Source: Bacillota bacterium (GTDB lineage: Bacteria > Bacillota > Sulfobacillia > Sulfobacillales > Sulfobacillaceae). From it: a DNA stretch of 64,000 bases. Each line of letters begins with the position of its first letter. Within the stretch, counting starts at the first letter, position 1. Both the position numbers and the translations under genes were made by a program. The DNA lies in assembly GCA_026627385.1 (NCBI GenBank), contig JAPNUR010000005.1, positions 94,498-158,497 on the forward strand, given 5' to 3'. Positions 1 through 64,000 of the stretch are shown here, piece after piece. The notes beneath the pieces are model-generated. The model did no database searches. It saw nothing but the letters and a program-made list of their open reading frames with translations, and had not been told where the DNA came from.

Positions 1-125
1 TGCACGACGTCCTCCGCTAACCGCCCGTCGTTAAGCCGGCGCCGGGCAAGCTGGTAGACCCCCGCGCTATAGACGCGATAAAGAGTATGAAACGCATCCC
101 AGCGGCCTAATTGGACCGCCTTCAT
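1..125 (-). CDS. RNA polymerase sigma factor, ECF/sigma-70 family. Only about the first 41 codons are present; the gene runs off the left edge of the window.
   Basis: Partial ORF not in the ORF track. Reading the reverse complement from ATG (125..123), with GAGGAG 4 nt upstream, gives MKAVQLGRWDAFHTLYRVYSAGVYQLARRRLNDGRLAEDVV. This resembles sigma region 2.1 (F..LY..Y...VY..A.R.L.D...AEDVVQ). Confidence 0.45.
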   Translation of the reverse strand, partial: MKAVQLGRWDAFHTLYRVYSAGVYQLARRRLNDGRLAEDVV

Positions 126-284
126 GATCTCCTCGCGAGCGAACGGCCTGTCGGGCTTGCCGGGCGTGAAGACCGCCTCCTTTTCTCCATTGTACGCCAG
201 AGCCCAGCCCCTGTGTCACCTTTAGTGCTCGTCACGTAAGATAGGGAACGGCTTAGAGACTACTCGAATACCATTCATGACCCT

Positions 285-1358
285 TTGAAAGGAATGAACC
301 ACGTGCGTTGCCGTCTCGCCTTCGACAAAGTAGGTCAACCCCTTCGCCGCACGGCCGACGTGCACAGGCTGTTAGCCACACCCCGGGCTCAGGGCCGTTG
401 CGGCGTCGCCTTTATCGTTCCCGAATCGGCCTCCCGCCTACATCTTGACGTCATGGTGTTTCTCCTGCCGTCTAGTCCCCGGCCGCCCTACACCACGTAC
501 GAGTTCGCCGTCGAAGTGCCGACGGGAAAATCTCTCTGCGCCGTACCGCTGACCCCCTGCCCTCACTATCCTGTGTTCACGGCTCACCTCTCCCTCAGGA
601 TTGTGGCCACCCCCATCCAGGGCCGCCTGGTCGTTGTGGCCCGACGGGGCCGAGACCCCAAGGCGCGTACCATCTTGTTTGATACGCCATGGATATGGCC
701 AACAGTTCGGCCATCGTGTCTTAACGGGGTCGACAACAACCTCGACCTCGGTGCGGCAGCCACTTGCCTTGCGACCAAAGGTTATCGCTTTGTTGGCCGC
801 TACCTTGGCGGTCCCTGTTATCCCGGCGTGGTCCTATCCACCGTAGAGGCCGTCCAATTGAGTCAAGCGGGCTTGGCCATCGTCAGTCTTTATAGCGGCG
901 CCAATGTTGTGCGGGCATTTCGCTGTGGCGTTCAATCGAGTGAGGCCGGCTCCCGCGATGGGCTGAACGCGGTCAACCAAGCCGTCAAACTGAGGCAACC
1001 GCCCCACTCCGCCATCTTTCTTGATCTGCAAGGAAATCAAATTTCACCTCCCGCCGATTGGCTGAATTACATCAAAGGCTGGGTCCAGGCCGTGCAACAA
1101 AATCAATACCAGCCCGGAATCTATTCATCGCCGTCGCAGTTGCTCACCATTGAGGCAGAACCCTGGGCGGGGTCCAGTCTCCTTTATTGGGTCGCTAAAG
1201 AGTATGCTGATACCGAAGTCATTCCACCGCCATGCCCCACCGTGGTGTTGCCCTTCGCAGCAATCTGGCAATACGCCCTGTCTGTCACGGTGTGCGGGTC
1301 ACCGGGCGCTGACATTGATAGCGCGGTCAGTACCGACTTCATGTGGTCCCTAACGTAG
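285..1358 (+). CDS. DUF1906 / Rv2525c-like glycoside-hydrolase-like domain protein with an unassigned N-terminal extension of about 140 aa. The start codon is uncertain.
   Basis: The C-terminal ~210 aa (LDLGAAATCLATKGYRFVGRYLGG...AGLAIVSLYSG...AIFLDLQGN...WLNYIKGWVQAV...YQPGIYSS) match the pattern I associate with DUF1906 TIM-barrel-like domains. The N-terminal part has no recognisable motif. Confidence 0.55.
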   Translation: MKGMNHVRCRLAFDKVGQPLRRTADVHRLLATPRAQGRCGVAFIVPESASRLHLDVMVFLLPSSPRPPYTTYEFAVEVPTGKSLCAVPLTPCPHYPVFTAHLSLRIVATPIQGRLVVVARRGRDPKARTILFDTPWIWPTVRPSCLNGVDNNLDLGAAATCLATKGYRFVGRYLGGPCYPGVVLSTVEAVQLSQAGLAIVSLYSGANVVRAFRCGVQSSEAGSRDGLNAVNQAVKLRQPPHSAIFLDLQGNQISPPADWLNYIKGWVQAVQQNQYQPGIYSSPSQLLTIEAEPWAGSSLLYWVAKEYADTEVIPPPCPTVVLPFAAIWQYALSVTVCGSPGADIDSAVSTDFMWSLT

Positions 1359-3083
1359 TCCGCTATGCGGCGGCCGTGGGTGCTCCATTCGCCGGGCGGC
1401 CCGGCGCCTGAGGCGCCAGGCCTGGGCTAGCGCCACGAGCGCGAGAACCACCCCTGCGCCAACGATGGCAGGGTGGCAAGGCCACCAATAATGGCTGGCC
1501 GCTGCCAAACCCGCCAACCCAAAACCGAGCAGCAAAAAGAACCGGGCTTCGCCGAGGTCGACCAGCCGGTCGAGTCGGCGCATCACAGGGGTCAATTCCG
1601 GAAGAGTGGCCAGTTCCCCCTGGTCCATGAGAGACACGAGGGCGTTAAGGCGGCCCGGCAATTTCAGCCAGGCGCTTACCTCGCGCCATCCAGCGGCCAG
1701 GAGCATTTGTACCGTTGCCGCAGTAGCATCCCCCAGCGCCAGGCCCAACCAATCGCCGACTTGCTGCACCCACGCCGGCCACTCGTCGCGCTGGCGGCGC
1801 TGAATCAGCGGCAGCGCTTCTCTTTGGAGAAAACTCATCCAGTCCAGCTGCGGGTTGAGTTGAGACACTAAGCCAAATAACATACCAATGGCGCGCCCTA
1901 AAAACATATAACGGGCCGGAAATTCCAGGGGCTCGTGATATAAAAAGTCTTGAAATTCGCTCACCGCGCGATCGAGCGCCGGTCCTGGCTTTAACGGCGT
2001 CCCGGCCAGCCGCTCGAGCATAAAGGCTACAGCCCGTTTGACCAACCGCGGTGAAGCCACGGGGCGAATAAACCCCAAGTCCGACAGCGCTTGCACGACC
2101 AACCCTGCATCCTTACGCAAAACACCTTCCGTTAACGCCACCACCGCTTGAAGATCGGAAGCCGGGATTTCGGCCATCATGCCAAAATCCAAAAAAATGA
2201 CACAGCCAGACTGGTCCACAAAAAAATTGCCAGGATGGGGGTCCAGTTGCACAAACCCGTCTAGGGCAATTTGTTTCAAGTAAGCGCGCACCAGCACATC
2301 GCCAATGATGGCCGGCTCGACGCCCATCGCCCGCAGTGCATCCGAATCCGTGACTTTGGCTCCCGACATGTATTCCATCACAAACACGCGCGAACGCGTC
2401 AACTCGGGATAAGGGCGGGGCACGCGCACCTGGGGATCCGACGCAAAGTTCTTGTAAAAGCGTTCAAGATGCTGCACTTCACGATGATAATCTAACTCGT
2501 GGTGAACGAGGTCTTGAAATTCGCGAAAGAGCCGCGTCGCGTTCAATCGCCGCCCGACCCGGGTCCACCGTTCCATCACCCGCATAATGATGGCGAGCGC
2601 GCTCAAATCAATGGTGGCTAACCGTTGAATCTCGGGGCGCTGTACTTTGACTGCCACCCATTGACCATCTTTGAGCTGGCCTCGGTGGACCTGCCCTAAC
2701 GATGCAGCCGCGATGGGGTCAGGATCAATGTGCAAAAAGAGAGCGTCAAGAGGCACGCCCCACTCCTCTTCCATCAGCGCCTTGACCGCAGGCCAGGGCG
2801 CAGGCGGCACCTGATCTTGCAACGCGCTCAATTCCCGTGTAAAGGCTAGCGGCAAGATATCCGTGCGAGCGCTTAAGAATTGGCCGACTTTAATAATGAG
2901 CCCACCTAAGGCAAGCGCGGTAGTGCGAAAGCGAATGGCCCCGTCCCGGTAAATAGCTGCCTCACGCGCGCGAAATGCATCGTCAGAAAGCTGGCGCCTG
3001 GCCGCCGCAAGGCGGCGGCTGTCGCCCCAATAGCTGAGCGCCAGCCGAAAGAGGACCAGAGTGCGCCGAATGCGCGAAGTCAT
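1350..3083 (-). CDS. ABC1/UbiB-family atypical protein kinase with a C-terminal membrane segment
   Basis: 577-aa ORF. ABC1 signatures are present: PIAAASLGQVHRGQLKDGQWVAVKVQRP, FVQLDPHPGNFFVD and IFLDFGMM. The C-terminus has a hydrophobic tail. Confidence 0.85.
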   Translation of the reverse strand: MTSRIRRTLVLFRLALSYWGDSRRLAAARRQLSDDAFRAREAAIYRDGAIRFRTTALALGGLIIKVGQFLSARTDILPLAFTRELSALQDQVPPAPWPAVKALMEEEWGVPLDALFLHIDPDPIAAASLGQVHRGQLKDGQWVAVKVQRPEIQRLATIDLSALAIIMRVMERWTRVGRRLNATRLFREFQDLVHHELDYHREVQHLERFYKNFASDPQVRVPRPYPELTRSRVFVMEYMSGAKVTDSDALRAMGVEPAIIGDVLVRAYLKQIALDGFVQLDPHPGNFFVDQSGCVIFLDFGMMAEIPASDLQAVVALTEGVLRKDAGLVVQALSDLGFIRPVASPRLVKRAVAFMLERLAGTPLKPGPALDRAVSEFQDFLYHEPLEFPARYMFLGRAIGMLFGLVSQLNPQLDWMSFLQREALPLIQRRQRDEWPAWVQQVGDWLGLALGDATAATVQMLLAAGWREVSAWLKLPGRLNALVSLMDQGELATLPELTPVMRRLDRLVDLGEARFFLLLGFGLAGLAAASHYWWPCHPAIVGAGVVLALVALAQAWRLRRRAARRMEHPRPPHSGLR

Positions 3084-3289
3084 TCGCCATCCGCACCGGG
3101 CGAGACATCCTCGTCGCTATCCTGAGACCACACCCGAAAGGCCTCATCAATCTTGGCGCGAAATTTACGTCGTTTCGCTTGCCAGGCCGGATCTGGGTGC
3201 GCAGCGCTCCATCGCCACAAGGACTTCAGCCCCAACAATGCCAGCAGCCAAATGACCCACGGTGTCCGCCGCCGACGCATCCACCACAT
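3080..3289 (-). CDS. Small hypothetical single-pass membrane protein
   Basis: 69-aa ORF with one hydrophobic helix (WVIWLLALLGL) and an acidic tail. Its stop overlaps the start of the downstream ABC1 gene (ATGA-type overlap), suggesting coupling. Confidence 0.35.
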   Translation of the reverse strand: MWWMRRRRTPWVIWLLALLGLKSLWRWSAAHPDPAWQAKRRKFRAKIDEAFRVWSQDSDEDVSPGADGE

Positions 3290-3299
3290 TAGACATCAC

Positions 3300-4130
3300 T
3301 CACCCTTCGTCCCACCGCTTGAGATAGCTCGCTTCGTCTTGTGACCCGTAACCGCGTTGCACATGCTCGCGGTACAACGGCACCGCGAGACGGGCCAAGT
3401 CCGCCGAAAATCCCGTTTCCTCAGCCAACTCTAACGCCAATCGCAGGTCTTTGTAGCGGTGCTCCACCGAAAACCCCGGTTGAAAGTCCTGCCGGCGCAG
3501 CCGATCGAGCACCTTCCCTAACTCAAACGATTGACTCGACCCATTTTGCATCACCAAGGCTACATCCTCAAGCGCCAATCCAGCGGCTAACGCCATGCGT
3601 ACCCCTTCGCTAGCGGCCATGAGCGTCAAACCCGAAACCATGTTAGCAATGAGTTTGAGCGTTTGTCCCTGGCCCACATCACCCACGTGAACAATGAGCC
3701 GACCCATTTCTTGAAGATATGGCAACATCTCCTCGAACCTGTCGCGGGATCCTCCCACCATCATGGTTAACGTCGCCTGCCGAGCCCCAATGTCTCCCCC
3801 GGTCACAGGAGCGTCCAGCCAGGCCGCGCCGCGCGCCGCGACTGCGGCCGCCAGCTGCCGCGTGAGCCGAGGTGAAATGGTGGAATGGTCCACCACCACG
3901 CGACCTGCGACGGCCTCGGACAAAAGACCGCGAGGCCCGGTCACGACCTCATTTACCGCCTCGTCGTTCGCTAGCATTAAAAAGATAACGCGGCACTCGC
4001 GCGCTACCTCCGCCGGGCTTTCGGCAACGCGCACGCGCTCACTGAGAAGAGCCTCAGCCTTCGCTCGGGTTCGGTTGAACACCACAAGATGGTGCTGGCG
4101 AGCCAAGTGCTGCGCCATCGGCGCACCCAT
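3300..4130 (-). CDS. NAD(P)-dependent beta-hydroxyacid dehydrogenase family (3-hydroxyisobutyrate / short 6-phosphogluconate dehydrogenase-like). The true start is probably upstream of the first ATG.
   Basis: The body matches the HIBADH/6PGDH NAD-binding family (VIFLMLAND, DAPVTGG, GQGQTLKLIANM). The same frame continues upstream of the first ATG as ..ERIGFIGLGV-MGAPMA, which is the Rossmann GxGxxG. No ATG, GTG or TTG precedes that motif before the stop at 4179..4181. The gene lies directly downstream of zwf. Confidence 0.8.
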   Translation of the reverse strand: MGAPMAQHLARQHHLVVFNRTRAKAEALLSERVRVAESPAEVARECRVIFLMLANDEAVNEVVTGPRGLLSEAVAGRVVVDHSTISPRLTRQLAAAVAARGAAWLDAPVTGGDIGARQATLTMMVGGSRDRFEEMLPYLQEMGRLIVHVGDVGQGQTLKLIANMVSGLTLMAASEGVRMALAAGLALEDVALVMQNGSSQSFELGKVLDRLRRQDFQPGFSVEHRYKDLRLALELAEETGFSADLARLAVPLYREHVQRGYGSQDEASYLKRWDEG

Positions 4131-4188
4131 GACGCCTAAGCCAATAAATCCTATACGCTCCGTATCTCCTGCACCTCCTCACATCTGA

Positions 4189-5625
4189 TTATGGCGTTTC
4201 GTCCGACTCCCCGATGCGCCGCCACGCCATGTGCGGCTCCATTATCCTCGCTTGGCCGGTAGGCCCTTCGCTCCCGGCCGCATAACCCTCAGGATCACCG
4301 GTTTGCCAGGCCGTAAGTACCGGGTCGACAATGCGCCAGGCCTCTTCCACCTCGTCATATCGCGGAAACGGCGTCCGATCCCCCTGCAATACCGCTAATA
4401 GCAACTGCTCATAGGCGGAATACTCGACTTCATCCTCCCGACGATACGGCGTCGACAAAATACGGCGCCGGGTGGCCAGCGTGAGCCCTGGTTCTTTGGC
4501 CCACACGACCATGTCAATCCGCTCGTCGGGCTTCATGCGAAACACTAACCAATTCGCGAGCCCAGCGCCAAATAGACCACGCGGCACTTCCTTGAGTTCA
4601 ATCGCCACCTCCGCATAGTCCTGACTCAGGCGCTTGCCCGACCGCAAATAAAAGGGCACACCATGCCAGCGCCAATTGTCCACCCATAACTTGAGCGCCG
4701 CAAATGTTTCTATCCGCGAGTCGGGAGCTACATGTGGCTCGTCGCGGTAGGCGGGAACGGCTGCGGTCCCCACAATCCCCTGACGATATTGTCCGCGGCT
4801 CGCATACTGATCGACAGCGTCGGGAGGGATGGGCCGCACGGCGCGCAAGACCTCGGTTTTGTGATTGTGCAAAGTGTCGGCGGCCCACACGGCTGGCGGA
4901 TCCATGGCCACCAAAGTGAACAACTGCATGAGGTGGTTTTGCAGCATGTCTCTCAGGGCGCCAGCTTGTTCGTAATAGCGCCAACGCCCTTCCAGGCCCA
5001 ACGTCTCTGCGTAGGTGATTTGCACCGAACGAATGTGCTCGCGATCCCAAATTGACGCCAAGAACCGGTTGGTAAGGCGAAACACCAACAAGTTCTGAGC
5101 CGTTTCTTTCCCAAGAAAGTGGTCAATGCGGTAAATCTGGGATTCTTGCCAATATTGATGCAACGTATTGCGGAGCATGGCGGCACTGGCCTCGTCGTGC
5201 CCAAAAGGTTTTTCCACTACAAGACGCCTCTCTGTCACCGGCTGCGCCAAGTTGGCCTGCCCTAGCGATTGCGCCGCTTGGCCAAACAATGTGGGAGGCA
5301 GGGCGAGATAAAACACGGCGGGCTTATCGCCGACAATCTCCGCTAGCCCTTCGCATCCGCCCTTGTCTAGTTCCCCTGATTGAAACACGACCAACTCTTG
5401 AAACCGATTCCAGACGCTATCCTCAAATTCGGGGACAAACGCCATTAACCCCTCTTTGACATGGTCGCGGAAGCGCGGCGAATCCCAGGCATCCGGAGCG
5501 TACCCGACCACCTGCCACGACCAGTGTCCAGCTGCATACAGGCGATAAATGGCAGGCATGAGAAGCCGATAGGTCAGATCGCCACTCGCCCCGAGGATTA
5601 CAAACGTCCCTTCTGGCTGTGCCAT
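4189..5625 (-). CDS. zwf: Glucose-6-phosphate 1-dehydrogenase
   Basis: 478 aa. Contains the N-terminal dinucleotide motif ILGASGDLTYRLL, EKPFGHD and the signature RIDHFLGKE. Confidence 0.95.
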   Translation of the reverse strand: MAQPEGTFVILGASGDLTYRLLMPAIYRLYAAGHWSWQVVGYAPDAWDSPRFRDHVKEGLMAFVPEFEDSVWNRFQELVVFQSGELDKGGCEGLAEIVGDKPAVFYLALPPTLFGQAAQSLGQANLAQPVTERRLVVEKPFGHDEASAAMLRNTLHQYWQESQIYRIDHFLGKETAQNLLVFRLTNRFLASIWDREHIRSVQITYAETLGLEGRWRYYEQAGALRDMLQNHLMQLFTLVAMDPPAVWAADTLHNHKTEVLRAVRPIPPDAVDQYASRGQYRQGIVGTAAVPAYRDEPHVAPDSRIETFAALKLWVDNWRWHGVPFYLRSGKRLSQDYAEVAIELKEVPRGLFGAGLANWLVFRMKPDERIDMVVWAKEPGLTLATRRRILSTPYRREDEVEYSAYEQLLLAVLQGDRTPFPRYDEVEEAWRIVDPVLTAWQTGDPEGYAAGSEGPTGQARIMEPHMAWRRIGESDETP

Positions 5626-5996
5626 GCTCTTCCCCTCTTCATCTATTAGACCTTGTCACGCCAGGTTCTATCTTAACCAAAATCTGGCCGCACGTCTTGC
5701 CCGAATCGTGCCTAGGCCTGTTCCTGATTTGACGCGTTAGGGCGGAGGTCGGTTTGCCCGATTGATTTAAAGGCAAGACCCGGCTCTTACCCGCGCGGTG
5801 TTCCGTTTCCCGTGACGATTCCTGCTGAAGTCCCGCGCGCGGTCCTGTCTGACACGGCCGTTCCGCTAAGCGGCGCGCGGGGCAGCGGAGGCGCGAATGA
5901 CAGTCATCCGGCCAAAACAATGGTTAGAGGGAGATTTCTTTATAGGATGTCTCCTCAATTTTCCAAAGCCCCTGGCCACTATCACAACGGGAAGGA

Positions 5997-7085
5997 TTAG
6001 CTTAGCGCCGCGGTGACCAAGACCGCCACCCGATAGCCCGCCGCGTCCACGAGACCCCCTGCTGCTAACCCGCCCACAATGGCCAGGGCACTCATCCCCA
6101 GGCGTTGACCGGCAAAGACTCTGCCCAAGTATCCTTCAGGCGCTGCCAATTGACGCAGTGTACTGAGATTGATAGATAATACGCTTGCCCGACAGTCCCG
6201 CCAAGAACGCGCTGGTCGTCAGGATGCCGATACTCAACCCTGGGCGCAGCCCCGGGGTAATGATCGCCACAGCCCCGAAACCAACCACGTACATAAGACT
6301 CGCGAGGCCGGTAAGAGGACCTGTCACCGGTGCGCCAGAGGGGTGCGCATTAGCGCCCCAAAAAGCCCGCCCATCGCTCCACACATGGTCAAAGCGCCAT
6401 AAACGAGGACGCCAAGCCGTAGATACCGCATCATGTCTAACACATAAACAACCTGCCACATCGCCGCTAAGAGGCTCGGGGCCAAGATGACAATGGTCAT
6501 CGTGCGCGAGAATGAAGTGTCCCAGAGCGCTTTTAATCCCTCCACGATGTCTTTCAAGATGTCCCTACTACTCGCGACTGGGTGGGAAAAGGCGTCGCGC
6601 TCGAAGGGCGCATCCACAATAAGCATCCCATCGCGACTAGGTAGGGCAGCGCGTCAACCACCGAACCAAAAGATCCGCCAGTTCCGGACCGGTCAACGAT
6701 GCGACCTAGGCACTCGCGGACAGCCAACTATTGGCTCTCCTGAGAGACGCGCGGGGCACAAAGTCTGGCAAGAAGGCATGCCAAGCCGCGCCGAACGCGC
6801 TAAGACAGCCCATTAACACGAGTACGGTGTAGATTATTAATGCAATGGACAAACGATGAAGGGGGATCCGTCGATAGCAATAATCGCCAACAGCAGACCA
6901 GCCGTCAAATCCCATAATCCAAGAATCGCGGCAGGTCCGAGCTCCGCGAATGTGGCCCAACCCAATTGGAACGCGGACGCGTGGAGGGACACCACAACAA
7001 TCAGAGGCGAAGCAAATCGACTCACTTCAGAGCCGACGAACGAAAGGGATTTCCCCAGCCAGAATTTCGCGAAATCCCGAGGCAA
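5997..7085 (-). pseudogene. MFS transporter (EntS/MFS_3-like) broken by several frameshifts
   Basis: Minus-strand ORF pieces 6837..7085, 6706..6960, 6324..6626 and 6136..6459, plus a tail to the TAA at 5997..5999, read as consecutive parts of one 12-TM MFS protein. The sequence runs FAKFWLGKSLSFVGSEV.. then ..GDYCYRRIPLHR (=ADR.DRR) then ..AFLPDFVP..L..AN.. then ..GRVFAGQRLGMSALAIVGGL. The pieces sit in different frames. Confidence 0.55.
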
Positions 7086-7111
7086 CAGGTCTTGTTTCTG
7101 AGAAGCTTGCC

Positions 7112-7632
7112 CTATCCGTCAGAATCAAAACGATCTATTGTACGGTAGATCCGTGTACTTGTCGGCCTGTCCCCTCTAAAGCCGGTGCCATATGATTTAA
7201 TGATCCCCGTCGGGCAGAGCACACGTCCCCCGCAGGACACTTGTGTTAAAGACTTCCCGCGGGCCCGACGAGCAAAGACTATCACGTCCGCGCACTCACC
7301 CAATTCGTGCGCGACTTGGGATGGACAATCACCATCGGTCATGTATGCGCAGATTTCGGCAAAAGTAACGGAATCACTCGCGCGCAACCGCTTGCCAGGC
7401 GAATGTCCCGGTACCACGGGCCCAGCCGGGTCTCCCCATCGCGGCTGCGATGCCCGTTGCGGCGGGTGGTCCGCTCGGTGGAGCGCTCATAGCGCTGGGC
7501 GCCGATTGGGACACTCACCTCCGCTGCCATGCGTGGCTGCCAGAACCGTTCTGTCGCCTCCCGCAGACAGTCGACATCCTCGACTTCCGCGTTTCGCCAG
7601 AGGTTGAGCCGTGGCACACGAGGAGTCGTCAT
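7112..7632 (-). pseudogene. IS256-family (Mutator-like) transposase, N-terminal fragment, frameshifted and 3'-truncated
   Basis: ORF 7339..7632 contains GAQRYERSTERTTRRNGHRSRDGETRLGP. Compare the IS256 Tnp block AKEYERTENRQSQRNGYYERSFTTRVGT. The continuation in another frame (7112..7417) reads GHSPGK..FAEICAYMTDG..SQVAHELGEC, corresponding to GHFSP..MLEMYVSGVSTRKVSKIVEELCG. The DDE core is absent. Confidence 0.5.
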
Positions 7633-8158
7633 TCCATTCGGTCCTCCTTAGTGGATTGTTGTCGATTCCAAGGAAACCGAATAGGATGCGGCTTGTCCAG
7701 ACCATTTCTGGCATGCCGCGGTGGGTCGGCGGCCCGTCCCTGCCCCTCGGCTACGCCTTCTGGGCAGGGAACGGCCCCGAATTTACACCAACAAATTGGA
7801 CGCTAACGCTAATACTGTCGATCCTCATCCCACATCAGTCGCAATACCGCGACAGGGCAAAAGCGAATCCTGCATAACTCCGATGTATCCCTCAAATTTT
7901 TTTCTACCACAGTGGTCTCAACACACGCCCTGTTCAGATTGCGCTCGCGAGGGCTTTACTGTACCATCGGGTAACCTCGCTATACCAAGTAGTCGCGCCG
8001 CCGCGCACTCGCCGTGTTCAGCGAGCCGTTGGACAGGATACCAATAGCTCGCAGGTGTTGGGATGCACAATGAAGAGCTAACCGGAACAGGAACGTCGGA
8101 ATGAGATGGCCATTCGACAGCTGATACCTTACCTTCACCTCATTACCTAGCGCGGAGG

Positions 8159-8178
8159 CCCCGTCCTTCAGGGCAGGG
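8159..8178 (+). repeat. Putative left-end subterminal hairpin of the IS200/IS605-type element
   Basis: CCCCGTCC-TTCA-GGGCAGGG. Seven of 8 positions pair (one G-U wobble, one mismatch). It lies about 65 nt upstream of the tnpB start. Confidence 0.35.
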
Positions 8179-8243
8179 AGGAAGCGCGTCAATCGCCGCG
8201 CACGCCGTGGGCGTGATGGCGCATTCTCTGCGCTACTTCTGTT

Positions 8244-9359
8244 ATGAACCGGACAATGGTGATCACACGCCCACCGAATCCCGCGCAAGCGACCGCGCGG
8301 TTGGCGACCATGGGGCGTGTCCACGCGGCCGGCAACGCCATGGCGGAACCCGCGTTCCGCGAACGCACCGCGAATAAGAGCCCTCGCCCCAAACTAGGGT
8401 ATCAGGAGATGCGCCAGACATGCGGCCTGTCTGCGCAATGAACGGGGCGCGCGATCGGAAAAGTCGCCGAAGCCGACAAACGGGATCCGCAGTTCCAGCC
8501 GACGGTCCGCCCGCCCGGGGCCATCGTGGACGATTCCCGCATCCTTTCGTGGCAAGGGGTGGACCAGGTGTCGATCCTGACCCGGGACGGGCGCCCAGTC
8601 GTGCCGGTCGTCATGGAGGGGTACCATCGGGCGCGGAGGGAGCGCATCCGCGGTCAAGCCGGCCGGATCTACCGCGACGGGCAGTGCTACGTGGCCGTCG
8701 TGGTGGAGGTCCCCGAACCGCCTTTCCTGCAACCGAACGACGGGTTGGGCGTGGATCTCGGCCTGGTCCATCTCGCCGCCGACTCCGACGGCCAGACCCA
8801 CTCGGGCGGTCCAGTCCATGGCCTGCGCAAACGGCCTGCCCAGATCCGTCAACGGTTGCAGAAGAAGGGTATCCAGTCGGCTAAGCGGCTCCTCCAGAAG
8901 CGGCGACGCACGGCACACCGCTTTGCGGAGAATGAAAACCACCGGATTGCGAAACAGCTGGTGGCGAAAGCCCAAGGCACCGGGCGCGGGATTGCCCTCG
9001 AAGATTTGACGGGCATTCGCGACCGGATCACGGTTCAGAAGGCGCGGCGGCGCCGCCAGCACAGTGGGGCATTCCACCCATTGCGGCAGTGTCTTCAGTA
9101 CCAGGCAAAGTGGGCCGCGGTGCCTGTCGCTTTGGTGAATTCGCGCAACACGTCGCGGACGTGTCCCCACTGGGGACGGATTGACAAGCGGAATCGTCCG
9201 AATCAAGCCTCCTTCCGGTGCATCGGCTGGGGCTTCGCTGGGCCGGCCGACCCCATCGCTGCGGGTAACATTGCTCGCAGGGCGGCTGTCAACCCGCCGC
9301 ACGCGGGGCCTCTGCGGGAGGCACAGGCAAGCTCCGCCCCTTTAGGGCGGGGTTGTTGA
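8244..9359 (+). pseudogene. tnpB: TnpB (IS605 OrfB-type RNA-guided endonuclease) with an in-frame TGA at codon 66 and a degraded zinc finger
   Basis: ORFs 8244..8441 and 8526..9359 are in one frame and separated by a single TGA (8439..8441). The junction reads ..YQEMRQTCGLSAQ-*-TGRAIGKVAEADKRDPQFQPTVRPPGAIVDDSRILS, a typical contiguous TnpB block. RuvC motifs GVDLGLVHLA and IALEDLTGI and the ..PADPIAAGNI block are present. The zinc-finger positions read CPHW and CIGW, where CxxC is expected. Confidence 0.7.
9331..9353 (+). repeat. Putative right-end hairpin (within the expected omega-RNA/reRNA region) of the IS200/IS605-type element
   Basis: GCTCCGCCC-CTTTA-GGGCGGGGT. The core is 6 perfect bp (CCGCCC/GGGCGG), extendable by C-G and G-U pairs. 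It overlaps the last codons of tnpB, as is usual for this family. Confidence 0.4.
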
Positions 9360-9496
9360 CCGTAAAAACACGCAAAACTTCCGCGGCCAACACCAACGGC
9401 CATCCCAAATGGGGACAGGTTACTCATGATGCGAGCCAGAATACTGAAATTCGCGTAACCGATTCTTAGGATTCTTTCGCAAACCGAGTCATCTGC

Positions 9497-10813
9497 CTAT
9501 TGGCTGGCCCACACTTGGCCCAGGGTCTCAAACACGAAGTGGTGATGCGCCAAATCGCGAAATAGCAATGGCCATACGACGGGGGCGTCGAGCAGCACAA
9601 TCTGGTTGGGATGCGTTAATAAAGCGGACACGAGGGCTTTAGTGGTCAGCCGAGGAGTTCGGGCGGGAGTGATGATCGCGCTAGGATTCATGACAATCAA
9701 ATTGTCGCGGGTCGCTACCTGCGACACCAGGGCATTAGCGCGTTGCGTCATGACCAGGTAACCGGGGTCGGATCCCGCGGCCGAAGCCACCGCGCGCTTG
9801 GCCCAACTTAGTTCTTGGGATACTCCCCACGAAGGGAGTTCGTTAAGATTTGTCCCTGTGTACCCGTTCACAGCAATCTCATTGCCTAATGCCTTCAACC
9901 GGGCTATCAATCCAGGATGGGTCAGCGCCCAGGCTCCCGTCACACTAATGTCAACCACTTCCCATCGCGCCTTTTCGGCCTGAATCAGAGCCAAAAGCTC
10001 GGCATCGGTGGGATTCATGACCACCAAATCCGATACCGGATCGAGATTTGCCAATACCCCAGTAATCGGCGGCACGCCAGTGGCAGACGCGGTCGATGTG
10101 GGAGACTGACTATGGGACATCGGTTGCTGCGGTGATGATCGGGGGGGAGGGACTACCTTCGGCGGCACGGCTTTCCACACGATCGGTTGACCGACCTGCA
10201 CACGATTGGACGGACTCGGATTGGCGCGCTCGAATCCGGAGAGGGGCAAGCCCGCCGCCCAAGCAAGAAACGAGAGCGTGTCTCCGGGCTGGGCGCGGTA
10301 GGCCCAGTGGTGCTCTGCCGTCACCCGTACGGCGGTCGCATGGGCTAAGGTCAAGAGCATCGGCCCGCTGATGGTCGTGGAGGGTGTCATATTCAACTCT
10401 TCGGCGAATTGGTTCAGGCCATCCCGTAAACTCGGCGACTCTTCACTGCGATACGGTCCGCGATATAACCCTAATTGGTGCAAATCGCTTTCCATCGCCA
10501 GCACCAGGGGGCCCTCTAAACGATTATGGAACGGTCGCATGCGCGTTAACAGTTGCGCCAAGCGCGAGGACAAAGGTCCTCCGGATGGGCCGAAATCTGC
10601 CTCAAATGACGCGGCGGCGTTGATGGTCCGCGCATTCATCACACCGGTCACGGGACCGGCATCATAACCCAAGACCCCTAATTCAGCCTGTAGTTGCGCA
10701 ACGGAAAAGCCACAGGATCCATGCTGCCATTCGTGGCCGCCGCCGCTGGAAACCAACGCCAGCGATAACAATACGTGGACCCACGACGTAAAATTGCCCG
10801 CTGCCATGTGCAT
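9497..10813 (-). CDS. Secreted cell-wall-binding protein with a peptidoglycan-binding (PG_binding_1) domain, a LysM domain, a Pro/Ser linker and a NodB (polysaccharide deacetylase)-like C-terminal domain lacking the usual catalytic motifs
   Basis: The 476-aa ORF overlaps the upstream membrane-protein gene, so an internal start is preferred: MHMAAGNFTSWVHVLLSLALV (signal-like), with GGAGGG upstream. Domain evidence is LQAELGVLGYDAGPVTGVMNARTINAAASF (PG-binding), YRAQPGDTLSFLAWAAGLPLSGFERANP (LysM) and LIARLKALGNEIAVNGYTGTNL (NodB-like, with NGYTG where a His motif is normally found). Confidence 0.65.
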   Translation of the reverse strand: MHMAAGNFTSWVHVLLSLALVSSGGGHEWQHGSCGFSVAQLQAELGVLGYDAGPVTGVMNARTINAAASFEADFGPSGGPLSSRLAQLLTRMRPFHNRLEGPLVLAMESDLHQLGLYRGPYRSEESPSLRDGLNQFAEELNMTPSTTISGPMLLTLAHATAVRVTAEHHWAYRAQPGDTLSFLAWAAGLPLSGFERANPSPSNRVQVGQPIVWKAVPPKVVPPPRSSPQQPMSHSQSPTSTASATGVPPITGVLANLDPVSDLVVMNPTDAELLALIQAEKARWEVVDISVTGAWALTHPGLIARLKALGNEIAVNGYTGTNLNELPSWGVSQELSWAKRAVASAAGSDPGYLVMTQRANALVSQVATRDNLIVMNPSAIITPARTPRLTTKALVSALLTHPNQIVLLDAPVVWPLLFRDLAHHHFVFETLGQVWASQ

Positions 10814-10857
10814 CCCTCCACTGCCAGGATGCACCAAAATAGAAAATTTATTCCTTG

Positions 10858-11211
10858 CTAGCGGGTGTAGGCGCCCGTGGCCCCACCGACCAAACCGGCC
10901 ACCGCGGCCAACCCAAGGCCTAGCCACAAATGGTTCCCAGGGTTCGCATGAAGGGTCTCACCGACGACCGTCGCTACTAGATTTAACGTGATGGCGGCCA
11001 GCGCGCCGTGAAACCAGCCCGCGACCTCAGCCAACCGCCCCGCAGCCCATCCCGCCATAAAGGCGGTGAGCGCAGCTCCAGTCCAAATCAACACCGTTTC
11101 TACGCGGCTCGTCAATGCTAACTGATAATCCAAAATCGCCACCGCCAAGGCCAATACAAATGCCACACCGAGCCCAATTAAGGCCCCTTCGAGTACAGCT
11201 CGCACGCTCAC
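10858..11211 (-). CDS. Small integral membrane protein (3-4 TM; resembles the TIGR04086-type Firmicute membrane proteins)
   Basis: 117 aa, almost entirely hydrophobic helices rich in G/A/L. Confidence 0.5.
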   Translation of the reverse strand: MSVRAVLEGALIGLGVAFVLALAVAILDYQLALTSRVETVLIWTGAALTAFMAGWAAGRLAEVAGWFHGALAAITLNLVATVVGETLHANPGNHLWLGLGLAAVAGLVGGATGAYTR

Positions 11212-11286
11212 CGGGGCGTGCCTCCTTCCATGGTGGGCTTTCTTGGCACAAGATATGGTTGTCCGGCTGTAAACATGACTCCTTAA

Positions 11287-11323
11287 TCAAAAAGACAGGC
11301 CCCGGAAAGAGCTTTCCGGGGCC
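11287..11323 (-). terminator. Rho-independent terminator downstream of the SASP gene
   Basis: On the minus strand: GGCCCCGGAAAG-CU-CUUUCCGGGGCC followed by UGUCUUUUU. Confidence 0.6.
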
Positions 11324-11328
11324 GCCTT

Positions 11329-11538
11329 TTAGCCGTCCTCGCCAATTTGCTGTTCCGCCCGTTCTATCAGGCGCTTCACCATGGTGCCGCCGATTTTGCC
11401 CACCTCGCGGGTCGTCATATTCGCCCACCCCCGGGCGGCAATGTCGTCGTCCAATTCTAAATCCTCGGCAACCTCATACTTCAAGCGGTCCAGCCCGCGT
11501 TTGGCGGCAGGAAAGAGCGGGCGACGGTGATGAGCCAT
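11329..11538 (-). CDS. Small acid-soluble spore protein, alpha/beta type
   Basis: 69 aa. GLDRLKYEVAEDLEL...REVGKIGGTMVKRLIERAEQQIG parallels the SASP consensus ALDQMKYEIAQEFGV...[22 protein letters not shown]. Confidence 0.85.
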   Translation of the reverse strand: MAHHRRPLFPAAKRGLDRLKYEVAEDLELDDDIAARGWANMTTREVGKIGGTMVKRLIERAEQQIGEDG

Positions 11539-11576
11539 ACTCCCACCTCCCCCGGCCTAGGATGCCGCGCTCTAAT

Positions 11577-12350
11577 TTAAATATCCCTCAGCAAAGGCGG
11601 CACCGCCACATCGGTCAAGGTTGCCAGGGTTTTCTGGTCTGTTAAGTGCATGTGCAGGGGAGTTAGAGTAATGGCCCCCTGGTGATGGTGAAAGACGTCC
11701 GTATCCTCTTCTTCCAAAGCATCCACCCGTTCCCCAGCAATCCAGAAGTACTCGCGACCTCGGGGATCGCGCGCCCGTTGAAAATCGTTGACGTACTCCC
11801 GCCGGCCAAGGCGAACAGCCCGCATGGCACGCGGCACGCCTCGGCGCAAGCTCGGAAAGTTCACATTATAGACCACCCCGGGGGGCGGCGGCGCAAACTG
11901 AGGCTGGGTAATCCACCAGCGAACAAACCGCGCCGCCCATTCGAACCCGCCTTGGTCGTCATCCTCCAAGGACAACGCAATGGCCGGCACCCCCAAAAAC
12001 ATGGCTTCCATGGCCGCCGATACCGTGCCCGAATAAAAGACATCCTGGCCTAAGTTGCTGCCGTGGTTGATGCCCGACAGCATGAGATCGGGTGGCGACG
12101 GCAAGAGCGCCCCTAACGCTAACTTCACGCAGTCGGCCGGAGTGCCGCTCACGCGCCAGCCATGACTCGCGGGACCATATCGCACCGCGTGGGCGTACAA
12201 GGGTTTATGCATGGTAATGGCATGACCCGTGGCACTCCGTTGCCGTTCGGGCGCCACTACCGATACCTCCGCTACGGATTCCAGATAACGGCGCAACGTT
12301 TGGATGCCGCGTGCCTGAATGCCGTCATCATTGCTAATGAGAATATGCAT
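11577..12350 (-). CDS. surE: 5'/3'-nucleotidase SurE
   Basis: An internal start giving MHILISNDDGIQARGIQ is the canonical SurE N-terminus (with DDG metal ligands). Also contains GINHGSNLG and YSGTVSAAME. Confidence 0.9.
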   Translation of the reverse strand: MHILISNDDGIQARGIQTLRRYLESVAEVSVVAPERQRSATGHAITMHKPLYAHAVRYGPASHGWRVSGTPADCVKLALGALLPSPPDLMLSGINHGSNLGQDVFYSGTVSAAMEAMFLGVPAIALSLEDDDQGGFEWAARFVRWWITQPQFAPPPPGVVYNVNFPSLRRGVPRAMRAVRLGRREYVNDFQRARDPRGREYFWIAGERVDALEEEDTDVFHHHQGAITLTPLHMHLTDQKTLATLTDVAVPPLLRDI

Positions 12351-15024
12351 GTGCGGACCCCCAAAATTCCTCGATAACCCGGACAATCTCCGCCGCCGGC
12401 ACCGTAACGGCAGGGACATCCGGCAACGATTCGAGAAAAAACCGCCCATAGCGCGAGTGCTCCGGCCGAATGCGCGGGTCAAAGACGATCACAATGCCCC
12501 GGTCCCGATTGGTGCGAATAAGCCGACCGAACCCTTGCTGAAACCGTAAGACCGCTTCGGGAATACTTCGGTGGTAAAAGGGCGACAGGCCAGCCCGGCG
12601 TAACCGCTCACATTTCGCTTCCTCCAAAGGATCGCCTGGGGCGCGAAAGGGCAGCCGCCCCATAATCACAATCTCCAGGTCGTCCCCCGGAAGATCCACA
12701 CCTTCCCAATACGTCAGAGTGCCAATCAACACCGAGGTGGGATGGCGGCGGAATTCCGTCACCAGACGCCGGGCAGATCCATCGACATTTTGTGCCAAGG
12801 TGCGAATACCTGCCTCCTGTAGTGGTTCCCGGATTCGCCAAGCTAAACGCTCGACCGCCCGGTACGAAGTCAAGAGCACCAACGTGCGGCCGCCCCGCGC
12901 CACGGCCGCGTCTCGAACCACGTGCGCGAGTACATCATTATAACGCGGATCATCAGGATGAGGAACGTCTTGAGGAATCACCAGGCGCGCTTGTTCGGAC
13001 CAGTTAAACGGCGAGGACACGAGGAGATCCATCCGCCGCTCTGGGCTCACTCCCAGCCGCTCCGCCATATAATCAAACCGCCCGTGTACCGCTAACGTGG
13101 CTGATGTCAGCACCGCACTATCGATGGTTGACCAGAGCTGGCGTCGCATAAAGTCGCGAATATCCACCGGTGCCCAACGCCACCGCACCACCGGCAGGCC
13201 CTGGCGGTCCGTCAAGACCTCCCACCACGACACGCGCTCCTCGCTGTCCTGGCCCCAGAGTTGGAGACCATCGCTCACCTGCGTCAATTCTTCCAGCCAT
13301 TGCCGGAACTTTAACCAGCGGGGTTCATCCGCCACTTGACGAATCGAAGCCTTGTCAAGACATTCCGTTGCCGCCCTGACCAGATCCGTCAACACACCCA
13401 GCGTGGCCTCTCTCAGGTCCTGGACCCCGGCGTCCTCGAACACATCGGTAAGTGAAGGGGTCACCCGCACCGCACGGCGGTCGTATTCGCTGGCCGGCGT
13501 AACCGCCACCAGCGCCTCCGCCCAGCGGGTCAGGGACTCATGGGCTTGATGGTAATAGTCGCGGACCGCTTCCCACAGCTCGCCCTCGTCGAAATCCTGA
13601 CGGATTTTGGACAACACGCCATATCGCGGATGCGTCGCCTCGCGAAGGCGCCTCCCCCAGTGTTCCAGATCCAGGGAAAATCCCAGCATTTCTTCCACGA
13701 CGTCAGCCCAATGATGCGCTTCGTCGACAATCAAATGGCTAAACGAAGGCAATACGCCTCCAAATATGTGATGCGCCGCTAACAACGCGTGGTTTACCAC
13801 CACCAGGTGACTCGATTCCGCCGCGTGGTGCGCCCTCCGCATAAAACAGGGGCCCGAATACGGACAGCGGGCGCCCGCACACGAATGTCGATCAGCCACC
13901 ACCTCTTGTGCAACCGCCCACGCCGCTTCGTCCGTCATCGCCATGTGGTCCAGATCACCCGCGTCGGTCTCTTCAAGAAAGGTTAACAAGGTCGCAATGG
14001 CCCCGCGCCGCTGGGGGGTATCCGCTAACACCGCGCTGCTTTGGACCAATTCGGCTACCTTGTAGAGACACACATAGCGTCCCCGTCCCTTGACTAACGC
14101 CATTTCCAGCGGCCAATCTCCCCGCGCTTGGGGCAAGTCTTTTTCCCACAACTGTTCTTGCAGGGCCACGGTATGCGTGGCCACCACCACCCGCTCGCCC
14201 GTGGTCATGGCCTTTAAGAGGCTAGGAATCAGGTAGGCAAAGCTCTTCCCCGTCCCTGTACCCGCCTGTGCAAAGAGAATGCGCCCACTGTTGAGCGCCG
14301 TGTCCACCGCCTGTAACATGGCATCTTGCCCCGGCCGCCGTTCAAATGGAATGGCCTGCGCTTGACCTATCCGATCCAGCCGCTCGGCCGGCCCCTCTGT
14401 TGTCGGCGATATGGCCAGCGGTTCAGCTTGGAAAACATCCGGTTCGGGCCGGTATAAGGGAGATATCCGGTGACCGGCATGCTCCTCTGGCACGTCCCAC
14501 CAGTCCCATTCGGGTCCTAAAAACCGGGCTAAGTCCTGCTTGAGACTCGTGGACATGGCCGCACACCGTTCATAGATGATCTTGAGTAAGCGTTCGGTGA
14601 GCTCCACATCGCGTCGGGCATCGTGCAGCGTCTCCACGGCGTCGGGAAACCAATCGGCCAATCCATGCTGAGTGCGCAAAGGAAAGGCCAAACGGCTCCA
14701 CCAGAGGGTGTCTAGGGGATTGAGCAACCGAATTCCCTCTGTCCTTAAAAAAGCGGCGTCAAATCCGATATTGTGCCCGACCACCCGCGCGTCTCGGATC
14801 CAGTCTAGGATAGTTTGGCGCAGGGCCGAAAAAGGCGGATCCTGGGCAAAATCCCTATCGCCCACTTTGGTTAATTGGCGCACCGTCTCCGGAATCGAAC
14901 GTCCAGGGTTGACAAACGACGACCAGGCGGTGCCGTCAGACCGCCGTAAGGCGATTTGAATGATGCGATCCTTTTGGGGATCAAGCCCGGTGGTTTCAAC
15001 GTCAATCACCACATATGGGCCCAT
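12334..15024 (-). CDS. dinG: Bifunctional DnaQ-like 3'-5' exonuclease / DinG-family ATP-dependent helicase
   Basis: 896 aa. The N-terminal Exo I motif is VVIDVETTGLDP. Walker A is AGTGTGKS. The DEAH box is LIVDEAHHW. The C-terminal helicase motifs include FWEGVDLPG. Confidence 0.9.
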   Translation of the reverse strand: MGPYVVIDVETTGLDPQKDRIIQIALRRSDGTAWSSFVNPGRSIPETVRQLTKVGDRDFAQDPPFSALRQTILDWIRDARVVGHNIGFDAAFLRTEGIRLLNPLDTLWWSRLAFPLRTQHGLADWFPDAVETLHDARRDVELTERLLKIIYERCAAMSTSLKQDLARFLGPEWDWWDVPEEHAGHRISPLYRPEPDVFQAEPLAISPTTEGPAERLDRIGQAQAIPFERRPGQDAMLQAVDTALNSGRILFAQAGTGTGKSFAYLIPSLLKAMTTGERVVVATHTVALQEQLWEKDLPQARGDWPLEMALVKGRGRYVCLYKVAELVQSSAVLADTPQRRGAIATLLTFLEETDAGDLDHMAMTDEAAWAVAQEVVADRHSCAGARCPYSGPCFMRRAHHAAESSHLVVVNHALLAAHHIFGGVLPSFSHLIVDEAHHWADVVEEMLGFSLDLEHWGRRLREATHPRYGVLSKIRQDFDEGELWEAVRDYYHQAHESLTRWAEALVAVTPASEYDRRAVRVTPSLTDVFEDAGVQDLREATLGVLTDLVRAATECLDKASIRQVADEPRWLKFRQWLEELTQVSDGLQLWGQDSEERVSWWEVLTDRQGLPVVRWRWAPVDIRDFMRRQLWSTIDSAVLTSATLAVHGRFDYMAERLGVSPERRMDLLVSSPFNWSEQARLVIPQDVPHPDDPRYNDVLAHVVRDAAVARGGRTLVLLTSYRAVERLAWRIREPLQEAGIRTLAQNVDGSARRLVTEFRRHPTSVLIGTLTYWEGVDLPGDDLEIVIMGRLPFRAPGDPLEEAKCERLRRAGLSPFYHRSIPEAVLRFQQGFGRLIRTNRDRGIVIVFDPRIRPEHSRYGRFFLESLPDVPAVTVPAAEIVRVIEEFWGSAHAYSH

Positions 15025-15106
15025 CCGCGTCCCCCCTTTTCCGGCGACCCTCCCACGACATAATCCCTGGGGTCTCTGGGTAGGCTAACCACAGTTTAGC
15101 GAAAGG

Positions 15107-15448
15107 ATGGCTGTGATGCCGGAAAAAAATCTTCTTGCCTCATTTGCGACGCTGAGCGCCGCGCAGCAGTGCCAACAAGCGCTCAGGGACCGCGGCTTTG
15201 ACGTTGTACAGGTCGACCACCTCACCGCCCCGGGAGGCGACACGCTGCCTCACATGCCTCTCGTGGAATGGGGACGCTATGGCTACCAGACCGATCGCCT
15301 CGACGACAAATGGACGTCTGCCGCGGCATGGAACGATGGCGCCGATGGTCTCTTAACCGGAGCCAGTTGGCTTTTGACCGCAGTGGTTCCCGCAGCCGAT
15401 GCGGAGACAGCTGCCCAGATTATCAAACAGCATGGAGGCAACCTTTAG
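15107..15448 (+). CDS. Hypothetical protein
   Basis: 113-aa ORF in otherwise unoccupied space with protein-like composition. No motif recognised. Confidence 0.4.
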   Translation: MAVMPEKNLLASFATLSAAQQCQQALRDRGFDVVQVDHLTAPGGDTLPHMPLVEWGRYGYQTDRLDDKWTSAAAWNDGADGLLTGASWLLTAVVPAADAETAAQIIKQHGGNL

Positions 15449-16482
15449 CGCATGTAAATCGGGTTGCTGTAAATCCAGGCCGCACGCTTTGGCCCACGCC
15501 GCAACACCACTCGCCACACGCCAGGGGCGGTGATGGGCCACTGAAAGAGTGTGCCCGTCTCTGATGCCCGCTGTTGCCCCTGGTGATAGAGATCCCAAAG
15601 AACCGGTACTGGCGCGAGACCGCACAATTTCCAACCGGGGCTGTAGCAAATTTCACTGCCCATGGGCTCGATGCGGTCTCCATGACGTTCGGCCCACAGC
15701 CGAAACCCGAGCTCACGCCCCACATGGGCGTTGACCACGCTCACCCGACCCGCCTTGAGTGCGTCCAGCAATAAGGATTCAGCCGCATGCCAGTCGTGCG
15801 GCAACGGTTCGGCCGTGTACAAGTGCGTGCGAATCCCAGTAAACGAGACGACATAAGGGAAGATGCGCAAACCCGCCACCCGCGCCTGGTGCGCATCCGT
15901 GCCGCCAATCCCCACCACCCGGCGCCGTCGGCCCCAGTCGTCCCAGAGTTTCATGGCATCCTGGCTTCCTTCGTCTAGTCCGCGGTAAGGATGCCACACT
16001 GCCCAAAGCCCCCGACCGAGGCTCGTAATTTGGCGCGACCAGTCCGATAAGTGATTCACAATTTCAAATCCGGTAAACCCATCGACATCGCGGTCAGTCC
16101 AACGATACGAAGGCAAGCGCGCAACAACATTCCCCCGGTCTTCCGGATGGGCAATAAATCCTGCCGCACCATGCGCCGCCACCTGGCGGATGATGTTCGC
16201 CAACGGTGTGCTGGCGTTAATGGCCGGAACCTCGCCAAACGCGAGATAATGATTCGTGGGCGGGGTAATCTCCATGCCCACCAGACACAGCACGTGCCCG
16301 TAGTATCCAGGGCCAGGCTCCCGCGCCGCTTGCCGGGTATCGTGGTCGGTCAGCCATAATACATCCACCCCCGCTTGCTGCGCAGCATCGATAATCTCTC
16401 GCACAGTGCCAGTCCCGTCGGAATACCGCGAATGCACGTGCAGCACCGCCCGATATTCGTGCCATTGCAATGGATCAATCAC
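15445..16482 (-). CDS. PHP-domain (CehA/McbA-like) metal-dependent phosphoesterase
   Basis: LHVHSRYSDGTGTVREIIDAAQQAGVDVLWLTDHD is a PHP motif. A GTG start at 16482, 4 nt after the upstream gene's stop, is preferred over the longer ORF, which would overlap by 74 nt. Confidence 0.7.
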   Translation of the reverse strand: MIDPLQWHEYRAVLHVHSRYSDGTGTVREIIDAAQQAGVDVLWLTDHDTRQAAREPGPGYYGHVLCLVGMEITPPTNHYLAFGEVPAINASTPLANIIRQVAAHGAAGFIAHPEDRGNVVARLPSYRWTDRDVDGFTGFEIVNHLSDWSRQITSLGRGLWAVWHPYRGLDEGSQDAMKLWDDWGRRRRVVGIGGTDAHQARVAGLRIFPYVVSFTGIRTHLYTAEPLPHDWHAAESLLLDALKAGRVSVVNAHVGRELGFRLWAERHGDRIEPMGSEICYSPGWKLCGLAPVPVLWDLYHQGQQRASETGTLFQWPITAPGVWRVVLRRGPKRAAWIYSNPIYMR

Positions 16483-16486
16483 GGCG

Positions 16487-16912
16487 CTACTCGCGTCCTT
16501 GGCGGTCGCGCGGCGGCATAAAACGCCCCTCAGCGCGCACCAGCACATCCCCTCGACCATTGGCGACAGTCGCCTCAGCCACCATGAGACGAGGCCGATA
16601 GGAACGAAGATGTCCTTCGATGATCAAAGGCTCCCCAATGGGCACCGGCGCCAGGTATCGCACCGTCAGCTCCGCCGTCATGGGAAAGGCATTGTCTTGC
16701 TGGTGAATGACATGCCACATGGCGTCGTCCACCAAGCCGGCTAGAATGCCGCCATGCACAACCCCGCGAAATCCCTGATAGGGCGGCGCAATCACCGTCT
16801 CGGCACGCACGCCGCTCGCGTCACCGCTAAACCGCACCTGAAGTCCGGACCCGCCAGACCCACAAACAAAGCACACGTTATCTGGCCAATCAAAGGCTGC
16901 CAATCCTGTCAC
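16487..16912 (-). CDS. PaaI-family hotdog-fold thioesterase
   Basis: 141 aa. GVVHGGILAGLVDDAMW is characteristic of PaaI/4HBT thioesterases. Confidence 0.8.
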   Translation of the reverse strand: MTGLAAFDWPDNVCFVCGSGGSGLQVRFSGDASGVRAETVIAPPYQGFRGVVHGGILAGLVDDAMWHVIHQQDNAFPMTAELTVRYLAPVPIGEPLIIEGHLRSYRPRLMVAEATVANGRGDVLVRAEGRFMPPRDRQGRE

Positions 16913-18195
16913 CTCTTCGCCAAGTTCGCCTGGCGCTCCCGCGCTAACTTGAGGACGGCCTGTTCATCAAATGTGGTAATCACGCCCTCTTGCAAGATCA
17001 TACGCCCTGCCACCACAACATACCGCACGTCAGCGCCGGTCGCCGAATAAACGACGTTAGCCAGCACATCCCATTCGGGCGTCACATGAGCCTGACCTCC
17101 GTCCAGCACAATCAAATCGCTCGGCCGACCGGGAGCCAAGAGACCACCATTATGGCCCAACACCGCGGCGGTACCGCGCGTAGCCGCCCAGAGCGCATCC
17201 CTTGCCCGAAAAGCGTCAGGACGCTGACCGCGCAACTTTTGCACCCAGGCCATCATTTTCATTTCCAAAAACATGTCCAAAGAATTGGTCGACGCCGCCC
17301 CATCGGTGCCTAAGCCCACGGCGACGCCAGCATCCGCCAGCAAGTGATACGGCATGATGCCGTTGCCGAGTTTGGCGTTCGATACGGGGCACGCGATGAC
17401 CCCTCCTTGTAACCCCTTAAGCCATGGAAGGTCCTCTTGGCTAATAAACACCCCGTGAGCAATTAACGTCCGCGAAGCAAAAATTCCGGTATCATAGGCC
17501 AATTGAATGGGACTTTTGCCGTAACTGGCGATGATTTGATCGACTTCCCCCTGCGATTCGCTCAGGTGGATGTGAATCCCCACGCCCTCATCTTGGGCTG
17601 CTCTCGCCACGCGTGCGAGATACTCGGGCGGGCAGGTATACGGCGCATGCGGGCCCAGCATGGTGTGAATGCGCCCCTCTGCCTGGCCTTCCCACGCTTG
17701 GCAAAATGCGACGCCTTCCTCTAGCTTCTGACCATCGGGGTCTTGGGACCCAACCAACCCGCGCGCCAGCCAGGCGCGAAGTCCCGCCTCTTTGACCGCT
17801 TGCGCCGCAGCATCCATGGCAAAATACATGTCAGCAAACCCTACCGTACCACTGTGAATCATCTCCGCGGCGGCCAACAACGTACCAATGTAGATATCGT
17901 TCGCCGTTAACCGCGATTCCAAGGGCCATACGTGTTGACTTAACCATTCAAACAGGGCACTGTCGTCGGCCATCCCACGCATCAACGACATGGCCGCGTG
18001 GTTATGGCCGTTCAACAATCCGGGCAATGCGATGCCCTCCGGGATGGCCACGGTTTGGTCCGCGTGGTGGCGACACCCCTCGGGCGGGCCCACGTATTGA
18101 ATGCCTGTTTCGTCGTACACCACCGTCCCGGGGCGGAAAATATCCCCTGCGTCATTCATGGTGATGACGGTTCCCACATCAAATCGCGTCAGCAC
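16909..18195 (-). CDS. mtaD: 5-methylthioadenosine/S-adenosylhomocysteine deaminase (amidohydrolase superfamily)
   Basis: Contains GLLNGHNHAAMSLMRG (HxH metal site), IHIHLSES and GLGTDGAASTN. GTG at 18195 has AGGAGGAG about 4 nt upstream. The neighbours are ahcY and mtnP. Confidence 0.8.
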   Translation of the reverse strand: MLTRFDVGTVITMNDAGDIFRPGTVVYDETGIQYVGPPEGCRHHADQTVAIPEGIALPGLLNGHNHAAMSLMRGMADDSALFEWLSQHVWPLESRLTANDIYIGTLLAAAEMIHSGTVGFADMYFAMDAAAQAVKEAGLRAWLARGLVGSQDPDGQKLEEGVAFCQAWEGQAEGRIHTMLGPHAPYTCPPEYLARVARAAQDEGVGIHIHLSESQGEVDQIIASYGKSPIQLAYDTGIFASRTLIAHGVFISQEDLPWLKGLQGGVIACPVSNAKLGNGIMPYHLLADAGVAVGLGTDGAASTNSLDMFLEMKMMAWVQKLRGQRPDAFRARDALWAATRGTAAVLGHNGGLLAPGRPSDLIVLDGGQAHVTPEWDVLANVVYSATGADVRYVVVAGRMILQEGVITTFDEQAVLKLARERQANLAKR

Positions 18196-18205
18196 TGATC
18201 TCCTC

Positions 18206-19447
18206 CTAGCTTTGCGCGAGATACGCGCGCTGCTCCTCACTGAGGGCATCGATCTGAATCCCTAGCGCTTCTAAGCGAATCGACGCCACCCAGGCGTCCA
18301 CACGCGGGTTCACCGCGTAAATGCCGGCTGGGCGAGGATCTTTGAGCAGATCCTCCAGAGACAACGCTTGGAGCGCAAAGGTGAGATCCATAATCTCCGC
18401 AGGATGTCCATCGCCGGCCGCCAGGTTGACCAAGCGCCCTTCGGCTAACAGCCATAAGACACGGCCATCCGCCATTTCATAGCCTACCACCTCGGGACTG
18501 CGGCCGGGTCGCGTCGCCCGGGCCAAGCGCTTCAACGCAGCCACATCGACTTCCACATCAAAGTGGCCCGCATTCGCTAAAATGGCTCCATCTTTCATGT
18601 GCTCAAAATGTTCCGCGCGAATGACGCCGTAGTTGCCGGTGACCGTCACAAAATAATCGCCGAGCGGCGCCGCCTGAGCCATCGTCATCACCCGATGGCC
18701 ATCCATCAACGCTTCATTGGCCCGTACGGGGTTCACTTCGGTGACAATAACCCGGGCACCCAGCCCGCGCGCCCGCTCCGCCACCCCCTTGCCGCACCAG
18801 CCGTAGCCAGCAATCACCACGGTTTTGCCTGCTACCACTAAATTGGTACTCCGCATAATCCCATCCCAGGTGGATTGACCGGTGCCATAGCGGTTGTCGA
18901 ATAGATGCTTCATGTCCGCATCATTGACCAAGATCATCGCATATCGCAAAAGGCCTTTCTGCGCCAGCGCTTTCAGTCGTGTGACTCCCGTCGTCGTCTC
19001 CTCGGCGCCGCCAATGATGCGCGCGGCTAAGCTTTGGCGGCTTGTATGCAGCCGCTCGGTTAACTCCCCTCCATCATCAATGATTAACGTAGGCTCCAAA
19101 TCCAGCACCCGGTGGTGGAGCATGTCAAACTCTTCCGTGCTAGCACCCCTAAAGGCGTGAACGATGACGCCGCGTTCAGCCAAGGCGGCAGCCACGTCAT
19201 CCTGTGCGGTTAACGGGTTGGAGCTCGTAATGGCCACCTCGGCTCCGCCTAAGTGGAGCAATTCGGCCAAAACGGCCGTTTTGGCCTCTAGGTGCAAGGA
19301 AATCGCCACGCGCTGGCCCCTGAACGGTTGTTCTGATTGGTAGCGGGTGCGAATCCGCCCAAGGATTGGCATATGCGCGCTGGCCCAATTCATCTTGTCG
19401 TGGCCTCGGCCGGCTAACGCCGGATTTTTTAGCGTATGCGTACCCAT
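18206..19447 (-). CDS. ahcY: Adenosylhomocysteinase
   Basis: Contains DDGGE, GAEETTTGV, NDADMKHLFDNRYGTGQS and the NAD site GYGWCGKG. An internal ATG (MGTHTLKNPALAGRG.., AAGGAG upstream) is preferred. The ORF track extends to 19570, overlapping mtnP. Confidence 0.9.
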   Translation of the reverse strand: MGTHTLKNPALAGRGHDKMNWASAHMPILGRIRTRYQSEQPFRGQRVAISLHLEAKTAVLAELLHLGGAEVAITSSNPLTAQDDVAAALAERGVIVHAFRGASTEEFDMLHHRVLDLEPTLIIDDGGELTERLHTSRQSLAARIIGGAEETTTGVTRLKALAQKGLLRYAMILVNDADMKHLFDNRYGTGQSTWDGIMRSTNLVVAGKTVVIAGYGWCGKGVAERARGLGARVIVTEVNPVRANEALMDGHRVMTMAQAAPLGDYFVTVTGNYGVIRAEHFEHMKDGAILANAGHFDVEVDVAALKRLARATRPGRSPEVVGYEMADGRVLWLLAEGRLVNLAAGDGHPAEIMDLTFALQALSLEDLLKDPRPAGIYAVNPRVDAWVASIRLEALGIQIDALSEEQRAYLAQS

Positions 19448-19490
19448 CAACTCCTTTGGAACTCCCTTCAAAACGGAAACTCCCATGCCG

Positions 19491-20261
19491 CTACGGCTGA
19501 CATGCGCATGAATACGATTCGCCCAACCGCGAGAGCCCCGCTTGTAAAAGCGCCTTGACGCGCTGGCCATGTTCAGCCATGACTTCTAAGACCTCTTCAT
19601 GTGTTAGCGGATGCGGGGAAAGACCGGCGGCAAAATTGGTGACCAGCGCCAACGAGATGTAGCACAGGCCTAACTCGCGGGCGAGGACCACTTCCGGCAC
19701 CCCCGTCATTCCTACCACATCGCCACCTAAGATGCGGTACGCGCGAATTTCCTGGGCTGACTCAAAGCGTGGACCCTCGGTAGCCACGTAAACGCCACCC
19801 ATCACCACCGGGAGCCCCAGTTCATGGGCGACCGCCAGCAACCGGGCGCGGCTCGCGTCGCAGTAGGGATCCGTCATGTCCGTGTGCCGCACCCCCTCAT
19901 CTCCTCCATCAAAGAAAGTCGCCGGCCGGCTCTTGGTAAAATCCAAAAATTGATCAACTAACACCATGCTGCCCGGCGGCATCGCGGTATTGAGGGACCC
20001 CACGGCAGCAGTCGCAATAATGCGCTTGACGCCCAATGCGTGTAACGCCCAGATATTCCCCCGGTAGTTCACGCGATGCGGGGGTAACGCATGGCCGGCT
20101 CCGTGGCGGTTCAGGAAGTAGACGCGGCCCGTTTGCCCCGACAACTCTCCTTGAAGCGCGACGACGCGACCGTAGGGCGTCGCGACTTCCACCTCTTGCA
20201 GGTTGCTCAGCCACGCCGGATCATACACCCCGGTCCCGCCAATGACTCCTACAATTGCCAT
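19491..20261 (-). CDS. mtnP: S-methyl-5'-thioadenosine phosphorylase
   Basis: 256 aa. VGVIGGTGVY, FLNRHG and the VGMTGVPEVVLAREL pattern are typical of MTAP/PNP family 2. Confidence 0.9.
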   Translation of the reverse strand: MAIVGVIGGTGVYDPAWLSNLQEVEVATPYGRVVALQGELSGQTGRVYFLNRHGAGHALPPHRVNYRGNIWALHALGVKRIIATAAVGSLNTAMPPGSMVLVDQFLDFTKSRPATFFDGGDEGVRHTDMTDPYCDASRARLLAVAHELGLPVVMGGVYVATEGPRFESAQEIRAYRILGGDVVGMTGVPEVVLARELGLCYISLALVTNFAAGLSPHPLTHEEVLEVMAEHGQRVKALLQAGLSRLGESYSCACQP

Positions 20262-20273
20262 CCTCTCATCTCC

Positions 20274-21086
20274 TCATGTGCCCCGGCTATCTACCGTCTC
20301 TAACACCACCCGCACCACTTCGGGTCGGGCTCCCCAGCGAATCGGAAGTTCTGACGTACCCAAGCCCCGCGATGTAATCAGCACCGGGCGGCCGGGAGAT
20401 TCTAAGCGCCCGGCCACATACGGCTCAGGAATGCGCGTGTGGCGGACCAGCACTCCCAATCCCGGCAAGACCACTTGCCCACCGTGGGTGTGACCCGCCA
20501 AAATCAGCGACACACGCTCGATGCCGGGAAGAAGCCATGCGTCCGGCCGGTGAGACAATAACACGGCACGATGGGACGACGCACGGAGGACTCCCAGAAC
20601 CTGATTCCAGTTGGGGCTCCCGCGCACCAGATCCGGGAGGCCCGCAAGCAGCAACGTCTCTCCGTTTTTCTGAATAGGAACCACGCGATTGTCCAACAGA
20701 CGCGCGCCCGGCTGCCAGGGCTCTACCGCGAGGCGATTCTGGTGATAATCGTGATTGCCCGACACGTAGTATGCGCCGTACGGCGCGCTCAGTGCATCCA
20801 ATCGCTGCGCGAGCGGCCGGCGCGGCCGCGTTGGCGAATAGAGGTCTCCGGTGACGGCCACCAGATCAGCGGTTGCAAGCCATTGTTGAAAAGGCGCCCA
20901 CGAAAAAACCCCCACCCGTCCATGAAGATCTGACAGGTGGAGGATGGAAAAGCCATCAAACGCTTCTGGCAGGTCGGCAATTTTGACGCGATATTCCACT
21001 GCCAACCAGTGATACGACTCCAGCGTCGAGACTATCAATCCCGCGGCTAACAGCCCGCCTGTCGCGATCAGAGCGGTTGTTCCCAT
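20274..21086 (-). CDS. Membrane-anchored metallophosphoesterase (calcineurin-like, YkuE-type)
   Basis: N-terminal TM helix, then ILHLSDLHG, TGDLY, GNHDY and GHTHGGQV. Confidence 0.85.
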   Translation of the reverse strand: MGTTALIATGGLLAAGLIVSTLESYHWLAVEYRVKIADLPEAFDGFSILHLSDLHGRVGVFSWAPFQQWLATADLVAVTGDLYSPTRPRRPLAQRLDALSAPYGAYYVSGNHDYHQNRLAVEPWQPGARLLDNRVVPIQKNGETLLLAGLPDLVRGSPNWNQVLGVLRASSHRAVLLSHRPDAWLLPGIERVSLILAGHTHGGQVVLPGLGVLVRHTRIPEPYVAGRLESPGRPVLITSRGLGTSELPIRWGARPEVVRVVLETVDSRGT

Positions 21087-21089
21087 GGA

Positions 21090-21512
21090 TTAATATCCCC
21101 CGACAAGTTCCTCCGGCCGAAAGTACAACTGTATCTCTCGTTCCGCCGATTCCGGACTGTCCGAACCGTGTACCACATTTTGCGTAATTTCCAGCCCGAA
21201 ATCGCCCCGAATGGTCCCCGGTGCCGCGTTCACCGGATCGGTCGCCCCCATCAGTGTGCGCGCGACTTGCACCGCATCCCGGCCTGCAAACACCATGGCT
21301 ACCACCGGCCCAGAGGTGATAAACGTAATAAGCTCCTGATAAAAGGGTTTCTCCCGATGCTCCGCGTAGTGCTGGGCTGCCAATTCCGGGGTGATCTCCA
21401 TCAGTTTCATCGCGACCAGATGTAAACTCTTTTGTTCAAACCGCCGGATAACCTCGCCCACCAAGCCGCGACGGACGCCATCCGGTTTGACCATGACGAA
21501 TGTCGACGCCAA
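21090..21512 (-). CDS. ndk: Nucleoside-diphosphate kinase
   Basis: Contains [19 protein letters not shown] and NVVHGSDS (active-site His). Confidence 0.95.
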
Positions 21513-21529
21513 AATTCATCCTCCTGTCG

Positions 21530-21913
21530 TCAAACCGCCGCCTTTTCCTTTTCGCTGGAATTGTCCACAAAGACGCCCCTTAATGTTTCCGAAGCGTGAA
21601 AATTTTGCGCGCGGAATTGCTCGACAATGTAGTGGCAGGCATCCCAGGGGTTGACCGAATCACCGCACGTAAACACATCGACGGCGGCGTATCCGAGTTC
21701 CGGCCATGTATGGACCGCTAAATGCGACTCGGAAATGACCACCACTCCGCTAACCCCTTGGGGACTAAACTTGTGGAAGGCCACTTCCCGAATTTCTGCA
21801 CCCGCTTTAAGTGCGGCACTCACCATAATCCGTTCAACGGCGCCGTGATCATTCAAGATCCCACTGTCGCAACCGTGAACTTCTGCCAAAATGTGTCGAC
21901 CCAATGCGTTCAT
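21530..21913 (-). CDS. speH: S-adenosylmethionine decarboxylase proenzyme (small, SpeH type)
   Basis: 127 aa. Contains LGRHILAEVHGCD and the self-processing site VVISESHLAVHTWPE. Confidence 0.9.
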   Translation of the reverse strand: MNALGRHILAEVHGCDSGILNDHGAVERIMVSAALKAGAEIREVAFHKFSPQGVSGVVVISESHLAVHTWPELGYAAVDVFTCGDSVNPWDACHYIVEQFRAQNFHASETLRGVFVDNSSEKEKAAV

Positions 21914-21980
21914 CGCATTCCCAACCCCCTTTGAAGGAATTGAGCTCGTCCTTCAGATACCTGTCCGACGGCCAGAGAAT

Positions 21981-22008
21981 ATTGTATCAAATGCCCCCCA
22001 TCTGTCAA
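21981..22008 (-). promoter_or_regulatory. Sigma-A-type promoter with extended -10, upstream of speH
   Basis: Minus-strand sense: TTGACA, 16-nt spacer, TGaTACAAT. It lies about 68 nt upstream of the speH ATG. The leader contains a hairpin (21932..21955) just 5' of the AAAGGGGG ribosome-binding site. Confidence 0.5.
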
Positions 22009-22142
22009 CAAAATTATGCGTTTATACAGTAAATGTCTCTAAAAAAGTGTACTTGTCTGGGACAATCTCTTGCGCACGTGGTTTTTTACCGAATTTCTCG
22101 CGATCCCTTGATATTGCCCCGCAATTTCGAGCCGGCGCCCGC

Positions 22143-22613
22143 CTACGAATGCACCGGATCATGCCCCTCTTGCGCCAATTCGCCACTAATCGCGGCTAGC
22201 ATGGCGCGCGAATTTTCCCGAAGCGCGACGCGCGCCACCGGGTTGAGCAACGAGGCCAGCATCGGTACCCCAAATTCAAATTCTGTGACTAACGTCACGC
22301 GCGTGCCGTCACCGCTAGCGCTGAGCGCCCAGTACCCGCGAAACTCCTTTAAGTCCCCCTCCGTCTGTTCATAGGTGATGCGAAAGTTTTGGGGATCAAA
22401 AAGATCCTTTTCAACCCAGCGAAAGCGCGCCCCTTTCAGCCGCGCGTGCCACTCCGTCACCGTATACCCGTCACCGCGTTCCAAGACTTTAATAGACTCG
22501 ACGTTCTTCATAAACCGAGGGTAGGATTCCATATCAGAGACGACACGATACACGCGGTCAATAGGGGCGGACACAAGTTCAGTGACTTCGACGAGAGGCA
22601 TGACCTTCACCAC
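22143..22613 (-). CDS. SRPBCC-superfamily protein (polyketide cyclase/dehydrase, RatA/CoQ10-like)
   Basis: 156 aa. SAPIDRVYRVVSDMESYPRFM...W and the later beta-rich pattern are typical of the cyclase/dehydrase fold. Confidence 0.65.
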   Translation of the reverse strand: MVKVMPLVEVTELVSAPIDRVYRVVSDMESYPRFMKNVESIKVLERGDGYTVTEWHARLKGARFRWVEKDLFDPQNFRITYEQTEGDLKEFRGYWALSASGDGTRVTLVTEFEFGVPMLASLLNPVARVALRENSRAMLAAISGELAQEGHDPVHS

Positions 22614-22640
22614 ACTTTCTTAAGACGATTCGACTTGCGA

Positions 22641-23882
22641 TTACGCTAACTCATCCTTCACGGCGTTCACCGCCGCTAACGACTGGTCAAAGGCCATCAG
22701 CGCTTCTTCTAATTGAGCGCGTTCGACGACCAATGGCGGCAACAGACGAATGACGCGTTCATTGTTCAGGGTATACACGGCCAAAATGTGTCGCTGAAAC
22801 AGCTCTGCCATGACCATTCCGGCAAACCCCGCCTGGTGAAATTCGAGGCCAATCATGAGGCCCCGCCCGCGCACCGACGCTAGCACCTCAGGATACCGCT
22901 CACGGAGCGCCCGAAGTTCTGAGATTAACCAATCCCCTAGCTCCCTGGCCCGTTCTGGCAAGCGCTCCTCCACGGTCACGTTCAACGCCTCCAACGCCAC
23001 CCGCGCGGCCAACGGGTTGCCGCCAAAGGTTGACGTGTGGATCAAGGGATTTTCGTCAAAAATGCGCCACACCCAAGGCCGCCCGACCACTGCGCCAATC
23101 GGCATTACCCCGCCGCCCAAGGCTTTGGCGAGGCAGAGGAGGTCAGGCACCACCTGGCTGTACTCGACCGCAAATAGCCACCCGGTATGCCCCATCCCGG
23201 TCTGCACCTCATCGGCAATCATGGCGGCCCCAAATTGATCACATAGCGCCCGAACGCCCGGCAGATACTCATCCGGCGGGACAACGATACCCCCTTCTCC
23301 TTGGATGGGCTCAACAATCACCGCCGCCACCTCTTCGGACATCTCACGGGCCAACGCCGTTAAGTCTCCGTAAGGCACGTGGCGGATATCAGGAACTAGC
23401 GGCAAAAACGGTGCCTGATACAATTCCCGCCCAGACACCGAGAGCGCCCCATAGGTCTTGCCGTGAAAGGCTCCGGTCGTTGCGACAATGGTGCGCCGGC
23501 CGGTGCTCCCGCGCGCGATTTTGAGCGCCGCTTCAACGGCTTCAGTCCCAGAATTGCAAAAAAAACTATACGTAAGGTCGCCAGGGGTCAAAGAGGCCAA
23601 CCGTTCCGCCAAGGCCACTTGAGGCGGGCTCACTAAAACCCGGGAAGACAAGGGCATTTGATCTAACTGTTGATGGGCAGCCGCAATGATGCGGGGATGG
23701 CGATAACCTTGGGCAAACACCCCATAGCCGCCAGCCAGATCTAAGTAGGACTGGCCCTCATCGTCGACCACCAGGGCCCCTTCGCCTGTCACCTCGGCGT
23801 GGTCAAGCCCCATGAAGCGGTAGGTGCGGGCCAAACTGGGGTTGATGAAGTGTTCGTAGCCCCACAACACATCGTCTGGCAT
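22641..23882 (-). CDS. Class-III PLP-dependent aminotransferase (acetylornithine/putrescine/GABA aminotransferase family)
   Basis: Contains FCNSGTEAVEAALKIAR, ADEVQTGMGHTG and the LAKALGGGVMPIGA lysine site. An internal ATG at 23882 has AAGGAGAGGA upstream. Confidence 0.85.
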   Translation of the reverse strand: MPDDVLWGYEHFINPSLARTYRFMGLDHAEVTGEGALVVDDEGQSYLDLAGGYGVFAQGYRHPRIIAAAHQQLDQMPLSSRVLVSPPQVALAERLASLTPGDLTYSFFCNSGTEAVEAALKIARGSTGRRTIVATTGAFHGKTYGALSVSGRELYQAPFLPLVPDIRHVPYGDLTALAREMSEEVAAVIVEPIQGEGGIVVPPDEYLPGVRALCDQFGAAMIADEVQTGMGHTGWLFAVEYSQVVPDLLCLAKALGGGVMPIGAVVGRPWVWRIFDENPLIHTSTFGGNPLAARVALEALNVTVEERLPERARELGDWLISELRALRERYPEVLASVRGRGLMIGLEFHQAGFAGMVMAELFQRHILAVYTLNNERVIRLLPPLVVERAQLEEALMAFDQSLAAVNAVKDELA

Positions 23883-23976
23883 TCTCGTCCTCTCCTTCGC
23901 GAATAGGGTGTGTCCCAACGGAACGCAAAATCCATTCGCTACCGATTATACTGAAGTCTCGGACAGCATCCTACCG

Positions 23977-24888
23977 CTAGAGCCACTGTCTACGGCGAAA
24001 AATCCAGTACAGGCTCGTGGAGACGACACCAATAATGGTCAAAATGACGAAAAATCCCCACCGGTAGTGGGCCAGGGGAAGGTAATCAAAGTTCATGCCA
24101 TAGAGAGCCGCCATTAAGGACGCTGGCAATAGCACCGTCGTGAGCAAGGTTAAGGTTTTCACAATCTCGTTCAAGCGGTTGGACACGGTGTTCAAATATA
24201 AATCCATGACCGAGTTGACAAGTTCGCTGGACGCGCTGGCAGCGTCAAATACCCGGATCACGTGATCGTATAATTCGAAGGCGTACACCGCATCTCGGGG
24301 CTCTCGCGTGGTCCAGAAGCGCACCATCTGAGCGGTCACGTCCCTCAGCGACGCCACCACGCGCCGCATGTGGTACCCTTCGCGCTTTAAACCGAACAGC
24401 TCGCTCTTAAGCTCCTTGGCGCGCGAGGCGTTAAACACCCGTTGCTCCACCTGATTTATGGCATCATTAAAATGGTCCAACGCGTCAAAGAGACCCACCA
24501 TGAGATCGTCTACTACGGTATAGACGATGCGCGTCGCGGAATAAGGCCCGTCCGGGTTATCCAAGAGCTTCGCCTTTACGTGAAAGAGGCCGCGGATGGG
24601 CTCGTACGCGTAGGTGACCATCACCTCAGACGACACCCAGAAGTCTAAGGGCGTCACGCGGGTCATCGAGTGCGCATCGCGAAGGACCACTAACCAGCGA
24701 AACGCGTAAAAATCCGTGAAGTGAGCAAACTGTGCGCGGATGGGGTCGCCTTGCGGTTCCGCAAAAACCGGTATCATCTGCATAGCCTGTAATCTCCGTA
24801 AGAGTTCGCGGCGATCACTTTGCACGTGGTACCAGTGCACTGTCGTCTCGTTTCCGTGAAAGACCGCGTGAAAGCTTTCTCCGGCCAT
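23977..24888 (-). CDS. corA: CorA-family magnesium/cobalt transporter
   Basis: Contains the YGMNF signature (ALYGMNFDYLP) followed by the last TM helix. The internal ATG at 24888 (GGAGGGG 5 nt upstream) is preferred because the longer ORF runs into the tRNA terminator. Confidence 0.9.
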   Translation of the reverse strand: MAGESFHAVFHGNETTVHWYHVQSDRRELLRRLQAMQMIPVFAEPQGDPIRAQFAHFTDFYAFRWLVVLRDAHSMTRVTPLDFWVSSEVMVTYAYEPIRGLFHVKAKLLDNPDGPYSATRIVYTVVDDLMVGLFDALDHFNDAINQVEQRVFNASRAKELKSELFGLKREGYHMRRVVASLRDVTAQMVRFWTTREPRDAVYAFELYDHVIRVFDAASASSELVNSVMDLYLNTVSNRLNEIVKTLTLLTTVLLPASLMAALYGMNFDYLPLAHYRWGFFVILTIIGVVSTSLYWIFRRRQWL

Positions 24889-24925
24889 CGGATCCCCTCC
24901 AAATGAAGAGCGTACCCGATGAGCC

Positions 24926-24955
24926 ATAAAAAATGCTCTGCGCCTTGCAGAGCAT
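24926..24955 (-). terminator. Rho-independent terminator after tRNA-Pro
   Basis: Minus-strand sense: AUGCUCUGC-AAGGC-GCAGAGCAU followed by UUUUUAU. Confidence 0.6.
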
Positions 24956-24960
24956 AAAAA

Positions 24961-25037
24961 TGGTCGGACTGGCGGGATTCGAACCCACGACCTCTACCAC
25001 CCCAAGGTAGCGCGCTACCAAACTGCGCCACAGCCCG
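24961..25037 (-). tRNA. tRNA-Pro, anticodon GGG, with encoded CCA
   Basis: The reverse complement CGGGCTGTGGCGCAGTTTGGTAGCGCGCTACCTTGGGGTGGTAGAGGTCGTGGGTTCGAATCCCGCCAGTCCGACCA folds as a cloverleaf. The acceptor stem is CGGGCUG/CAGUCCG, the anticodon stem CUACC/GGUAG, the loop UUGGGGU and the T-loop GGTTCGAATCC. Confidence 0.95.
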
Positions 25038-25049
25038 AAATCCATTTTC

Positions 25050-25078
25050 ATCATATCAAATTCATCGCTAGCTGGCAA
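25050..25078 (-). promoter_or_regulatory. Sigma-A-type promoter for tRNA-Pro
   Basis: Minus-strand sense: TTGCCA, 17 nt, TATGAT. The -10 ends 12 nt before the mature tRNA 5' end. Confidence 0.45.
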
Positions 25079-25282
25079 GCACGGTTAGGCCCCTGGGACG
25101 GTGAGTCCACCGGGGATGATGATGTCAACGGAACATGACCGCTTTCACACCGCTCTGTCCCACGACCGCGGTATTTCGTGGGGCACTCATGAAGATATCC
25201 CTGGTGGCAAATGTCACTATCTCGACACCGTCTATCCTCAGCATGATACAATGCCTCGTAGCAACATGAGGAGCGTGGACGC

Positions 25283-26662
25283 ATGAAGGGCATCAGCAAA
25301 TGGGGCCCGTGGAGCCTCTTCAGTGGTGCGATGGCATTCATCATGGCAGGTTGCAGCAACGCGCCATTGAAGCCTGCTGCCACCCCTTATGTGTACGATA
25401 CCACTCTCACAGTCGCCACGCCGCCGGTCACCAATATTGATCCACTGGCCGGGACCACGGCGGGGGACCAGCTGTTCGATCAAATGGTGTATCAGACGCT
25501 CACGACATTAAGTCCCAACGGCCGTGCTGAACCAGGACTGGCCAGCAGCTGGCATGTTAACCGCACTGGCACCGTGTGGACTATTCAGCTCAACCCGTTT
25601 GCGAAATGGTGGACCGGGCGACCCGTCACCGCCCGCGATGTGGCGTGGACTCTTGAATTATATCAAAACCCGAAGACAGGCTTTGTCGATCGCGCAGAGC
25701 TCCAGAATGTGGCCAAGGTGGCGGTACAATCACCCACCGTTTTCACCATTCGCCTAAAAACCCCCGATCCCGATTTTGCAGCCAATGTTCTCTCGCCAAC
25801 GGGGCATCTCTATATTTTGCCGCGGTTTCTTTTGGCACGCGTGCCACCCGCCAGTATCAAACGAGCGGTGGCGCTAACCCAACTCAAGGATGTCGTGGGA
25901 TCGGGGCCGTACCGGCCTATTGACTGGACGTCGCACAACCTGGTGTGGCTTGCCTATCCGCACTATCTTTACGGCCCCCCGCATGTGAAATATTTAGCAT
26001 GGTGGTGGACGCCCTTGCCAACAGGCGCACCCGAGATGCGTTGGACCTGGCAACGGGTCTGGCCGGTCACCTCCCACGACCGTGTGATTCTCGACACTAG
26101 CACCACCGCCTGGGTGTTGGTCGTGCATGCGGGCACGGGCCAGCTATCGGCCTCACGGCTGGCGACGGTCCTCTCGCTCGCCACCAACCGCCGTCTACTG
26201 CCTGGGATCCCGGCGCCCAGCACCCGGTGGCCAGGGGGTCGGGCAGCCAACTGGTCGCGCAGCGAGGATGCTTTTCGTCGTCAGCTGCACGCTGCCGGAT
26301 ATCGGCGGACCCCAGCGGGGTGGGTTTCTGGCACCGGGACTCCCCTAAGCTTGACATTGGAAATCCCCGAGGACTCCTATGGCCAACGTCTGGCAAACTC
26401 TCTGATGGAGCAATGGCGTCGGCGCGGCCTGGTGATCATCCCCATCCCCGCCAGCCTAGCGAGCGCCGTCAATGTCACGTTGGCGCCAATGGTGGCAACC
26501 CCTGTCCCTGAACCTTTGCCGGCCGACCAGGTGACGCTTGCCTGGGAGCCGCAGAATTGGATCGTGACCCGTCGGTTGGAGGACTGGACGGCCAATCCCT
26601 GGCAACCCTTTGGCCAAGTCCAAACGTGGAGGCTGAAGCCATCTAGACGATCGCACCATTAA
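25283..26662 (+). CDS. ABC transporter substrate-binding lipoprotein, family 5 (peptide/nickel type)
   Basis: Contains a lipobox-like signal (FIMAGCSN). LVYQTL..L.PNG...PGLASSW......WT..L... .KWW.G.PVTA.DV is the typical SBP_bac_5 N-terminal lobe. Confidence 0.8.
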   Translation: MKGISKWGPWSLFSGAMAFIMAGCSNAPLKPAATPYVYDTTLTVATPPVTNIDPLAGTTAGDQLFDQMVYQTLTTLSPNGRAEPGLASSWHVNRTGTVWTIQLNPFAKWWTGRPVTARDVAWTLELYQNPKTGFVDRAELQNVAKVAVQSPTVFTIRLKTPDPDFAANVLSPTGHLYILPRFLLARVPPASIKRAVALTQLKDVVGSGPYRPIDWTSHNLVWLAYPHYLYGPPHVKYLAWWWTPLPTGAPEMRWTWQRVWPVTSHDRVILDTSTTAWVLVVHAGTGQLSASRLATVLSLATNRRLLPGIPAPSTRWPGGRAANWSRSEDAFRRQLHAAGYRRTPAGWVSGTGTPLSLTLEIPEDSYGQRLANSLMEQWRRRGLVIIPIPASLASAVNVTLAPMVATPVPEPLPADQVTLAWEPQNWIVTRRLEDWTANPWQPFGQVQTWRLKPSRRSHH

Positions 26663-26807
26663 TGCTTTGAGATGCTAAAATATTGTCGAGGGACATTGTT
26701 GTCGGGAGAAATCAGAGGCTTCCTCTGTGAGATCACCCGCGCAAATCCCCAGACGCTTTTACCGGGTTCGGACCGCGTGCCACCCTGAAAGCGAAGGAGG
26801 CGGACGA

Positions 26808-27695
26808 TTGCAAACCCCCATTGTCGCCGAGGTCGATACTGCGCCGGCGGAAGATTATAGTTACCAAGGCCGAATATGGCGGCGGTTTTGGAAGAATCCT
26901 TTAACGATTGCGGGTGTTGCCGGCCTAACATTCCTCGTCTTATTTTCTTTTGTGGGCCCTCTTATCTATCGCGTCAATCCCTTGACCATCAACCTTTTGC
27001 ACATTTTGCAGCCACCCAGCGCCCAATTCCCGCTGGGGACTGATGATTTAGGACGCAACGAACTTGCACGACTCATGGTTGGTGGACAGGCTTCTCTCAT
27101 TGTGGGCTTTGCTGCCGCGTTTGTTTCGATGATTTTTGGCACGCTGTACGGAATGGTCGCCGGGTTGGCGGGGGGCTGGATTGACACGCTCATGATGCGC
27201 ATCGTGGACATCATTTTGTCGATTCCGGCACTCTTCATTCTCTTATTTCTGGACGCCGTCTTCAAACCCAACGTGGCGGTCATGGTCGTGATTCTCGCGT
27301 CCACGGCATGGTTAGGGGTAGCCCGTTTGGTGCGGGCCGAGGTGTTGAGCATCAAGACCCGCACCTACGTTGAAGCGGCACGAGCGCTGGGAGCCAGTCA
27401 GGCGCGCATCATGCGCCGCTACCTCTTTCCGAATTATCTGGGCACGGTGCTCGTAGCGGGAACGTTCAGCGTCGCCGACTCGATCTTAGCCATTGCCACG
27501 TTAAGCTTTTTAGGGTTAGGGCTACCGCCGCCGGCACCCAATTGGGGCGCAGACTTGGCGACCGCGATGAATTACATGTACCAAAATGCCTGGTGGATTA
27601 TTTATCCGCCCGGACTCGCCATCTTGCTTGCCGAACTGAGCATCAACTTTATTGGCGACGGTCTCAGACAAGCGTTTGATACGCGATTGTCTTAG
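26808..27695 (+). CDS. ABC transporter permease (DppC/OppC-like)
   Basis: The TTG start has GAAGGAGG 7 nt upstream. Contains the N-terminal W..F.KN..... motif and the EAA-loop region YVEAARALGASQARIMRRYLFPN. Confidence 0.85.
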   Translation: MQTPIVAEVDTAPAEDYSYQGRIWRRFWKNPLTIAGVAGLTFLVLFSFVGPLIYRVNPLTINLLHILQPPSAQFPLGTDDLGRNELARLMVGGQASLIVGFAAAFVSMIFGTLYGMVAGLAGGWIDTLMMRIVDIILSIPALFILLFLDAVFKPNVAVMVVILASTAWLGVARLVRAEVLSIKTRTYVEAARALGASQARIMRRYLFPNYLGTVLVAGTFSVADSILAIATLSFLGLGLPPPAPNWGADLATAMNYMYQNAWWIIYPPGLAILLAELSINFIGDGLRQAFDTRLS

Positions 27696-27706
27696 GAGGT
27701 GGATGC

Positions 27707-28660
27707 GTGGGTCGATATATTCTTCGCCGTATTTTAGAGGCAATTCCGAGCCTTTTAGGCGTGACCGTCATTAGCTTTATTTTGCTGCACATCGTGCCCG
27801 GCAATCCCGTGCGCCTACTCTTGGGCAACCACTGGACCCCGTACCGGGCACGCATTTTGGCGCGGAACTTGGGGTTAAACAAGCCACTTTACATGCAGTA
27901 CCTCATCTGGCTATGGAAAGCCTTGCACGGCAACTTTCAGTACTCCTATGTCTACGATCAGCCGGTGACCTCGCTCATTTTGCAAGCGTTGCCGCATACC
28001 TTGGAATTAGTGGTCCTCGCCGTAATGCTGGCACATTTAACGGCGGTGCTCATTGGTACCATTCAGGCGTATTACGCCAATTCCGTCTTCGATCAAGTAG
28101 TCACGGTCCTTTTATACTTTTTCTATGCTATGCCCACGTTTTGGCTCGGCATCTTGGTCATCGAACTCTTTGCCATCCACCTCGGATGGTTTCCCTCGGG
28201 GGGCATCACCAATCCTGACAACCCGAACCCCAATTTTTGGTCTTACGTGTATCACTTGGTCTTGCCGGTACTCACCTTGATGATCACGTCGATGGCTGGC
28301 TGGGCGCGATACATGCGCTCGTCCATGCGCGAAACGCTCGTCCAAGATTATATTCGCACCGCGCGCTCCAAAGGGGCTGGAGAATTCCGGGTGTTGTTTG
28401 TCCACGCCTTGAGAAATTCGGTTTTGCCCCTTATCACCTTGTTCGGTTTGTCCCTCCCTGCGCTCTTGGGCGGGGCCCTGGTGGTGGAGGAAATTTTTGA
28501 TTATCCTGGCATGGGACTCCTCTACTGGAATGCCGCGAACTCGCGCGATTACCCCGTGTTGCTGGCCATCATCGTGTTTTTGGGAATCGTGACCATCCTC
28601 GGGAACCTGATAGCCGACCTCTTGTACGCCCTCGTCGATCCCCGTATTTCCTATAGTTAA
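27707..28660 (+). CDS. ABC transporter permease (DppB/OppB-like)
   Basis: Contains MGRYILRRILEAIPSLLGVTVISFILLHIVPGNPV and the EAA loop DYIRTARSKGAGEFRVLFVHALRNS. Confidence 0.9.
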   Translation: MGRYILRRILEAIPSLLGVTVISFILLHIVPGNPVRLLLGNHWTPYRARILARNLGLNKPLYMQYLIWLWKALHGNFQYSYVYDQPVTSLILQALPHTLELVVLAVMLAHLTAVLIGTIQAYYANSVFDQVVTVLLYFFYAMPTFWLGILVIELFAIHLGWFPSGGITNPDNPNPNFWSYVYHLVLPVLTLMITSMAGWARYMRSSMRETLVQDYIRTARSKGAGEFRVLFVHALRNSVLPLITLFGLSLPALLGGALVVEEIFDYPGMGLLYWNAANSRDYPVLLAIIVFLGIVTILGNLIADLLYALVDPRISYS

Positions 28661-28673
28661 CGAACATCAACCA

Positions 28674-28698
28674 GGCGCCCGGATCCGATCCGGGCGCC
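28674..28698. terminator. GC-rich palindrome between convergent genes (possible bidirectional terminator; no clear U-tract)
   Basis: GGCGCCCGGATC-C-GATCCGGGCGCC is a perfect 12-bp stem. It lies between the permease stop (28660) and the spoIVA stop (28712). Confidence 0.45.
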
Positions 28699-28711
28699 CA
28701 TGAAGATCGTG

Positions 28712-30190
28712 TTAGATAATAATGCAAATGAGACCTCCCGACCCCTCGTTAATGATGCGGGTCAAGGTCTCTTGTAATTTTTCCTGGGCATTGTCGGGCA
28801 TGCGGAACAGCTTCGATTGAATGCTTTCGCGCACCAGGTCATGGAGCGACTTACCAAAGAGGTTGGTTTCCCAAAGCCGTTTGGGATCATCTTCAAACTG
28901 TTCCATCAAGTATTGCACCAACTCGTCGGCTTGTCGCTCTGTACCGATAATGGGAGTAATTTCTGTTTCAATGTCGGCTCGGATCATGTGGATGGAGGGG
29001 GCGGTGGCCTTCAAGCGGACGCCAAACTGCGCCCCTTTGCGTATGGGCTCCGGCTCGGCTAAATTGAGTTCATCCAAGGTGGGCGCCACCATACCATAAC
29101 CCGTGCTGCGCACCTCCAAAACCGCCTCTTCGACTTTGTCCCATTCGCGTTTGGCGACCACATATTCGCGCCAGAGCTTCACCACGTCACCGCGGGTCGC
29201 CACGTGACGGTCAGCCAACTCCCCCAAGACGCGATAATATAGGTTGTCGTCGGCGCCGACGAAGATCTCGGCTTGACCTGTCCCCAGGTCCATATGCAGC
29301 AAATGAACGCCGTCCAACACCTCGAGTCCCGTGAGCCGCTCGATTTCCGTCTGGACATCCCTTAAACGCGTAATGTTGGCCCGTGATTCCTCAGTGGCCA
29401 ACTCAATCTGCTTCTTTAACCAATGGGTCGACGGTAGCGCGTCAACCCAATCCACGAGTTGAAATTGGATATCGGCAACCGGAAATTCGTACAGCACTTG
29501 TTCGAGCACCCGCGTGATGTCGTCCTGGCGCAGTTCCAAGCAGTTCAACGGCATGACCGGCACATCGTAGCGGGCGGTGAGATTTTGCGCCAAATCCAAT
29601 GTCTCATCGGCGTATGGGTGAGCCGTGTTGAGCACCACCACGAACGGTTTACCGAGATCCTTGAGTTCCCCCACCACCCGCTCCTCCGCGTCTTCATAAG
29701 CGTCGCGCGGCAACTCGCCAAACGATCCATCGGTGGTAATGACAATCCCTATGGTCGAATGGTCCTGAATCACTTTGCGCGTCCCGATTTCTGCCGCTTC
29801 TTCAAACGGCATTTCATCGTCAGACCATGGGGTGTGTACCATGCGCGCGCCCTCTTCTTCGGTATAACCCAGGGCCCCAGGGACGGCATAGCCTACACAA
29901 TCGACCAGCCGCGCCCTGAACGTAATCGCATCGTTGATGGCAATTTCAACGCCGTCATCAGGAATGAATTTGGGTTCGGTGGTCATGATCGTGCGTCCTG
30001 TCCCGCTCTGTGGCAGCGAATCAACTGCTCGCTCTCGTTCGTTGGGATCATCGATGGCAGGCAGAATCATCCGTTCCATAAAGCGTTTAATGAAGGTGGA
30101 TTTACCGGTGCGGACCGGGCCCACGACGCCAATGTATACATCGCCTCCGGTTCGTTCGGCTAAATCCTGAAAAAGGTCAAACTTCTCCAT
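28712..30190 (-). CDS. spoIVA: Stage IV sporulation protein A (spore coat morphogenetic ATPase)
   Basis: 492 aa. The N-terminus MEKFDLFQDLAERTGGDVYIGVVGPVRTGKSTFIKRFME (Walker A) and the C-terminal ..EGSGGLICIII are highly characteristic of SpoIVA. Confidence 0.95.
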   Translation of the reverse strand: MEKFDLFQDLAERTGGDVYIGVVGPVRTGKSTFIKRFMERMILPAIDDPNERERAVDSLPQSGTGRTIMTTEPKFIPDDGVEIAINDAITFRARLVDCVGYAVPGALGYTEEEGARMVHTPWSDDEMPFEEAAEIGTRKVIQDHSTIGIVITTDGSFGELPRDAYEDAEERVVGELKDLGKPFVVVLNTAHPYADETLDLAQNLTARYDVPVMPLNCLELRQDDITRVLEQVLYEFPVADIQFQLVDWVDALPSTHWLKKQIELATEESRANITRLRDVQTEIERLTGLEVLDGVHLLHMDLGTGQAEIFVGADDNLYYRVLGELADRHVATRGDVVKLWREYVVAKREWDKVEEAVLEVRSTGYGMVAPTLDELNLAEPEPIRKGAQFGVRLKATAPSIHMIRADIETEITPIIGTERQADELVQYLMEQFEDDPKRLWETNLFGKSLHDLVRESIQSKLFRMPDNAQEKLQETLTRIINEGSGGLICIII

Positions 30191-30250
30191 CCTGAAGGTT
30201 CCCTCCCTCGTCTACCAGGGTTGGCGCCGGTCCTCGCCTGTCCCGGGATC

Positions 30251-30279
30251 ACCCTATGAATGACAGTAGCAAGATATGA
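30251..30279 (-). promoter_or_regulatory. Candidate sigma-E-type (mother-cell) promoter upstream of spoIVA
   Basis: Minus-strand sense: TCATATC, 14 nt, CATAGGGT. Compare the Bacillus sigma-E consensus (T/G)(A/C)ATAxx, 14 nt, CATACAhT. It lies about 60 nt upstream of the ATG. The -10 matches only in part. Confidence 0.35.
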
Positions 30280-30332
30280 AATGGCGAACGCATTAATGCC
30301 AACGTTTGGCAACCTTTTTCCTTTCCTCACGC

Positions 30333-30362
30333 TTGACTAACTTCTCTTATGTAAGTTAATAT
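30333..30362 (+). promoter_or_regulatory. Candidate sigma-A promoter for the YceI-family gene
   Basis: TTGACT, 17 nt, TTAATA(T), in an AT-rich patch about 100 nt upstream of the start. Confidence 0.4.
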
Positions 30363-30461
30363 GAAATTGTCTTGGAATAAGTTGGCCTGGCGGCGCGATT
30401 TTTTTGCTCGCCTATTCCGTAAGAATAGCAATCAACGACTTTGACCAGGGAGGCAATCACC

Positions 30462-30995
30462 ATGGCGTCAGAAGAGAGCACATGGGTCGTCGATCCAGCC
30501 CATAGTACCGTGGGTTTTGTTGTCCGTCATCTCGTCTCCAAAGTGCGCGGCCATTTTCAAGAATTTCAGGGACGCATTGTAGGCGATCCCAACGATTTGA
30601 CCACGGCACGGGCTGAATTTGAAATCAACGTAGCTAGCGTCAATACCAATCAGGCGGACCGCGACAAGCACCTGCGTACGAGCGACTTTTTCGATGTGGA
30701 ACACTACCCCACGATGCGGTTTGAAAGCACACGCGTCGAAAAGACCGGCGATGCGAACTACACCGTATATGGAAACCTGACTTTGCGCGGCGTCACCCGC
30801 GAAGTCCCGGTGGCGGTCACATCCTTAGGGATCGCGGCGGACCCGTGGGGCAATACCCGCGCTGGCTTTGAGTGCTCCGCGCGTATTAATCGCAAAGATT
30901 TCGGGGTCAACTGGAACCAAGTATTAGAAACTGGCGGCCTCATGGTTGGCGATATGGTTGACATTCATCTGGAACTGGAAACGATCAAACAATAG
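30462..30995 (+). CDS. YceI-family polyisoprenoid-binding protein
   Basis: Contains W.VDPAHSTVGFVVRHL.VSKVRGHF..F.G, NQADRDKHLRTSDFFDVEHYPTMRFEST and L.L.GVT. An ATG at 30462 has GGGAGG 8 nt upstream. Confidence 0.85.
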   Translation: MASEESTWVVDPAHSTVGFVVRHLVSKVRGHFQEFQGRIVGDPNDLTTARAEFEINVASVNTNQADRDKHLRTSDFFDVEHYPTMRFESTRVEKTGDANYTVYGNLTLRGVTREVPVAVTSLGIAADPWGNTRAGFECSARINRKDFGVNWNQVLETGGLMVGDMVDIHLELETIKQ

Positions 30996-31017
30996 CCTAA
31001 CACGGGTCTTACGGGCT

Positions 31018-31043
31018 GGGCGCGGGGCCAAGCATCCGCGCCC
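31018..31043. terminator. Hairpin between the convergent yceI-like and der genes
   Basis: GGGCGCGG-GGCCAAGCAT-CCGCGCCC followed by CGCTTTCTT on the plus strand. Confidence 0.45.
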
Positions 31044-31050
31044 CGCTTTC

Positions 31051-32379
31051 TTATGACCCCGTGGCGCCGCGCCGCATATGAGTTCTGGCGCGCAGGGTCA
31101 AGCGAATGGGTGTACCGCGAAAATCAGCCACTTCGCGAAGACGATTTTCTAAATAGCGCTCGTAGCTAAAGTGAGACAATTCCGGATCGTTAACAAAAAG
31201 CACGACGTGGGGTGGCTTCGTACTTACCTGGGTCGCGTAATAAATCTTGAGCTGGCGTCCGGTTTTCGAAGCAGGCGGCGGATTTAAGTGCACGGCTTCC
31301 TCCACCAGCTGATTGACTTGGTGGGTGGTCAGCCGCCGCGTATAAGCTGCATAGGCTTCGTCAATGAGCGCCCAGATCTCCTGGAGATGCCACTCGGTGA
31401 GCACGGAAATGGCTAACACTGGCGCGTAGGACAAAAAGCGAAGTTCCTCTCGGACTCGGCGTTGAAGATCCACCGTCGTCCCTTTGATGAGATCCGCTTT
31501 ATTAATCAGCACCACGGTCGCCTTGCCATGCGATTCAATTTGCCCGGCGATGCGTTGGTCCTGCGCAAAGACCCCGTCAACCGCATTCAGCACGAGCAAT
31601 ACGACGTCCGCCTCGCGAATGGCGCTGAGCGAGCGCTGCACCGTCTTTGCTTCCAAGGCTTCGCGCACCTGCTTGGGCCGCCGTAATCCTGCGGTATCCA
31701 AAAAGAGATAGGTTTGCTTCCCGCGCGTCACCACGGTATCGACCACGTCGCGGGTGGTTCCCGCAATCGGCGTGACGAGCGTCCGTTCTTGACCGGCCAA
31801 CCAGTTCACCAATGATGACTTACCCACATTCGGGCGCCCAGCAATAGCCACGCGAATGGGCGCCGGTTTCTCCGTGGCAAGCGGGATGTCGTCCGCCGGC
31901 AACCGCTCCACCACCGCATCTAATAGGTCGCCAATACCTTCCCCATGGATTGCGGACACCGCTATGGGATCGCCCAGGCCCAAACTGTAGAACACGGGAA
32001 CGTCCGCACGCTTCGATTCTGCCTTGTTAACGACGACCAGCACAGGCTTTCGCGTACGGCGCAAAATTTTGGCCACGTCCTCGTCGGCAGCGGTGATGCC
32101 GGTGGTGCCGTCCACCACCATCACTAAGACATCAGCCTCTTCAATGGCTAAGATCGCTTGCGCCCGCGTCATGGCCAGCAGAGAATCGTCGTCTCCTTCC
32201 CAGATGCCCCCTGTGTCAACCACCGTAAAGCGACGCCCATTCCACTCCGTCTCCTCGTACAAGCGGTCCCGCGTCACGCCCTCCACATCGGCGACAATCG
32301 CGCGACGGGACTCGGTCAGGCGATTAAACAATGCCGACTTCCCCACGTTAGGCCGACCAACAATTGCCACCACAGCCAT
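31051..32379 (-). CDS. der: Ribosome-biogenesis GTPase Der (EngA), double G-domain
   Basis: Contains two GTPase P-loops (VAIVGRPNVGKSALFN and VAIAGRPNVGKSSLVN), DTGG/DTAG motifs, NKAE/NKAD motifs and a KH-like C-terminus. Confidence 0.95.
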   Translation of the reverse strand: MAVVAIVGRPNVGKSALFNRLTESRRAIVADVEGVTRDRLYEETEWNGRRFTVVDTGGIWEGDDDSLLAMTRAQAILAIEEADVLVMVVDGTTGITAADEDVAKILRRTRKPVLVVVNKAESKRADVPVFYSLGLGDPIAVSAIHGEGIGDLLDAVVERLPADDIPLATEKPAPIRVAIAGRPNVGKSSLVNWLAGQERTLVTPIAGTTRDVVDTVVTRGKQTYLFLDTAGLRRPKQVREALEAKTVQRSLSAIREADVVLLVLNAVDGVFAQDQRIAGQIESHGKATVVLINKADLIKGTTVDLQRRVREELRFLSYAPVLAISVLTEWHLQEIWALIDEAYAAYTRRLTTHQVNQLVEEAVHLNPPPASKTGRQLKIYYATQVSTKPPHVVLFVNDPELSHFSYERYLENRLREVADFRGTPIRLTLRARTHMRRGATGS

Positions 32380-32403
32380 CCTAATCACCCTTTAACCGAT
32401 GTC

Positions 32404-33033
32404 CTACTGTCCTATTGGGCCATTATGCCCGTCCTCTGATTCGGGGTCAAGCGCGCCTTTGCCTAATCGCGCATGGATCTCATAGGCTATCCAACCGACG
32501 AGCCACCCTGACAGCGAGGCAATCATCACCGCCGCCGTGTCGTGTCGGCCCCACTCATAGGGACTATGATGCCAGACACCGACCGCGACGCTCGCCATCG
32601 CCGCCGCTATCAAACTCACCACCGCGCCAGCCAGAGGATCGAGCATAGCGAGCCCCCCTCCAATGCCTACGCCCACGCTTTCAAAGGCCGCCACCGGCAG
32701 CAAGGATGCCTGATGGATAGAAAACGGCACCATAAGGCGCACAACCATGCTAAAAAGGCCTAATGCGGCGATCCATAGCCAACCGCCGCGCGCCTGTTTC
32801 TGGCCTGCCATCCAAAAACCCCCGAGCAGCAGCAAAAAGACAAAGCCAAGGTCCACACGGACTGGCGGATACGGCCATCGCATCCGAAACCAGCTGCCAA
32901 TCCAGATGATCAGCATGACAAGAGCCATTCGCCGCGGATGAATGTGATGGCGGGACCAGGTCCCCACAAAAAATTGACTTGCGGTTAAGATGCCCATTGC
33001 AGCCCATAGACTCATCGCCCACAACACAATCAC
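32404..33033 (-). CDS. Polytopic membrane protein of unknown function
   Basis: 209 aa with about 6 hydrophobic helices. It lies upstream of der, the position where Bacillus has the membrane-protein gene yphA; this is positional only. Confidence 0.45.
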   Translation of the reverse strand: MIVLWAMSLWAAMGILTASQFFVGTWSRHHIHPRRMALVMLIIWIGSWFRMRWPYPPVRVDLGFVFLLLLGGFWMAGQKQARGGWLWIAALGLFSMVVRLMVPFSIHQASLLPVAAFESVGVGIGGGLAMLDPLAGAVVSLIAAAMASVAVGVWHHSPYEWGRHDTAAVMIASLSGWLVGWIAYEIHARLGKGALDPESEDGHNGPIGQ

Positions 33034-33267
33034 GGGTCACCCCTCCGGTTCCAAGGTCACCCAGGTAGGCCTAGCCTATGTATGGCTTTGCCACGATTTA
33101 TTTGTGGCAGTTTTTACCACTACTGCATAGGATTTACTGTCACCTCCCACTCCTTGGTGATGGCGGCGGTCATTCGGCCGCCGCCTCCTGCGTACAGCGG
33201 GTTAAAGACGCTGGAAAAATGCGCCCTAGCTTGTTAGCATGAAAGGGGCGAACTTAATCGGGTTGGG

Positions 33268-34074
33268 GTGATTCTGCTGTCATATCGTCAGATACTTGGG
33301 TCCCGCATTCGCACACTTCGGGAATCCGCGGGCTGGTCTCAGGCGGAAATGGCGCGCCGCATACCCTTATCGCAAAAGCAGTTGTCGCGCTTAGAACTGG
33401 GCGACGTGTCGCTGGTGGACCGCCACCTCCTCATCCGCATTGCTGAGATCTTAGATACGCCCTTGGCCACCGGAGAGCTCAACCAGTGGCTCCATGCCTT
33501 CGGCTACCGCCCGCACATTATGCCGCTCCTGCCACTACCCCCGGACTGGCCAGCCTTGCTCAATCATTTTGGGTTTTATCCCGCCATGATTGTGGATTTC
33601 GCCCGCTATATCCGCAAAGGCAATCAGGTCCTCGAGTCGGTCCACGGCGTATCGATCGAGGGTTTGTCAGGAATTCGGCGCAATTGGCTGTGGCACTATT
33701 TTCATCCGGACGGCATGCTGTATCATACCTATCCCCGCGATTCCCGCGCTCGTGTTTTGAACCGGTTGTTTTGGGATTGGGCCCCATACTTTAACGAGCC
33801 TTGGAATCAAGAGCTACGACACGACTTAGAAACCGCCGTTGGGATCTTATGGTCCGATTTGCAAAACCGCTATCAAATTCCCAGTGAGCCGGTCGCTTCG
33901 CCAATGTCGGAAACGGTGACCATTCCCAGGTCTGATGGGTCGATTCTGCTCTTTCAAACACAGGTGGCGCATTTGCCGCGACGGCCGGATCTGTTGACGG
34001 TGGTCTACGAACCGTTAAACGACGATGCGCTCTACTGGTGCCGGACAGAAACGTGCCGGCCTAAGGGCGCCTAA
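33268..34074 (+). CDS. XRE-family HTH transcriptional regulator with an MmyB-like C-terminal ligand-binding domain
   Basis: The HTH is LGSRIRTLRESAGWSQAEMARRIPLSQKQLSRLELGD. It is followed by the MmyB-style pattern ..L..AG..P.....P..YPAMIVDF....GN.....V....N.L...F...... and LTVVYEPLNDDA. Confidence 0.65.
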   Translation: MILLSYRQILGSRIRTLRESAGWSQAEMARRIPLSQKQLSRLELGDVSLVDRHLLIRIAEILDTPLATGELNQWLHAFGYRPHIMPLLPLPPDWPALLNHFGFYPAMIVDFARYIRKGNQVLESVHGVSIEGLSGIRRNWLWHYFHPDGMLYHTYPRDSRARVLNRLFWDWAPYFNEPWNQELRHDLETAVGILWSDLQNRYQIPSEPVASPMSETVTIPRSDGSILLFQTQVAHLPRRPDLLTVVYEPLNDDALYWCRTETCRPKGA

Positions 34075-34076
34075 CG

Positions 34077-34694
34077 GTGGACGCGTGGGATGGGTTGCGC
34101 CGCCGGTGGGCCGCGATTCCTCCGACCGTCGCGATCCACATCACCGCCCCGCGTCAGGACGCTGCCTCCGTCCGCGCAACCGAAGACCTGTTAAGCGAAT
34201 TGATGGCCCCCGGCGATGCTGTGACGGTGCACTGGCATGTCGACATGAAGAGTCCCGGTCTCGTGATTCGCTGTTCTCGCGACCACCACACAGGGCCCAT
34301 CAGCTTTTGGGGTACGCCTTCAGGCTACGAGCTGGAAGGTTTGCTGTATGCCCTCGAGCGCTTGGCCTTTGGTCCCCGGACCCCGACACCATTTTCTGCT
34401 CCCCATACTGAGCTGATCCGCCAAATCGAGCGTCCCCTGGCGATTGACCTCTACGTTGCCCCCACGTGAGCGTTTTGTCCGCAGATGGTCCATCTGCTCG
34501 TTGACGCCGCGACCATCAATCCCCGGATCTCCGGGCGCATCATTCAAGTGGCCGAGTTTCCCGACTGCGCCCGCCGCCACCAGATTTGCCGCACGCCCAC
34601 CCTGGTGACGGCCTCGGGCCGCAGACTAAGCGGCAATGTGCCCCCGCCCCTGGTCGCCGGTTTTCTGTGGCGTGAAACCCTTAAAGAGGAATAG
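34077..34694 (+). CDS. Candidate selenoprotein: double-thioredoxin-fold protein (AhpF N-terminal domain / glutaredoxin-like PDO family) with UGA (34467..34469) as codon 131, giving a U-A-F-C redox motif
   Basis: Track ORFs 34077..34469 and 34485..34694 share one frame. Read-through gives ..ISFWGTPSGYELEGLLYAL...LAIDLYVAPT-U-AFCPQMVHLLVDAATINPRISGRIIQVAEFPDCARRHQICRTPTLV.., which is the family pattern with Sec in place of the first Cys of CxxC. A SECIS-like hairpin begins 11 nt after the UGA. The start is GTG, 2 nt after the regulator's stop. Confidence 0.6.
34481..34497 (+). promoter_or_regulatory. SECIS-like hairpin downstream of the in-frame UGA
   Basis: GCAGAU-GGUCC-AUCUGC is a perfect 6-bp stem, with a possible seventh G-C pair. 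The loop GGU lies at +21 to +23 counted from the U of UGA. Compare E. coli fdhF (GGUC apical loop, G23/U24). Confidence 0.5.
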
Positions 34695-34732
34695 CATCGG
34701 CACCGTGCGGTATCGGCCTCCCGCCAGAGCGA

Positions 34733-35077
34733 TCATTTTACGAGCTTCTCAGGCCATCCTTGGATGCCGCCCCTCAGGTTGACCGCACGGTAGCCATAAC
34801 TCCGCAGCAGCTTTGCTGCCTGGCGACCCCGCCGCTCACTGGCGTCCACGGTCAGGATCGGCTCTTTGGCTGGCAGCTCGTGTAGCCGCTTTTGCAATTC
34901 GACGTATGGGATGAGATGGGACCCTTTAATATGCCCCTGGCGATACCGCGACAAGTCTCTCAGATCCACCACGAAATACCGCTGACCCGAGCTCAACAGC
35001 GCGCGCCCGTCGACGTCTAGCGGCTCTCTAGCCGTCCTGGGGCCGCGCTTGAACTGTCCTTTGAGCCATTCAATCAC
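34733..35077 (-). CDS. Single-domain rhodanese-homology protein with Asp in place of the catalytic Cys
   Basis: VVDLRD...Y..GHIKGS..IP....L......PILTVDASERRGRQAAKLLRSYGYRAVNLRGGIQGW aligns to IVVYCrsGrRS.qAA..L...G...V..L.GG...W, with D at the Cys position. Its start overlaps the stop of the upstream peroxiredoxin (ATGA). Confidence 0.8.
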   Translation of the reverse strand: MIEWLKGQFKRGPRTAREPLDVDGRALLSSGQRYFVVDLRDLSRYRQGHIKGSHLIPYVELQKRLHELPAKEPILTVDASERRGRQAAKLLRSYGYRAVNLRGGIQGWPEKLVK

Positions 35078-35532
35078 CCTTTAAGATCCTCCAACACCTG
35101 AAACACCGCGTCGTAATGAGCGCGGTTCCCCGCCTCAAATGCGGTGTTTTGATAAACCAGGCGATGTTGACGGTCTAACACAAACACCGAACGGCGCGCG
35201 ATGCCATGCGCCTGGTCAAGCACCCCATACGCCTGGGTGGTTTTCCGCATCCAGTCAGAGGCCAGTTCAAATGGCAAGCCGCCTAATGCCAATTTAAAAA
35301 TCTTCAACGCATAGACCTGGTCGCAGGACACAGCCACCAACGAACCGCCGGATTGTTGTATGCGATGATAGTCCGCCTTCCAGAGGACTAACTCTTGAGT
35401 TCACCCACCGGTGAACGCCAAAGGGTAAAACGCCACTACCAGCGGACCTTGCTCGACCTGCCTTGTGGACACAAATTCGCCCCCGCTGGTATCCGTCAGT
35501 TGGATAGTCGGAGCTACATCACCGAGATTCAC
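35074..35532 (-). CDS. Candidate selenoprotein: peroxiredoxin (AhpC/TSA-Bcp-like) with UGA (35403..35401) as codon 44 in place of the peroxidatic Cys
   Basis: The track shows only the C-terminal part (35074..35340). My reverse-complement reading of the same frame upstream gives (GTG)MNLGDVAPTIQLTDTSGGEFVSTRQVEQGPLVVAFYPLAFTGG-U-TQELVLWKADYHRIQQSGGSLVAVSCDQ... This matches the Prx consensus ..G..AP.F.L.D..G..V.L.....VVL.FYP.AFT..C..E. A G-rich SD (GGGGGGG) ends 5 nt before the GTG. A hairpin begins 10 nt after the UGA. Confidence 0.65.
35369..35390 (-). promoter_or_regulatory. SECIS-like hairpin downstream of the peroxiredoxin UGA
   Basis: mRNA sense: UAGUCC-U-CU-GGAA-GG-C-GGACUA. The outer stem is 6 bp and the inner stem has C-G and U-G pairs. 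The apical GGAA has G at +23/+24 from the U of UGA. Confidence 0.45.
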
Positions 35533-35611
35533 AATGACCCCCCCTGCTTTCTGGATCCTGGCATTCTGACTTCGTCGTCCTTCGTCCCCATCATATCACG
35601 CCCTAAACCGC

Positions 35612-36547
35612 TTACCGCTCATCCGCTGACCGAAATATGTTCGACAAATAGTTTCGCCCCGTATCGGGGCACAGAGCCACCACGTAACCCGCGCGCGTTA
35701 GCGTTCGTGCTTGATCTAACGCCACCTTGACAATCGCCCCCGACGAACCGCCGACCATGATCCCTTCTTGGCGCGCCAGTTCCCGTGTCATGTGAAAGGC
35801 CTCGTCATCCGTGACCGGCACCCAGCGATCGACCACCTCCTGGTCCAACGTTTCAGGTATGTAGTCTTCACCCATGCCTTCGATTTGAAAAGGCTTGACA
35901 GGCCCCGTAAAAATCGATCCGACGGGATCAGCGCCCACCACTTCAATCGACGGATCGCGTTCTTTCAAATAGCGGCCGATGCCGGTAATCGTACCTCCGG
36001 TTCCGGCGCCAGCGACGACCATCGCCAGCTGACCTCCGGTTGCCTCCCAGATTTCCGGTCCCGTCGTGGCGTAGTGGGCATCTGGATTGGCTGGCTGTTC
36101 AAATTGTCCCATGTAGGCGGCCCCAGGGATAGTCGAAGCTAACTCACGCGCCACGTTGTGATAGTGGTTGGGATCGTCGCGCCCGACGTCGGGAACCACT
36201 TTGACCGTCGCCCCATACGCTTGCAACAGCCGGATTTTGTCAACGCTCATTTTGTCGGGCACCACAAAAATGCTGCGATAACCTAACACGGCAGCGGCCT
36301 GCGCCAGCGCAATCCCGGTGTTGCCGGCCGTTGCCTCGACAATGGTCCCGCCAGGTGCTAACCGCCCCTGGGCTTCGGCCGCGCGAATGAGAGCGAGTCC
36401 TATCCGATCCTTAATGGACCCGCCAGGGTTGACGCTCTCCAATTTCACGAGCACGCGCGCGCGTTCCGAGCCGCCCACCCGATGGAGGCGGATGAGCGGG
36501 GTGTTCCCTATCACCTCCAGCACCGTATCGTAAATGCCTAACGCCAT
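35612..36547 (-). CDS. cysK: Cysteine synthase / cystathionine beta-synthase-family PLP enzyme
   Basis: Contains IGNTPLIRL, the PLP-lysine region LESVNPGGSIKDR, EATAGNTGIALA and GAGTGGTITG. Substrate specificity (CysK, CysM or CBS) cannot be decided by eye. Confidence 0.85.
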   Translation of the reverse strand: MALGIYDTVLEVIGNTPLIRLHRVGGSERARVLVKLESVNPGGSIKDRIGLALIRAAEAQGRLAPGGTIVEATAGNTGIALAQAAAVLGYRSIFVVPDKMSVDKIRLLQAYGATVKVVPDVGRDDPNHYHNVARELASTIPGAAYMGQFEQPANPDAHYATTGPEIWEATGGQLAMVVAGAGTGGTITGIGRYLKERDPSIEVVGADPVGSIFTGPVKPFQIEGMGEDYIPETLDQEVVDRWVPVTDDEAFHMTRELARQEGIMVGGSSGAIVKVALDQARTLTRAGYVVALCPDTGRNYLSNIFRSADER

Positions 36548-36795
36548 CTCGGCTCCCCCTTTTGGTTACCAGCATACCCTCGTGGCCAGTCATTAAGACT
36601 AGCCCTTATTCTATACTATTTGTTCATTGGGCCGCTTCAGGTCGACGCGACTCGCCCCCTCTTTCCTTTGCGTTGCCCAACGGAAAGGTTCTCCGCGTTT
36701 TGCAAGCTGTCCGGGAACATGGCATAATGCGCTATGATGGCTTTGACTGAAGAACGCGTCGCTGACACGCCTTGTCGTCGAAATGAGGGACCGCT

Positions 36796-37656
36796 GTGAC
36801 TGGATGGCTCATTACCCACGCCGACTGCCTGGACGGAGCAACGGCAGCCCTCGTCGCTGAGGCATCTGGTTTAACGCCTGTCTTTGTCGACCCTGACCGC
36901 GTTGAGGAGGGTCTCGCCACCGTGGGCGACGGCCCTTTATATCTCGCTGACGTCTCCCTCCCCGCGGTTAGATGGCCTATGTGGCGCGCAAAAATTACGC
37001 GACTCCTTGACCATCACCAATCGGCCCTGCCACTAGCAGGAGATCCCCAAGCCCTCATTGACCTCTCGCGTTCGGGAGCACACCTGTTTTACGATTTTGC
37101 CGTCCAGCGCGGCTGGCTTCATCCTACATCCGCCTGGGATCGGCTGTGCCTAGCAGTAGAACGCTACGATCTCTGGCTTCCTGGGCACGACTTCGGCCAA
37201 AATTTAAACCGCCTCTTTGTCCATTTTGGTTACGACTGGTACCGCCGCCGCTTTGCCCACGGGTGGGTCCCCTTCACCCCCGATGAGGCTGATCTGCTAG
37301 CCACCCTTGTGCGCCAAGATGCGCTCTTCGTTCAGACGCACCTAGAACGCGCCCAGCGATATCAAGGGCCGTCGGATTTACCCCTGTATGGCCTTCGCCT
37401 CGACACCGAAGGGCCCATCAACTTGGTTGCCCATGCACTGCTTCAACGCGGGGCCGCCCTGGTCTTTTTTGTCAAGCCTGACCTCACAGTGTCAGGCCGT
37501 AGCGACGGACGGGTCGATGCGGCCCGCTTGATGGAAACGTTGTTTCACGGCGGCGGCCATGCGCGCGCAGCCGGTGGCAGGCTCGGCCCCGACGATCCCA
37601 CTGAAATCCCGACACTCCTTCAGCGCATCGCCGATTATCTCACACGGAACTCGTAG
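36796..37656 (+). CDS. DHH-family phosphoesterase with DHHA1 domain (NrnB-like)
   Basis: The N-terminus is THADCLDGATAA (H.D.DG), there is a DHH motif LLDHHQS, and the C-terminus is GGGHARAAGG (DHHA1). Confidence 0.65.
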   Translation: MTGWLITHADCLDGATAALVAEASGLTPVFVDPDRVEEGLATVGDGPLYLADVSLPAVRWPMWRAKITRLLDHHQSALPLAGDPQALIDLSRSGAHLFYDFAVQRGWLHPTSAWDRLCLAVERYDLWLPGHDFGQNLNRLFVHFGYDWYRRRFAHGWVPFTPDEADLLATLVRQDALFVQTHLERAQRYQGPSDLPLYGLRLDTEGPINLVAHALLQRGAALVFFVKPDLTVSGRSDGRVDAARLMETLFHGGGHARAAGGRLGPDDPTEIPTLLQRIADYLTRNS

Positions 37657-38644
37657 CTGGAGAGACAGCCATCACGATTTTTCCAATGTTTTGGTTTGAC
37701 GCCATATACCGGTGGGCATCGGCAACCTTATCCAACGAGTACACACGGTCAATGACAGGCTTGACCCGACCGTTGGCCAACAGCGGCCATGCTTCCCGCA
37801 AAAATTGCTGGACAAGTGCCATTTTCCGCTCAATCGGCCGCGATCTGAGCGCCGTGCCTTGTATGCGGAGCCGACGCCCGAGCACCAGCCCTAAATTGAG
37901 GCGACCCTCACTCCCGCTTAAGGTTCCGATCACCACCAAAGTGCCATCGGGGGCTAGCGCCTCAATGTTGGCCTCAAGGTACTGTTGACCGACAAAGTCC
38001 AAGATGACGTCAACGCCGCGGTTCTGGGTGACACGCTGAACGACCGGCAAAAAGGGCTCTTGGCGGTAATTGACCACAACGTCCGCTCCAAACGCCCGGG
38101 CAGCCTCCTCCTTCAATTGCGAGCCCACGGTGGCGATAACCAGCATGCCCCCCTCGTGAGCCAGTTGTATGGCCGCCGACCCTACTCCAGACGCCCCCGC
38201 GTGCACCAAGACCGCATCGCCAGGCCGCGCCTCACCTTGGTTGTAGAGCGCATCAAAAGCGGTCAAAAACACCTCGGGTATGGCACTCGCCTCTTCCCAG
38301 CTCATGTTTTCGGGAATGGGCATCGTCAGCCGCTCGTGCGCCGCGACGTACTCGGCATAGCCCCCTTCGGCCAACAGCGCCATCACGCGGTCGCCCGGTT
38401 GAAAAAGGGTGACGCGCTCTCCGACAGCCTCGACTTCCCCACTTGCTTCGAGGCCCGGCACTTGATAGGCGCCCATCTTGCCAGGGGGCGGATAACGCCC
38501 TTGGCGCTGTACCAAGTCCGCCCGGTTTAGCGCCGTGGCGTGGACGCGAATGAGCACTTCGTCAGGACCCGTCCGCGGCTTCGGGATATCCCGCATCGTC
38601 AACACCTCGGGTCCACCATACTGTTCTAAAACAATCGCTCGCAT
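37640..38644 (-). CDS. NAD(P)H:quinone oxidoreductase (zeta-crystallin/PIG3 type, MDR superfamily)
   Basis: The internal start MRAIVLEQYGGPEVL is the canonical N-terminus. Also contains NRADLVQRQGRYPPP and VLVHAGASGVGSAAIQLA. Confidence 0.9.
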   Translation of the reverse strand: MRAIVLEQYGGPEVLTMRDIPKPRTGPDEVLIRVHATALNRADLVQRQGRYPPPGKMGAYQVPGLEASGEVEAVGERVTLFQPGDRVMALLAEGGYAEYVAAHERLTMPIPENMSWEEASAIPEVFLTAFDALYNQGEARPGDAVLVHAGASGVGSAAIQLAHEGGMLVIATVGSQLKEEAARAFGADVVVNYRQEPFLPVVQRVTQNRGVDVILDFVGQQYLEANIEALAPDGTLVVIGTLSGSEGRLNLGLVLGRRLRIQGTALRSRPIERKMALVQQFLREAWPLLANGRVKPVIDRVYSLDKVADAHRYMASNQNIGKIVMAVSPATSSV

Positions 38645-38824
38645 CAGCGTCACCTCGTGATAGATCGCGGTTCTTCCCAGGTTATTGTGAAAGATTGGTC
38701 GGAGGCAATCAAGCGAAAGTGGCCACCGGCTTGACATCTTTCAACACATGGCGTAGGAATTTTCAGTAGGACATGGCGGGCTGAGAGCCCCGTCAGACGA
38801 GGAGGGACCATCCTGAAAAGAGAT

Positions 38825-39511
38825 TTGTGGATCTGGATGAGTACGGCGATGTTGTTGTTCGCAACGGGATGCGGCACGTTAACCAGCCAAGCCGCGGGAT
38901 CTCCCAAGCCGAAACCGCACCCGGTCAGCCCCTCTCCGACCGTGCGCCGTTGGAACTCTCCGCCGCCCTTGACCATTAATCGGCGCGACCAATATGAGGC
39001 CGTGGTACACACCACCGCCGGCACGTTTGTGATTGACCTTTTTGCCCAACAAGACCCCGTCGCGGTCAACAACTTTGTGTTTTTGGCCAAACAACACTTT
39101 TACGACCAAGACCAGTTCTTTCGGGTGCTGAAGTCATTTGTCATTCAGACTGGGGATCCGTTGAACAACGGCACTGGCGGACCCGGCTACACCTGGAAGG
39201 GCGAGTTGCCGGTGCCCTTTCCCTACCAACCTGGCATCGTAGCCATGGCGGTGAGTAATAACAATCCGAATACCAACGGCAGTCAGTTTTTCATTTGCAC
39301 GGGCCCTCAAAGCGAAGAACTCAACCAGGACCCGATTTACACGGAAGTGGGCCGCGTCGTCGGGGGATGGAGCACCATTGAAAAGATTGCGGACGGCGCT
39401 GTCACCGTCAATCCTTTAACGGGAGAAGACTCTAAGCCGCTTCACCCCTATGTCATCACATCCATCACCATTCAAACGCACCCTGCGCCGGCTGCACCTG
39501 CCGCTGGATGA
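38825..39511 (+). CDS. Cyclophilin-type peptidyl-prolyl cis-trans isomerase, lipoprotein
   Basis: Contains a lipobox LFATGCGT plus FFRVLKSFVIQTGDP, GGPGYTW.GE and MA......NTNGSQFFI. Confidence 0.9.
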   Translation: MWIWMSTAMLLFATGCGTLTSQAAGSPKPKPHPVSPSPTVRRWNSPPPLTINRRDQYEAVVHTTAGTFVIDLFAQQDPVAVNNFVFLAKQHFYDQDQFFRVLKSFVIQTGDPLNNGTGGPGYTWKGELPVPFPYQPGIVAMAVSNNNPNTNGSQFFICTGPQSEELNQDPIYTEVGRVVGGWSTIEKIADGAVTVNPLTGEDSKPLHPYVITSITIQTHPAPAAPAAG

Positions 39512-40112
39512 GGTCGGGCCCCTGGTGACGCGGATGGTTCACACGCGTGGAAACCGGCCAGTACGTGAGCCGGTCGTCGGGCAGGCCCTGCCACGTCGCC
39601 ATCCACGCGAGGAGTCGGCTCGGGCTCTCGTGAAGCCAGGCCTTGGCCTCTTCGTGGTTGGCTAGGGCAGGCATGCGAGGGTGTAATCGCAGCAGTCCCT
39701 CGGACGCCGGTCGCGTCACGATCACCATCCCCTGCCCCGGTTCATATAGGCCCAGGGCCCAAAGCGGCATAGCATGAACCGCCGTGATGTAATGCGGTTG
39801 CCGCGTGGCAGCATCCCATTCGAAGTAGCCATTCATGGGGATAATGACGCGGCCGCGCTCCAAGAGCGGGCGAAAGGCTGCCCCGGCCTCTAGTGTTTCG
39901 AGGCGCGCGTTAATCCACAATCGCCGTCCCCGCTCAAGACCCCACAGCAACAGTTCCGCCCGTTCCCGATCCGCACCTATGGGCGTAATCGCGAGGGACG
40001 AAGTGGCCGGTGCCACGTTATAGCGCGGGGTCCAGTCCTTCACCCGCCAATCGGCTGGCCAATATTCCTCCCACGCAGTGCGCGGCCCATACTGGGCAAA
40101 TCGTCCACACAT
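39465..40112 (-). CDS. SOS-response-associated peptidase (SRAP/YedK family, abasic-site processing)
   Basis: The family requires an N-terminal Met-Cys. The internal start gives MCGRFAQYG... followed by YNVAPT and ..INARLET... The longer track ORF (to 40148) would bury the catalytic Cys2. Confidence 0.9.
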   Translation of the reverse strand: MCGRFAQYGPRTAWEEYWPADWRVKDWTPRYNVAPATSSLAITPIGADRERAELLLWGLERGRRLWINARLETLEAGAAFRPLLERGRVIIPMNGYFEWDAATRQPHYITAVHAMPLWALGLYEPGQGMVIVTRPASEGLLRLHPRMPALANHEEAKAWLHESPSRLLAWMATWQGLPDDRLTYWPVSTRVNHPRHQGPDLIQRQVQPAQGAFEW

Positions 40113-40254
40113 GCTCGTCACCTCGGGTCCATGATACACTAAGGACAATCTTACGGCGTCAATTCACCAGTCTAGACGGTGTCGGACAACGGGCATACTG
40201 ATGGTGGAGCTCTTTTCGAGGATCCCAATTTAGCCGGAGGAGGAGTTTCACAGC

Positions 40255-40980
40255 GTGGTGGAGACTTCGCTCAAACCAGGGTTTCGCGTCTTGCCGCTAA
40301 TCGTGCTATTAACCGTCTTCTTGTTAGGGGCCGGTTTTATTTGGTATTCCCTGGCCACCCATCCGGCGGTACGCTCGCGGGTGGATGTGCTCAACACCCG
40401 CCAACCCATGAACGTGTTGGTTGGGGTGCAAGGGACACCCTTAGACCCTGGCTTTCTCGGATTCATCGCAGTGGTCAAACCAAACAGCCGGGTGTTGACG
40501 GTAGTCCCCATTTCCGGCCTCACCCCCGTCCGCGTCGATAATCGGAAAGAGCCGCTTTACCAAGCGGTATCCGACGTCTCCGCTGCTCAGGCTACCCGTC
40601 TCGTGGCTCATGTGGCCCGCATTCCCATCAACCATTACTTTTACCTCAATGCCAACGACCTGATGTTAATTCTGCAGGCCCTCTATCAGCATTCCCCCAA
40701 TTGGCCCCCGCATCTCACCCCTTTGACGATGTTGGAAACGTTGGGGTATCCTAATGGACGCATAGAGACCGGTAAGGAGATGACGTTACTGCGAATTATG
40801 GTGGCGCAACTACCGCTGATTAATCCCATTCAAGCGAGTTCGCTATTGGCCATTCCCAAAACCGCCGTGACGAACCTGACAAGCTACCAACTCTTCTTGT
40901 TGGCCAATTATGTCCGAGGCGACCAGCTACACTTGGGTTCGCTCGCTCACCGGGCGCCGCGAAGGAGGTTCCATGGCTAG
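40255..40980 (+). CDS. Membrane-anchored LytR/CpsA/Psr (LCP)-like protein (distant)
   Basis: N-terminal TM helix, then NVLVGVQG...FIAVVKPNSRVLTVVPISGLTPV......LYQAV.......A..LV..V..IPINHYFYLN...L. This follows the LCP pattern N.L..G.D......D.......N......SIPRD.......KIN.A......V....G..I..Y. The similarity is weak. Confidence 0.45.
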   Translation: MVETSLKPGFRVLPLIVLLTVFLLGAGFIWYSLATHPAVRSRVDVLNTRQPMNVLVGVQGTPLDPGFLGFIAVVKPNSRVLTVVPISGLTPVRVDNRKEPLYQAVSDVSAAQATRLVAHVARIPINHYFYLNANDLMLILQALYQHSPNWPPHLTPLTMLETLGYPNGRIETGKEMTLLRIMVAQLPLINPIQASSLLAIPKTAVTNLTSYQLFLLANYVRGDQLHLGSLAHRAPRRRFHG

Positions 40981-42208
40981 AGATTGGAGCTTGGGTACCC
41001 ATTATCCAGTAGACGCCACCCCTCGCGTGGCGCGCCCCGAAGCCGCTGAGCGCGAATGGCCGCTGGTCAAGAGTGTGGCCTGGATATTTATCCTCTCGCG
41101 CCTTTTTTTCTTTGAAGTCGCCAGTTTAGCCTATATTTACCTCCCACACGCCTGGGTGGAGGCCCCCGAAGGCACCCTGCCACCATCCGGCAGCATCCTT
41201 TATCACATCACTGCTGGCCTCTGGGTCCATTGGGACGGCCTCTGGTACTTATCCATCGCCACCTATGGTTACCGCAACCGGCCCACGGCCACCGCCTTTT
41301 TCCCGCTGTACCCCCTCGCCATGAAGCTATTTGGCGGAGGCGTCATCAGCGGGATTGTGGTGTCGCTCCTCTGCTTTCTCCTCGCGTTGTGGTTTCTCGC
41401 CCGCCTGGTCACGCTGGAACTCGGGCCCCGCGTCGCCTGGTATACGCTGTTGGCGTTAGCCTTTTTTCCCACCGCTTTTTATTTAAATGCCGTGTACTCG
41501 GAATCGTTATTTTTAATGCTGGCCAGCGGATCGCTGTATTTCTTGCGCACCCGGCGCTATTGGCTAGCCGGGCCACTAGGCGCCCTGGCCACTCTGGTCT
41601 CCATGTACGGCATTTTGCTGGCGGTCCCCTTCTTTTGGTTCATCGGGCGCCGCGAAGGCTGGAGAATCGGGCGGTTGGCGCATGCGTTGTGGATGCCCTT
41701 GGGACTGTCAGGCTATATGGCATTTCTGGTCCCCCGTTTTGGCTATCCGTTAATTTTTGAAAAGGCGCAGTCAAACTGGGGGCGTCACTTCGAGTTCTTT
41801 GGGGTCACGTTATACCAAGCCTTCCAAAGTGCCCTGAAAGCCATGCCGTTAGACTTTCACTGGCATCAACTCTTTGCCCTGGGCGTCCCATCCACCACCC
41901 CTAGTAACTTTTTCAACCTCCTGTTTGGCCTAGGAGCTATTGCCCTCTTGGTGATGAGCTTCCGTCGCATCCCCTTTTATCTCTGGATTTACGCCTTGTT
42001 GGCCCTCCTCATCCCCTTTTCCTATCCAGCCAATGGCACCCCCCTCATGTCCATGCCGCGGTTGGTTCTCGAAGCATTCCCGTTGTTCATCGGTTTGGGC
42101 AGCATAATGGCCCGGGTTCCTTGGACCCGAGCCGCCTACTTTGTTCTCGCCGTGCCCGTCGGCATCATCCTAACCGCTCTCTTTGCGACGGCCCACTGGG
42201 TCGCCTAG
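40973..42208 (+). CDS. GT-C-fold integral-membrane glycosyltransferase (mannosyltransferase/PIG-V-like)
   Basis: About 11 predicted TM helices. The loop WDGLWYLSIATYGY......AFFPLYP is typical of this family. ATG at 40973 has GAAGGAGG upstream and overlaps the preceding gene by 8 nt. Confidence 0.6.
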   Translation: MARDWSLGTHYPVDATPRVARPEAAEREWPLVKSVAWIFILSRLFFFEVASLAYIYLPHAWVEAPEGTLPPSGSILYHITAGLWVHWDGLWYLSIATYGYRNRPTATAFFPLYPLAMKLFGGGVISGIVVSLLCFLLALWFLARLVTLELGPRVAWYTLLALAFFPTAFYLNAVYSESLFLMLASGSLYFLRTRRYWLAGPLGALATLVSMYGILLAVPFFWFIGRREGWRIGRLAHALWMPLGLSGYMAFLVPRFGYPLIFEKAQSNWGRHFEFFGVTLYQAFQSALKAMPLDFHWHQLFALGVPSTTPSNFFNLLFGLGAIALLVMSFRRIPFYLWIYALLALLIPFSYPANGTPLMSMPRLVLEAFPLFIGLGSIMARVPWTRAAYFVLAVPVGIILTALFATAHWVA

Positions 42209-42525
42209 TGGCCCCCGCAGCCGCAGCCAGCCGGGGCATTGGGATTAGAGATGTAAAACCCTTCCGACAAGGCCTCTTTCTTATAGTCAATAATGCTGCC
42301 GTCTAAAAGCGGCTGACTGTCTTGGTCCACCAAGAGCGTCAAGCCCGGCGCCGGCAGAACCTCGTCGTCCGCGTGACGTTCGGTTTCCCAGTGCATTTGG
42401 TAGCCAATGCGACCGCAGCCGCACGCCTGACCGGCGCTAATGCGGACGTAATCCGCCCGCTTGTCTTGACTTAACGCCTCGAACGCCTTTTCGGCCTCAG
42501 GCGTGATCGTCAGATTCACTGCCAC
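42205..42525 (-). CDS. HesB/IscA-family iron-sulfur cluster insertion protein
   Basis: 106 aa. Contains VRISAGQACGCG.IGY and the C-terminal F.I.NPNA...CGCG. Confidence 0.8.
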   Translation of the reverse strand: MAVNLTITPEAEKAFEALSQDKRADYVRISAGQACGCGRIGYQMHWETERHADDEVLPAPGLTLLVDQDSQPLLDGSIIDYKKEALSEGFYISNPNAPAGCGCGGH

Positions 42526-42549
42526 GGCAATCCCCCCTTACGCCCTATC

Positions 42550-43371
42550 CTAGACCACCCGACCACCTCTGTAAAGGCGCATCATGTTATGGGCAATCAG
42601 GAACAGCGACAACGCCGTGAGCGTTAAGGCTAACCCGTAGGACATGAGCCGTCGCCGAGAGGCCAGGCGGCCCGCTAGCGGCATCACTAACGTGCTGCCA
42701 AACAGGCCCCCGGCGCCGTAGACGGCGACGACGCGCCAATCGACCAACCCTTTGAGTGAGTAATGCAGCGCGGAGGCGAGGCCCAACGATCCGACAGACA
42801 CGACGGAGGAGCCCACCGCCGCACTGAGGGAGAGCCCTCCTAACATCATGCTCGGCAAGGCCAAAAAGCCCCCGCCAGTCCCAAACAGCCCGGCTAAAAT
42901 CCCGACCGTCAGCCCGCTTGGTACCACCCGCAACCACATCTGGCGCGACGGCAATGTGGATGCGGGTGGTGTGGCAGGCACGCTGACTAAGAACGTGGCG
43001 TTAAATAGCATCACCACGCCTAACAGCGTCAGCAATAGGTGCGACGGGAGATCATTTTGCAGTCGGCCTCCAATCATCACCCCAACCACCCCGGGCAGGG
43101 TAAAGGCTAACGCGTAAGACCAGGCCACGTGGCCGCGACGCGCGTGCATCACGGCGCTCAATATGGCCGTCAGAGCCACAGACACCGCGGTGGTCCCCAT
43201 GGCCAGGCGCACGCGCGTCAATCCCACGAGGCTCGTCATGATGGGAATAGCCACAATTGAGCCGCCCCCTCCGACTAAGCCAAATAGCGCCCCCGTTAAG
43301 AGACCGGCCAAGAGTGCCCAAACATTTTGCCATATCGTCAAATGTGGCATTTTTGACCAATCCCTCCTCAC
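42550..43371 (-). CDS. TauE/SafE-family anion (sulfite/organosulfonate) exporter
   Basis: 273 aa, about 8 TM helices, with the duplicated G.GGG....P motif (GLVGGGGSIVAIP and GLFGTGGGFLALP). Confidence 0.8.
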   Translation of the reverse strand: MRRDWSKMPHLTIWQNVWALLAGLLTGALFGLVGGGGSIVAIPIMTSLVGLTRVRLAMGTTAVSVALTAILSAVMHARRGHVAWSYALAFTLPGVVGVMIGGRLQNDLPSHLLLTLLGVVMLFNATFLVSVPATPPASTLPSRQMWLRVVPSGLTVGILAGLFGTGGGFLALPSMMLGGLSLSAAVGSSVVSVGSLGLASALHYSLKGLVDWRVVAVYGAGGLFGSTLVMPLAGRLASRRRLMSYGLALTLTALSLFLIAHNMMRLYRGGRVV

Positions 43372-43405
43372 CCTTAGCCTGAGGTGAGAAGCGAGAAATT
43401 ATGCG

Positions 43406-45733
43406 TCAGACCCGACGGGTTTCTTTGCCCAACAACAAAGAATTCGTGACGACAGCGCCCGAACTAAACGCCATCGCCCCTCCCGCCAACCCGGGATGCA
43501 CCGCGCCAATCACGGCCAATGGCAGCAAAATGCCATTGTAAATCAGCGCCCACACAAAGTTTTGATAGATTTTGCGCACCGTACGGCGGGACACCCACAA
43601 CGCGTCCCCAATCGCTTCCACATCAGAACGCAGGAGCACAATATCCGCCACTTCGGTCGCCACGTTGTGGTCACGGGCGACTTGAATGCCCACCTGGGCA
43701 GTGGCCAGCGCCAGGGCATCATTAATGCCATCACCCACCATGGCCACCGTGAACCCTTGGCGAATTAACGACCGGACAACCTCGGCCTTCGCGTCGGGGG
43801 TTAACTCAGCGTAGACTTCTGTGATGCCCACCGCATCCGCCACCCGCTGGGCTTGGTCCCGGTGATCCCCGGTTGCCATCATGACGCGGTATCCGGACCG
43901 CTTGAGTTGCTCTACCGTGGCCTTTGCACGGGGACGGACCCCATCCGTCATGTCAAATTGGGCAACAATCTGCCCCTCGACTGCGAGCCAAATCGACTGC
44001 CCACGCGCGGCCAACTCTGACAGAGGCGCGACGGCGAAGCGTTCCATAAGGCGCCAGTTCCCCAGCGCCACTTGCTTCGCCTCCCATTCTCCGACCAGTC
44101 CTTCACCAATTTCTTCGTACACGTCATCCACGCTCAGGCGCTGATCCGTCAACAGGCGGAAGGCACGGCCCATCGGATGGTTTGAATATTGCTCAAGCGA
44201 TGCCGCCAACGCGCACACGGTGGCGCGATCGTAAGAGCCGAACGCATGGACCGCGATCACTTCCGGCTCACCTCGCGTCAGCGTGCCGGTTTTGTCCAAC
44301 ACCACGACATTCACGCGGCTCGCCTGCTCCAAGGCCTCGCCACGACGAAATAAAATGCCGCGCCGGGCGGCGAGCCCGGTTCCCACCAGGACAGCCGTCG
44401 GTGTCGCTAATCCTAACGCACACGGGCATGCCGCGACCAACACCGCCACCGCCCGCACCCAGTTCCCTGTGGCTGCCCAGGTCGCCACCGACAACGCCAT
44501 GACAAACGGCACAAAGCGCGCAGCCAAGCGATCGGCCATCCGTTCAAGGGGCGCCTTGTCCGCCTGGGCTTGTTCCACCGCCTCAATCATCTGAGCCACC
44601 AGGGTGTCGGCCCCAACTTGATCGGCACGCACCCGGACGACAGCCCGCCCGCGGTGCACCGTCCCGGCATGCACGGTTTCCCCGGGAGCCTTCACCCGCA
44701 CCTGTGCCTCGCCCGTTAGCATAGATTCGTCCACAGCCGCATGGCCAGCCACAACCACGCCGTCGACGGGAATCGGATCGCCAGGCCGCACCACCACCAC
44801 ATCGCCCCGATTCAGGGCCAGCAATGGCACGCGTTCTAACGTGTCGTTATCCCCCACCCGCCATGCCATCTGCGGGGTCAGCCCCGCTAAGGCGCGTAAG
44901 GCCTCCGACGTGCGCCGCTTGGCCGATGCTTCCCAATATTTGCCCCACAATACGAGCGTTATCACCGTCGCGGCCATGTCAAAATATAAGGGACCATGCG
45001 CCCAAAATCCGTATACCGACATCATCCAGGCACTCAGCGTGGCGACCGCCACTAACACGTCCATGCTGAAGCTACCATGTTTGATGCCATTGTATGCCCG
45101 CATAACAAAGGGAAGCCCCGGGCCCCATTGGACCCAGCTACCCAGAACTAACGGCACCCACCGCGGCGACAACCAGCCAACGGGATGATGGAGCGCGTGG
45201 CTGACCATAACCACCCACAGGGGCACTGTCCCCGCCAGTGACATAAGCCAGCGTTGTCGCGCCTCATCCCGTTCGCTGGGCGGTTCCTGCTTTAACGAAT
45301 GGCGTATCCAAAAGCCAGCGGCCTTGAGGTCATCAACGATGCGTGCACTGGAGGTCAGCCCTTTGACGTAGCGCACGGTCACCTCCCCCGTCGCCAGGTT
45401 ACTGCGATGCGACACCACCCCGGCGTGGGCAGCGAAGACGCGGGCCATCCGCTCGCGGAGGGGCGCTTCGCTCAGCCCATCAACCGCGAGCTTCAGGGTT
45501 TCGCTCTGCACCGTGTAGCCGGCATTGGTCACTGCGGCCACAAGTTCGCTCGCGGCCACCGGCGCCTTCACCCGCACGAAGGCCCGTTCCAGGGCCAGAT
45601 TGACGGTCACCTCTTCGACAGCTGGCACCCGCGCTAAACTTTGCTCCACCGCCCGCGTACAGGCCGCGCAGCTCATGCCGCCAATGGTGAGTTCTACCTC
45701 GAAGGCACTCGTTCCCTCGTCACGTCCCATCAC
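43406..45733 (-). CDS. copA: Copper-translocating P1B-type ATPase
   Basis: Contains the N-terminal HMA domain GMSCAACTRAVE, the TM6 motif CPC (ACPCALGLATP), DKTGTLT and GDGINDA. Confidence 0.95.
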   Translation of the reverse strand: MMGRDEGTSAFEVELTIGGMSCAACTRAVEQSLARVPAVEEVTVNLALERAFVRVKAPVAASELVAAVTNAGYTVQSETLKLAVDGLSEAPLRERMARVFAAHAGVVSHRSNLATGEVTVRYVKGLTSSARIVDDLKAAGFWIRHSLKQEPPSERDEARQRWLMSLAGTVPLWVVMVSHALHHPVGWLSPRWVPLVLGSWVQWGPGLPFVMRAYNGIKHGSFSMDVLVAVATLSAWMMSVYGFWAHGPLYFDMAATVITLVLWGKYWEASAKRRTSEALRALAGLTPQMAWRVGDNDTLERVPLLALNRGDVVVVRPGDPIPVDGVVVAGHAAVDESMLTGEAQVRVKAPGETVHAGTVHRGRAVVRVRADQVGADTLVAQMIEAVEQAQADKAPLERMADRLAARFVPFVMALSVATWAATGNWVRAVAVLVAACPCALGLATPTAVLVGTGLAARRGILFRRGEALEQASRVNVVVLDKTGTLTRGEPEVIAVHAFGSYDRATVCALAASLEQYSNHPMGRAFRLLTDQRLSVDDVYEEIGEGLVGEWEAKQVALGNWRLMERFAVAPLSELAARGQSIWLAVEGQIVAQFDMTDGVRPRAKATVEQLKRSGYRVMMATGDHRDQAQRVADAVGITEVYAELTPDAKAEVVRSLIRQGFTVAMVGDGINDALALATAQVGIQVARDHNVATEVADIVLLRSDVEAIGDALWVSRRTVRKIYQNFVWALIYNGILLPLAVIGAVHPGLAGGAMAFSSGAVVTNSLLLGKETRRV

Positions 45734-45801
45734 CTGGCCCCCCCTATCTCCGTCACAGCAGCTATACGCGACTGAGTGGGACGGTATGTCCCAGATCGCG
45801 C

Positions 45802-46692
45802 ATGAACCCCAGGATTCAGGCCATCCTGGCTGACAATGGGAGGATAACCGGTATGCGACCTTTCTTGGTAGCCTTGGAAGAACTATGGGCGCTCGTGCGC
45901 GCCCGGGACTTCGGCCTCTATGCCCAATCGCTCGCCTATAGCTTCTTGTTTGCCCTGGTGCCGCTGCTTCTTATCCTGTCCACCGCGCTCGGCCGTTTAC
46001 AGCAGCTTGGCCGACCAGCTCTCTTTCAAGGCCCGGTGCGCACATTGGTTGCACCTCAGCTGCAACAACTGCTCTCCTCAGCGGTCAGCGGGCTCTCCTC
46101 GTTTCACCGTCACACGCTCATCTCCCTGGGAATCGTCGGCTTTCTCTGGGCTATGACCAATGCTATGCGTCAGCTGATGCGCGCCCTGAACCACGACAGC
46201 GCGCCGCCGCCTTCCCCTTGGGCCATGACCCTGGTTCGGCCTGCCGCCGTCGGTTTGACCGTCGGCACACTCATGGTGCTGGCCGAGAGTTTCATGGTCG
46301 CCGGCCAAGAGCTCACTCGGTGGGCCATTGGCCACCTCACCCACTCAGCGGTCAGTCCGTGGATCGTCACAGTCGTGCGCTGGATTATCTTTTTAGTGCT
46401 GTTGTGGGCCATTCTGACCTTTATCTACAATGGTCTCGCGCGCCCGCGACCCCACTTTCGGTGGCTGACCCCGGGTAGCGCCGTGGTGACCGTCACCTGG
46501 GTCTTGCTGTCGCTCGGGTTTTCGTTTTACACGGCCCATTGGGCTACGTACAACACGCTCTACGGAAGCCTCGGCGCGGTGATTTTGCTCATGATCTATC
46601 TCAATCTGTTATCCTATGCCTTGCTTGTTGGGGGCGCCATTAATGCGTTCACCCTCGCACGTGACGCCCCTAAAGATGAGTCAACACCGTAA
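45802..46692 (+). CDS. YihY/BrkB-family membrane protein
   Basis: Contains SLAYSFLFALVPLLLIL and the C-terminal YGSLGAVILLMIYLNLLSYALLVGGAINA pattern. Confidence 0.8.
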   Translation: MNPRIQAILADNGRITGMRPFLVALEELWALVRARDFGLYAQSLAYSFLFALVPLLLILSTALGRLQQLGRPALFQGPVRTLVAPQLQQLLSSAVSGLSSFHRHTLISLGIVGFLWAMTNAMRQLMRALNHDSAPPPSPWAMTLVRPAAVGLTVGTLMVLAESFMVAGQELTRWAIGHLTHSAVSPWIVTVVRWIIFLVLLWAILTFIYNGLARPRPHFRWLTPGSAVVTVTWVLLSLGFSFYTAHWATYNTLYGSLGAVILLMIYLNLLSYALLVGGAINAFTLARDAPKDESTP

Positions 46693-47881
46693 TCACTAAT
46701 CCCACCAGGGCCCCGACGACCGCCCCGTTAATGCGAATCCACTGCAAATCGCGGCCCACGTAGTATTCCAGTTTGTCGATCCATTCCCGCTCATTCATGC
46801 TGCTCAAGTTATCATGAACCAGGCGGCCAATGACTGAGTGGTACTGGGTTACCACACGCATCATGAGGCCCCGCGCCACGGTATCGAGTTGCGCTTGGTA
46901 ATTCAAGTTGCCTTCTAACCATTGCTTCACCGAGGCCATCAGTCGCTCTAACGTGGCCCCCGCCTGGCCGCTGGTCAGCGCGTCGACCGCCTGATCCTTC
47001 CCCCAGGCTACCACGACCGGCCAGGGGACTTGACCCAGCAGGCCCATTTTCGCCTCTTCCACGCGTGCCCGCACCACGGCGTCGTCCCTAAGCGACCTGA
47101 GGATGCGCACCAAGACCAGGTCAAACTGCTGAAACGCCTGATCCGACGCCAGCCACCGTTTCAACGCCCCTTTAATCGCTAAAGTCAACTCGTGGTAATC
47201 GACAGTACCTAACGATTCCAACAGCCCCAGGAAGAACTTTTGCGTGCCTGTCTTGGTGTACTGGTCAATCATCTCCTTCAAGCGCCGTTCCAAATCCTCT
47301 GTGAGTTCGACTTGGTCCAGCGCCAAGGACGCGTGCTCACTCAAGAATAAAAAGAGGGCACGGTCATTGCCAGACCGGATGAGCCATTCAATGAGCCGCA
47401 CGAGCCAATCCGACAGCATAATCTGGTCGGCTTTGGCGGTTACGGTGTCTCCTACCACCACGGCGAGACGTTCCACATCCACCTGGTTTATCCAGTCAGA
47501 CGCCATCTGGCTTAACCAGCGCCCCACCTCCGGGGAGAGCGGCTGATCGAGTTGACGCAATACCAGATCGGAAATGGACAACGCTTGAATGTAGCGGTTG
47601 AGATACTCGGCCGAGAGAAGCTCCGTTTCCACCAAATGGGAAATGGCATCAATAATGCGATCGCGGTTAGCGGAGATAATCGACGTGTGCGGCAACCACG
47701 TCAACCCCAGCGGATGACGAAACAGCGCCGTGACCGCATACCAGTCGGCAATGGCTCCCGCCAGTCCTGCCAACGCCAGCCCCATTAAGTAGACTGACCA
47801 TGCGGCGCCATGAAAGAGCAAAGCGATGGCTAACAACACGACCAGCACCACTAACGAGACGTTCGCCCATCGCCGCTGCAT
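46670..47881 (-). CDS. DUF445-family membrane-associated protein
   Basis: 403 aa. The N-terminal TM is followed by IADWYAVTALFRHPLGL..PHT.II..N.D.I, and the C-terminus is LQWIRINGAVVGALVG. This pattern is recognised from DUF445 proteins. Confidence 0.65.
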   Translation of the reverse strand: MQRRWANVSLVVLVVLLAIALLFHGAAWSVYLMGLALAGLAGAIADWYAVTALFRHPLGLTWLPHTSIISANRDRIIDAISHLVETELLSAEYLNRYIQALSISDLVLRQLDQPLSPEVGRWLSQMASDWINQVDVERLAVVVGDTVTAKADQIMLSDWLVRLIEWLIRSGNDRALFLFLSEHASLALDQVELTEDLERRLKEMIDQYTKTGTQKFFLGLLESLGTVDYHELTLAIKGALKRWLASDQAFQQFDLVLVRILRSLRDDAVVRARVEEAKMGLLGQVPWPVVVAWGKDQAVDALTSGQAGATLERLMASVKQWLEGNLNYQAQLDTVARGLMMRVVTQYHSVIGRLVHDNLSSMNEREWIDKLEYYVGRDLQWIRINGAVVGALVGLVITVLTHL

Positions 47882-47931
47882 AACCCACCTCCGTCCTTAT
47901 CATAGCGCAGCTTAGGTCAAATCACCCCGGG

Positions 47932-49188
47932 CTAGCTGCCTGATAGTTGGGTCACGGATTTTTGCGACCGCAGCTGCCCCCAAATGCGGCGACCCATCCA
48001 GGCAACCCATCCTTGGGCCAGGGAGCTCGCCAGGACCATCACCACCAGCATGTCAGGGCTATTATGCCACGCATATAAGCCCATCAGAATCCCCATGCTG
48101 GCCAATCGCCCGGCATTGAGACTCATTTCCCGGGACAGCATGAAGATGACGCGCCGTTCGCGCACCGCCGGATCGCGGTCCATGACATCCAGGGGAATGG
48201 CTTCGTTGGGAATGGTAAACCAGGGCATGCTGAACGATTGGACCACCCCGTAGAGAAACACCCAAATCCAACTCACGCGCATCAAGAGGAGAAAGAGGGC
48301 CCCCCCTGTCATGCCCGCCACCCCCATCCACATGGACCGGGGGCGCAATGGCGGGGTGACGGTGCGGCTCACCCACAAAGCCCCCGCCATCCGCATGAGG
48401 GCACTGATACTGGAATAGACCCCCACAAGCCAGGCACTGCGCGTCGCAATATAGACCAAGAATACGCCGGCCAATCCCGACATCGCCTCGCGGGTCCCGC
48501 GGACCATCAGGGTTTCCATCGCTTCCTTCCACAGCGGTACCAGTCGATGCAAGGAAAAGCTGAGACTTAGGCGCTCTCGCCCTAAAGGCGGCCCTGGGGG
48601 CACGGAAAAGGAGACCCCAAAGGTCATCGCGTACACGGCAAGCGCAATGGCAAACACCATCAAGTATCCCACGAGGCCGGGCAGGAGTCCGACGACCGCG
48701 CCGCCCATGAGTGGCCCCACAATCCCCGCGACGCTGCCCACCGCCGCATTGATGCCGTAGAAGCGAATGCGCTGGTCAGACGGCACGGTATCAAACGTCA
48801 TCAAATTGGCCCCAAACCAGAAAAATCCCTGAGAAATCCCTTGAAACAGCCCCAGCCAAGCTATGTAATGGGCCGCCCGGTGCATCAAAAAAAGCAATCC
48901 GCCGTAAAAGGAGGCGGTCATGACGAGCCCCCAGCGATACGGCACTAAGGGAGAGGATTGCCGAAAGAGATAACCGGTGAGATAAAAGACAAACGTCAGC
49001 GAAAAGAAATAGACGCCGTTAAATAAGGCTAAGGCCGCCAAATGGCCTGAGACCACGAAGATGAATAAGTTCACAAAGGTCGAGGCGATGGCGCTGCCCG
49101 TCGTCGACCCCGCAAACGTCAGCACAAGCCATCGGGTAGCCGGGCTTAGCCCTGGCGTCCCGGTTTTTGCCACTGTGGTTCCCTCCAT
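47932..49188 (-). CDS. MFS transporter
   Basis: 418 aa with 12 hydrophobic segments. Confidence 0.75.
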   Translation of the reverse strand: MEGTTVAKTGTPGLSPATRWLVLTFAGSTTGSAIASTFVNLFIFVVSGHLAALALFNGVYFFSLTFVFYLTGYLFRQSSPLVPYRWGLVMTASFYGGLLFLMHRAAHYIAWLGLFQGISQGFFWFGANLMTFDTVPSDQRIRFYGINAAVGSVAGIVGPLMGGAVVGLLPGLVGYLMVFAIALAVYAMTFGVSFSVPPGPPLGRERLSLSFSLHRLVPLWKEAMETLMVRGTREAMSGLAGVFLVYIATRSAWLVGVYSSISALMRMAGALWVSRTVTPPLRPRSMWMGVAGMTGGALFLLLMRVSWIWVFLYGVVQSFSMPWFTIPNEAIPLDVMDRDPAVRERRVIFMLSREMSLNAGRLASMGILMGLYAWHNSPDMLVVMVLASSLAQGWVAWMGRRIWGQLRSQKSVTQLSGS

Positions 49189-49323
49189 AGCACCGTTTCC
49201 AATCCCGAATCATATCAAACCCCGGGGATGTCCGCGATAAGGCGTCGCTTGGTTGATTTTTGCTAGAAAATGGCGGAGAATAGTCGCGAATGTCGCCCGT
49301 AAGGGCACGAAGGAGGACTTCCG

Positions 49324-49809
49324 TTGCAGGTTGATGTCGTCATTGAGATTCCCCAAGGCAGTCAAAACAAATATGAAGTCGATCACGAAACCGGCCGTGT
49401 GCGGCTCGACCGCGTTCTCTATTCGCCCATGCATTATCCCGCCGAATACGGCTTCATTGAACACACTTTAGGCGAGGACGGCGACCCGCTCGACGTCCTG
49501 GTGTTATCCACGTATCCCACGTTTCCAGGGTGCATCGTCAGCGCCCGCATCATTGGGATGTTGGAAATGACCGACGAAAAAGGAGTGGACACAAAATTAC
49601 TCGGGGTCGCCGCCGACGATCCCCGCTATCACCACGTCCACACCCTCGAGGATGTCAATCCCCACGTCCTCAAGGAAATTCCCCACTTCTTTCAAACGTA
49701 TAAGCAACTGGAGCACAAGGAGGTCACCATCGGCGGCTGGAAAGGAGAGGCTGAGGCGCTCCAGGTGCTGCAAGAAGCGTTGGCGCGCTATCAAGCACAG
49801 CCCTCCTAG
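49324..49809 (+). CDS. ppa: Inorganic diphosphatase, family I
   Basis: Contains VVIEIPQGSQNKYEVD, YGFIEHTLGEDGDPLDVLV and the DEKGVDTKLL pattern. The start is TTG. Confidence 0.95.
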   Translation: MQVDVVIEIPQGSQNKYEVDHETGRVRLDRVLYSPMHYPAEYGFIEHTLGEDGDPLDVLVLSTYPTFPGCIVSARIIGMLEMTDEKGVDTKLLGVAADDPRYHHVHTLEDVNPHVLKEIPHFFQTYKQLEHKEVTIGGWKGEAEALQVLQEALARYQAQPS

Positions 49810-50954
49810 GACGTGCTCGACGAGTCGCGCGAGGCGACGACGGGAACAATGAGCCGGGAGCTCACTACGAGATCCTGGCTCATCTTTTCTAAATCCACGA
49901 GCACCGCCGCAATATCCAAAAAGTGCGTGGCGTCTCGGGCCCACCAGGTACCGCCCGCAGCCACCAAGCGGTTGCGTTCACGACTGGCGTTCGCCAAGAG
50001 CTGCTCTAGCCGCCAGGCAGCCTCCGGGTCGCCTTCGCGAATAAGGTAGGCATAGCTTTTTAAGGCATCGCCCATCAACGCCAAAAGACGTGCGAGATGG
50101 TAACTCACGGGCACCGGCCATGTTTCCGACGGCTGGCTTAAGTCCCGTTCAACGCTGACAAACAGCGTGCGGGCGATGCCCCGCACTTGAATTAAAATGT
50201 GTTCGAGCACTTCCAGGGCTTGCCGCAACTGTTTAAGCCGGCTCCGGTCTTTATGGTGCCAGGGGTTCCAACGCAAACTCGTTTCGGCCCGGTGAATCGC
50301 GGCCCTGGCATCATGAAGCCCTTGCTCCACCGCGCGGGCCCGCGTGAGATGCTGGTTCGCATGAGCGAGGGTGATTCCTTCCCCCAGATTTTGTCGGATT
50401 TCGTCCATGATGTCCGCCAACCCCAGCGCCAAGAGGCGCAGCGTGTCTACCGCATCTGGGGTAAAATCTGGCGGCCACAGGAGCACGGACACTGCTGCCG
50501 CCACTAACGCCCCCAGCCCAGTATCCAGCGCCCGGGCCCAGGCATAACCCTTCACTTCCGATCCGATGGCAATGACCAACAGGGCACTAATGGCCACCTG
50601 GGGGATGCCTTGCGGCCCTAAATTGAGCCGCGTCGCCGCGGCCATCCCCACGAACACCAGAATCGCCAACGACCAGGCATGTAACCCAAGCCAATGGGTA
50701 AACACCAGCGCGAGCACGATCCCGCCAATCACCCCGAGCATCCGCTGAACGCCCCGGGCAATAGACTCGGCGACAGTAGCCTGCACCGACAAGATGGCGG
50801 CGAGGGGAGCAAAATACGGTTTGGGACTATGAAACAGCCAACTGGCCAATGCCCACGAGGCCCCCGCGGCCACCGCCGTTTTTAGAACTTGCAGACTTAA
50901 GCCCCACCGTTCCAGCGTATCCCACGGCAACTCGCTCCAGCGCCATTTCGTCAT
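49806..50954 (-). CDS. FUSC / aromatic-acid-exporter-family membrane protein
   Basis: The N-terminal half has about 5 TM helices (LKTAVAAGASWALA...P.FAP.AAIL), followed by a long coiled cytoplasmic domain. Confidence 0.6.
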   Translation of the reverse strand: MTKWRWSELPWDTLERWGLSLQVLKTAVAAGASWALASWLFHSPKPYFAPLAAILSVQATVAESIARGVQRMLGVIGGIVLALVFTHWLGLHAWSLAILVFVGMAAATRLNLGPQGIPQVAISALLVIAIGSEVKGYAWARALDTGLGALVAAAVSVLLWPPDFTPDAVDTLRLLALGLADIMDEIRQNLGEGITLAHANQHLTRARAVEQGLHDARAAIHRAETSLRWNPWHHKDRSRLKQLRQALEVLEHILIQVRGIARTLFVSVERDLSQPSETWPVPVSYHLARLLALMGDALKSYAYLIREGDPEAAWRLEQLLANASRERNRLVAAGGTWWARDATHFLDIAAVLVDLEKMSQDLVVSSRLIVPVVASRDSSSTS

Positions 50955-50999
50955 ACGCTTAGGGTTCGGGCCTTATCCTATTTTATGCAAGGTGTTGCC

Positions 51000-51794
51000 T
51001 TAGTGGATCCGCCGCCCCGCATGGCGCCAATCGCGGTACAATGAATAACTGAGGCCCACAAGCATCGCCACTAGGAAAAGCCCTGGCGACACAAACCGCC
51101 GCCAATCCGGCGTCGAAGCGGCGGCCGCGCTGACCACGGCCATCACATCGAGCCAGATATGGGCCAGCATGGGGGAAAGAAAATCCCCCGTCGTCATTAG
51201 ATAGACGGCCCACGGAAGGACCGTAAGGCCAATGACGACCATGGTCCATCCCCCCCAGGCCGGCACGTGCCACAAGCCAAATAAAAAGGCCGCAGTCGCC
51301 GCCACCATGAGGCGGTCAAGGCCGTTGAGCGGCCGGACCCACTGCCATAAGCTAATCAGACCGCCCAGCAACACCAAGTTTTCGACGGGCAACACCAACG
51401 GGAACTGCCACAACAGGTGCAGCGCCTCCGGCCACCTCATGCGCGACAACCGCGCGGCCTGAGGATTAAATCCTAGGGCCAACGTCGCGGCTGTGCCCAT
51501 CGCCCAACTGGCCAGGGCGAGGAGGAGGCTTTGCCCCACCGTCGCCTCGGTCCAGCGAAGGCTCCTCCACACCGTGAGCCCGAGCGGCCAGGTGAACAAC
51601 AAAAACAGCAGCCCGCCATACGCATAGCCGACCACCGCAGAACGGGCCCAATGGGCAACGAGAACCACCCCGAAGCCCGCGAGCGCGGTGGCCAGCATCA
51701 GCCGCCAGGTCGGCACCTGGCCGACAAGCCGCAAATATGTAGGGTTAGACAGCACGCGGTTGAGCCGCTTCAATCGGTGACGCCATGTCCTCAT
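51000..51794 (-). CDS. CPBP-family (CAAX-type) intramembrane protease
   Basis: Multi-TM protein with VENLVLLGGL (EE/EN motif region), FGLWH and the later ML.H pattern. Confidence 0.55.
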   Translation of the reverse strand: MRTWRHRLKRLNRVLSNPTYLRLVGQVPTWRLMLATALAGFGVVLVAHWARSAVVGYAYGGLLFLLFTWPLGLTVWRSLRWTEATVGQSLLLALASWAMGTAATLALGFNPQAARLSRMRWPEALHLLWQFPLVLPVENLVLLGGLISLWQWVRPLNGLDRLMVAATAAFLFGLWHVPAWGGWTMVVIGLTVLPWAVYLMTTGDFLSPMLAHIWLDVMAVVSAAAASTPDWRRFVSPGLFLVAMLVGLSYSLYRDWRHAGRRIH

Positions 51795-51835
51795 TCGTTT
51801 CGCCCCGCTCTATGGATAAGCGGGGGGTGTCCTGA

Positions 51836-52792
51836 TTATGCCACGATCGCGTCAATCCGAGCCAAGACTTCGGGAGTTAAGGTGACCTCCACCGCTTTGA
51901 CATTTTCACGAATTTGCTCCGGCTTAGAAGCCCCAATCAGCGCGCTAGCGATGGCAGGCTGCCGGAGAACCCAGGCGAGCGCCAGCTGACTTAAGGTCAG
52001 GCCTAATTCAGCCGCCAATGCGGCCAGTTGCTCCACTTTTGCCAAACGGTCGTCGGTCAATAACCGCTCCACGGAACTTTTCACCGCCGGATCCGCAGCC
52101 CGGGATCCCGCGGGAATAGCCTGACCCCGGCGGTATTTGCCTGTTAATAACCCTTGCGCGAGGGGCGAAAATACCACCAGCCCCATGCCCGCCTGTTCAC
52201 AAAGTGGTAAAACCCCCGGTTCAATATAGCGATTCAGCAAATTATACACCGGCTGACTGGCCCTAAGCGGCCGCAGTTGCAGCCGTTCTTGCACAGATAT
52301 GGCTTCCATAATCTCAGGCGGTTGCCACTCGCTGATGCCCGCGTACAAAATCTTGCCCTGCTGCACCAGGTCATCTAAAGCCCGCAGCGTTTCTTCCACT
52401 TCCGTATTCGGATCGAACCGGTGACAATAGAAAATATCGACGTAGTCCGTCTTCAGCGCACGCAAGCTCTCGTCCACTTGATGAAAGAGGTGCTTACGGG
52501 ATAGCCCGCTTTGATTCGGCTTGTCGCTGACCGGCCAAAAGGCTTTCGTCGTCAAGACGTACTCATGACGCGGAAAGGGCGCTAACGCTTTGGCCAAAAA
52601 CTCTTCAGCGGCATGGGGTTCGCGCCCATAAACGTTGGCGCAATCGAAATGGTTGATGCCGAGTTCGTATGCTTCCTGCACGCATTGAATCGCCGTCGTT
52701 TCTTCCGTGACGGTACCATAAGTCAACCAGCTGCCCAAAGCAATCGCTGACACTTGAATTCCCGCTCGTCCCAACCGTCGATATTGCATCAC
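51836..52792 (-). CDS. Aldo/keto reductase (Kv-beta/YghZ-like)
   Basis: Contains MQYRRLGRAGIQVSAIALGSW, INHFDCANVYG and DIFYCHRFDP. Confidence 0.9.
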   Translation of the reverse strand: MMQYRRLGRAGIQVSAIALGSWLTYGTVTEETTAIQCVQEAYELGINHFDCANVYGREPHAAEEFLAKALAPFPRHEYVLTTKAFWPVSDKPNQSGLSRKHLFHQVDESLRALKTDYVDIFYCHRFDPNTEVEETLRALDDLVQQGKILYAGISEWQPPEIMEAISVQERLQLRPLRASQPVYNLLNRYIEPGVLPLCEQAGMGLVVFSPLAQGLLTGKYRRGQAIPAGSRAADPAVKSSVERLLTDDRLAKVEQLAALAAELGLTLSQLALAWVLRQPAIASALIGASKPEQIRENVKAVEVTLTPEVLARIDAIVA

Positions 52793-52845
52793 GACCCAAC
52801 CTTTCTCTTTTCATCACGATACCATAAACGCCTCTGCCCTCTCTA

Positions 52846-54417
52846 TCACGACGGCTTCGTTAGCGACGTGGTCCTAAGAGGCGAACTCTCGCTCACCACG
52901 AGATTCGGGTATTTTTCCGCCAACCGCTCGAGATGGCGGTTTTCTTCGCACAAAATGACCGGTTGGTCATCGTCGTCATAGACAAGGCGGGCATGATCAA
53001 AACGGCCAAACTCAAACTGCGTGGGACCGGCCACCACCCAGCGGGCCATGGTATACGGCAGCGGCGATAACTCCACGTCGACCCCGTATTCCGCTTTCAA
53101 ACGGTACACCAGCACGTCAAATTGCAACGGCCCAACCACGCCTAGGATCACCTGGGGGCCCAGATCGTCCGCATGAAAGCGCTGCAACATGCCTTCCTGC
53201 ACGAGTTCGTCCAATCCCCGCTGATATTGCTTATGTTTTAACGTATACTTCAGTTCCACCACGGCAAAGTGTTCCGGAGAAAACCGGGGAAAATCCACAA
53301 AACGCACTGTGGGGTTTTCGCTCAGCGTATCGCCAATGTAAAAGAGGCCGGTGTCTTGAAGGCCAATCACGTCGCCGGCATAGGCCTCATCGACAATCGC
53401 CCGGTCTTGCCCCAAAAATTGTTGGGGTTGGGCTAGCCGAACCGTCCGCCCGCTCTGCACATGGGTCACAACCATATTGCGGGAAAACCGTCCCGACTGG
53501 ATGCGCACAAACGCCACCCGATCCCGATGCTGCGGGTTCATATTGGCCTGAATTTTGAACACAAACCCCGAAAAGAACGAAGCTTCGGGCCCGATCAGTC
53601 CATTGTGCGCCGGGCGCGGAGACGGCGGCGCCGCCAGTTTCAAAAAGCCTCGGAGGAAGGTCTCGACCCCAAAATTGGCCATGGCACTGCCAAAATACAC
53701 CGGCGTCAACTGACCGGAGCGCACCTGACCCAAATCGAACACTTCGCCCGCCCCATCCAGCAGCGCTAAGTCCTCTATTAACGCGGCGCGCAATCCATCG
53801 TCCAGGGTAGCCTCGCTTAACGGAATTCGACGAAATTGGCGCTGCCGTCGGTCAAACTCTTCAAAGAGCTGCGCCTCCCTGTCATACAGTCCTTGGAAGG
53901 TCGGCCCCATGCCCACCGGCCAATTCATGGCATAAGTCGAAATGCCCAAGATGCGCTCAATTTCCTCAAGAATCTCCCATGGATTGCGAGACTCGCGGTC
54001 GAGTTTGTTGACAAACGTGACGATGGGCATTTGACGCCGCCGCACGACTTGATAAAGCTTGATGGTCTGCTCTTCTACCCCTTTGGCTGCGTCGAGCACC
54101 ATGACCGCGCTGTCGGCTGCCAAGAGCGTCCGATAGGTATCCTCGCTGAAGTCCTGGTGTCCCGGCGTGTCCAACAGATTCACTTGGTAACCTTGGTACT
54201 CAAACGCCAACACCGTCGACGTCACCGATATCCCCCGCTGTCGCTCGATGGCCATCCAGTCGGACCGCGCATGCTGCTGCGCCCGCCGAGCTTTGACGGC
54301 GCCGGCCTCGCGAATCGCGCCGCCAAACAGCAACAGTTTTTCTGTGAGCGTGGTTTTCCCCGCGTCAGGATGTGAGATAATGGCAAACGTTCGGCGGCGG
54401 GCAACCTCGGCAAGCAT
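52846..54417 (-). CDS. prfC: Peptide chain release factor 3 (GTPase)
   Basis: Contains RRTFAIISHPDAGKTTLTEKLL, SDWM.IE..RGISV, DTPGHQDF and NKLDR. Confidence 0.95.
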   Translation of the reverse strand: MLAEVARRRTFAIISHPDAGKTTLTEKLLLFGGAIREAGAVKARRAQQHARSDWMAIERQRGISVTSTVLAFEYQGYQVNLLDTPGHQDFSEDTYRTLLAADSAVMVLDAAKGVEEQTIKLYQVVRRRQMPIVTFVNKLDRESRNPWEILEEIERILGISTYAMNWPVGMGPTFQGLYDREAQLFEEFDRRQRQFRRIPLSEATLDDGLRAALIEDLALLDGAGEVFDLGQVRSGQLTPVYFGSAMANFGVETFLRGFLKLAAPPSPRPAHNGLIGPEASFFSGFVFKIQANMNPQHRDRVAFVRIQSGRFSRNMVVTHVQSGRTVRLAQPQQFLGQDRAIVDEAYAGDVIGLQDTGLFYIGDTLSENPTVRFVDFPRFSPEHFAVVELKYTLKHKQYQRGLDELVQEGMLQRFHADDLGPQVILGVVGPLQFDVLVYRLKAEYGVDVELSPLPYTMARWVVAGPTQFEFGRFDHARLVYDDDDQPVILCEENRHLERLAEKYPNLVVSESSPLRTTSLTKPS

Positions 54418-54551
54418 GCTTTTCAGACTCCTCTACACAAAGTGGCACCCAAAGGTGAGTACCGTAGCGATTATAGCATGGCCCCCGCGACAATGCTGCA
54501 TCGCATTCGCGGCCTTCAAGGATTACAATAACCTGAGAGACGTCCTATTCT

Positions 54552-57281
<2,730 letters not shown>

Positions 57282-57319
57282 ACGCCGGGAGGCCCTCGCG
57301 TTGAGGGCCTCCCGTGTCA

Positions 57320-58357
57320 TTATGGCTCGGGCACCATTAAGGGTTTGGCCGGCACAGACAGCGGCTGTGTCCCACCTAAATGGCGTACCAAAAATTGGTC
57401 GATGTGCTCCGCGAGATACGGGATCCCCGGGTGAATAGGCCCACCCACGGGGACCAGCTCGTGGCCCGCGTGATGCACCAGAATTTCTTTGACGGCATCG
57501 CCCGCTTTTTTCAACTTGACTTTGAGTAAGTGCGACTGTTGCGGGGGCACAATGTGATCCCGTGTCCCTTGAATAATGAGAAAAGGCGGAGACTTGCGGT
57601 GGACGTAGGACACGACACTTTCCCGCTTGACGCGCTTCCAGGTATACACGCCGTACACCGGATTGGGCTTTAACCCATGGTGTCGGCGCCACTGAATGGC
57701 AAAGGTTTTGCGGTCAGTCGGCCCAAAAAGGTCCACCACCGCTTTCACCACGGGTTGCCCATGCTCCTTCATGGTTAGCCCGACGAAGCTGGATAACTCC
57801 CCGCCGGCGCTGTCACCCATTACCGCCATCCGATCCGGATTAATGCCAAGCATGTGCGCATTGTCCAGCAAATACATCACCGCATGCTTGACATCTTCCA
57901 GGGGAATGGGCCAAGGATGCAGCGGCGCTAACTGGTAATTGACCGACACAAAATCATACCCCTGACTAATGAGCTTGCGCTCCACGGCAACCAGCAGCCG
58001 ATTGTGGGGAGTATTGGCATTAGTAATCATGGCGCTGCCAAAGCGCAACGCTCCACCGTGAATGTAAACGACCACCGGCCTGGGCAAAATCGACGGTTTA
58101 GCGGGATGAAATAAAAACAAGGTGAGAGGCTGGCGCCCTGCCATCTCGTAAACGAGCCGTTCCCTAACCCCCATAAGCCCTTCATTCCACGTTGGCGGTT
58201 TGGGAATGGGCAACAGATGCGCCGGGTGCAAAGCCACAGCCGTTGGTGCTGCGGCGTAGACCGTCGACGTGGCCAACGCCACACTGAAGACACTGGTTGC
58301 GAAAAATGCTGCCACTCGTTTGAGCATGATCTCACACCATTTCGTCCAGAAACTCAT
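57320..58357 (-). CDS. Secreted alpha/beta hydrolase (esterase/lipase, HSL-like)
   Basis: Contains a signal-like segment, the oxyanion motif YIHGGALRFG and the nucleophile elbow GDSAGG. The start may be the internal ATG at 58327. Confidence 0.8.
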   Translation of the reverse strand: MSFWTKWCEIMLKRVAAFFATSVFSVALATSTVYAAAPTAVALHPAHLLPIPKPPTWNEGLMGVRERLVYEMAGRQPLTLFLFHPAKPSILPRPVVVYIHGGALRFGSAMITNANTPHNRLLVAVERKLISQGYDFVSVNYQLAPLHPWPIPLEDVKHAVMYLLDNAHMLGINPDRMAVMGDSAGGELSSFVGLTMKEHGQPVVKAVVDLFGPTDRKTFAIQWRRHHGLKPNPVYGVYTWKRVKRESVVSYVHRKSPPFLIIQGTRDHIVPPQQSHLLKVKLKKAGDAVKEILVHHAGHELVPVGGPIHPGIPYLAEHIDQFLVRHLGGTQPLSVPAKPLMVPEP

Positions 58358-58789
58358 GCCTTAGATTTATCATCTCGAAAAAGTCCAGCTAAAATTCAGT
58401 CCTGCCTATAATATAACGCACAGAGCGAATGGATGGCGACGGGTAGACGGCCTCTGGCCCTGTTTCTCTATTTGTGGCGGTACGTCCGCGCGCCACCGTG
58501 TGCCGTTGACTGATTATTTGTCCGTGCTAAACGGGCTTGAGCTCCTCATTCCGATCGCATCGGGATCTGTCTTGCTGAAGGCTATTCCGATTTCCGCTGA
58601 TGTGCAATGGCGTCTTCTATTTTTTGTTTTTGAGAGGCGGTGGACTGTCCTAGCGGAGCTTCTGCGCCAGCCGGCCCGCCTACTTCTGCTCAGCAGGCGC
58701 CATGAAAGACGTGCGGACCCGGCCGTTACAGACGGAGCAATCGCGCGGCGATTGCATTCCCTTTAGTGGACGAGGGGCTACGCTGTCAG

Positions 58790-59175
58790 AAACGGCGGCG
58801 GATGTTGCCGAAATTCTCGAGCTCTATCGCCTACGCTAGTAGATCGCACGGGCGTTTAAAGGCTGGAAAAGCCTCTTTCACATCGACGCACTGCGCGCAT
58901 TCGAACCCGATGTGGCCCCCAAACGTATCGCTTGGCAAATTTGTTTGAGGCCGCTCCCGTCAAGGCCATCCGGACCCGGCTTTTTCCCCTGCGGATTCTC
59001 GTTCGAAGCAATATCATCCTCCACCGTGTGGCGTATGTCCCGGCCGATTTGGCAGGACCTCCGCATCATCGTGCAGAAGGTGGACGATCTGGCCCATTGG
59101 TGCCTCTCCTCGCGGGCGTGGACGAAAGGCTCCAGGCGCGATCACGTAAAAGACGGCTCCCATGCGGGTCAATGA
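58790..59175 (+). pseudogene. IS4-family (DDE_Tnp_1) transposase, C-terminal remnant with tandem in-frame stops
   Basis: My translation gives DVAEILELYRLR-*-*-IARAFKGWKSLFHIDALRAF... Compare the IS4 family block A.LYRLRWQIELAFKRLKSLLHLD.L. TAG TAG sits where TGG CAG (W-Q) is expected. Upstream pieces (58500..58766) are in another frame. Confidence 0.5.
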
Positions 59176-59298
59176 TCTGTCAGGTTAGCGCGTATGGGGT
59201 CATGCCCCCTCTTCCATCAGAAGGTCAGGATCCGGGTCAACACCTCATCCCAATCGCCGTCACCCGCTCTTCATGAGCACGCTTCAGACGGCCGTTGG

Positions 59299-60678
59299 CT
59301 AACGTTCAACTTTGGGGAGTTGTTTGAGACTCTCTTCCGTCCAGCTCGGGTCGAAGGCGACATCTTTCATTCGACCTGTGAGATAATCGTCATAAGCCGC
59401 CAAATCAAAGTGTCCATGGCCGGACAGATTAAAGAGGATAATTCTTCGGTCCCCTGCCTCCCGGGCGGCCAAGGCTTCGTCAATGGCCCCTCGAATAGCG
59501 TGGGCACTTTCCGGCGCCGGCAAAATCCCTTCAGTTTTGGCGAACTGTAAAGCAGCTTGAAAGACTTGGGTTTGCCCATAGGCTCGTGCGCCAATCACCT
59601 GGTCATGATATAGCTGGGAAACGAGAGGCGAATCTCCGTGGTAACGCAGCCCGCCCGCATGGATGCTTGCCGGCACATAACTGTGCCCCAAGGTGTACAT
59701 TTGCATAATAGGGGTCATACCGACGGTGTCGCCAAAGTCAAAGGCAAATGCGCCTTGGGTGAGCGTAGGACAAGCTTCCGGCTCAATGGCTAGTACCCGT
59801 GGCTGAGCTTTGCCACTCAAAATATCTTGCACGAAAGGAAACGCTATGCCGCCAAAATTACTGCCTCCGCCGCAGCTGGCGAGTACCACGTCAGGATAGC
59901 GATCGACTGCGGCCAATTGTTTTTTCGCTTCTAGGCCGATGACCGTTTGATGCAGCAGCACATGGTTTAACACACTGCCCAACGCGTAATTGGTGTCATC
60001 ACGGTTGAGCGCTTCCTCAACAGCTTCACTGATGGCAATTCCCAAACTGCCCGGCGAATCCGGATCCTCGGCCAAAATGGCGCGGCCGGCAGCTGTCCTG
60101 GCAGTAGGGCTGGCGTAAACGGTGGCGCCGTAGCTTTCCATGAGCAGGCGCCGGTATGGCTTTTGGTTATAACTGATCTTGACCATGTACACCGTGCACT
60201 TCATACCTAAAAAGGCCGCCGCAATCGAAAGTGCCGTTCCCCATTGACCCGCCCCGGTTTCGGTAACCAGGTTCTCGATGCCCTCTTCTTTGTTGTAATA
60301 GGCTTGAGCAATCGCCGTATTCAATTTATGGCTCCCGGCCGGGCTCACGCCTTCGTACTTGTACCAAATCTCCGCTGGCGTATCCAAGAGCTGTTCGAGG
60401 CGACGCGCACGAAATAACGGGGAGGGACGCCACAGGCGATAGAATTCCTGTACGGCCTCCGGAATCTCGATCCAGCGTTCTTGCGTCATTTCTTGTTGTA
60501 GGAGCGCCATCGGAAAAATTTTGGCCAGCTCTTCTGGTTTGGCGGGTTTGCCGGTTGCCGCGCTTATCGGAGGGGGAGGCAAGGTTTTCATATCGGCTTG
60601 AATGTTATACCAATGCGTCGGATATTCGGACGCATCCAGGATGACCTTGGTTCCGTCAAAGTGTGTCACAAAAAACAC
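59299..60678 (-). CDS. TrpB-like PLP-dependent enzyme (tryptophan synthase beta chain, TrpB2 type)
   Basis: 459 aa, long-form. Contains [29 protein letters not shown] and the GGGSNFGG glycine loop. Confidence 0.85.
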
Positions 60679-60827
60679 TCCTTTTATTGAGAGGGAATAT
60701 GCCTCTTATGGTAACCGCCCTGAGTGCAACACGCAACTTGATCTCCCGTCACACCATCTGATTCTGGTTCTCCGGAGAACGAGGGGATATGTGCATGCAC
60801 ATACCCCCCCTTTTGACTCATTACGCA

Positions 60828-63335
60828 TCAACACTTCGAGTACCCGCACGACTCACAGTGCTGACAGCCCTCTTCGTAAATTAGTGTGGGCGCATCACAC
60901 TGGGGACAGAGGTCGAACGTCGGCGTAGATATTCGCCGTTCGCCGACCATCTTGGCCAGCGACTGGGGTTCGGCGACTGTTGCCGCGGTCTCGCCATGCG
61001 TACCGTTCAGGTGGCTTTCGAGGAGCTTACCAATCGCATCAACGACACTTAAGACACGGCCTGGCCCAAATCCCATTTGATTGGCGCCGCCAATCCCTTT
61101 TAACTGCTCCGCGACCAGTTCTAAGCGGCGTCGGGGGCTCAAGCTGCCATTGGAGCGCAAATAAAGGCTGATAATGCGTCCAAGCGCTTCCATAAAGGAC
61201 TGCACCTCCGATCCCGCGCGCCCCAGCAGCATAAACACTTCAAAGGGGTTGCCGTCCACTTCATTAATGACCACCCGCGCCGTTCCCGCCGGCGTCTCTT
61301 TGCGGTAGGTGCGTCCGTTCACCTGGGCAGGGACGGGAAATACCTCCACGTCAACGCCGGTATCAATGGGCGCCGGGGCGGATGAATCGCCCTCGTGCGG
61401 CGTTGCCGCTAAATGCAGCACTTGCTCCTGACGACTCTGATCGCGGTAAATGGTCACGCCTTTGCACCCGAGGTCGTAAGCAAGCTCGTAGAGTCGCGCC
61501 GTATCTTCCACCGTGTAGTGACTGGGCGCATTGGCCGTCTTCGAGATGCTGGAATCGGTCCACCGCTGAATCGCCGCTTGCACGGCCACATGTTCTTCCG
61601 GCGTCAAATCCATGGCCCCGACAAAATAGTCGGGCAGCGGTTCTCCTGGGTGAGCGTCAATCCATTCTTGGGCCACTGCTACATATTGTTCGTCAAAGCC
61701 GAGTCTCGACTGACGATAATAGGTGAGCGCGTAAAAGGGCTCAATACCGGTGCTGGTTCCTACCATGGACCCGACAGTTCCCGTCGGGGCTTGGGTCAGA
61801 ATGGTCACATTGCGCGTCCCGTATTGGCGCACGGCCTCCCGCACCTCCTCCGGCATGCGCTGCATAAACCCGCTTTGGAGATATTTTTCCGCATCAAAAG
61901 CCGGAAAGGCCCCTTTTTCTTTCGCAAGCTCGACGTCGTAAAGGTACGCTTCAGTGGCAATAAACCGGTACAATTTATCAATAAACTGAATCGATTCGCG
62001 GCTCCCGTAACGGAGGCGCAAGCGAATTAATAATTCGCCTAGTCCCATCGTGCCTAGCCCGATGCGGCGTTCCTTATGCTGATTGTCGTCATTCTCCTGG
62101 AAGAAATATGGCGTCGCGTCAATAATGTCGTCCAAAAACCGGGTGCCCATGCGCACGGTGACCCGTAGCGCCTCCCAATTGACGTCATGACGCGCTGGGT
62201 CGTAGAACGCCGCCAAATTGATGTGACCCAAGGTGCAGACGCCCCAGGCGGGCAGTGGCTGTTCGGCACACGGATTGGTGCTAATCAATGGATTAAAGTA
62301 CCAGCTGTTGGAGTCCTTTTCGTGCCGCTCGTCGAACACGATGCCGGGCTCCGCAGCCTGCCAGGCCCCTTCGATAATCGCCCGCCACAGATCGCGGGCT
62401 TTGACCGTTTCATAATGCACTACGGGTTTGCCCAGGCTGCGCCATTTTTCCAAATTGCCGTCCCACAGCGCGTCATAGTCCGGATCATTCGTGTCGGGAA
62501 ACACTAATTCCCAATCTCCATCCCGCTTGAGCGATTCCATGAACGCGTCAGAAATGCGCACGCTAATATTGGCATTTTCCACCATACCCGGTGTCTTCTT
62601 AACCTCAATGAAGCGCCAGATGTCGGGATGCCAGTCCTCGATTTGCAACATTAACGCCCCTCGTCGGCTGCCACCTTGCTCCACTAAACCGGTTGCCCGC
62701 GAAAAGAGGTCCATCCACGATACCGCGCCCGACGAGCGCCCGTTGACGCCCCGCACAATGGCTCGATAAGGGCGCAACGACGAGACATTAATGCCCACCC
62801 CGCCCCCGCGACTCATAATCTCAATCATTTGTCCTAATGTTTCGACAATTCCTTGCCGGCTATCCCGGGGGGAGGGAATGACGTAGCAATTGAAAAAGGT
62901 CAATTGCTGGCCGGTGCCGGCCCCAGCCCAAATGCGGCCGCCCGGCACAAAGCGAAAGGCCGCAATTTCCCGGGCAAAACTTTCTTCCACATCGGCGCGC
63001 ACTTTCGCATCCTCCACCGCCGCCACGCCGCGGGCGATGCGCCGCGCCACCTCTTCGATAGTGGTTTCTATTGGGCGGTCGCAGTCGCTAAAACGCCGCT
63101 CAATCACGTCCCCTTTTTGCGGCCCGGTCAGCAATTCAATGGATAACCACTGGTGATCCAAAATAGCCTTCACCACACCGATATCTTTCTTTGGCCACTT
63201 CGGATGAGGTTCGACTAAAGCAATGACGAGATCGCCGACGTGAAACGATCGCGCCGGATCTTTCATGGTGTATCGATCTAGAAAAATTTTCCAGCTTAAT
63301 TCAGAAGAAAATCCTGTTTCTAATGCCATCTGCAT
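60828..63335 (-). CDS. nrdJ: Adenosylcobalamin-dependent (class II) ribonucleotide reductase with a C-terminal zinc ribbon
   Basis: 835 aa. Contains GGGVGINVSSLRP, SNPCAEQPLP (active-site Cys/Glu region), TGIEP and the C-terminal CPQC...CQHCESCGYSKC. Confidence 0.9.
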   Translation of the reverse strand: MQMALETGFSSELSWKIFLDRYTMKDPARSFHVGDLVIALVEPHPKWPKKDIGVVKAILDHQWLSIELLTGPQKGDVIERRFSDCDRPIETTIEEVARRIARGVAAVEDAKVRADVEESFAREIAAFRFVPGGRIWAGAGTGQQLTFFNCYVIPSPRDSRQGIVETLGQMIEIMSRGGGVGINVSSLRPYRAIVRGVNGRSSGAVSWMDLFSRATGLVEQGGSRRGALMLQIEDWHPDIWRFIEVKKTPGMVENANISVRISDAFMESLKRDGDWELVFPDTNDPDYDALWDGNLEKWRSLGKPVVHYETVKARDLWRAIIEGAWQAAEPGIVFDERHEKDSNSWYFNPLISTNPCAEQPLPAWGVCTLGHINLAAFYDPARHDVNWEALRVTVRMGTRFLDDIIDATPYFFQENDDNQHKERRIGLGTMGLGELLIRLRLRYGSRESIQFIDKLYRFIATEAYLYDVELAKEKGAFPAFDAEKYLQSGFMQRMPEEVREAVRQYGTRNVTILTQAPTGTVGSMVGTSTGIEPFYALTYYRQSRLGFDEQYVAVAQEWIDAHPGEPLPDYFVGAMDLTPEEHVAVQAAIQRWTDSSISKTANAPSHYTVEDTARLYELAYDLGCKGVTIYRDQSRQEQVLHLAATPHEGDSSAPAPIDTGVDVEVFPVPAQVNGRTYRKETPAGTARVVINEVDGNPFEVFMLLGRAGSEVQSFMEALGRIISLYLRSNGSLSPRRRLELVAEQLKGIGGANQMGFGPGRVLSVVDAIGKLLESHLNGTHGETAATVAEPQSLAKMVGERRISTPTFDLCPQCDAPTLIYEEGCQHCESCGYSKC

Positions 63336-63811
63336 TATTCCCCCCGTGATTTTTGCTGATGAGCATCAATTAACCGCTCAAGTTCCTGGCGAAATCCTTC
63401 GATGTCGGTAAACTGACGGTAGACCGATGCAAAGCGGACATACGCGACTTCGTCGAGATCCCGAAGCTCTTGCATGACGAAATCTCCAATGAGGCGCGTC
63501 GGCACTTCGCCTTGCGCCTGGTCGCGGACCTTGCGCTCGACGTGGTCCACCACCTGCTCTAATGATTCCAATGGCACCGGGCGCTTCTCGCAGGCGGTCA
63601 GCAACCCGTTTAAAATCTTCCGGCGATCAAAGGCTTCTCGGCGGCCGTCTTTTTTCACGACCCAGATAGGAATGTCTTCAACCCGCTCGTACGACGTAAA
63701 CCGTCGGTGACACGCGAGACACTCACGCCGACGACGAATGGCTCGTCCATCTTCAGTCGGTCGCGAATCGAGCACTTTGCTGTCGTCAAAGTGACAAAAG
63801 GGACATCTCAT
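63335..63811 (-). CDS. nrdR: Transcriptional repressor NrdR
   Basis: Contains [45 protein letters not shown] (zinc ribbon) plus an ATP-cone. Its stop overlaps the nrdJ start (TAATG). Confidence 0.95.
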
Positions 63812-63905
63812 TGTTGATCCCCTTTATATAGTGCATGACTTATTATTTACCATACAACTTCTGGGGTCAAAGGTTAAAAAAGAATTTCCAAGGGGTTGTT
63901 AGAGC

Positions 63906-63932
63906 AAAAAACCCGCGATTTGCGGGTTTTTT
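63906..63932. terminator. Bidirectional rho-independent terminator
   Basis: AAAAAACCCGC-GATTT-GCGGGTTTTTT. In minus-strand sense it would terminate a gene lying beyond the right edge of the window. Confidence 0.6.
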
Positions 63933-64000
63933 CGACACACACGCGCGGTTAGCGTTTTATTTGAGTAAACTGTAGGCCCATATGCCCGAACCGACCAACA

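Follow-up and report, generated by a model that had tools for sequence, protein, structure and literature searches.

A probable UxxC selenoprotein gene of the PDO/AhpF-N-terminal type, cut in two by public annotations, in uncultured Bacillota

A 64,000-nucleotide stretch of DNA from a member of the Sulfobacillaceae (Bacillota), referred to below as the window, contains two short open reading frames (ORFs), 34077..34469 (forward strand, 130 amino acids, GTG start) and 34485..34694 (forward strand, 69 amino acids), and raises the question of whether the TGA that ends the first is a stop codon or a selenocysteine (Sec) codon within a single gene. The initial annotation proposed the latter, describing a UxxC selenoprotein with a SECIS-like hairpin. 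As it had stated, the ORF listing places both ORFs in one frame, and translation finds this TGA to be the sole in-frame stop ahead of the terminal TAG, in the context ...DLYVAPT*AFCPQMVHLL... (asterisk, TGA). Reading through it yields the junction peptide PLAIDLYVAPT-U-AFCPQMVHLLVDAATINPR, with ~74 in-frame codons downstream. The two ORFs very probably constitute a single 205-residue UxxC selenoprotein gene, for which we infer Sec insertion itself; every sequence-based check supports this proposal, with the exception of a match to an Rfam SECIS model. Coordinates of the gene, its elements and its neighbors are collected in Table 1.

Table 1. Features of the selenoprotein locus (window coordinates).
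Feature	Position	Strand	Remarks
MmyB-like HTH regulator gene (HTH_31 + MLTR_LBD)	33268..34074	+	Pfam HTH_31 6.6e-13, MLTR_LBD 6.2e-7
Probable selenoprotein CDS	34077..34694	+	205 codons including Sec131; GTG start, TAG stop (34692-34694)
Two-thioredoxin-fold PDO / AhpF-N-terminal-domain-like protein, stand-alone	34077..34694	+	Redox centre U131-A-F-C134
Probable Sec-UGA codon, residue 131	34467..34469	+	Nucleophilic first Cys position of C-terminal CxxC
Resolving Cys134 codon (TGT) of UxxC	34476..34478	+	Between TGA and first possible restart codon
Probable bacterial SECIS element	34481..34497	+	7-bp stem, apical loop G-U-N (equivalently G-GUN-C)
Single-domain rhodanese gene	34733..35077	-	Pfam Rhodanese 9.1e-14; start overlaps peroxiredoxin stop by 4 nt; same operon as peroxiredoxin
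Probable second selenoprotein gene, Bcp/PrxQ-type peroxiredoxin	35074..35532	-	152 codons, PxxxTxxU motif (FYPLAFTGG-U-TQE)
Putative peroxiredoxin SECIS hairpin	35369..35390	-	UAGUCC-ucuggaaggc-GGACUA; apical GGAA loop from 19 nt after UGA; predicted fold
Probable Sec-UGA codon of peroxiredoxin, residue 44	35401..35403	-	Peroxidatic position
CysK/CBS-like PLP enzyme gene, upstream of peroxiredoxin	35612..36547	-	PALP 8.1e-75

One reading frame across an in-frame TGA

Relatives of the protein pair Cys with the TGA position. A deep search with a profile of the N-terminal part as query returned 44 full-length relatives with Cys at U131, within a CxxC in 41 of them, and 94 other relatives (clusters) that end exactly at that column. 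One of the 44 is a fully syntenic orthologue (protein P0017, locus L016 on contig 13712 of Logan SRR32752771) that has TGT at the TGA column, forms a single chain, and is 36% identical to the window product end to end with one gap. The expectation that homologues would run contiguously across the UGA with Cys in its place was thus borne out, and the full-length Cys relatives, the truncated relatives and the TGT of the syntenic orthologue together make up the Cys/Sec pair by which a bacterial selenoprotein gene may be recognized. That so many clusters are truncated at one and the same column indicates that Sec forms of the family are numerous and routinely cut short by gene callers. The closest protein match in the searched collections is 56% identical.

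The TGA is kept at this codon in 12 of 12 TGA-type orthologous loci, which derive from independently assembled, uncultured hot-spring or solfatara Bacillota and share 36-57% protein identity; at these 12 loci the downstream frame is conserved as protein. Synonymous sites among the TGA orthologues are near saturation (pS 0.63-0.70), and the TGA is nonetheless invariant. Judged from substitution patterns, purifying selection appears to be the same on the downstream part (pN/pS 0.33 / 0.63) as on the upstream part (0.40 / 0.70). Two residues shortly after the TGA are invariant with free codon choice, namely Phe133 (TTT in 4, TTC in 6) and Cys134 (TGT in 5, TGC in 5); such conservation with synonymous variation reflects protein-level selection, and the TGA must therefore be read through. 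Among 35 invariant degenerate amino-acid columns, the codon itself is invariant in only four: the TGA and the codons CAG, CAT and CTG, which form the stem of the hairpin described below.

The GC content by codon position keeps the same phase before and after the TGA. In a whole-window codon-usage scan for in-frame TGAs the selenoprotein site scored below the (arbitrary) threshold, and coding potential flanked an in-frame TGA on both sides only at the neighboring peroxiredoxin gene and at 20274-20276. The latter was rejected as a recoding site, as it is an ordinary stop followed by the ATG of the next gene. Global reassignment of UGA was likewise rejected, TGA being the ordinary stop of 12 of 49 long ORFs in the window and also ending the peroxiredoxin gene and the L001 orthologue.

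The view embodied in automatic annotation is that the UGA terminates, giving an N-terminal protein of 130 residues and, by re-initiation at ATG 34485, a protein of 69 residues, the two perhaps assembling non-covalently. Gene callers in every public assembly split the gene in this way, and the in-frame ATG, 15 nt after the TGA, is conserved in all orthologues; that ATG, however, belongs to the frozen stem, is preceded by no Shine-Dalgarno-like sequence, and is separated from the TGA by five codons that contain no in-frame start and hold the invariant, synonymously variable Phe and Cys, arguing that they are translated. Termination would also break a thioredoxin fold exactly at the active site, with the loss of both redox residues. 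The syntenic Cys orthologue, like 43 other relatives, is a single chain. Consistent with two polypeptides is the outcome of searches for the Sec machinery: none of selA, selB, selD and tRNA-Sec was found within the 64-kb window or the fetched flanks of related loci. ARAGORN returned no tRNA-Sec in the window or nine related loci, and tblastn (with E. coli SelA, SelB and SelD from NC_000913 as queries) returned no match to SelA or SelD in the window or related loci; its two weak SelB matches were dismissed as the GTPase domains of Der and RF3. Taken together, these observations make two separate polypeptides a very unlikely outcome.

Family and fold of the read-through product

The initial annotation had assigned the read-through product to the AhpF-N-terminal/PDO-like proteins, an assignment upheld by sequence profiles and by the fold of the Cys orthologue. 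The best NCBIfam match is TIGR02187 'PDO_seleno_TRX' (1.5e-23, 83.3 bits, residues 52-190), below the curated cut-off of 185 bits, and on these scores the protein is best regarded as a divergent TIGR02187 relative, not an equivalog member. The AhpF model TIGR03140 matches over residues 24-180 (1.9e-15; 56 bits against a cut-off of 503), and PDB profiles match residues 3-188, with P. furiosus PDO (1A8L) at 2.9e-18 and the AhpF N-terminal domain (1ZYN) at 1e-9. In 1A8L the first Cys of the C-terminal CPYC occupies the U131 column (YVAPT-U-AFC-P vs FVTPT-C-PYC-P), so the UGA does lie at the nucleophilic Cys position, and the C-terminal unit carries the motif PT-[C/U]-x-x-C.

An AF2 model of the Cys orthologue (pLDDT 94.9), serving as a stand-in for the window protein, displays a pair of thioredoxin folds in tandem within a single chain, the layout of TIGR02187 proteins (~200-230 residues). 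Foldseek aligns this model best with AhpF N-terminal domains (5H29, 6IL7 and 1ZYN; TM 0.78-0.84), and also with PDOs (2AYT, 2YWM, 1J08, 2HLS and 1A8L; TM 0.77-0.82).

Relative to the characterized PDOs (P. furiosus 1A8L, P. horikoshii 1J08, A. aeolicus 2AYT/2YWM, A. pernix 2HLS and S. solfataricus SsPDO), the window protein shares the two-thioredoxin-fold architecture (profile E 3e-18 to 1e-7) and a C-terminal unit of the form ...V(T/A)PT-[C/U]-x-x-C-P..., which in PDOs is the unit with thiol-transferase activity. In contrast, the active-site residue of archaeal and Aquifex PDOs is Cys and not Sec, and their N-terminal unit contains a further CxxC. As had been noted from the sequence, residues 1-130 are devoid of CxxC, in the window protein and its close orthologues alike; this motif, found in characterized archaeal PDOs and many TIGR02187 members, is present in 26 of the 94 truncated and 27 of 45 full-length relatives.

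A single redox centre, confined to the second fold, is instead the arrangement of the AhpF N-terminal domain (S. typhimurium 1ZYN/1HYU, E. coli 4O5Q, E. faecalis 5H29/6IL7), which consists of two thioredoxin folds with one CxxC and passes electrons to the peroxiredoxin AhpC. AhpF differs in that this domain is fused to a ~320-residue FAD/NAD(P)H thioredoxin-reductase-like module (~520 residues in total), whereas the window protein stops at residue 205, stands alone, would carry Sec for Cys, and has no such reductase encoded nearby. A literature search for 'AhpF N-terminal domain-like' as an exact phrase returned no match.

Proteins of this kind belong to an already catalogued UxxC selenoprotein family (PMC1794560, PMC13188914, PMC9312934), which includes ABB15282.1 of C. 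hydrogenoformans and a member from S. thermophilum. Like the catalogued PDO-type selenoproteins, the window protein is a stand-alone chain of ~200 residues with two thioredoxin folds, would have Sec in place of the first Cys of the second-fold CxxC, has a probable SECIS directly 3' of the UGA, and comes from thermophilic Bacillota. What is new is therefore an unannotated member and not the selenoprotein family, which lowers the novelty of the finding and leaves the correctness of the reading unaffected. The subfamily is narrow and syntenic, and was found only in MAGs of uncultured Bacillota; among its cluster members none was tied to a cultured organism, and a literature search on Sulfobacillus selenoproteins gave no useful match.

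A conserved hairpin downstream of the TGA

The hairpin proposed at this site, GCAGAUG-GUC-CAUCUGC, was found where expected: it is 17 nt long and its first nucleotide lies 11 nt after the UGA. The minimal fdhF SECIS has the same geometry, a 17-nt stem-loop beginning 11 nt after the UGA, and carries a bulged U. The hairpin resembles the E. coli fdhF-type SECIS and the bSECISearch model in lying within the coding sequence directly 3' of the UGA and in having an apical loop that opens with G then U, 18 nt after the UGA; it differs from the fdhF type in lacking a bulged U and a conserved lower stem, in its loop (a triloop or G-C-closed pentaloop), and in matching no Rfam covariance model.

Its conservation sets the hairpin apart from a chance structure. 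The stem is fully (100%) paired in 10 of 10 distinct sequences, with a C-G closing pair in eight and G-C in two; this compensatory G-C to C-G change is the only one in the stem, so that covariation rests on a single evolutionary event. RNAalifold on the orthologues recovers the 34481-34497 helix and no other. An extended lower stem pairing the UGA region, suggested by the single-sequence fold, was discarded, as it is neither conserved nor recovered by RNAalifold. The stem codons CAG, CAT and CTG are frozen while the loop codon varies, and only 16 of 2304 synonymous recodings of PQMVHLL (0.7%) give a 17-mer at -7.5 kcal/mol or better. The hairpin was predicted to persist wherever the TGA does; it is kept in all TGA orthologues and is missing (0.0 kcal/mol) from the Cys orthologue. 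An RNA element associated with the TGA is thus under selection.

The published bSECIS consensus specifies an apical loop of 3-9 nt, an upper stem of 4-16 bp, a G in the first two loop positions, a UGA-to-loop distance of 16-37 nt and an MFE <= -7.5 kcal/mol (PMC13188914). With a loop of 3 nt, a stem of 7 bp, a spacing of 18 nt and an MFE of -7.7 to -7.8 kcal/mol (barely beyond the threshold), the hairpin falls within this consensus on every count. A match to an Rfam SECIS model, the other outcome that the initial annotation had looked for, did not materialize: neither a scan of the 64-kb window at the gathering threshold nor one of 34300-35700 at E <= 10 returned a SECIS family, the matches being weak and attributable to chance. 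Many bSECIS elements are unlike each other and unlike those of E. coli (PMC13188914). Folded as a single sequence, the 71-nt region does no better than shuffled sequences (z = -1.31); the support for the SECIS is comparative, not thermodynamic.

A second alternative accepts the recoding, through the same hairpin, and replaces the inserted residue: a tRNA(Cys)-like species compatible with SelB might bring in Cys, or near-cognate read-through might insert Cys or Trp under selenium scarcity. Transfer RNAs of the 'allo-tRNA' or tRNA-ReC type have been described in some bacteria. Sequence data do not distinguish the inserted residue, the Sec machinery is presumed, and the Cys orthologue indicates that Cys is tolerated functionally in this column; yet TGT or TGC would be the simpler way to encode Cys, and the one lineage that adopted TGT lost the hairpin. 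The fit of the hairpin to the SelB-type bSECIS consensus, and the fact that the PDO-like and neighboring peroxiredoxin families are both established Sec families, likewise speak for Sec, and we consider a different residue very improbable.

That the TGA arose by chance as a nonsense mutation of a gene that once encoded CxxC (one mutation from TGT or TGC), or is an assembly or sequencing error, is next to impossible, being refuted by the identical TGA in 12 loci that were assembled independently and whose proteins are 36-57% identical, by the intact downstream frame under purifying selection and its codon variation, and by a second gene with the same pattern, the peroxiredoxin gene considered next.

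A neighboring peroxiredoxin and a possible redox relay

The gene for the probable selenoprotein is embedded in a partly conserved neighborhood. The HTH regulator gene ends 2 nt before its start, directly precedes or overlaps the orthologue in loci L001, L003, L004, L008, L016 and L017, and is probably co-transcribed with it. The gene downstream of its TAG is convergent, and the rhodanese gene is a conserved neighbor in most loci. The CysK/CBS-like gene falls short of the cut-off of every cystathionine beta-synthase and cysteine synthase model that it matches (6e-114 to 1e-92).

The peroxiredoxin gene presents an independent second case of a probably recoded TGA ~700 nt away. It forms one frame with a single internal TGA (AhpC-TSA 9.3e-25), and its best PDB matches, Sulfolobus Bcp4 (3HJP, 8e-14) and 2YWN, place U on the peroxidatic Cys; a resolving Cys at +5 is missing. 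The TGA and the downstream protein are kept in six distinct orthologues, in which the invariant codons GTC49, CTC50 and GAC54 make the stem GUCC..GGAC while flanking codons vary; this putative SECIS stem is weaker in L008. Selenoperoxiredoxins (NF040737 peroxi_PrxU; the 'Peroxiredoxin (Prx)' family of Zhang et al. 2006) likewise have Sec at the peroxidatic position of PxxxTxxC, and NF040737 is the top NCBIfam match, at 46.6 bits against a cut-off of 270. The window peroxiredoxin differs from PrxU in its length (152 residues, against 233 profile positions in the PrxU model) and in being of the Bcp/PrxQ type, nearest to Sulfolobus Bcp4. PrxU is presumably of the AhpC-like 2-Cys type.

We infer the Sec machinery, reductase and client of the following scheme from family knowledge and gene order. 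During translation, UGA 34467 would be recoded as Sec: SelB-GTP with Sec-tRNA(Sec) would bind the hairpin and place Sec in the A site, after which translation would go on for 74 further codons to the UAG. The 205-residue product would act as a cytoplasmic thiol/selenol-disulfide oxidoreductase with U131-x-x-C134, in the second fold, as its sole redox centre. By analogy with the family, its selenolate would attack an oxidized partner, Cys134 would resolve the mixed intermediate to leave an intramolecular selenenylsulfide, and a thioredoxin-reductase-type flavoenzyme would re-reduce the latter with NAD(P)H.

In Sulfolobus, a PDO acting downstream of thioredoxin reductase reduces Bcp peroxiredoxins via its C-terminal CxxC (PMC7465337), and the window gene similarly adjoins a Bcp4-like peroxiredoxin gene. 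Synteny, together with this Sulfolobus Tr/PDO/Bcp system, suggests the adjoining Bcp-type peroxiredoxin as the most likely client. As this peroxiredoxin would have a peroxidatic Sec and lacks a resolving Cys, the products of the two genes would constitute a relay for peroxide detoxification. Tentatively, the relay may be an all-selenium, Sec version of the Sulfolobus system, in which the UxxC PDO-like protein, fed by thioredoxin reductase, would recycle a 1-Sec peroxiredoxin by forming a short-lived Se-Se or Se-S bond with it; the same clade would include a natural replacement of Sec by Cys, at L016, with loss of both UGA and SECIS. The case for the relay is circumstantial, given that the peroxiredoxin gene adjoins the selenoprotein gene in only 6 of 10 lineages and that no thioredoxin reductase is found near the latter. 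The clade concerned consists of spore-forming Bacillota for which metagenomes from hot springs and solfataras are the sole source.

The mechanism of Sec insertion as presently understood is unchanged by these findings, which bear on the genes themselves and the organisms that carry them. As the initial annotation had anticipated, automatic annotation splits the gene: the NCBI record of a sister MAG cuts it in two and names the N-terminal part a hypothetical protein. Public sister-genome annotations list ORFs of 130 + 70 residues, and likewise divide the peroxiredoxin gene (43 + 85-88 residues), with the result that the active sites of both proteins are lost from public records. Read as single genes, they imply that a little-known, uncultured lineage of Bacillota decodes Sec, and the two paired selenoproteins would match a biochemically characterized PDO/Bcp redox couple. 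The subfamily also provides a natural experiment, with TGA and hairpin in 12 orthologues and TGT without a hairpin in one – a contrast which shows a SECIS element upheld by selection on synonymous sites and dissolving once Sec has been replaced by Cys.

Frame, fold and the column of the stop

The PDO-like gene (34077-34694, plus strand; PDO, protein disulfide oxidoreductase) spans 205 codons, and the sole stop in its frame is the TGA at 34467-34469, inside ...RPLAIDLYVAPT*AFCPQMVHLLVDAATINPR... in translation; codon-position GC content stays in phase on both sides. The initial annotation had described two same-frame ORFs, a single TGA and a perfect hairpin, which the ORF listing and translation bear out in every detail.

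Coordinates of features in the window and in orthologous loci (L004 to L017)
Feature	Location	Strand	Remarks
ORF, 130 aa, GTG start	34077..34469	+	ORF listing
ORF, 69 aa, same frame	34485..34694	+	ORF listing
Perfect hairpin GCAGAUG-GUC-CAUCUGC	34481-34497	+	begins 11 nt 3' of UGA; sequence, fold
Peroxiredoxin gene (Prx)	35074-35532	-	one frame, single internal TGA 35403..35401; translation
Prx hairpin	35390..35369	-	apical loop opens with GG, 19 nt after UGA; predicted fold
P0017, Cys-form syntenic orthologue	L016 6001-6615		Logan SRR32752771 contig 13712; codon TGT
104-105-aa ORF	L004 3770-4087, L005 10590-10907, L016 6599-6916, L017 2060-2374	-	
IscA/HesB-like gene	42205-42525	-	
TauE/SafE-family transporter gene	42550-43371	-	
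277-aa ORF	8526-9359	+	IS605 OrfB / Cas12f1-like TNB domains
476-aa ORF	9497-10927	-	no Pfam match; flanks 10927-12334
DinG-like exonuclease-helicase gene	12334-15024	-	flanks 10927-12334

Domain searches, in which Cys was put in place of the stop, returned TIGR02187 ('PDO_seleno_TRX') as the best NCBIfam match (1.5e-23; 83 bits, under the 185-bit cut-off), with AhpF second (1.9e-15), and Thioredoxin_3 in Pfam. A profile of the orthologues matched P. furiosus PDO (1A8L, 2.9e-18) and, over residues 3-188, the N-terminal domain of AhpF (1ZYN, 1e-9); aligned with 1A8L, the stop column coincides with the first Cys of CPYC in the C-terminal unit (FVTPT-C-PYC-P versus YVAPT-U-AFC-P). As a structural proxy for the window product we modelled P0017, to which it is 36% identical end to end with one gap; the confident model (pLDDT 94.9) superposes, at TM 0.77-0.84, on AhpF N-terminal domains (5H29, 6IL7, 1ZYN) and on PDOs (2AYT, 2YWM, 1J08, 2HLS, 1A8L). 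Inspection of the sequence revealed no CxxC in the N-terminal fold, a lack shared with AhpF. The AhpF-N-terminal/PDO family, the AhpF-like upstream half and the stop at the nucleophilic Cys position, all proposed in the initial annotation, are upheld by these results.

Conservation across the TGA

Seven homologues obtained by protein search (39-56% identical, 126-141 aa) all terminate at ...DLYVAPT. Their DNA, together with four species-level genomes from a GTDB scan and one contig, provided 12 loci of the TGA type, representing 10-11 distinct sequences. All come from uncultured Bacillota, for which isolate labels such as CF.Solf, WH and HSP suggest a solfatara or hot-spring origin. The stop at the column is TGA in all 12, followed in each by an in-frame [A/G]-F-C-x-Q-M-V-H-L and approximately 70 conserved codons, until the frame ends at a real stop (TAA, TAG or TGA). 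Synonymous sites are close to saturation (mean pS 0.63-0.70), and pN is 0.33 downstream of the TGA versus 0.40 upstream, indicating that the downstream segment is equally constrained.

Termination at the TGA with re-initiation at ATG 34485 is strongly argued against by the five codons that separate the TGA from this first possible restart, which include an invariant Phe (TTT in four, TTC in six) and an invariant Cys (TGT in five, TGC in five): as these residues are fixed while their synonymous codons are free, the five codons are selected as protein, and the TGA must therefore be decoded. A pseudogene is ruled out by retention of the TGA alongside a constrained downstream frame and protein-selected codons past it, as is reassignment of UGA by its ordinary use as stop of 12 of the 49 long ORFs in the window, of Prx (35074-35076) and of the PDO orthologue at locus L001 (9605-10225). 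In the mRNAs of that orthologue and of Prx, TGA is used twice, as a Sec codon with a hairpin and as a terminator without one, a direct illustration of context-dependent decoding. Another TGA considered as a recoding site (20274-20276, minus strand) has coding potential on both sides, yet is the stop of a metallophosphoesterase gene, after which comes the ATG of the next gene (20261) in the same frame. No tRNA-Sec, selA, selB or selD was found within the 64-kb window, an absence that is uninformative for such a slice; two weak SelB-like matches are in fact Der and RF3.

A search of 1.84 billion representatives with a profile built from the first 130 residues produced 154 matches, 139 of which reach the profile end. 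Since 94 of these 139 relatives stop precisely at the U column (91 of them with ...PT), Sec forms of the PDO/AhpF-NTD-like family appear to be numerous in the databases; in those continuing past it, the column holds Cys in 44 (41 as CxxC) and Ser in one. Among the truncated relatives (within P0008-P0153), one carries the source annotation 'alkyl hydroperoxide reductase subunit AhpF'. Homologues contiguous across the UGA with Cys in the column, as expected under the initial annotation, are thus represented by 44 relatives, including P0017, whose gene order (SpoIVA-YceI-Der-membrane protein-HTH regulator-PDO-105-aa ORF-rhodanese-PALP) is fully syntenic. Its locus, L016, represents a putative natural Sec-to-Cys (or Cys-to-Sec) switch inside one orthologous group. 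L016 has no adjacent peroxiredoxin gene.

The hairpin as a SECIS element

In the bacterial SECIS (bSECIS) model, the apical loop is 3-9 nt long with G in its first two positions (pattern N1-G-[G|U]-N-N2), the upper stem has 4-16 bp, the loop lies 16-37 nt from the UGA, and the MFE is <= -7.5 kcal/mol (PMC13188914). The hairpin following the TGA has a 7-bp stem, a G-U-N (or G-GUN-C) loop, a spacing of 18 nt and, across all TGA orthologues, an MFE of -7.7 to -7.8 kcal/mol. RNAalifold recovers this helix alone from the orthologues, with 70/70 cells paired; eight sequences close the stem with C-G and two with G-C (one compensatory event). Because QMVHL, the peptide that the stem encodes, is itself invariant, constraint beyond the protein was tested: of the 35 invariant residues with degenerate codons, just four keep a single codon, namely TGA, CAG (Q136), CAT (H139) and CTG (L140), the last three coinciding exactly with the stem; the codon of the loop, GTN, is variable, and only 0.7% of synonymous recodings of PQMVHLL yield a comparable hairpin. 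The hairpin goes with TGA and is absent with TGT, as the equivalent 17-mer of P0017 (peptide RMAHL, His CAC, Leu TTA) is unstructured (0.0 kcal/mol).

These comparisons establish a selected RNA hairpin whose occurrence follows that of TGA, and a single conserved frame in which UxxC occupies the catalytic position of the PDO/AhpF-NTD fold. As a SECIS, the hairpin is minimal; folded as a single sequence it does not reach significance (z = -1.31), and it has no counterpart to the bulged U in the SECIS of E. coli fdhF. The SECIS-like character initially claimed for it holds for stem, loop, spacing and MFE, and does not extend to the Rfam SECIS models, none of which matched the window. Following established bacterial Sec insertion, the hairpin would be bound by SelB-GTP and Sec-tRNA(Sec), allowing the UGA to be decoded; as in the family, Sec131 would be the attacking nucleophile, with Cys134 resolving to a selenenylsulfide.

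The neighbouring peroxiredoxin and known selenoprotein families

Prx, whose TGA lies within ...VVAFYPLAFTGG*TQELVLW... (also written FYPLAFTGG-U-TQE), belongs to the AhpC/TSA family (Pfam, 9.3e-25), with Sulfolobus Bcp4 (3HJP, 8e-14) and 2YWN as closest structures. Its stop column aligns with the peroxidatic Cys of both, and it has no Cys at +5, the site of the second Cys in 2YWN. The TGA and downstream frame are kept in six distinct orthologues, where invariant codons concentrate at GGG43, at TGA44 and in the stem (GTC49, CTC50 and GAC54). Prx is a second unannotated selenoprotein gene, of Bcp/PrxQ type and without a resolving Cys; gene callers render it as two pieces (43 + 85-88 aa). Given the same signature in two independent genes ~700 nt apart, Sec decoding in the source organism is very likely.

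The gene of an MmyB-like HTH regulator stops 2 nt short of the PDO-like start, and in most sister loci it abuts or overlaps the start of the orthologue; co-transcription of the two is therefore probable. The genes cysK/CBS-like, Prx(U) and rhodanese (the last with a 4-nt overlap) form, in this order, a convergent operon whose context suggests a redox and sulfur-handling module. In several sister loci, a conserved 104-105-aa minus-strand ORF without Pfam match lies upstream of rhodanese and overlaps the PDO gene at its 3' end; the window and L001, where the convergent genes are only 38 nt apart, do not have it. Elsewhere in the window, 5625-9360 is gene-poor, with only short overlapping ORFs up to a terminal 277-aa ORF, and resembles a decayed TnpB element of the IS200/IS605 family; 10927-12334 (~1.4 kb) has no well-scoring coding ORF and no Rfam family. 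Other bacteria that use Sec, S. thermophilum among them, have HesB-like selenoproteins; the window IscA/HesB-like gene, which adjoins a TauE/SafE-family transporter gene, runs unbroken, lacks any in-frame TGA and gives only a weak match to NCBIfam IscA_HesB_Se.

Sulfolobus Bcp1/3/4 are regenerated from NADPH via thioredoxin reductase and the C-terminal CxxC of PDO (PMC7465337). Lacking a resolving Cys, Prx depends on an external reductant, and we therefore propose, on circumstantial grounds, that the PDO-like selenoprotein might recycle the seleno-Prx. Prx adjoins the PDO-like orthologue in only six of ten lineages. A dedicated two-selenoprotein PDO/Bcp peroxide relay seems less likely than not. 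Pfam and NCBIfam annotation, which covered most of the predicted genes in the window, showed ordinary housekeeping genes and no thioredoxin reductase.

PDO-like UxxC selenoproteins have been catalogued since 2006, in Carboxydothermus hydrogenoformans, Symbiobacterium thermophilum and later Asgard archaea, as have seleno-peroxiredoxins (PMC1794560; PMC9312934; PMC13188914). The window gene works the same way, but is divergent (under the TIGR02187 cut-off, without an N-terminal CxxC) and belongs to a narrow syntenic subfamily of uncultured Bacillota. We are highly confident that it is a genuine selenoprotein gene; the initial call was correct and is well supported by the frame, the Cys/Sec pairing and a hairpin kept with the TGA. 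While unsurprising to the specialist, the gene is useful for annotation and offers a neat case of SECIS maintenance and loss, in a family whose Sec forms are routinely cut short by gene callers in public genomes and metagenomes.

Follow-up and report, generated by a model that had tools for sequence, protein, structure and literature searches.

Reading a peroxiredoxin across a TGA

How should a peroxiredoxin (Prx) frame be read when a TGA stands exactly where the peroxidatic cysteine is expected? This question is raised by the locus at 35074..35532 on the minus strand of the 64-kb window (the whole stretch of DNA analyzed here). We are confident, from the sequence comparisons described below, that the best joint explanation is an intact 152-residue BCP/PrxQ-like Prx, in which UGA-44 would be decoded as selenocysteine (Sec) with the help of a downstream hairpin. 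The PDO-like protein encoded by a convergent gene would be its likeliest reductant.

Translation of 35532..35074 on the minus strand gives VNLGDVAPTIQL...VVAFYPLAFTGG*TQELVLWKADY...EDLKG*, where the TGA at 35403..35401 is the one internal stop. The full-length gene counts 152 codons including UGA-44, and runs from a GTG start at 35532 to its own TGA stop at 35076..35074. When the internal stop is replaced by Cys, residues 4-127 match positions 2-123 of the 124 in the Pfam AhpC-TSA model (PF00578, E = 9e-25). The single 152-residue frame with a TGA at the peroxidatic position, as proposed in the preliminary description, is thereby borne out. The same is true for the proposed initiation site. 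A Shine-Dalgarno-like G7 run (35538..35544, minus strand) is separated from the GTG by the 5-nt spacer TCATT, and the position of the start codon (ATG or GTG) is common to all orthologues, each time preceded by an AGGAGG- or GGGGG-type Shine-Dalgarno sequence. The plus-strand ORF 35395..35730 was rightly regarded as an antisense artefact: it lies codon-aligned antisense to the Prx gene and is interrupted in five of nine orthologues, namely those with TTA or CTA as sense codon 38.

The TGA is found at the peroxidatic codon in all 11 distinct orthologues (protein identity of 68-97%), including the one from Sulfobacillus harzensis DSM 109850. A metagenome scan for more close orthologues yielded none, and returned distant Cys and Sec homologues only. 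The relatives were also checked for signs of decay. The TGA is kept, and no extra stop or frameshift occurs in any lineage. The synonymous sites are saturated across the orthologues (pS ~0.7), with a mean pN/pS of 0.23/0.69 upstream of the TGA (codons 1-43) and of 0.18/0.74 downstream (codons 45-148). Both halves of the gene are consequently under purifying selection.

Active site and subfamily

The in-frame UGA (35401..35403, minus strand) occupies the peroxidatic position of the motif P37-L-A-F-T41-G-G-U44, i.e. P37-x3-T41-x2-U44. It had been predicted that Cys homologues would align over U44, and this is what the alignment reveals: the TGA column is filled by Cys in the six Cys homologues, and P37 and R114 are invariant. 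The PDB alignments also put the peroxidatic Cys on this column, and three distant homologues likewise carry a TGA here. Overall, the catalytic Pro, Thr and Arg residues are conserved. From the conserved TGA, the alignment with Cys and the hairpin context, we infer that residue 44 is Sec.

The best solved relatives are the Sulfolobus proteins Bcp4 (3hjp) and 2ywn, with a profile match over the full length (E = 6.5e-20). The NCBIfam PrxU equivalog model NF040737, with a cut-off of 270 bits, reaches only 46.3 bits and covers part of its 233 positions. Judged by these profiles, the enzyme is assigned to the BCP/PrxQ-like group and is not a PrxU orthologue.

No resolving Cys had been noticed near the active site, and none was found on closer comparison. 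In the PrxQ 2ywn the resolving Cys is located at +5 (CxxxxC), whereas this position is taken by Val49 in all orthologues of the window's Prx. The sole Cys of the protein, C70, is a Thr or Ser in most orthologues, and there is no conserved Cys anywhere else. From Val49 at +5 and the absence of a conserved Cys, it follows that the protein would be a 1-Sec type enzyme.

The hairpin downstream of UGA-44

A SECIS-like hairpin (35369..35390, minus strand) begins 10 nt past the UGA. It comprises six conserved pairs, and up to nine in some orthologues. Counting from the U of the UGA as position 1, the pairs extend from U14-A35 to C19-G30, and the apical GGAA is found at 23-26, with G at +23/+24. The position, shape and apical G given in the preliminary description were recovered upon refolding, but the folding energy and covariation do not add to them. 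The folding-energy z-score is -0.76, 40 of 200 shuffled sequences fold equally well, and neither RNAalifold nor pair counting over the orthologues detected a compensatory change. At gathering thresholds, Rfam reports only a tRNA-Pro in the whole window; a permissive scan of 35250..35650 returned two chance-level matches and nothing SECIS-like.

A different signal is found in the codons themselves. Among 71 invariant degenerate amino-acid columns, only four are encoded by a single codon in 9/9 sequences. Three of these four frozen codons are located in the hairpin stem (V49 GTC, L50 CTC and D54 GAC), for which a hypergeometric estimate gives p ~0.001. It is these invariant synonymous positions, and not folding energy or covariation, that argue for the putative hairpin. 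In principle, the frozen stem codons could instead mark another constraint at the nucleotide level.

The convergent PDO-like gene and other neighbors

A scan for in-frame TGA codons pointed to a second gene, at 34077..34694 on the plus strand, which is convergent with the Prx-rhodanese pair. Its 205 codons specify a PDO/AhpF-N-terminal-domain-like protein with two thioredoxin-like folds, of which the second contains the redox motif. The in-frame UGA (34467..34469, plus strand) takes the first position of this motif, VAPT-U-AF-C-PQ (UxxC). The protein is matched by Pfam Thioredoxin_3, by AhpF (TIGR03140, E = 1.9e-15, model positions 25-178 to residues 24-180) and, in the PDB, by PDO 1a8l and the AhpF N-terminal domain 1zyn/1hyu. 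Its match to NCBIfam TIGR02187 (PDO_seleno_TRX) has an E value of 1.5e-23 and a score of 83.3 bits, under the equivalog cut-off of 185, and the gene is classified here as a divergent relative of TIGR02187 rather than a strict equivalog. The other in-frame TGA candidates, at 20274, 3300, 8439 and 23031, proved to be ordinary gene ends or overlapping frames.

The PDO-like gene recurs in all orthologous loci whose flank reaches far enough. Its TGA is kept in 9/9 distinct orthologues and is aligned to the first Cys of the CxxC in solved homologues. A SECIS-like hairpin with a 7-bp stem and a GUN triloop (34481..34497, plus strand) begins 11 nt past the UGA. Over nine sequences 100% of the cells pair, versus 22-38% for slid controls, and one compensatory pair (G-C to C-G) is observed. 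Of 27 invariant columns, just two have frozen codons (H+8 CAT and L+9 CTG), and both are located in the 3' arm of the hairpin. The gene is hence considered a second candidate selenoprotein gene, of the UxxC type.

The Prx gene itself is followed by a gene for a rhodanese-like protein of 114 aa (34733..35077, minus strand), which appears in the ORF list and is recognized by rhodanese-type NCBIfam models. The two genes overlap at GTGA, where the rhodanese-like frame starts (GTG) and the Prx frame stops. Cysteine is missing from the rhodanese-like protein, whose active-site loop is TVDASERRGRQ, and in all orthologous loci that extend far enough the Prx gene is followed by a rhodanese-like gene whose loop is devoid of Cys. 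On the other side, 79 nt upstream of the Prx gene and on the same strand, a PLP enzyme of the cysteine synthase/cystathionine beta-synthase family is encoded (35612..36547, minus strand), with matches to TIGR01137 and TIGR01136 that are both under the cut-offs. The gene order PALP, Prx, rhodanese is conserved in relatives. An XRE/MmyB-like transcription regulator (33268..34074, plus strand; Pfam HTH_31 and MLTR_LBD) precedes the PDO-like gene, with its stop at 34074 and the PDO start at 34077, and the two genes adjoin in relatives too. A promoter and terminator scan found nothing that delimits the operon.

Alternative readings of UGA-44

When the 64-kb window and ~260 kb of related loci were searched by tblastn with E. 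coli SelA, SelB and SelD, no selA, selB or selD was found and weak GTPase matches were the only hits; ARAGORN detected no tRNA-Sec in the same sequences. A database search with the Symbiobacterium SelB (from the supplement of PMC1794560) returned 8000 SelBs; among the best 120 of these, none is named Sulfobacillus or carries an accession from the window's MAG. The SelB candidate P0108 belongs to a different MAG. In the literature, Sulfobacillus species are listed as Sec users (defined by SelD/SelA/SelB) with 7-8 selenoproteins, which is documented for named species and not for this genome. S. acidophilus and S. thermosulfidooxidans are among the listed Sec-utilizing organisms, and a Sec-FDH is reported from all Sulfobacillus genomes. 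The "selenocysteine-containing peroxiredoxin PrxU" named in a proteomics paper on Sb. thermotolerans appears to be a 178-aa thioredoxin peroxidase, which is a different gene.

With the Sec machinery not located for this genome in the window, the related loci or the SelB search, and with TGA as the least used stop (6/32 long frames), UGA-44 might be read as a standard amino acid, either through near-cognate suppression by Cys or Trp or through a lineage-wide reassignment of UGA. We consider this improbable. UGA is not reassigned, because TGA still terminates ordinary genes in the window, including the Prx gene itself. Furthermore, the two conserved TGAs both coincide with Cys positions that are redox-active, and conserved hairpins follow them at SECIS spacing, which is the signature of Sec and not of leaky termination. 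The documented Sec users moreover include named species of Sulfobacillus, to which some of the orthologues belong.

Even less probable is a split gene that dispenses with selenium, where a 43-residue peptide ends at UGA-44 and the C-terminal part has a translation start of its own. ORF callers do place potential starts (TTG, ATG or GTG) 8-21 codons past the TGA, but these restart codons lie at differing positions among the orthologues (P0001-P0012). No start codon occurs in the 20 codons that separate the TGA from the earliest possible restart, and this stretch, with its invariant TQELVLWK, is conserved better than any other part of the protein; a split product would be left without any catalytic residue.

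Least credible of all is a pseudogene, killed by a nonsense change of the catalytic Cys codon (TGY to TGA): GenBank has no protein record at the locus, the flanking genes being numbered consecutively (MCY0898344 and MCY0898345), and gene callers everywhere give only Prx fragments of 85-98 aa, but this reading is effectively refuted by the conservation and selection data, i.e. by an identical TGA in 11/11 lineages with saturated synonymous sites, by the lack of a second stop or frameshift in any of them, by a pN much lower than pS both before and after the TGA, and by a PDO-like neighbor that independently repeats the pattern of a conserved TGA. Both the split gene and the pseudogene are excluded because the synonymous sites are saturated while purifying selection acts on both halves of the Prx. 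Very probably, 35532..35074 on the minus strand is one intact Sec-peroxiredoxin gene whose catalytic residue is encoded by UGA.

Proposed mechanism and probable reductant

In the proposed mechanism, SelB-GTP-Sec-tRNA(Sec) would bind the hairpin 10 nt past the Prx UGA and deliver Sec, following the standard bacterial route. The Prx selenolate, placed by Pro37, Thr41 and Arg114, would then attack the peroxide and be converted to the selenenic acid. The Prx would be unable to recycle itself because it lacks a conserved cysteine, in agreement with the earlier view that an external reductant is needed. This view can now be refined, since the reductant is probably encoded next door, as the PDO-like selenoprotein candidate. 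The oxidized Prx would most likely be reduced by this convergent UxxC protein, which in turn would presumably receive its electrons from a thioredoxin reductase whose gene lies elsewhere, in the manner of the NADPH/thioredoxin reductase/PDO/Bcp chain of Sulfolobus.

We infer the partnership of Prx and PDO from their conserved adjacency and by analogy, the two genes being convergent and not co-transcribed. The analogy is provided by Sulfolobus, where Bcp1, Bcp3 and Bcp4 are reported to be reduced by PDO rather than by thioredoxin (the NADPH/thioredoxin reductase/PDO system). Bcp4 of Sulfolobus solfataricus (3hjp) and the Prx of S. tokodaii (2ywn) are the closest solved relatives of the window's Prx, which has a PDO homologue beside it. 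Unlike in Sulfolobus, the two active sites in the window would carry Sec for Cys, and the host is a bacterium instead of an archaeon.

A more elaborate arrangement, a dedicated peroxide relay of two selenoproteins, is put forward only tentatively. Here, the PDO selenolate would resolve the Prx selenenic acid through an intermolecular Se-Se bond (diselenide). The conserved rhodanese-like protein devoid of Cys and the enzyme resembling cysteine synthase would also be part of this module, with roles such as docking or persulfide/selenide handling in a metal-rich, acidic and oxidizing habitat. To our knowledge, no such relay between two selenoproteins has been described biochemically.

Comparison with known selenoproteins

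Sec-Prx proteins with a TxxU motif (COG1225/PF00578) are an established selenoprotein family (Zhang et al. 2005, PMC1088965; Peng et al. 2016, PMC5029168; 2026 review, PMC13188914). The window's Prx has in common with this family the AhpC/TSA fold, the PxxxTxxU motif and the UGA at the position of the peroxidatic Cys, as well as widespread Cys homologues; a putative hairpin with an apical-loop G likewise lies directly downstream. It differs in that the clade of Sulfobacillus harzensis and hot-spring or acid MAGs is represented only by fragments in the protein databases searched. In addition, wherever enough flank is available, the Prx gene of this clade precedes a gene for a rhodanese-like protein lacking Cys and is convergent with a putative Sec-PDO gene. 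The named species of the Sulfobacillus-related lineage are organisms of bioleaching and acid mines.

The biochemically characterized Sec-Prx is PrxU of Eubacterium (Peptoclostridium) acidaminophilum (Sohling et al. 2001). It carries Sec at the peroxidatic position as well, and as a precedent for the chemistry, the role in which it had been invoked, it still stands. PrxU is, however, of the larger AhpC/Prx1 type, as opposed to the 152-residue BCP/PrxQ-like enzyme, and is not an orthologue (46 bits vs the cut-off of 270). Another similar protein is AhpE from Mycobacterium tuberculosis (1xxu, 1xvw), with 153 aa, a motif of the FPLAFTGxC type, no resolving Cys and an external reductant. AhpE uses Cys, though, and matches less well than the archaeal BCPs do (E = 5e-13 vs 6.5e-20, over residues 2-129 only).

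For the PDO-like protein, the counterpart is the "homologue of AhpF N-terminal domain" with UxxC, or PDO_seleno_TRX (TIGR02187), a selenoprotein family known from Carboxydothermus and Symbiobacterium, with which it shares the two thioredoxin-like folds and the UxxC in the second. The reported pairs of selenoprotein genes are Prx with SelW-like and Prx-like with AhpD-like. No published record of a TIGR02187-type gene conserved beside a Sec-Prx was found in the literature.

Annotation and implications

Database copies of the Prx gene are all fragments or absent. The S. harzensis homologue, for example, is an 86-residue "redoxin domain-containing protein". The PDO-like gene, likewise, is represented by separate pieces, one of 128-130 and one of 68-70 residues. 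On the present sequence comparisons, the window's Prx is best described as an unannotated addition to the long-established Sec-Prx family, and the general knowledge of recoding and of peroxiredoxin chemistry is unchanged by the Prx/PDO finding. Correcting both genes would add two selenoproteins to the inventory of the Sulfobacillus-related lineage. The pair suggests that selenium may be used in both steps of a peroxide-detoxifying chain, and would offer a convenient, testable system for the advantage of Sec over Cys in the recycling of peroxiredoxins.

Prx reading frame

Translated from GTG 35532 to TGA 35074 (minus strand), the peroxiredoxin gene (Prx, 35074..35532) reads VNLGDVAPTIQLTDTSGGEFVSTRQVEQGPLVVAFYPLAFTGG, a stop and TQELVLWKADYHRIQQ, with EDLKG before its terminal stop. 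The sole internal stop is TGA 35403..35401 (minus strand), in agreement with the continuous frame traced in the preliminary description. The ORF list contains the gene as two pieces: an N-terminal one of 43 aa (35401..35532, minus strand) and the C-terminal one of 88 aa described there (35074..35340, minus strand). When Cys is put for the stop, Pfam AhpC-TSA covers residues 4-127 (E = 9e-25), confirming the proposed AhpC/TSA identity of the read-through product. The G7 run with its 5-nt spacer upstream of GTG 35532 and the hairpin at 35390..35369 (minus strand) were also found where they had been placed.

TGA is a usual stop in the window as well, ending 6 of the 32 long frames and the Prx gene itself. 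It is the rarest stop among these long open frames of the 64-kb window (6 TGA, 13 TAA, 13 TAG), which is unusual for a GC-rich genome (58% G+C in the window), the sample being small.

Conservation of Prx and its TGA

A homologue search across 5.8 billion proteins returned twelve close Prx homologues (71-97% identity), all twelve being C-terminal fragments of 85-98 residues. Orthologues were taken from the contigs that carry these homologues and from six genome contigs, Sulfobacillus harzensis DSM 109850 among them. The TGA is present at the same codon in 11/11 distinct orthologous sequences, in the context FYPLAFT[GS]G-TGA-[TS]QELVLWK, and all share the start position and have a Shine-Dalgarno sequence. 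The best-conserved part of Prx is the stretch directly after the TGA. Since no start codon lies in this stretch, a truly split gene, as the two ORF pieces would have it, is excluded.

The other alternative, a pseudogene, is excluded too. No second stop or frameshift was found among the 11 orthologues. Synonymous sites are saturated among lineages (pS 0.69 upstream and 0.74 downstream of the TGA), whereas pN is low (0.23 and 0.18, respectively). Both halves must thus be translated in frame under purifying selection, and the relatives lack the signs of decay that the preliminary description had asked about.

The TGA at the peroxidatic position

When Prx is aligned with six homologues that contain Cys (27-32% identity), each of these has Cys in the TGA column. 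Pro37 and Arg114 do not vary, and Thr/Ser41 is retained. The peroxidatic Cys of solved relatives (AFYPAAFTQVCTKE in 2ywn, the Sulfolobus tokodaii Prx) also aligns on the TGA residue, as anticipated for U44. The Prx motif is therefore PxxxTxxU, matching the described Sec-peroxiredoxins. The position of the PrxQ resolving Cys (+5) is a Val, and the only Cys of the window Prx, C70, is not conserved, so that Prx would be a 1-Sec type enzyme; the earlier remark that no resolving Cys lies nearby thus holds.

An in-frame TGA was found at the same site in three distant JGI metagenomic homologues (26-37% identity): L020 (Ga0209069_10021426, 379..744), L022 (Ga0058897_11084440, 257..709) and L023 (Ga0066388_101257210, 408..857). 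Their motifs are AFYPLAFTGG-stop-TGEF and AFYPLAFTPV-stop-T, and each has a hairpin after the TGA, a different one every time. They are predicted to be further Sec forms within the same broad Prx family.

SECIS-like hairpin

Numbered from the U of UGA (position 1), the Prx stem consists of the pairs U14-A35, N15-U34, G16-C33, U17-A32, C18-G31 and C19-G30, with G23 and G24 in the apical region. In three orthologues it reaches nine pairs and is capped by a GGAA tetraloop. The folding energy is not below that of shuffled sequence (z = -0.76) and no Rfam model matches. The stem is invariant, hence no compensatory substitution occurs among the orthologues.

Of 71 invariant degenerate amino-acid columns, four use a single codon in all nine sequences, and three of these four frozen codons lie in the stem (Val49 GTC, Leu50 CTC, Asp54 GAC; p about 0.001 by our own hypergeometric estimate from the column counts). 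The third position of Leu48, partner of U34, varies (A, G or U). That the hairpin is a SECIS, as codon usage suggests, is probable, not proven.

A neighboring PDO-like selenoprotein candidate

The window was scanned for in-frame TGAs with coding-like flanks, which recovered two sites: the Prx TGA and 34467..34469 (plus strand). The latter lies in a protein disulfide oxidoreductase (PDO)-like frame (34077..34694, plus strand) reading ...DLYVAPT-stop-AFCPQMVHLL..., a UxxC motif. With Cys for the TGA, NCBIfam TIGR02187 "PDO_seleno_TRX" is matched at E = 1.5e-23, a score that does not reach the model cut-off; further matches are the AhpF N-terminal domain (E = 1.9e-15) and Pfam Thioredoxin_3. In solved structures of PDO and AhpF, the residue aligned with the TGA is the Cys that opens the CxxC motif. 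The TGA is kept in 9/9 distinct orthologues despite 34-57% protein identity, with pN < pS on either side.

The PDO hairpin (34481..34497, plus strand; 7 bp, GUN loop) is paired in 100% of cells vs 22-38% in slid controls, and contains one compensatory pair (G-C to C-G). Two of 27 invariant columns are frozen codons, both in its 3' arm. Gene callers break this unannotated gene up into one piece of 128-130 aa and another of 68-70 aa. The PDO-like gene is thus put forward as a second, unannotated candidate selenoprotein.

Sec decoding machinery

The only tRNA in the window is tRNA-Pro. Weak GTPase hits aside, queries with E. coli SelA, SelB and SelD retrieved no counterpart from the window or from the ~260 kb of related loci, and no tRNA-Sec was found in the fetched related loci. 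The Symbiobacterium SelB query matched thousands of SelBs; among the best 120 of 8000 matches, none was tied to the window's MAG or to Sulfobacillus. Peng et al. 2016 (PMC5029168) took SelD/SelA/SelB as the definition of the Sec trait and count S. acidophilus, with 7 selenoproteins, and S. thermosulfidooxidans, with 8, among the Sec users. All Sulfobacillus genomes are reported to have Sec-containing formate dehydrogenases (Justice et al. 2014).

A selB gene was observed in an unrelated hot-spring MAG (L028, 5441..8280, GCA_021786825.1, JAJYMS010000153.1; L029). There, a 312-aa thioredoxin-reductase-like (Pyr_redox_2) gene lies 5 nt upstream and MTHFR downstream. The Sec machinery thus adjoins a disulfide reductase gene, which is potentially of interest.

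Gene neighborhood and proposed mechanism

The closest solved relatives of Prx are the crenarchaeal BCPs, S. solfataricus Bcp4 being the best (profile E = 6.5e-20). In bacterial AhpC, the direct reductant is the AhpF N-terminal domain. For Bcp1, Bcp3 and Bcp4, regeneration runs through NADPH, thioredoxin reductase and PDO instead of thioredoxin. From this analogy and from an adjacency conserved in every locus with enough flank, we infer that PDO would be the partner of Prx. Electrons would then pass from NAD(P)H via a thioredoxin reductase (encoded elsewhere) to PDO(UxxC), Prx(U) and the peroxide. The two genes are convergent, not co-transcribed.

A rhodanese-like gene (34733..35077, minus strand) directly follows Prx, their stop and start codons overlapping (GTGA in the window). 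Its protein has no cysteine at all and has equivalents in the related loci L001-L016, L026 and L027; in L008 its N-terminal part looks frameshifted or truncated. The active-site loop is TVD-x-S-x-RR-x-RQAAK in all orthologues. With no Cys in this loop in any orthologue, the protein can be neither a usual-type sulfurtransferase nor a thiol reductant; by its sequence, a strongly conserved domain is here catalytically 'dead'.

A regulator with an HTH of the XRE type and an MmyB-like ligand-binding domain (33268..34074, plus strand) ends 2 nt before the PDO start and is a candidate for control of the redox cluster. It is also kept beside PDO in relatives.

Relation to known selenoproteins

The shared TGA of the 11 orthologues, the Cys alignment and a pN far below pS on both sides support the original reading: Prx very probably encodes a Sec-peroxiredoxin. 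It was rejected as a PrxU orthologue, scoring 46 bits vs the 270 cut-off of the PrxU model. A "PrxU" of the Sb. thermotolerans proteome (178 residues) appears to be a different protein.

In the deposited MAG (proteins MCY0898338 to MCY0898345), the two proteins on either side of Prx, the rhodanese and the cysteine synthase, are numbered consecutively (MCY0898344 / MCY0898345), so the MAG's annotation is without a Prx protein. NCBI-sourced naming has the S. harzensis homologue as a 'redoxin domain-containing protein' of 86 aa.

In the Sargasso Sea survey, Sec-peroxiredoxin (TxxU) already ranked with the most abundant selenoprotein families, and by 2016 it was known from 78 bacterial genomes. 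The AhpF-N-terminal-domain homologue is likewise a listed selenoprotein family, and Symbiobacterium has both. The extent of novelty is modest. What is new is a Prx clade without a correct record, represented by fragments or by no GenBank protein, and the conserved arrangement of Sec-Prx, Sec-PDO and Cys-less rhodanese. Two independent genes in this locus, each with a conserved UGA at the redox Cys and a conserved hairpin downstream, are by themselves a good argument that the lineage reads UGA as Sec.
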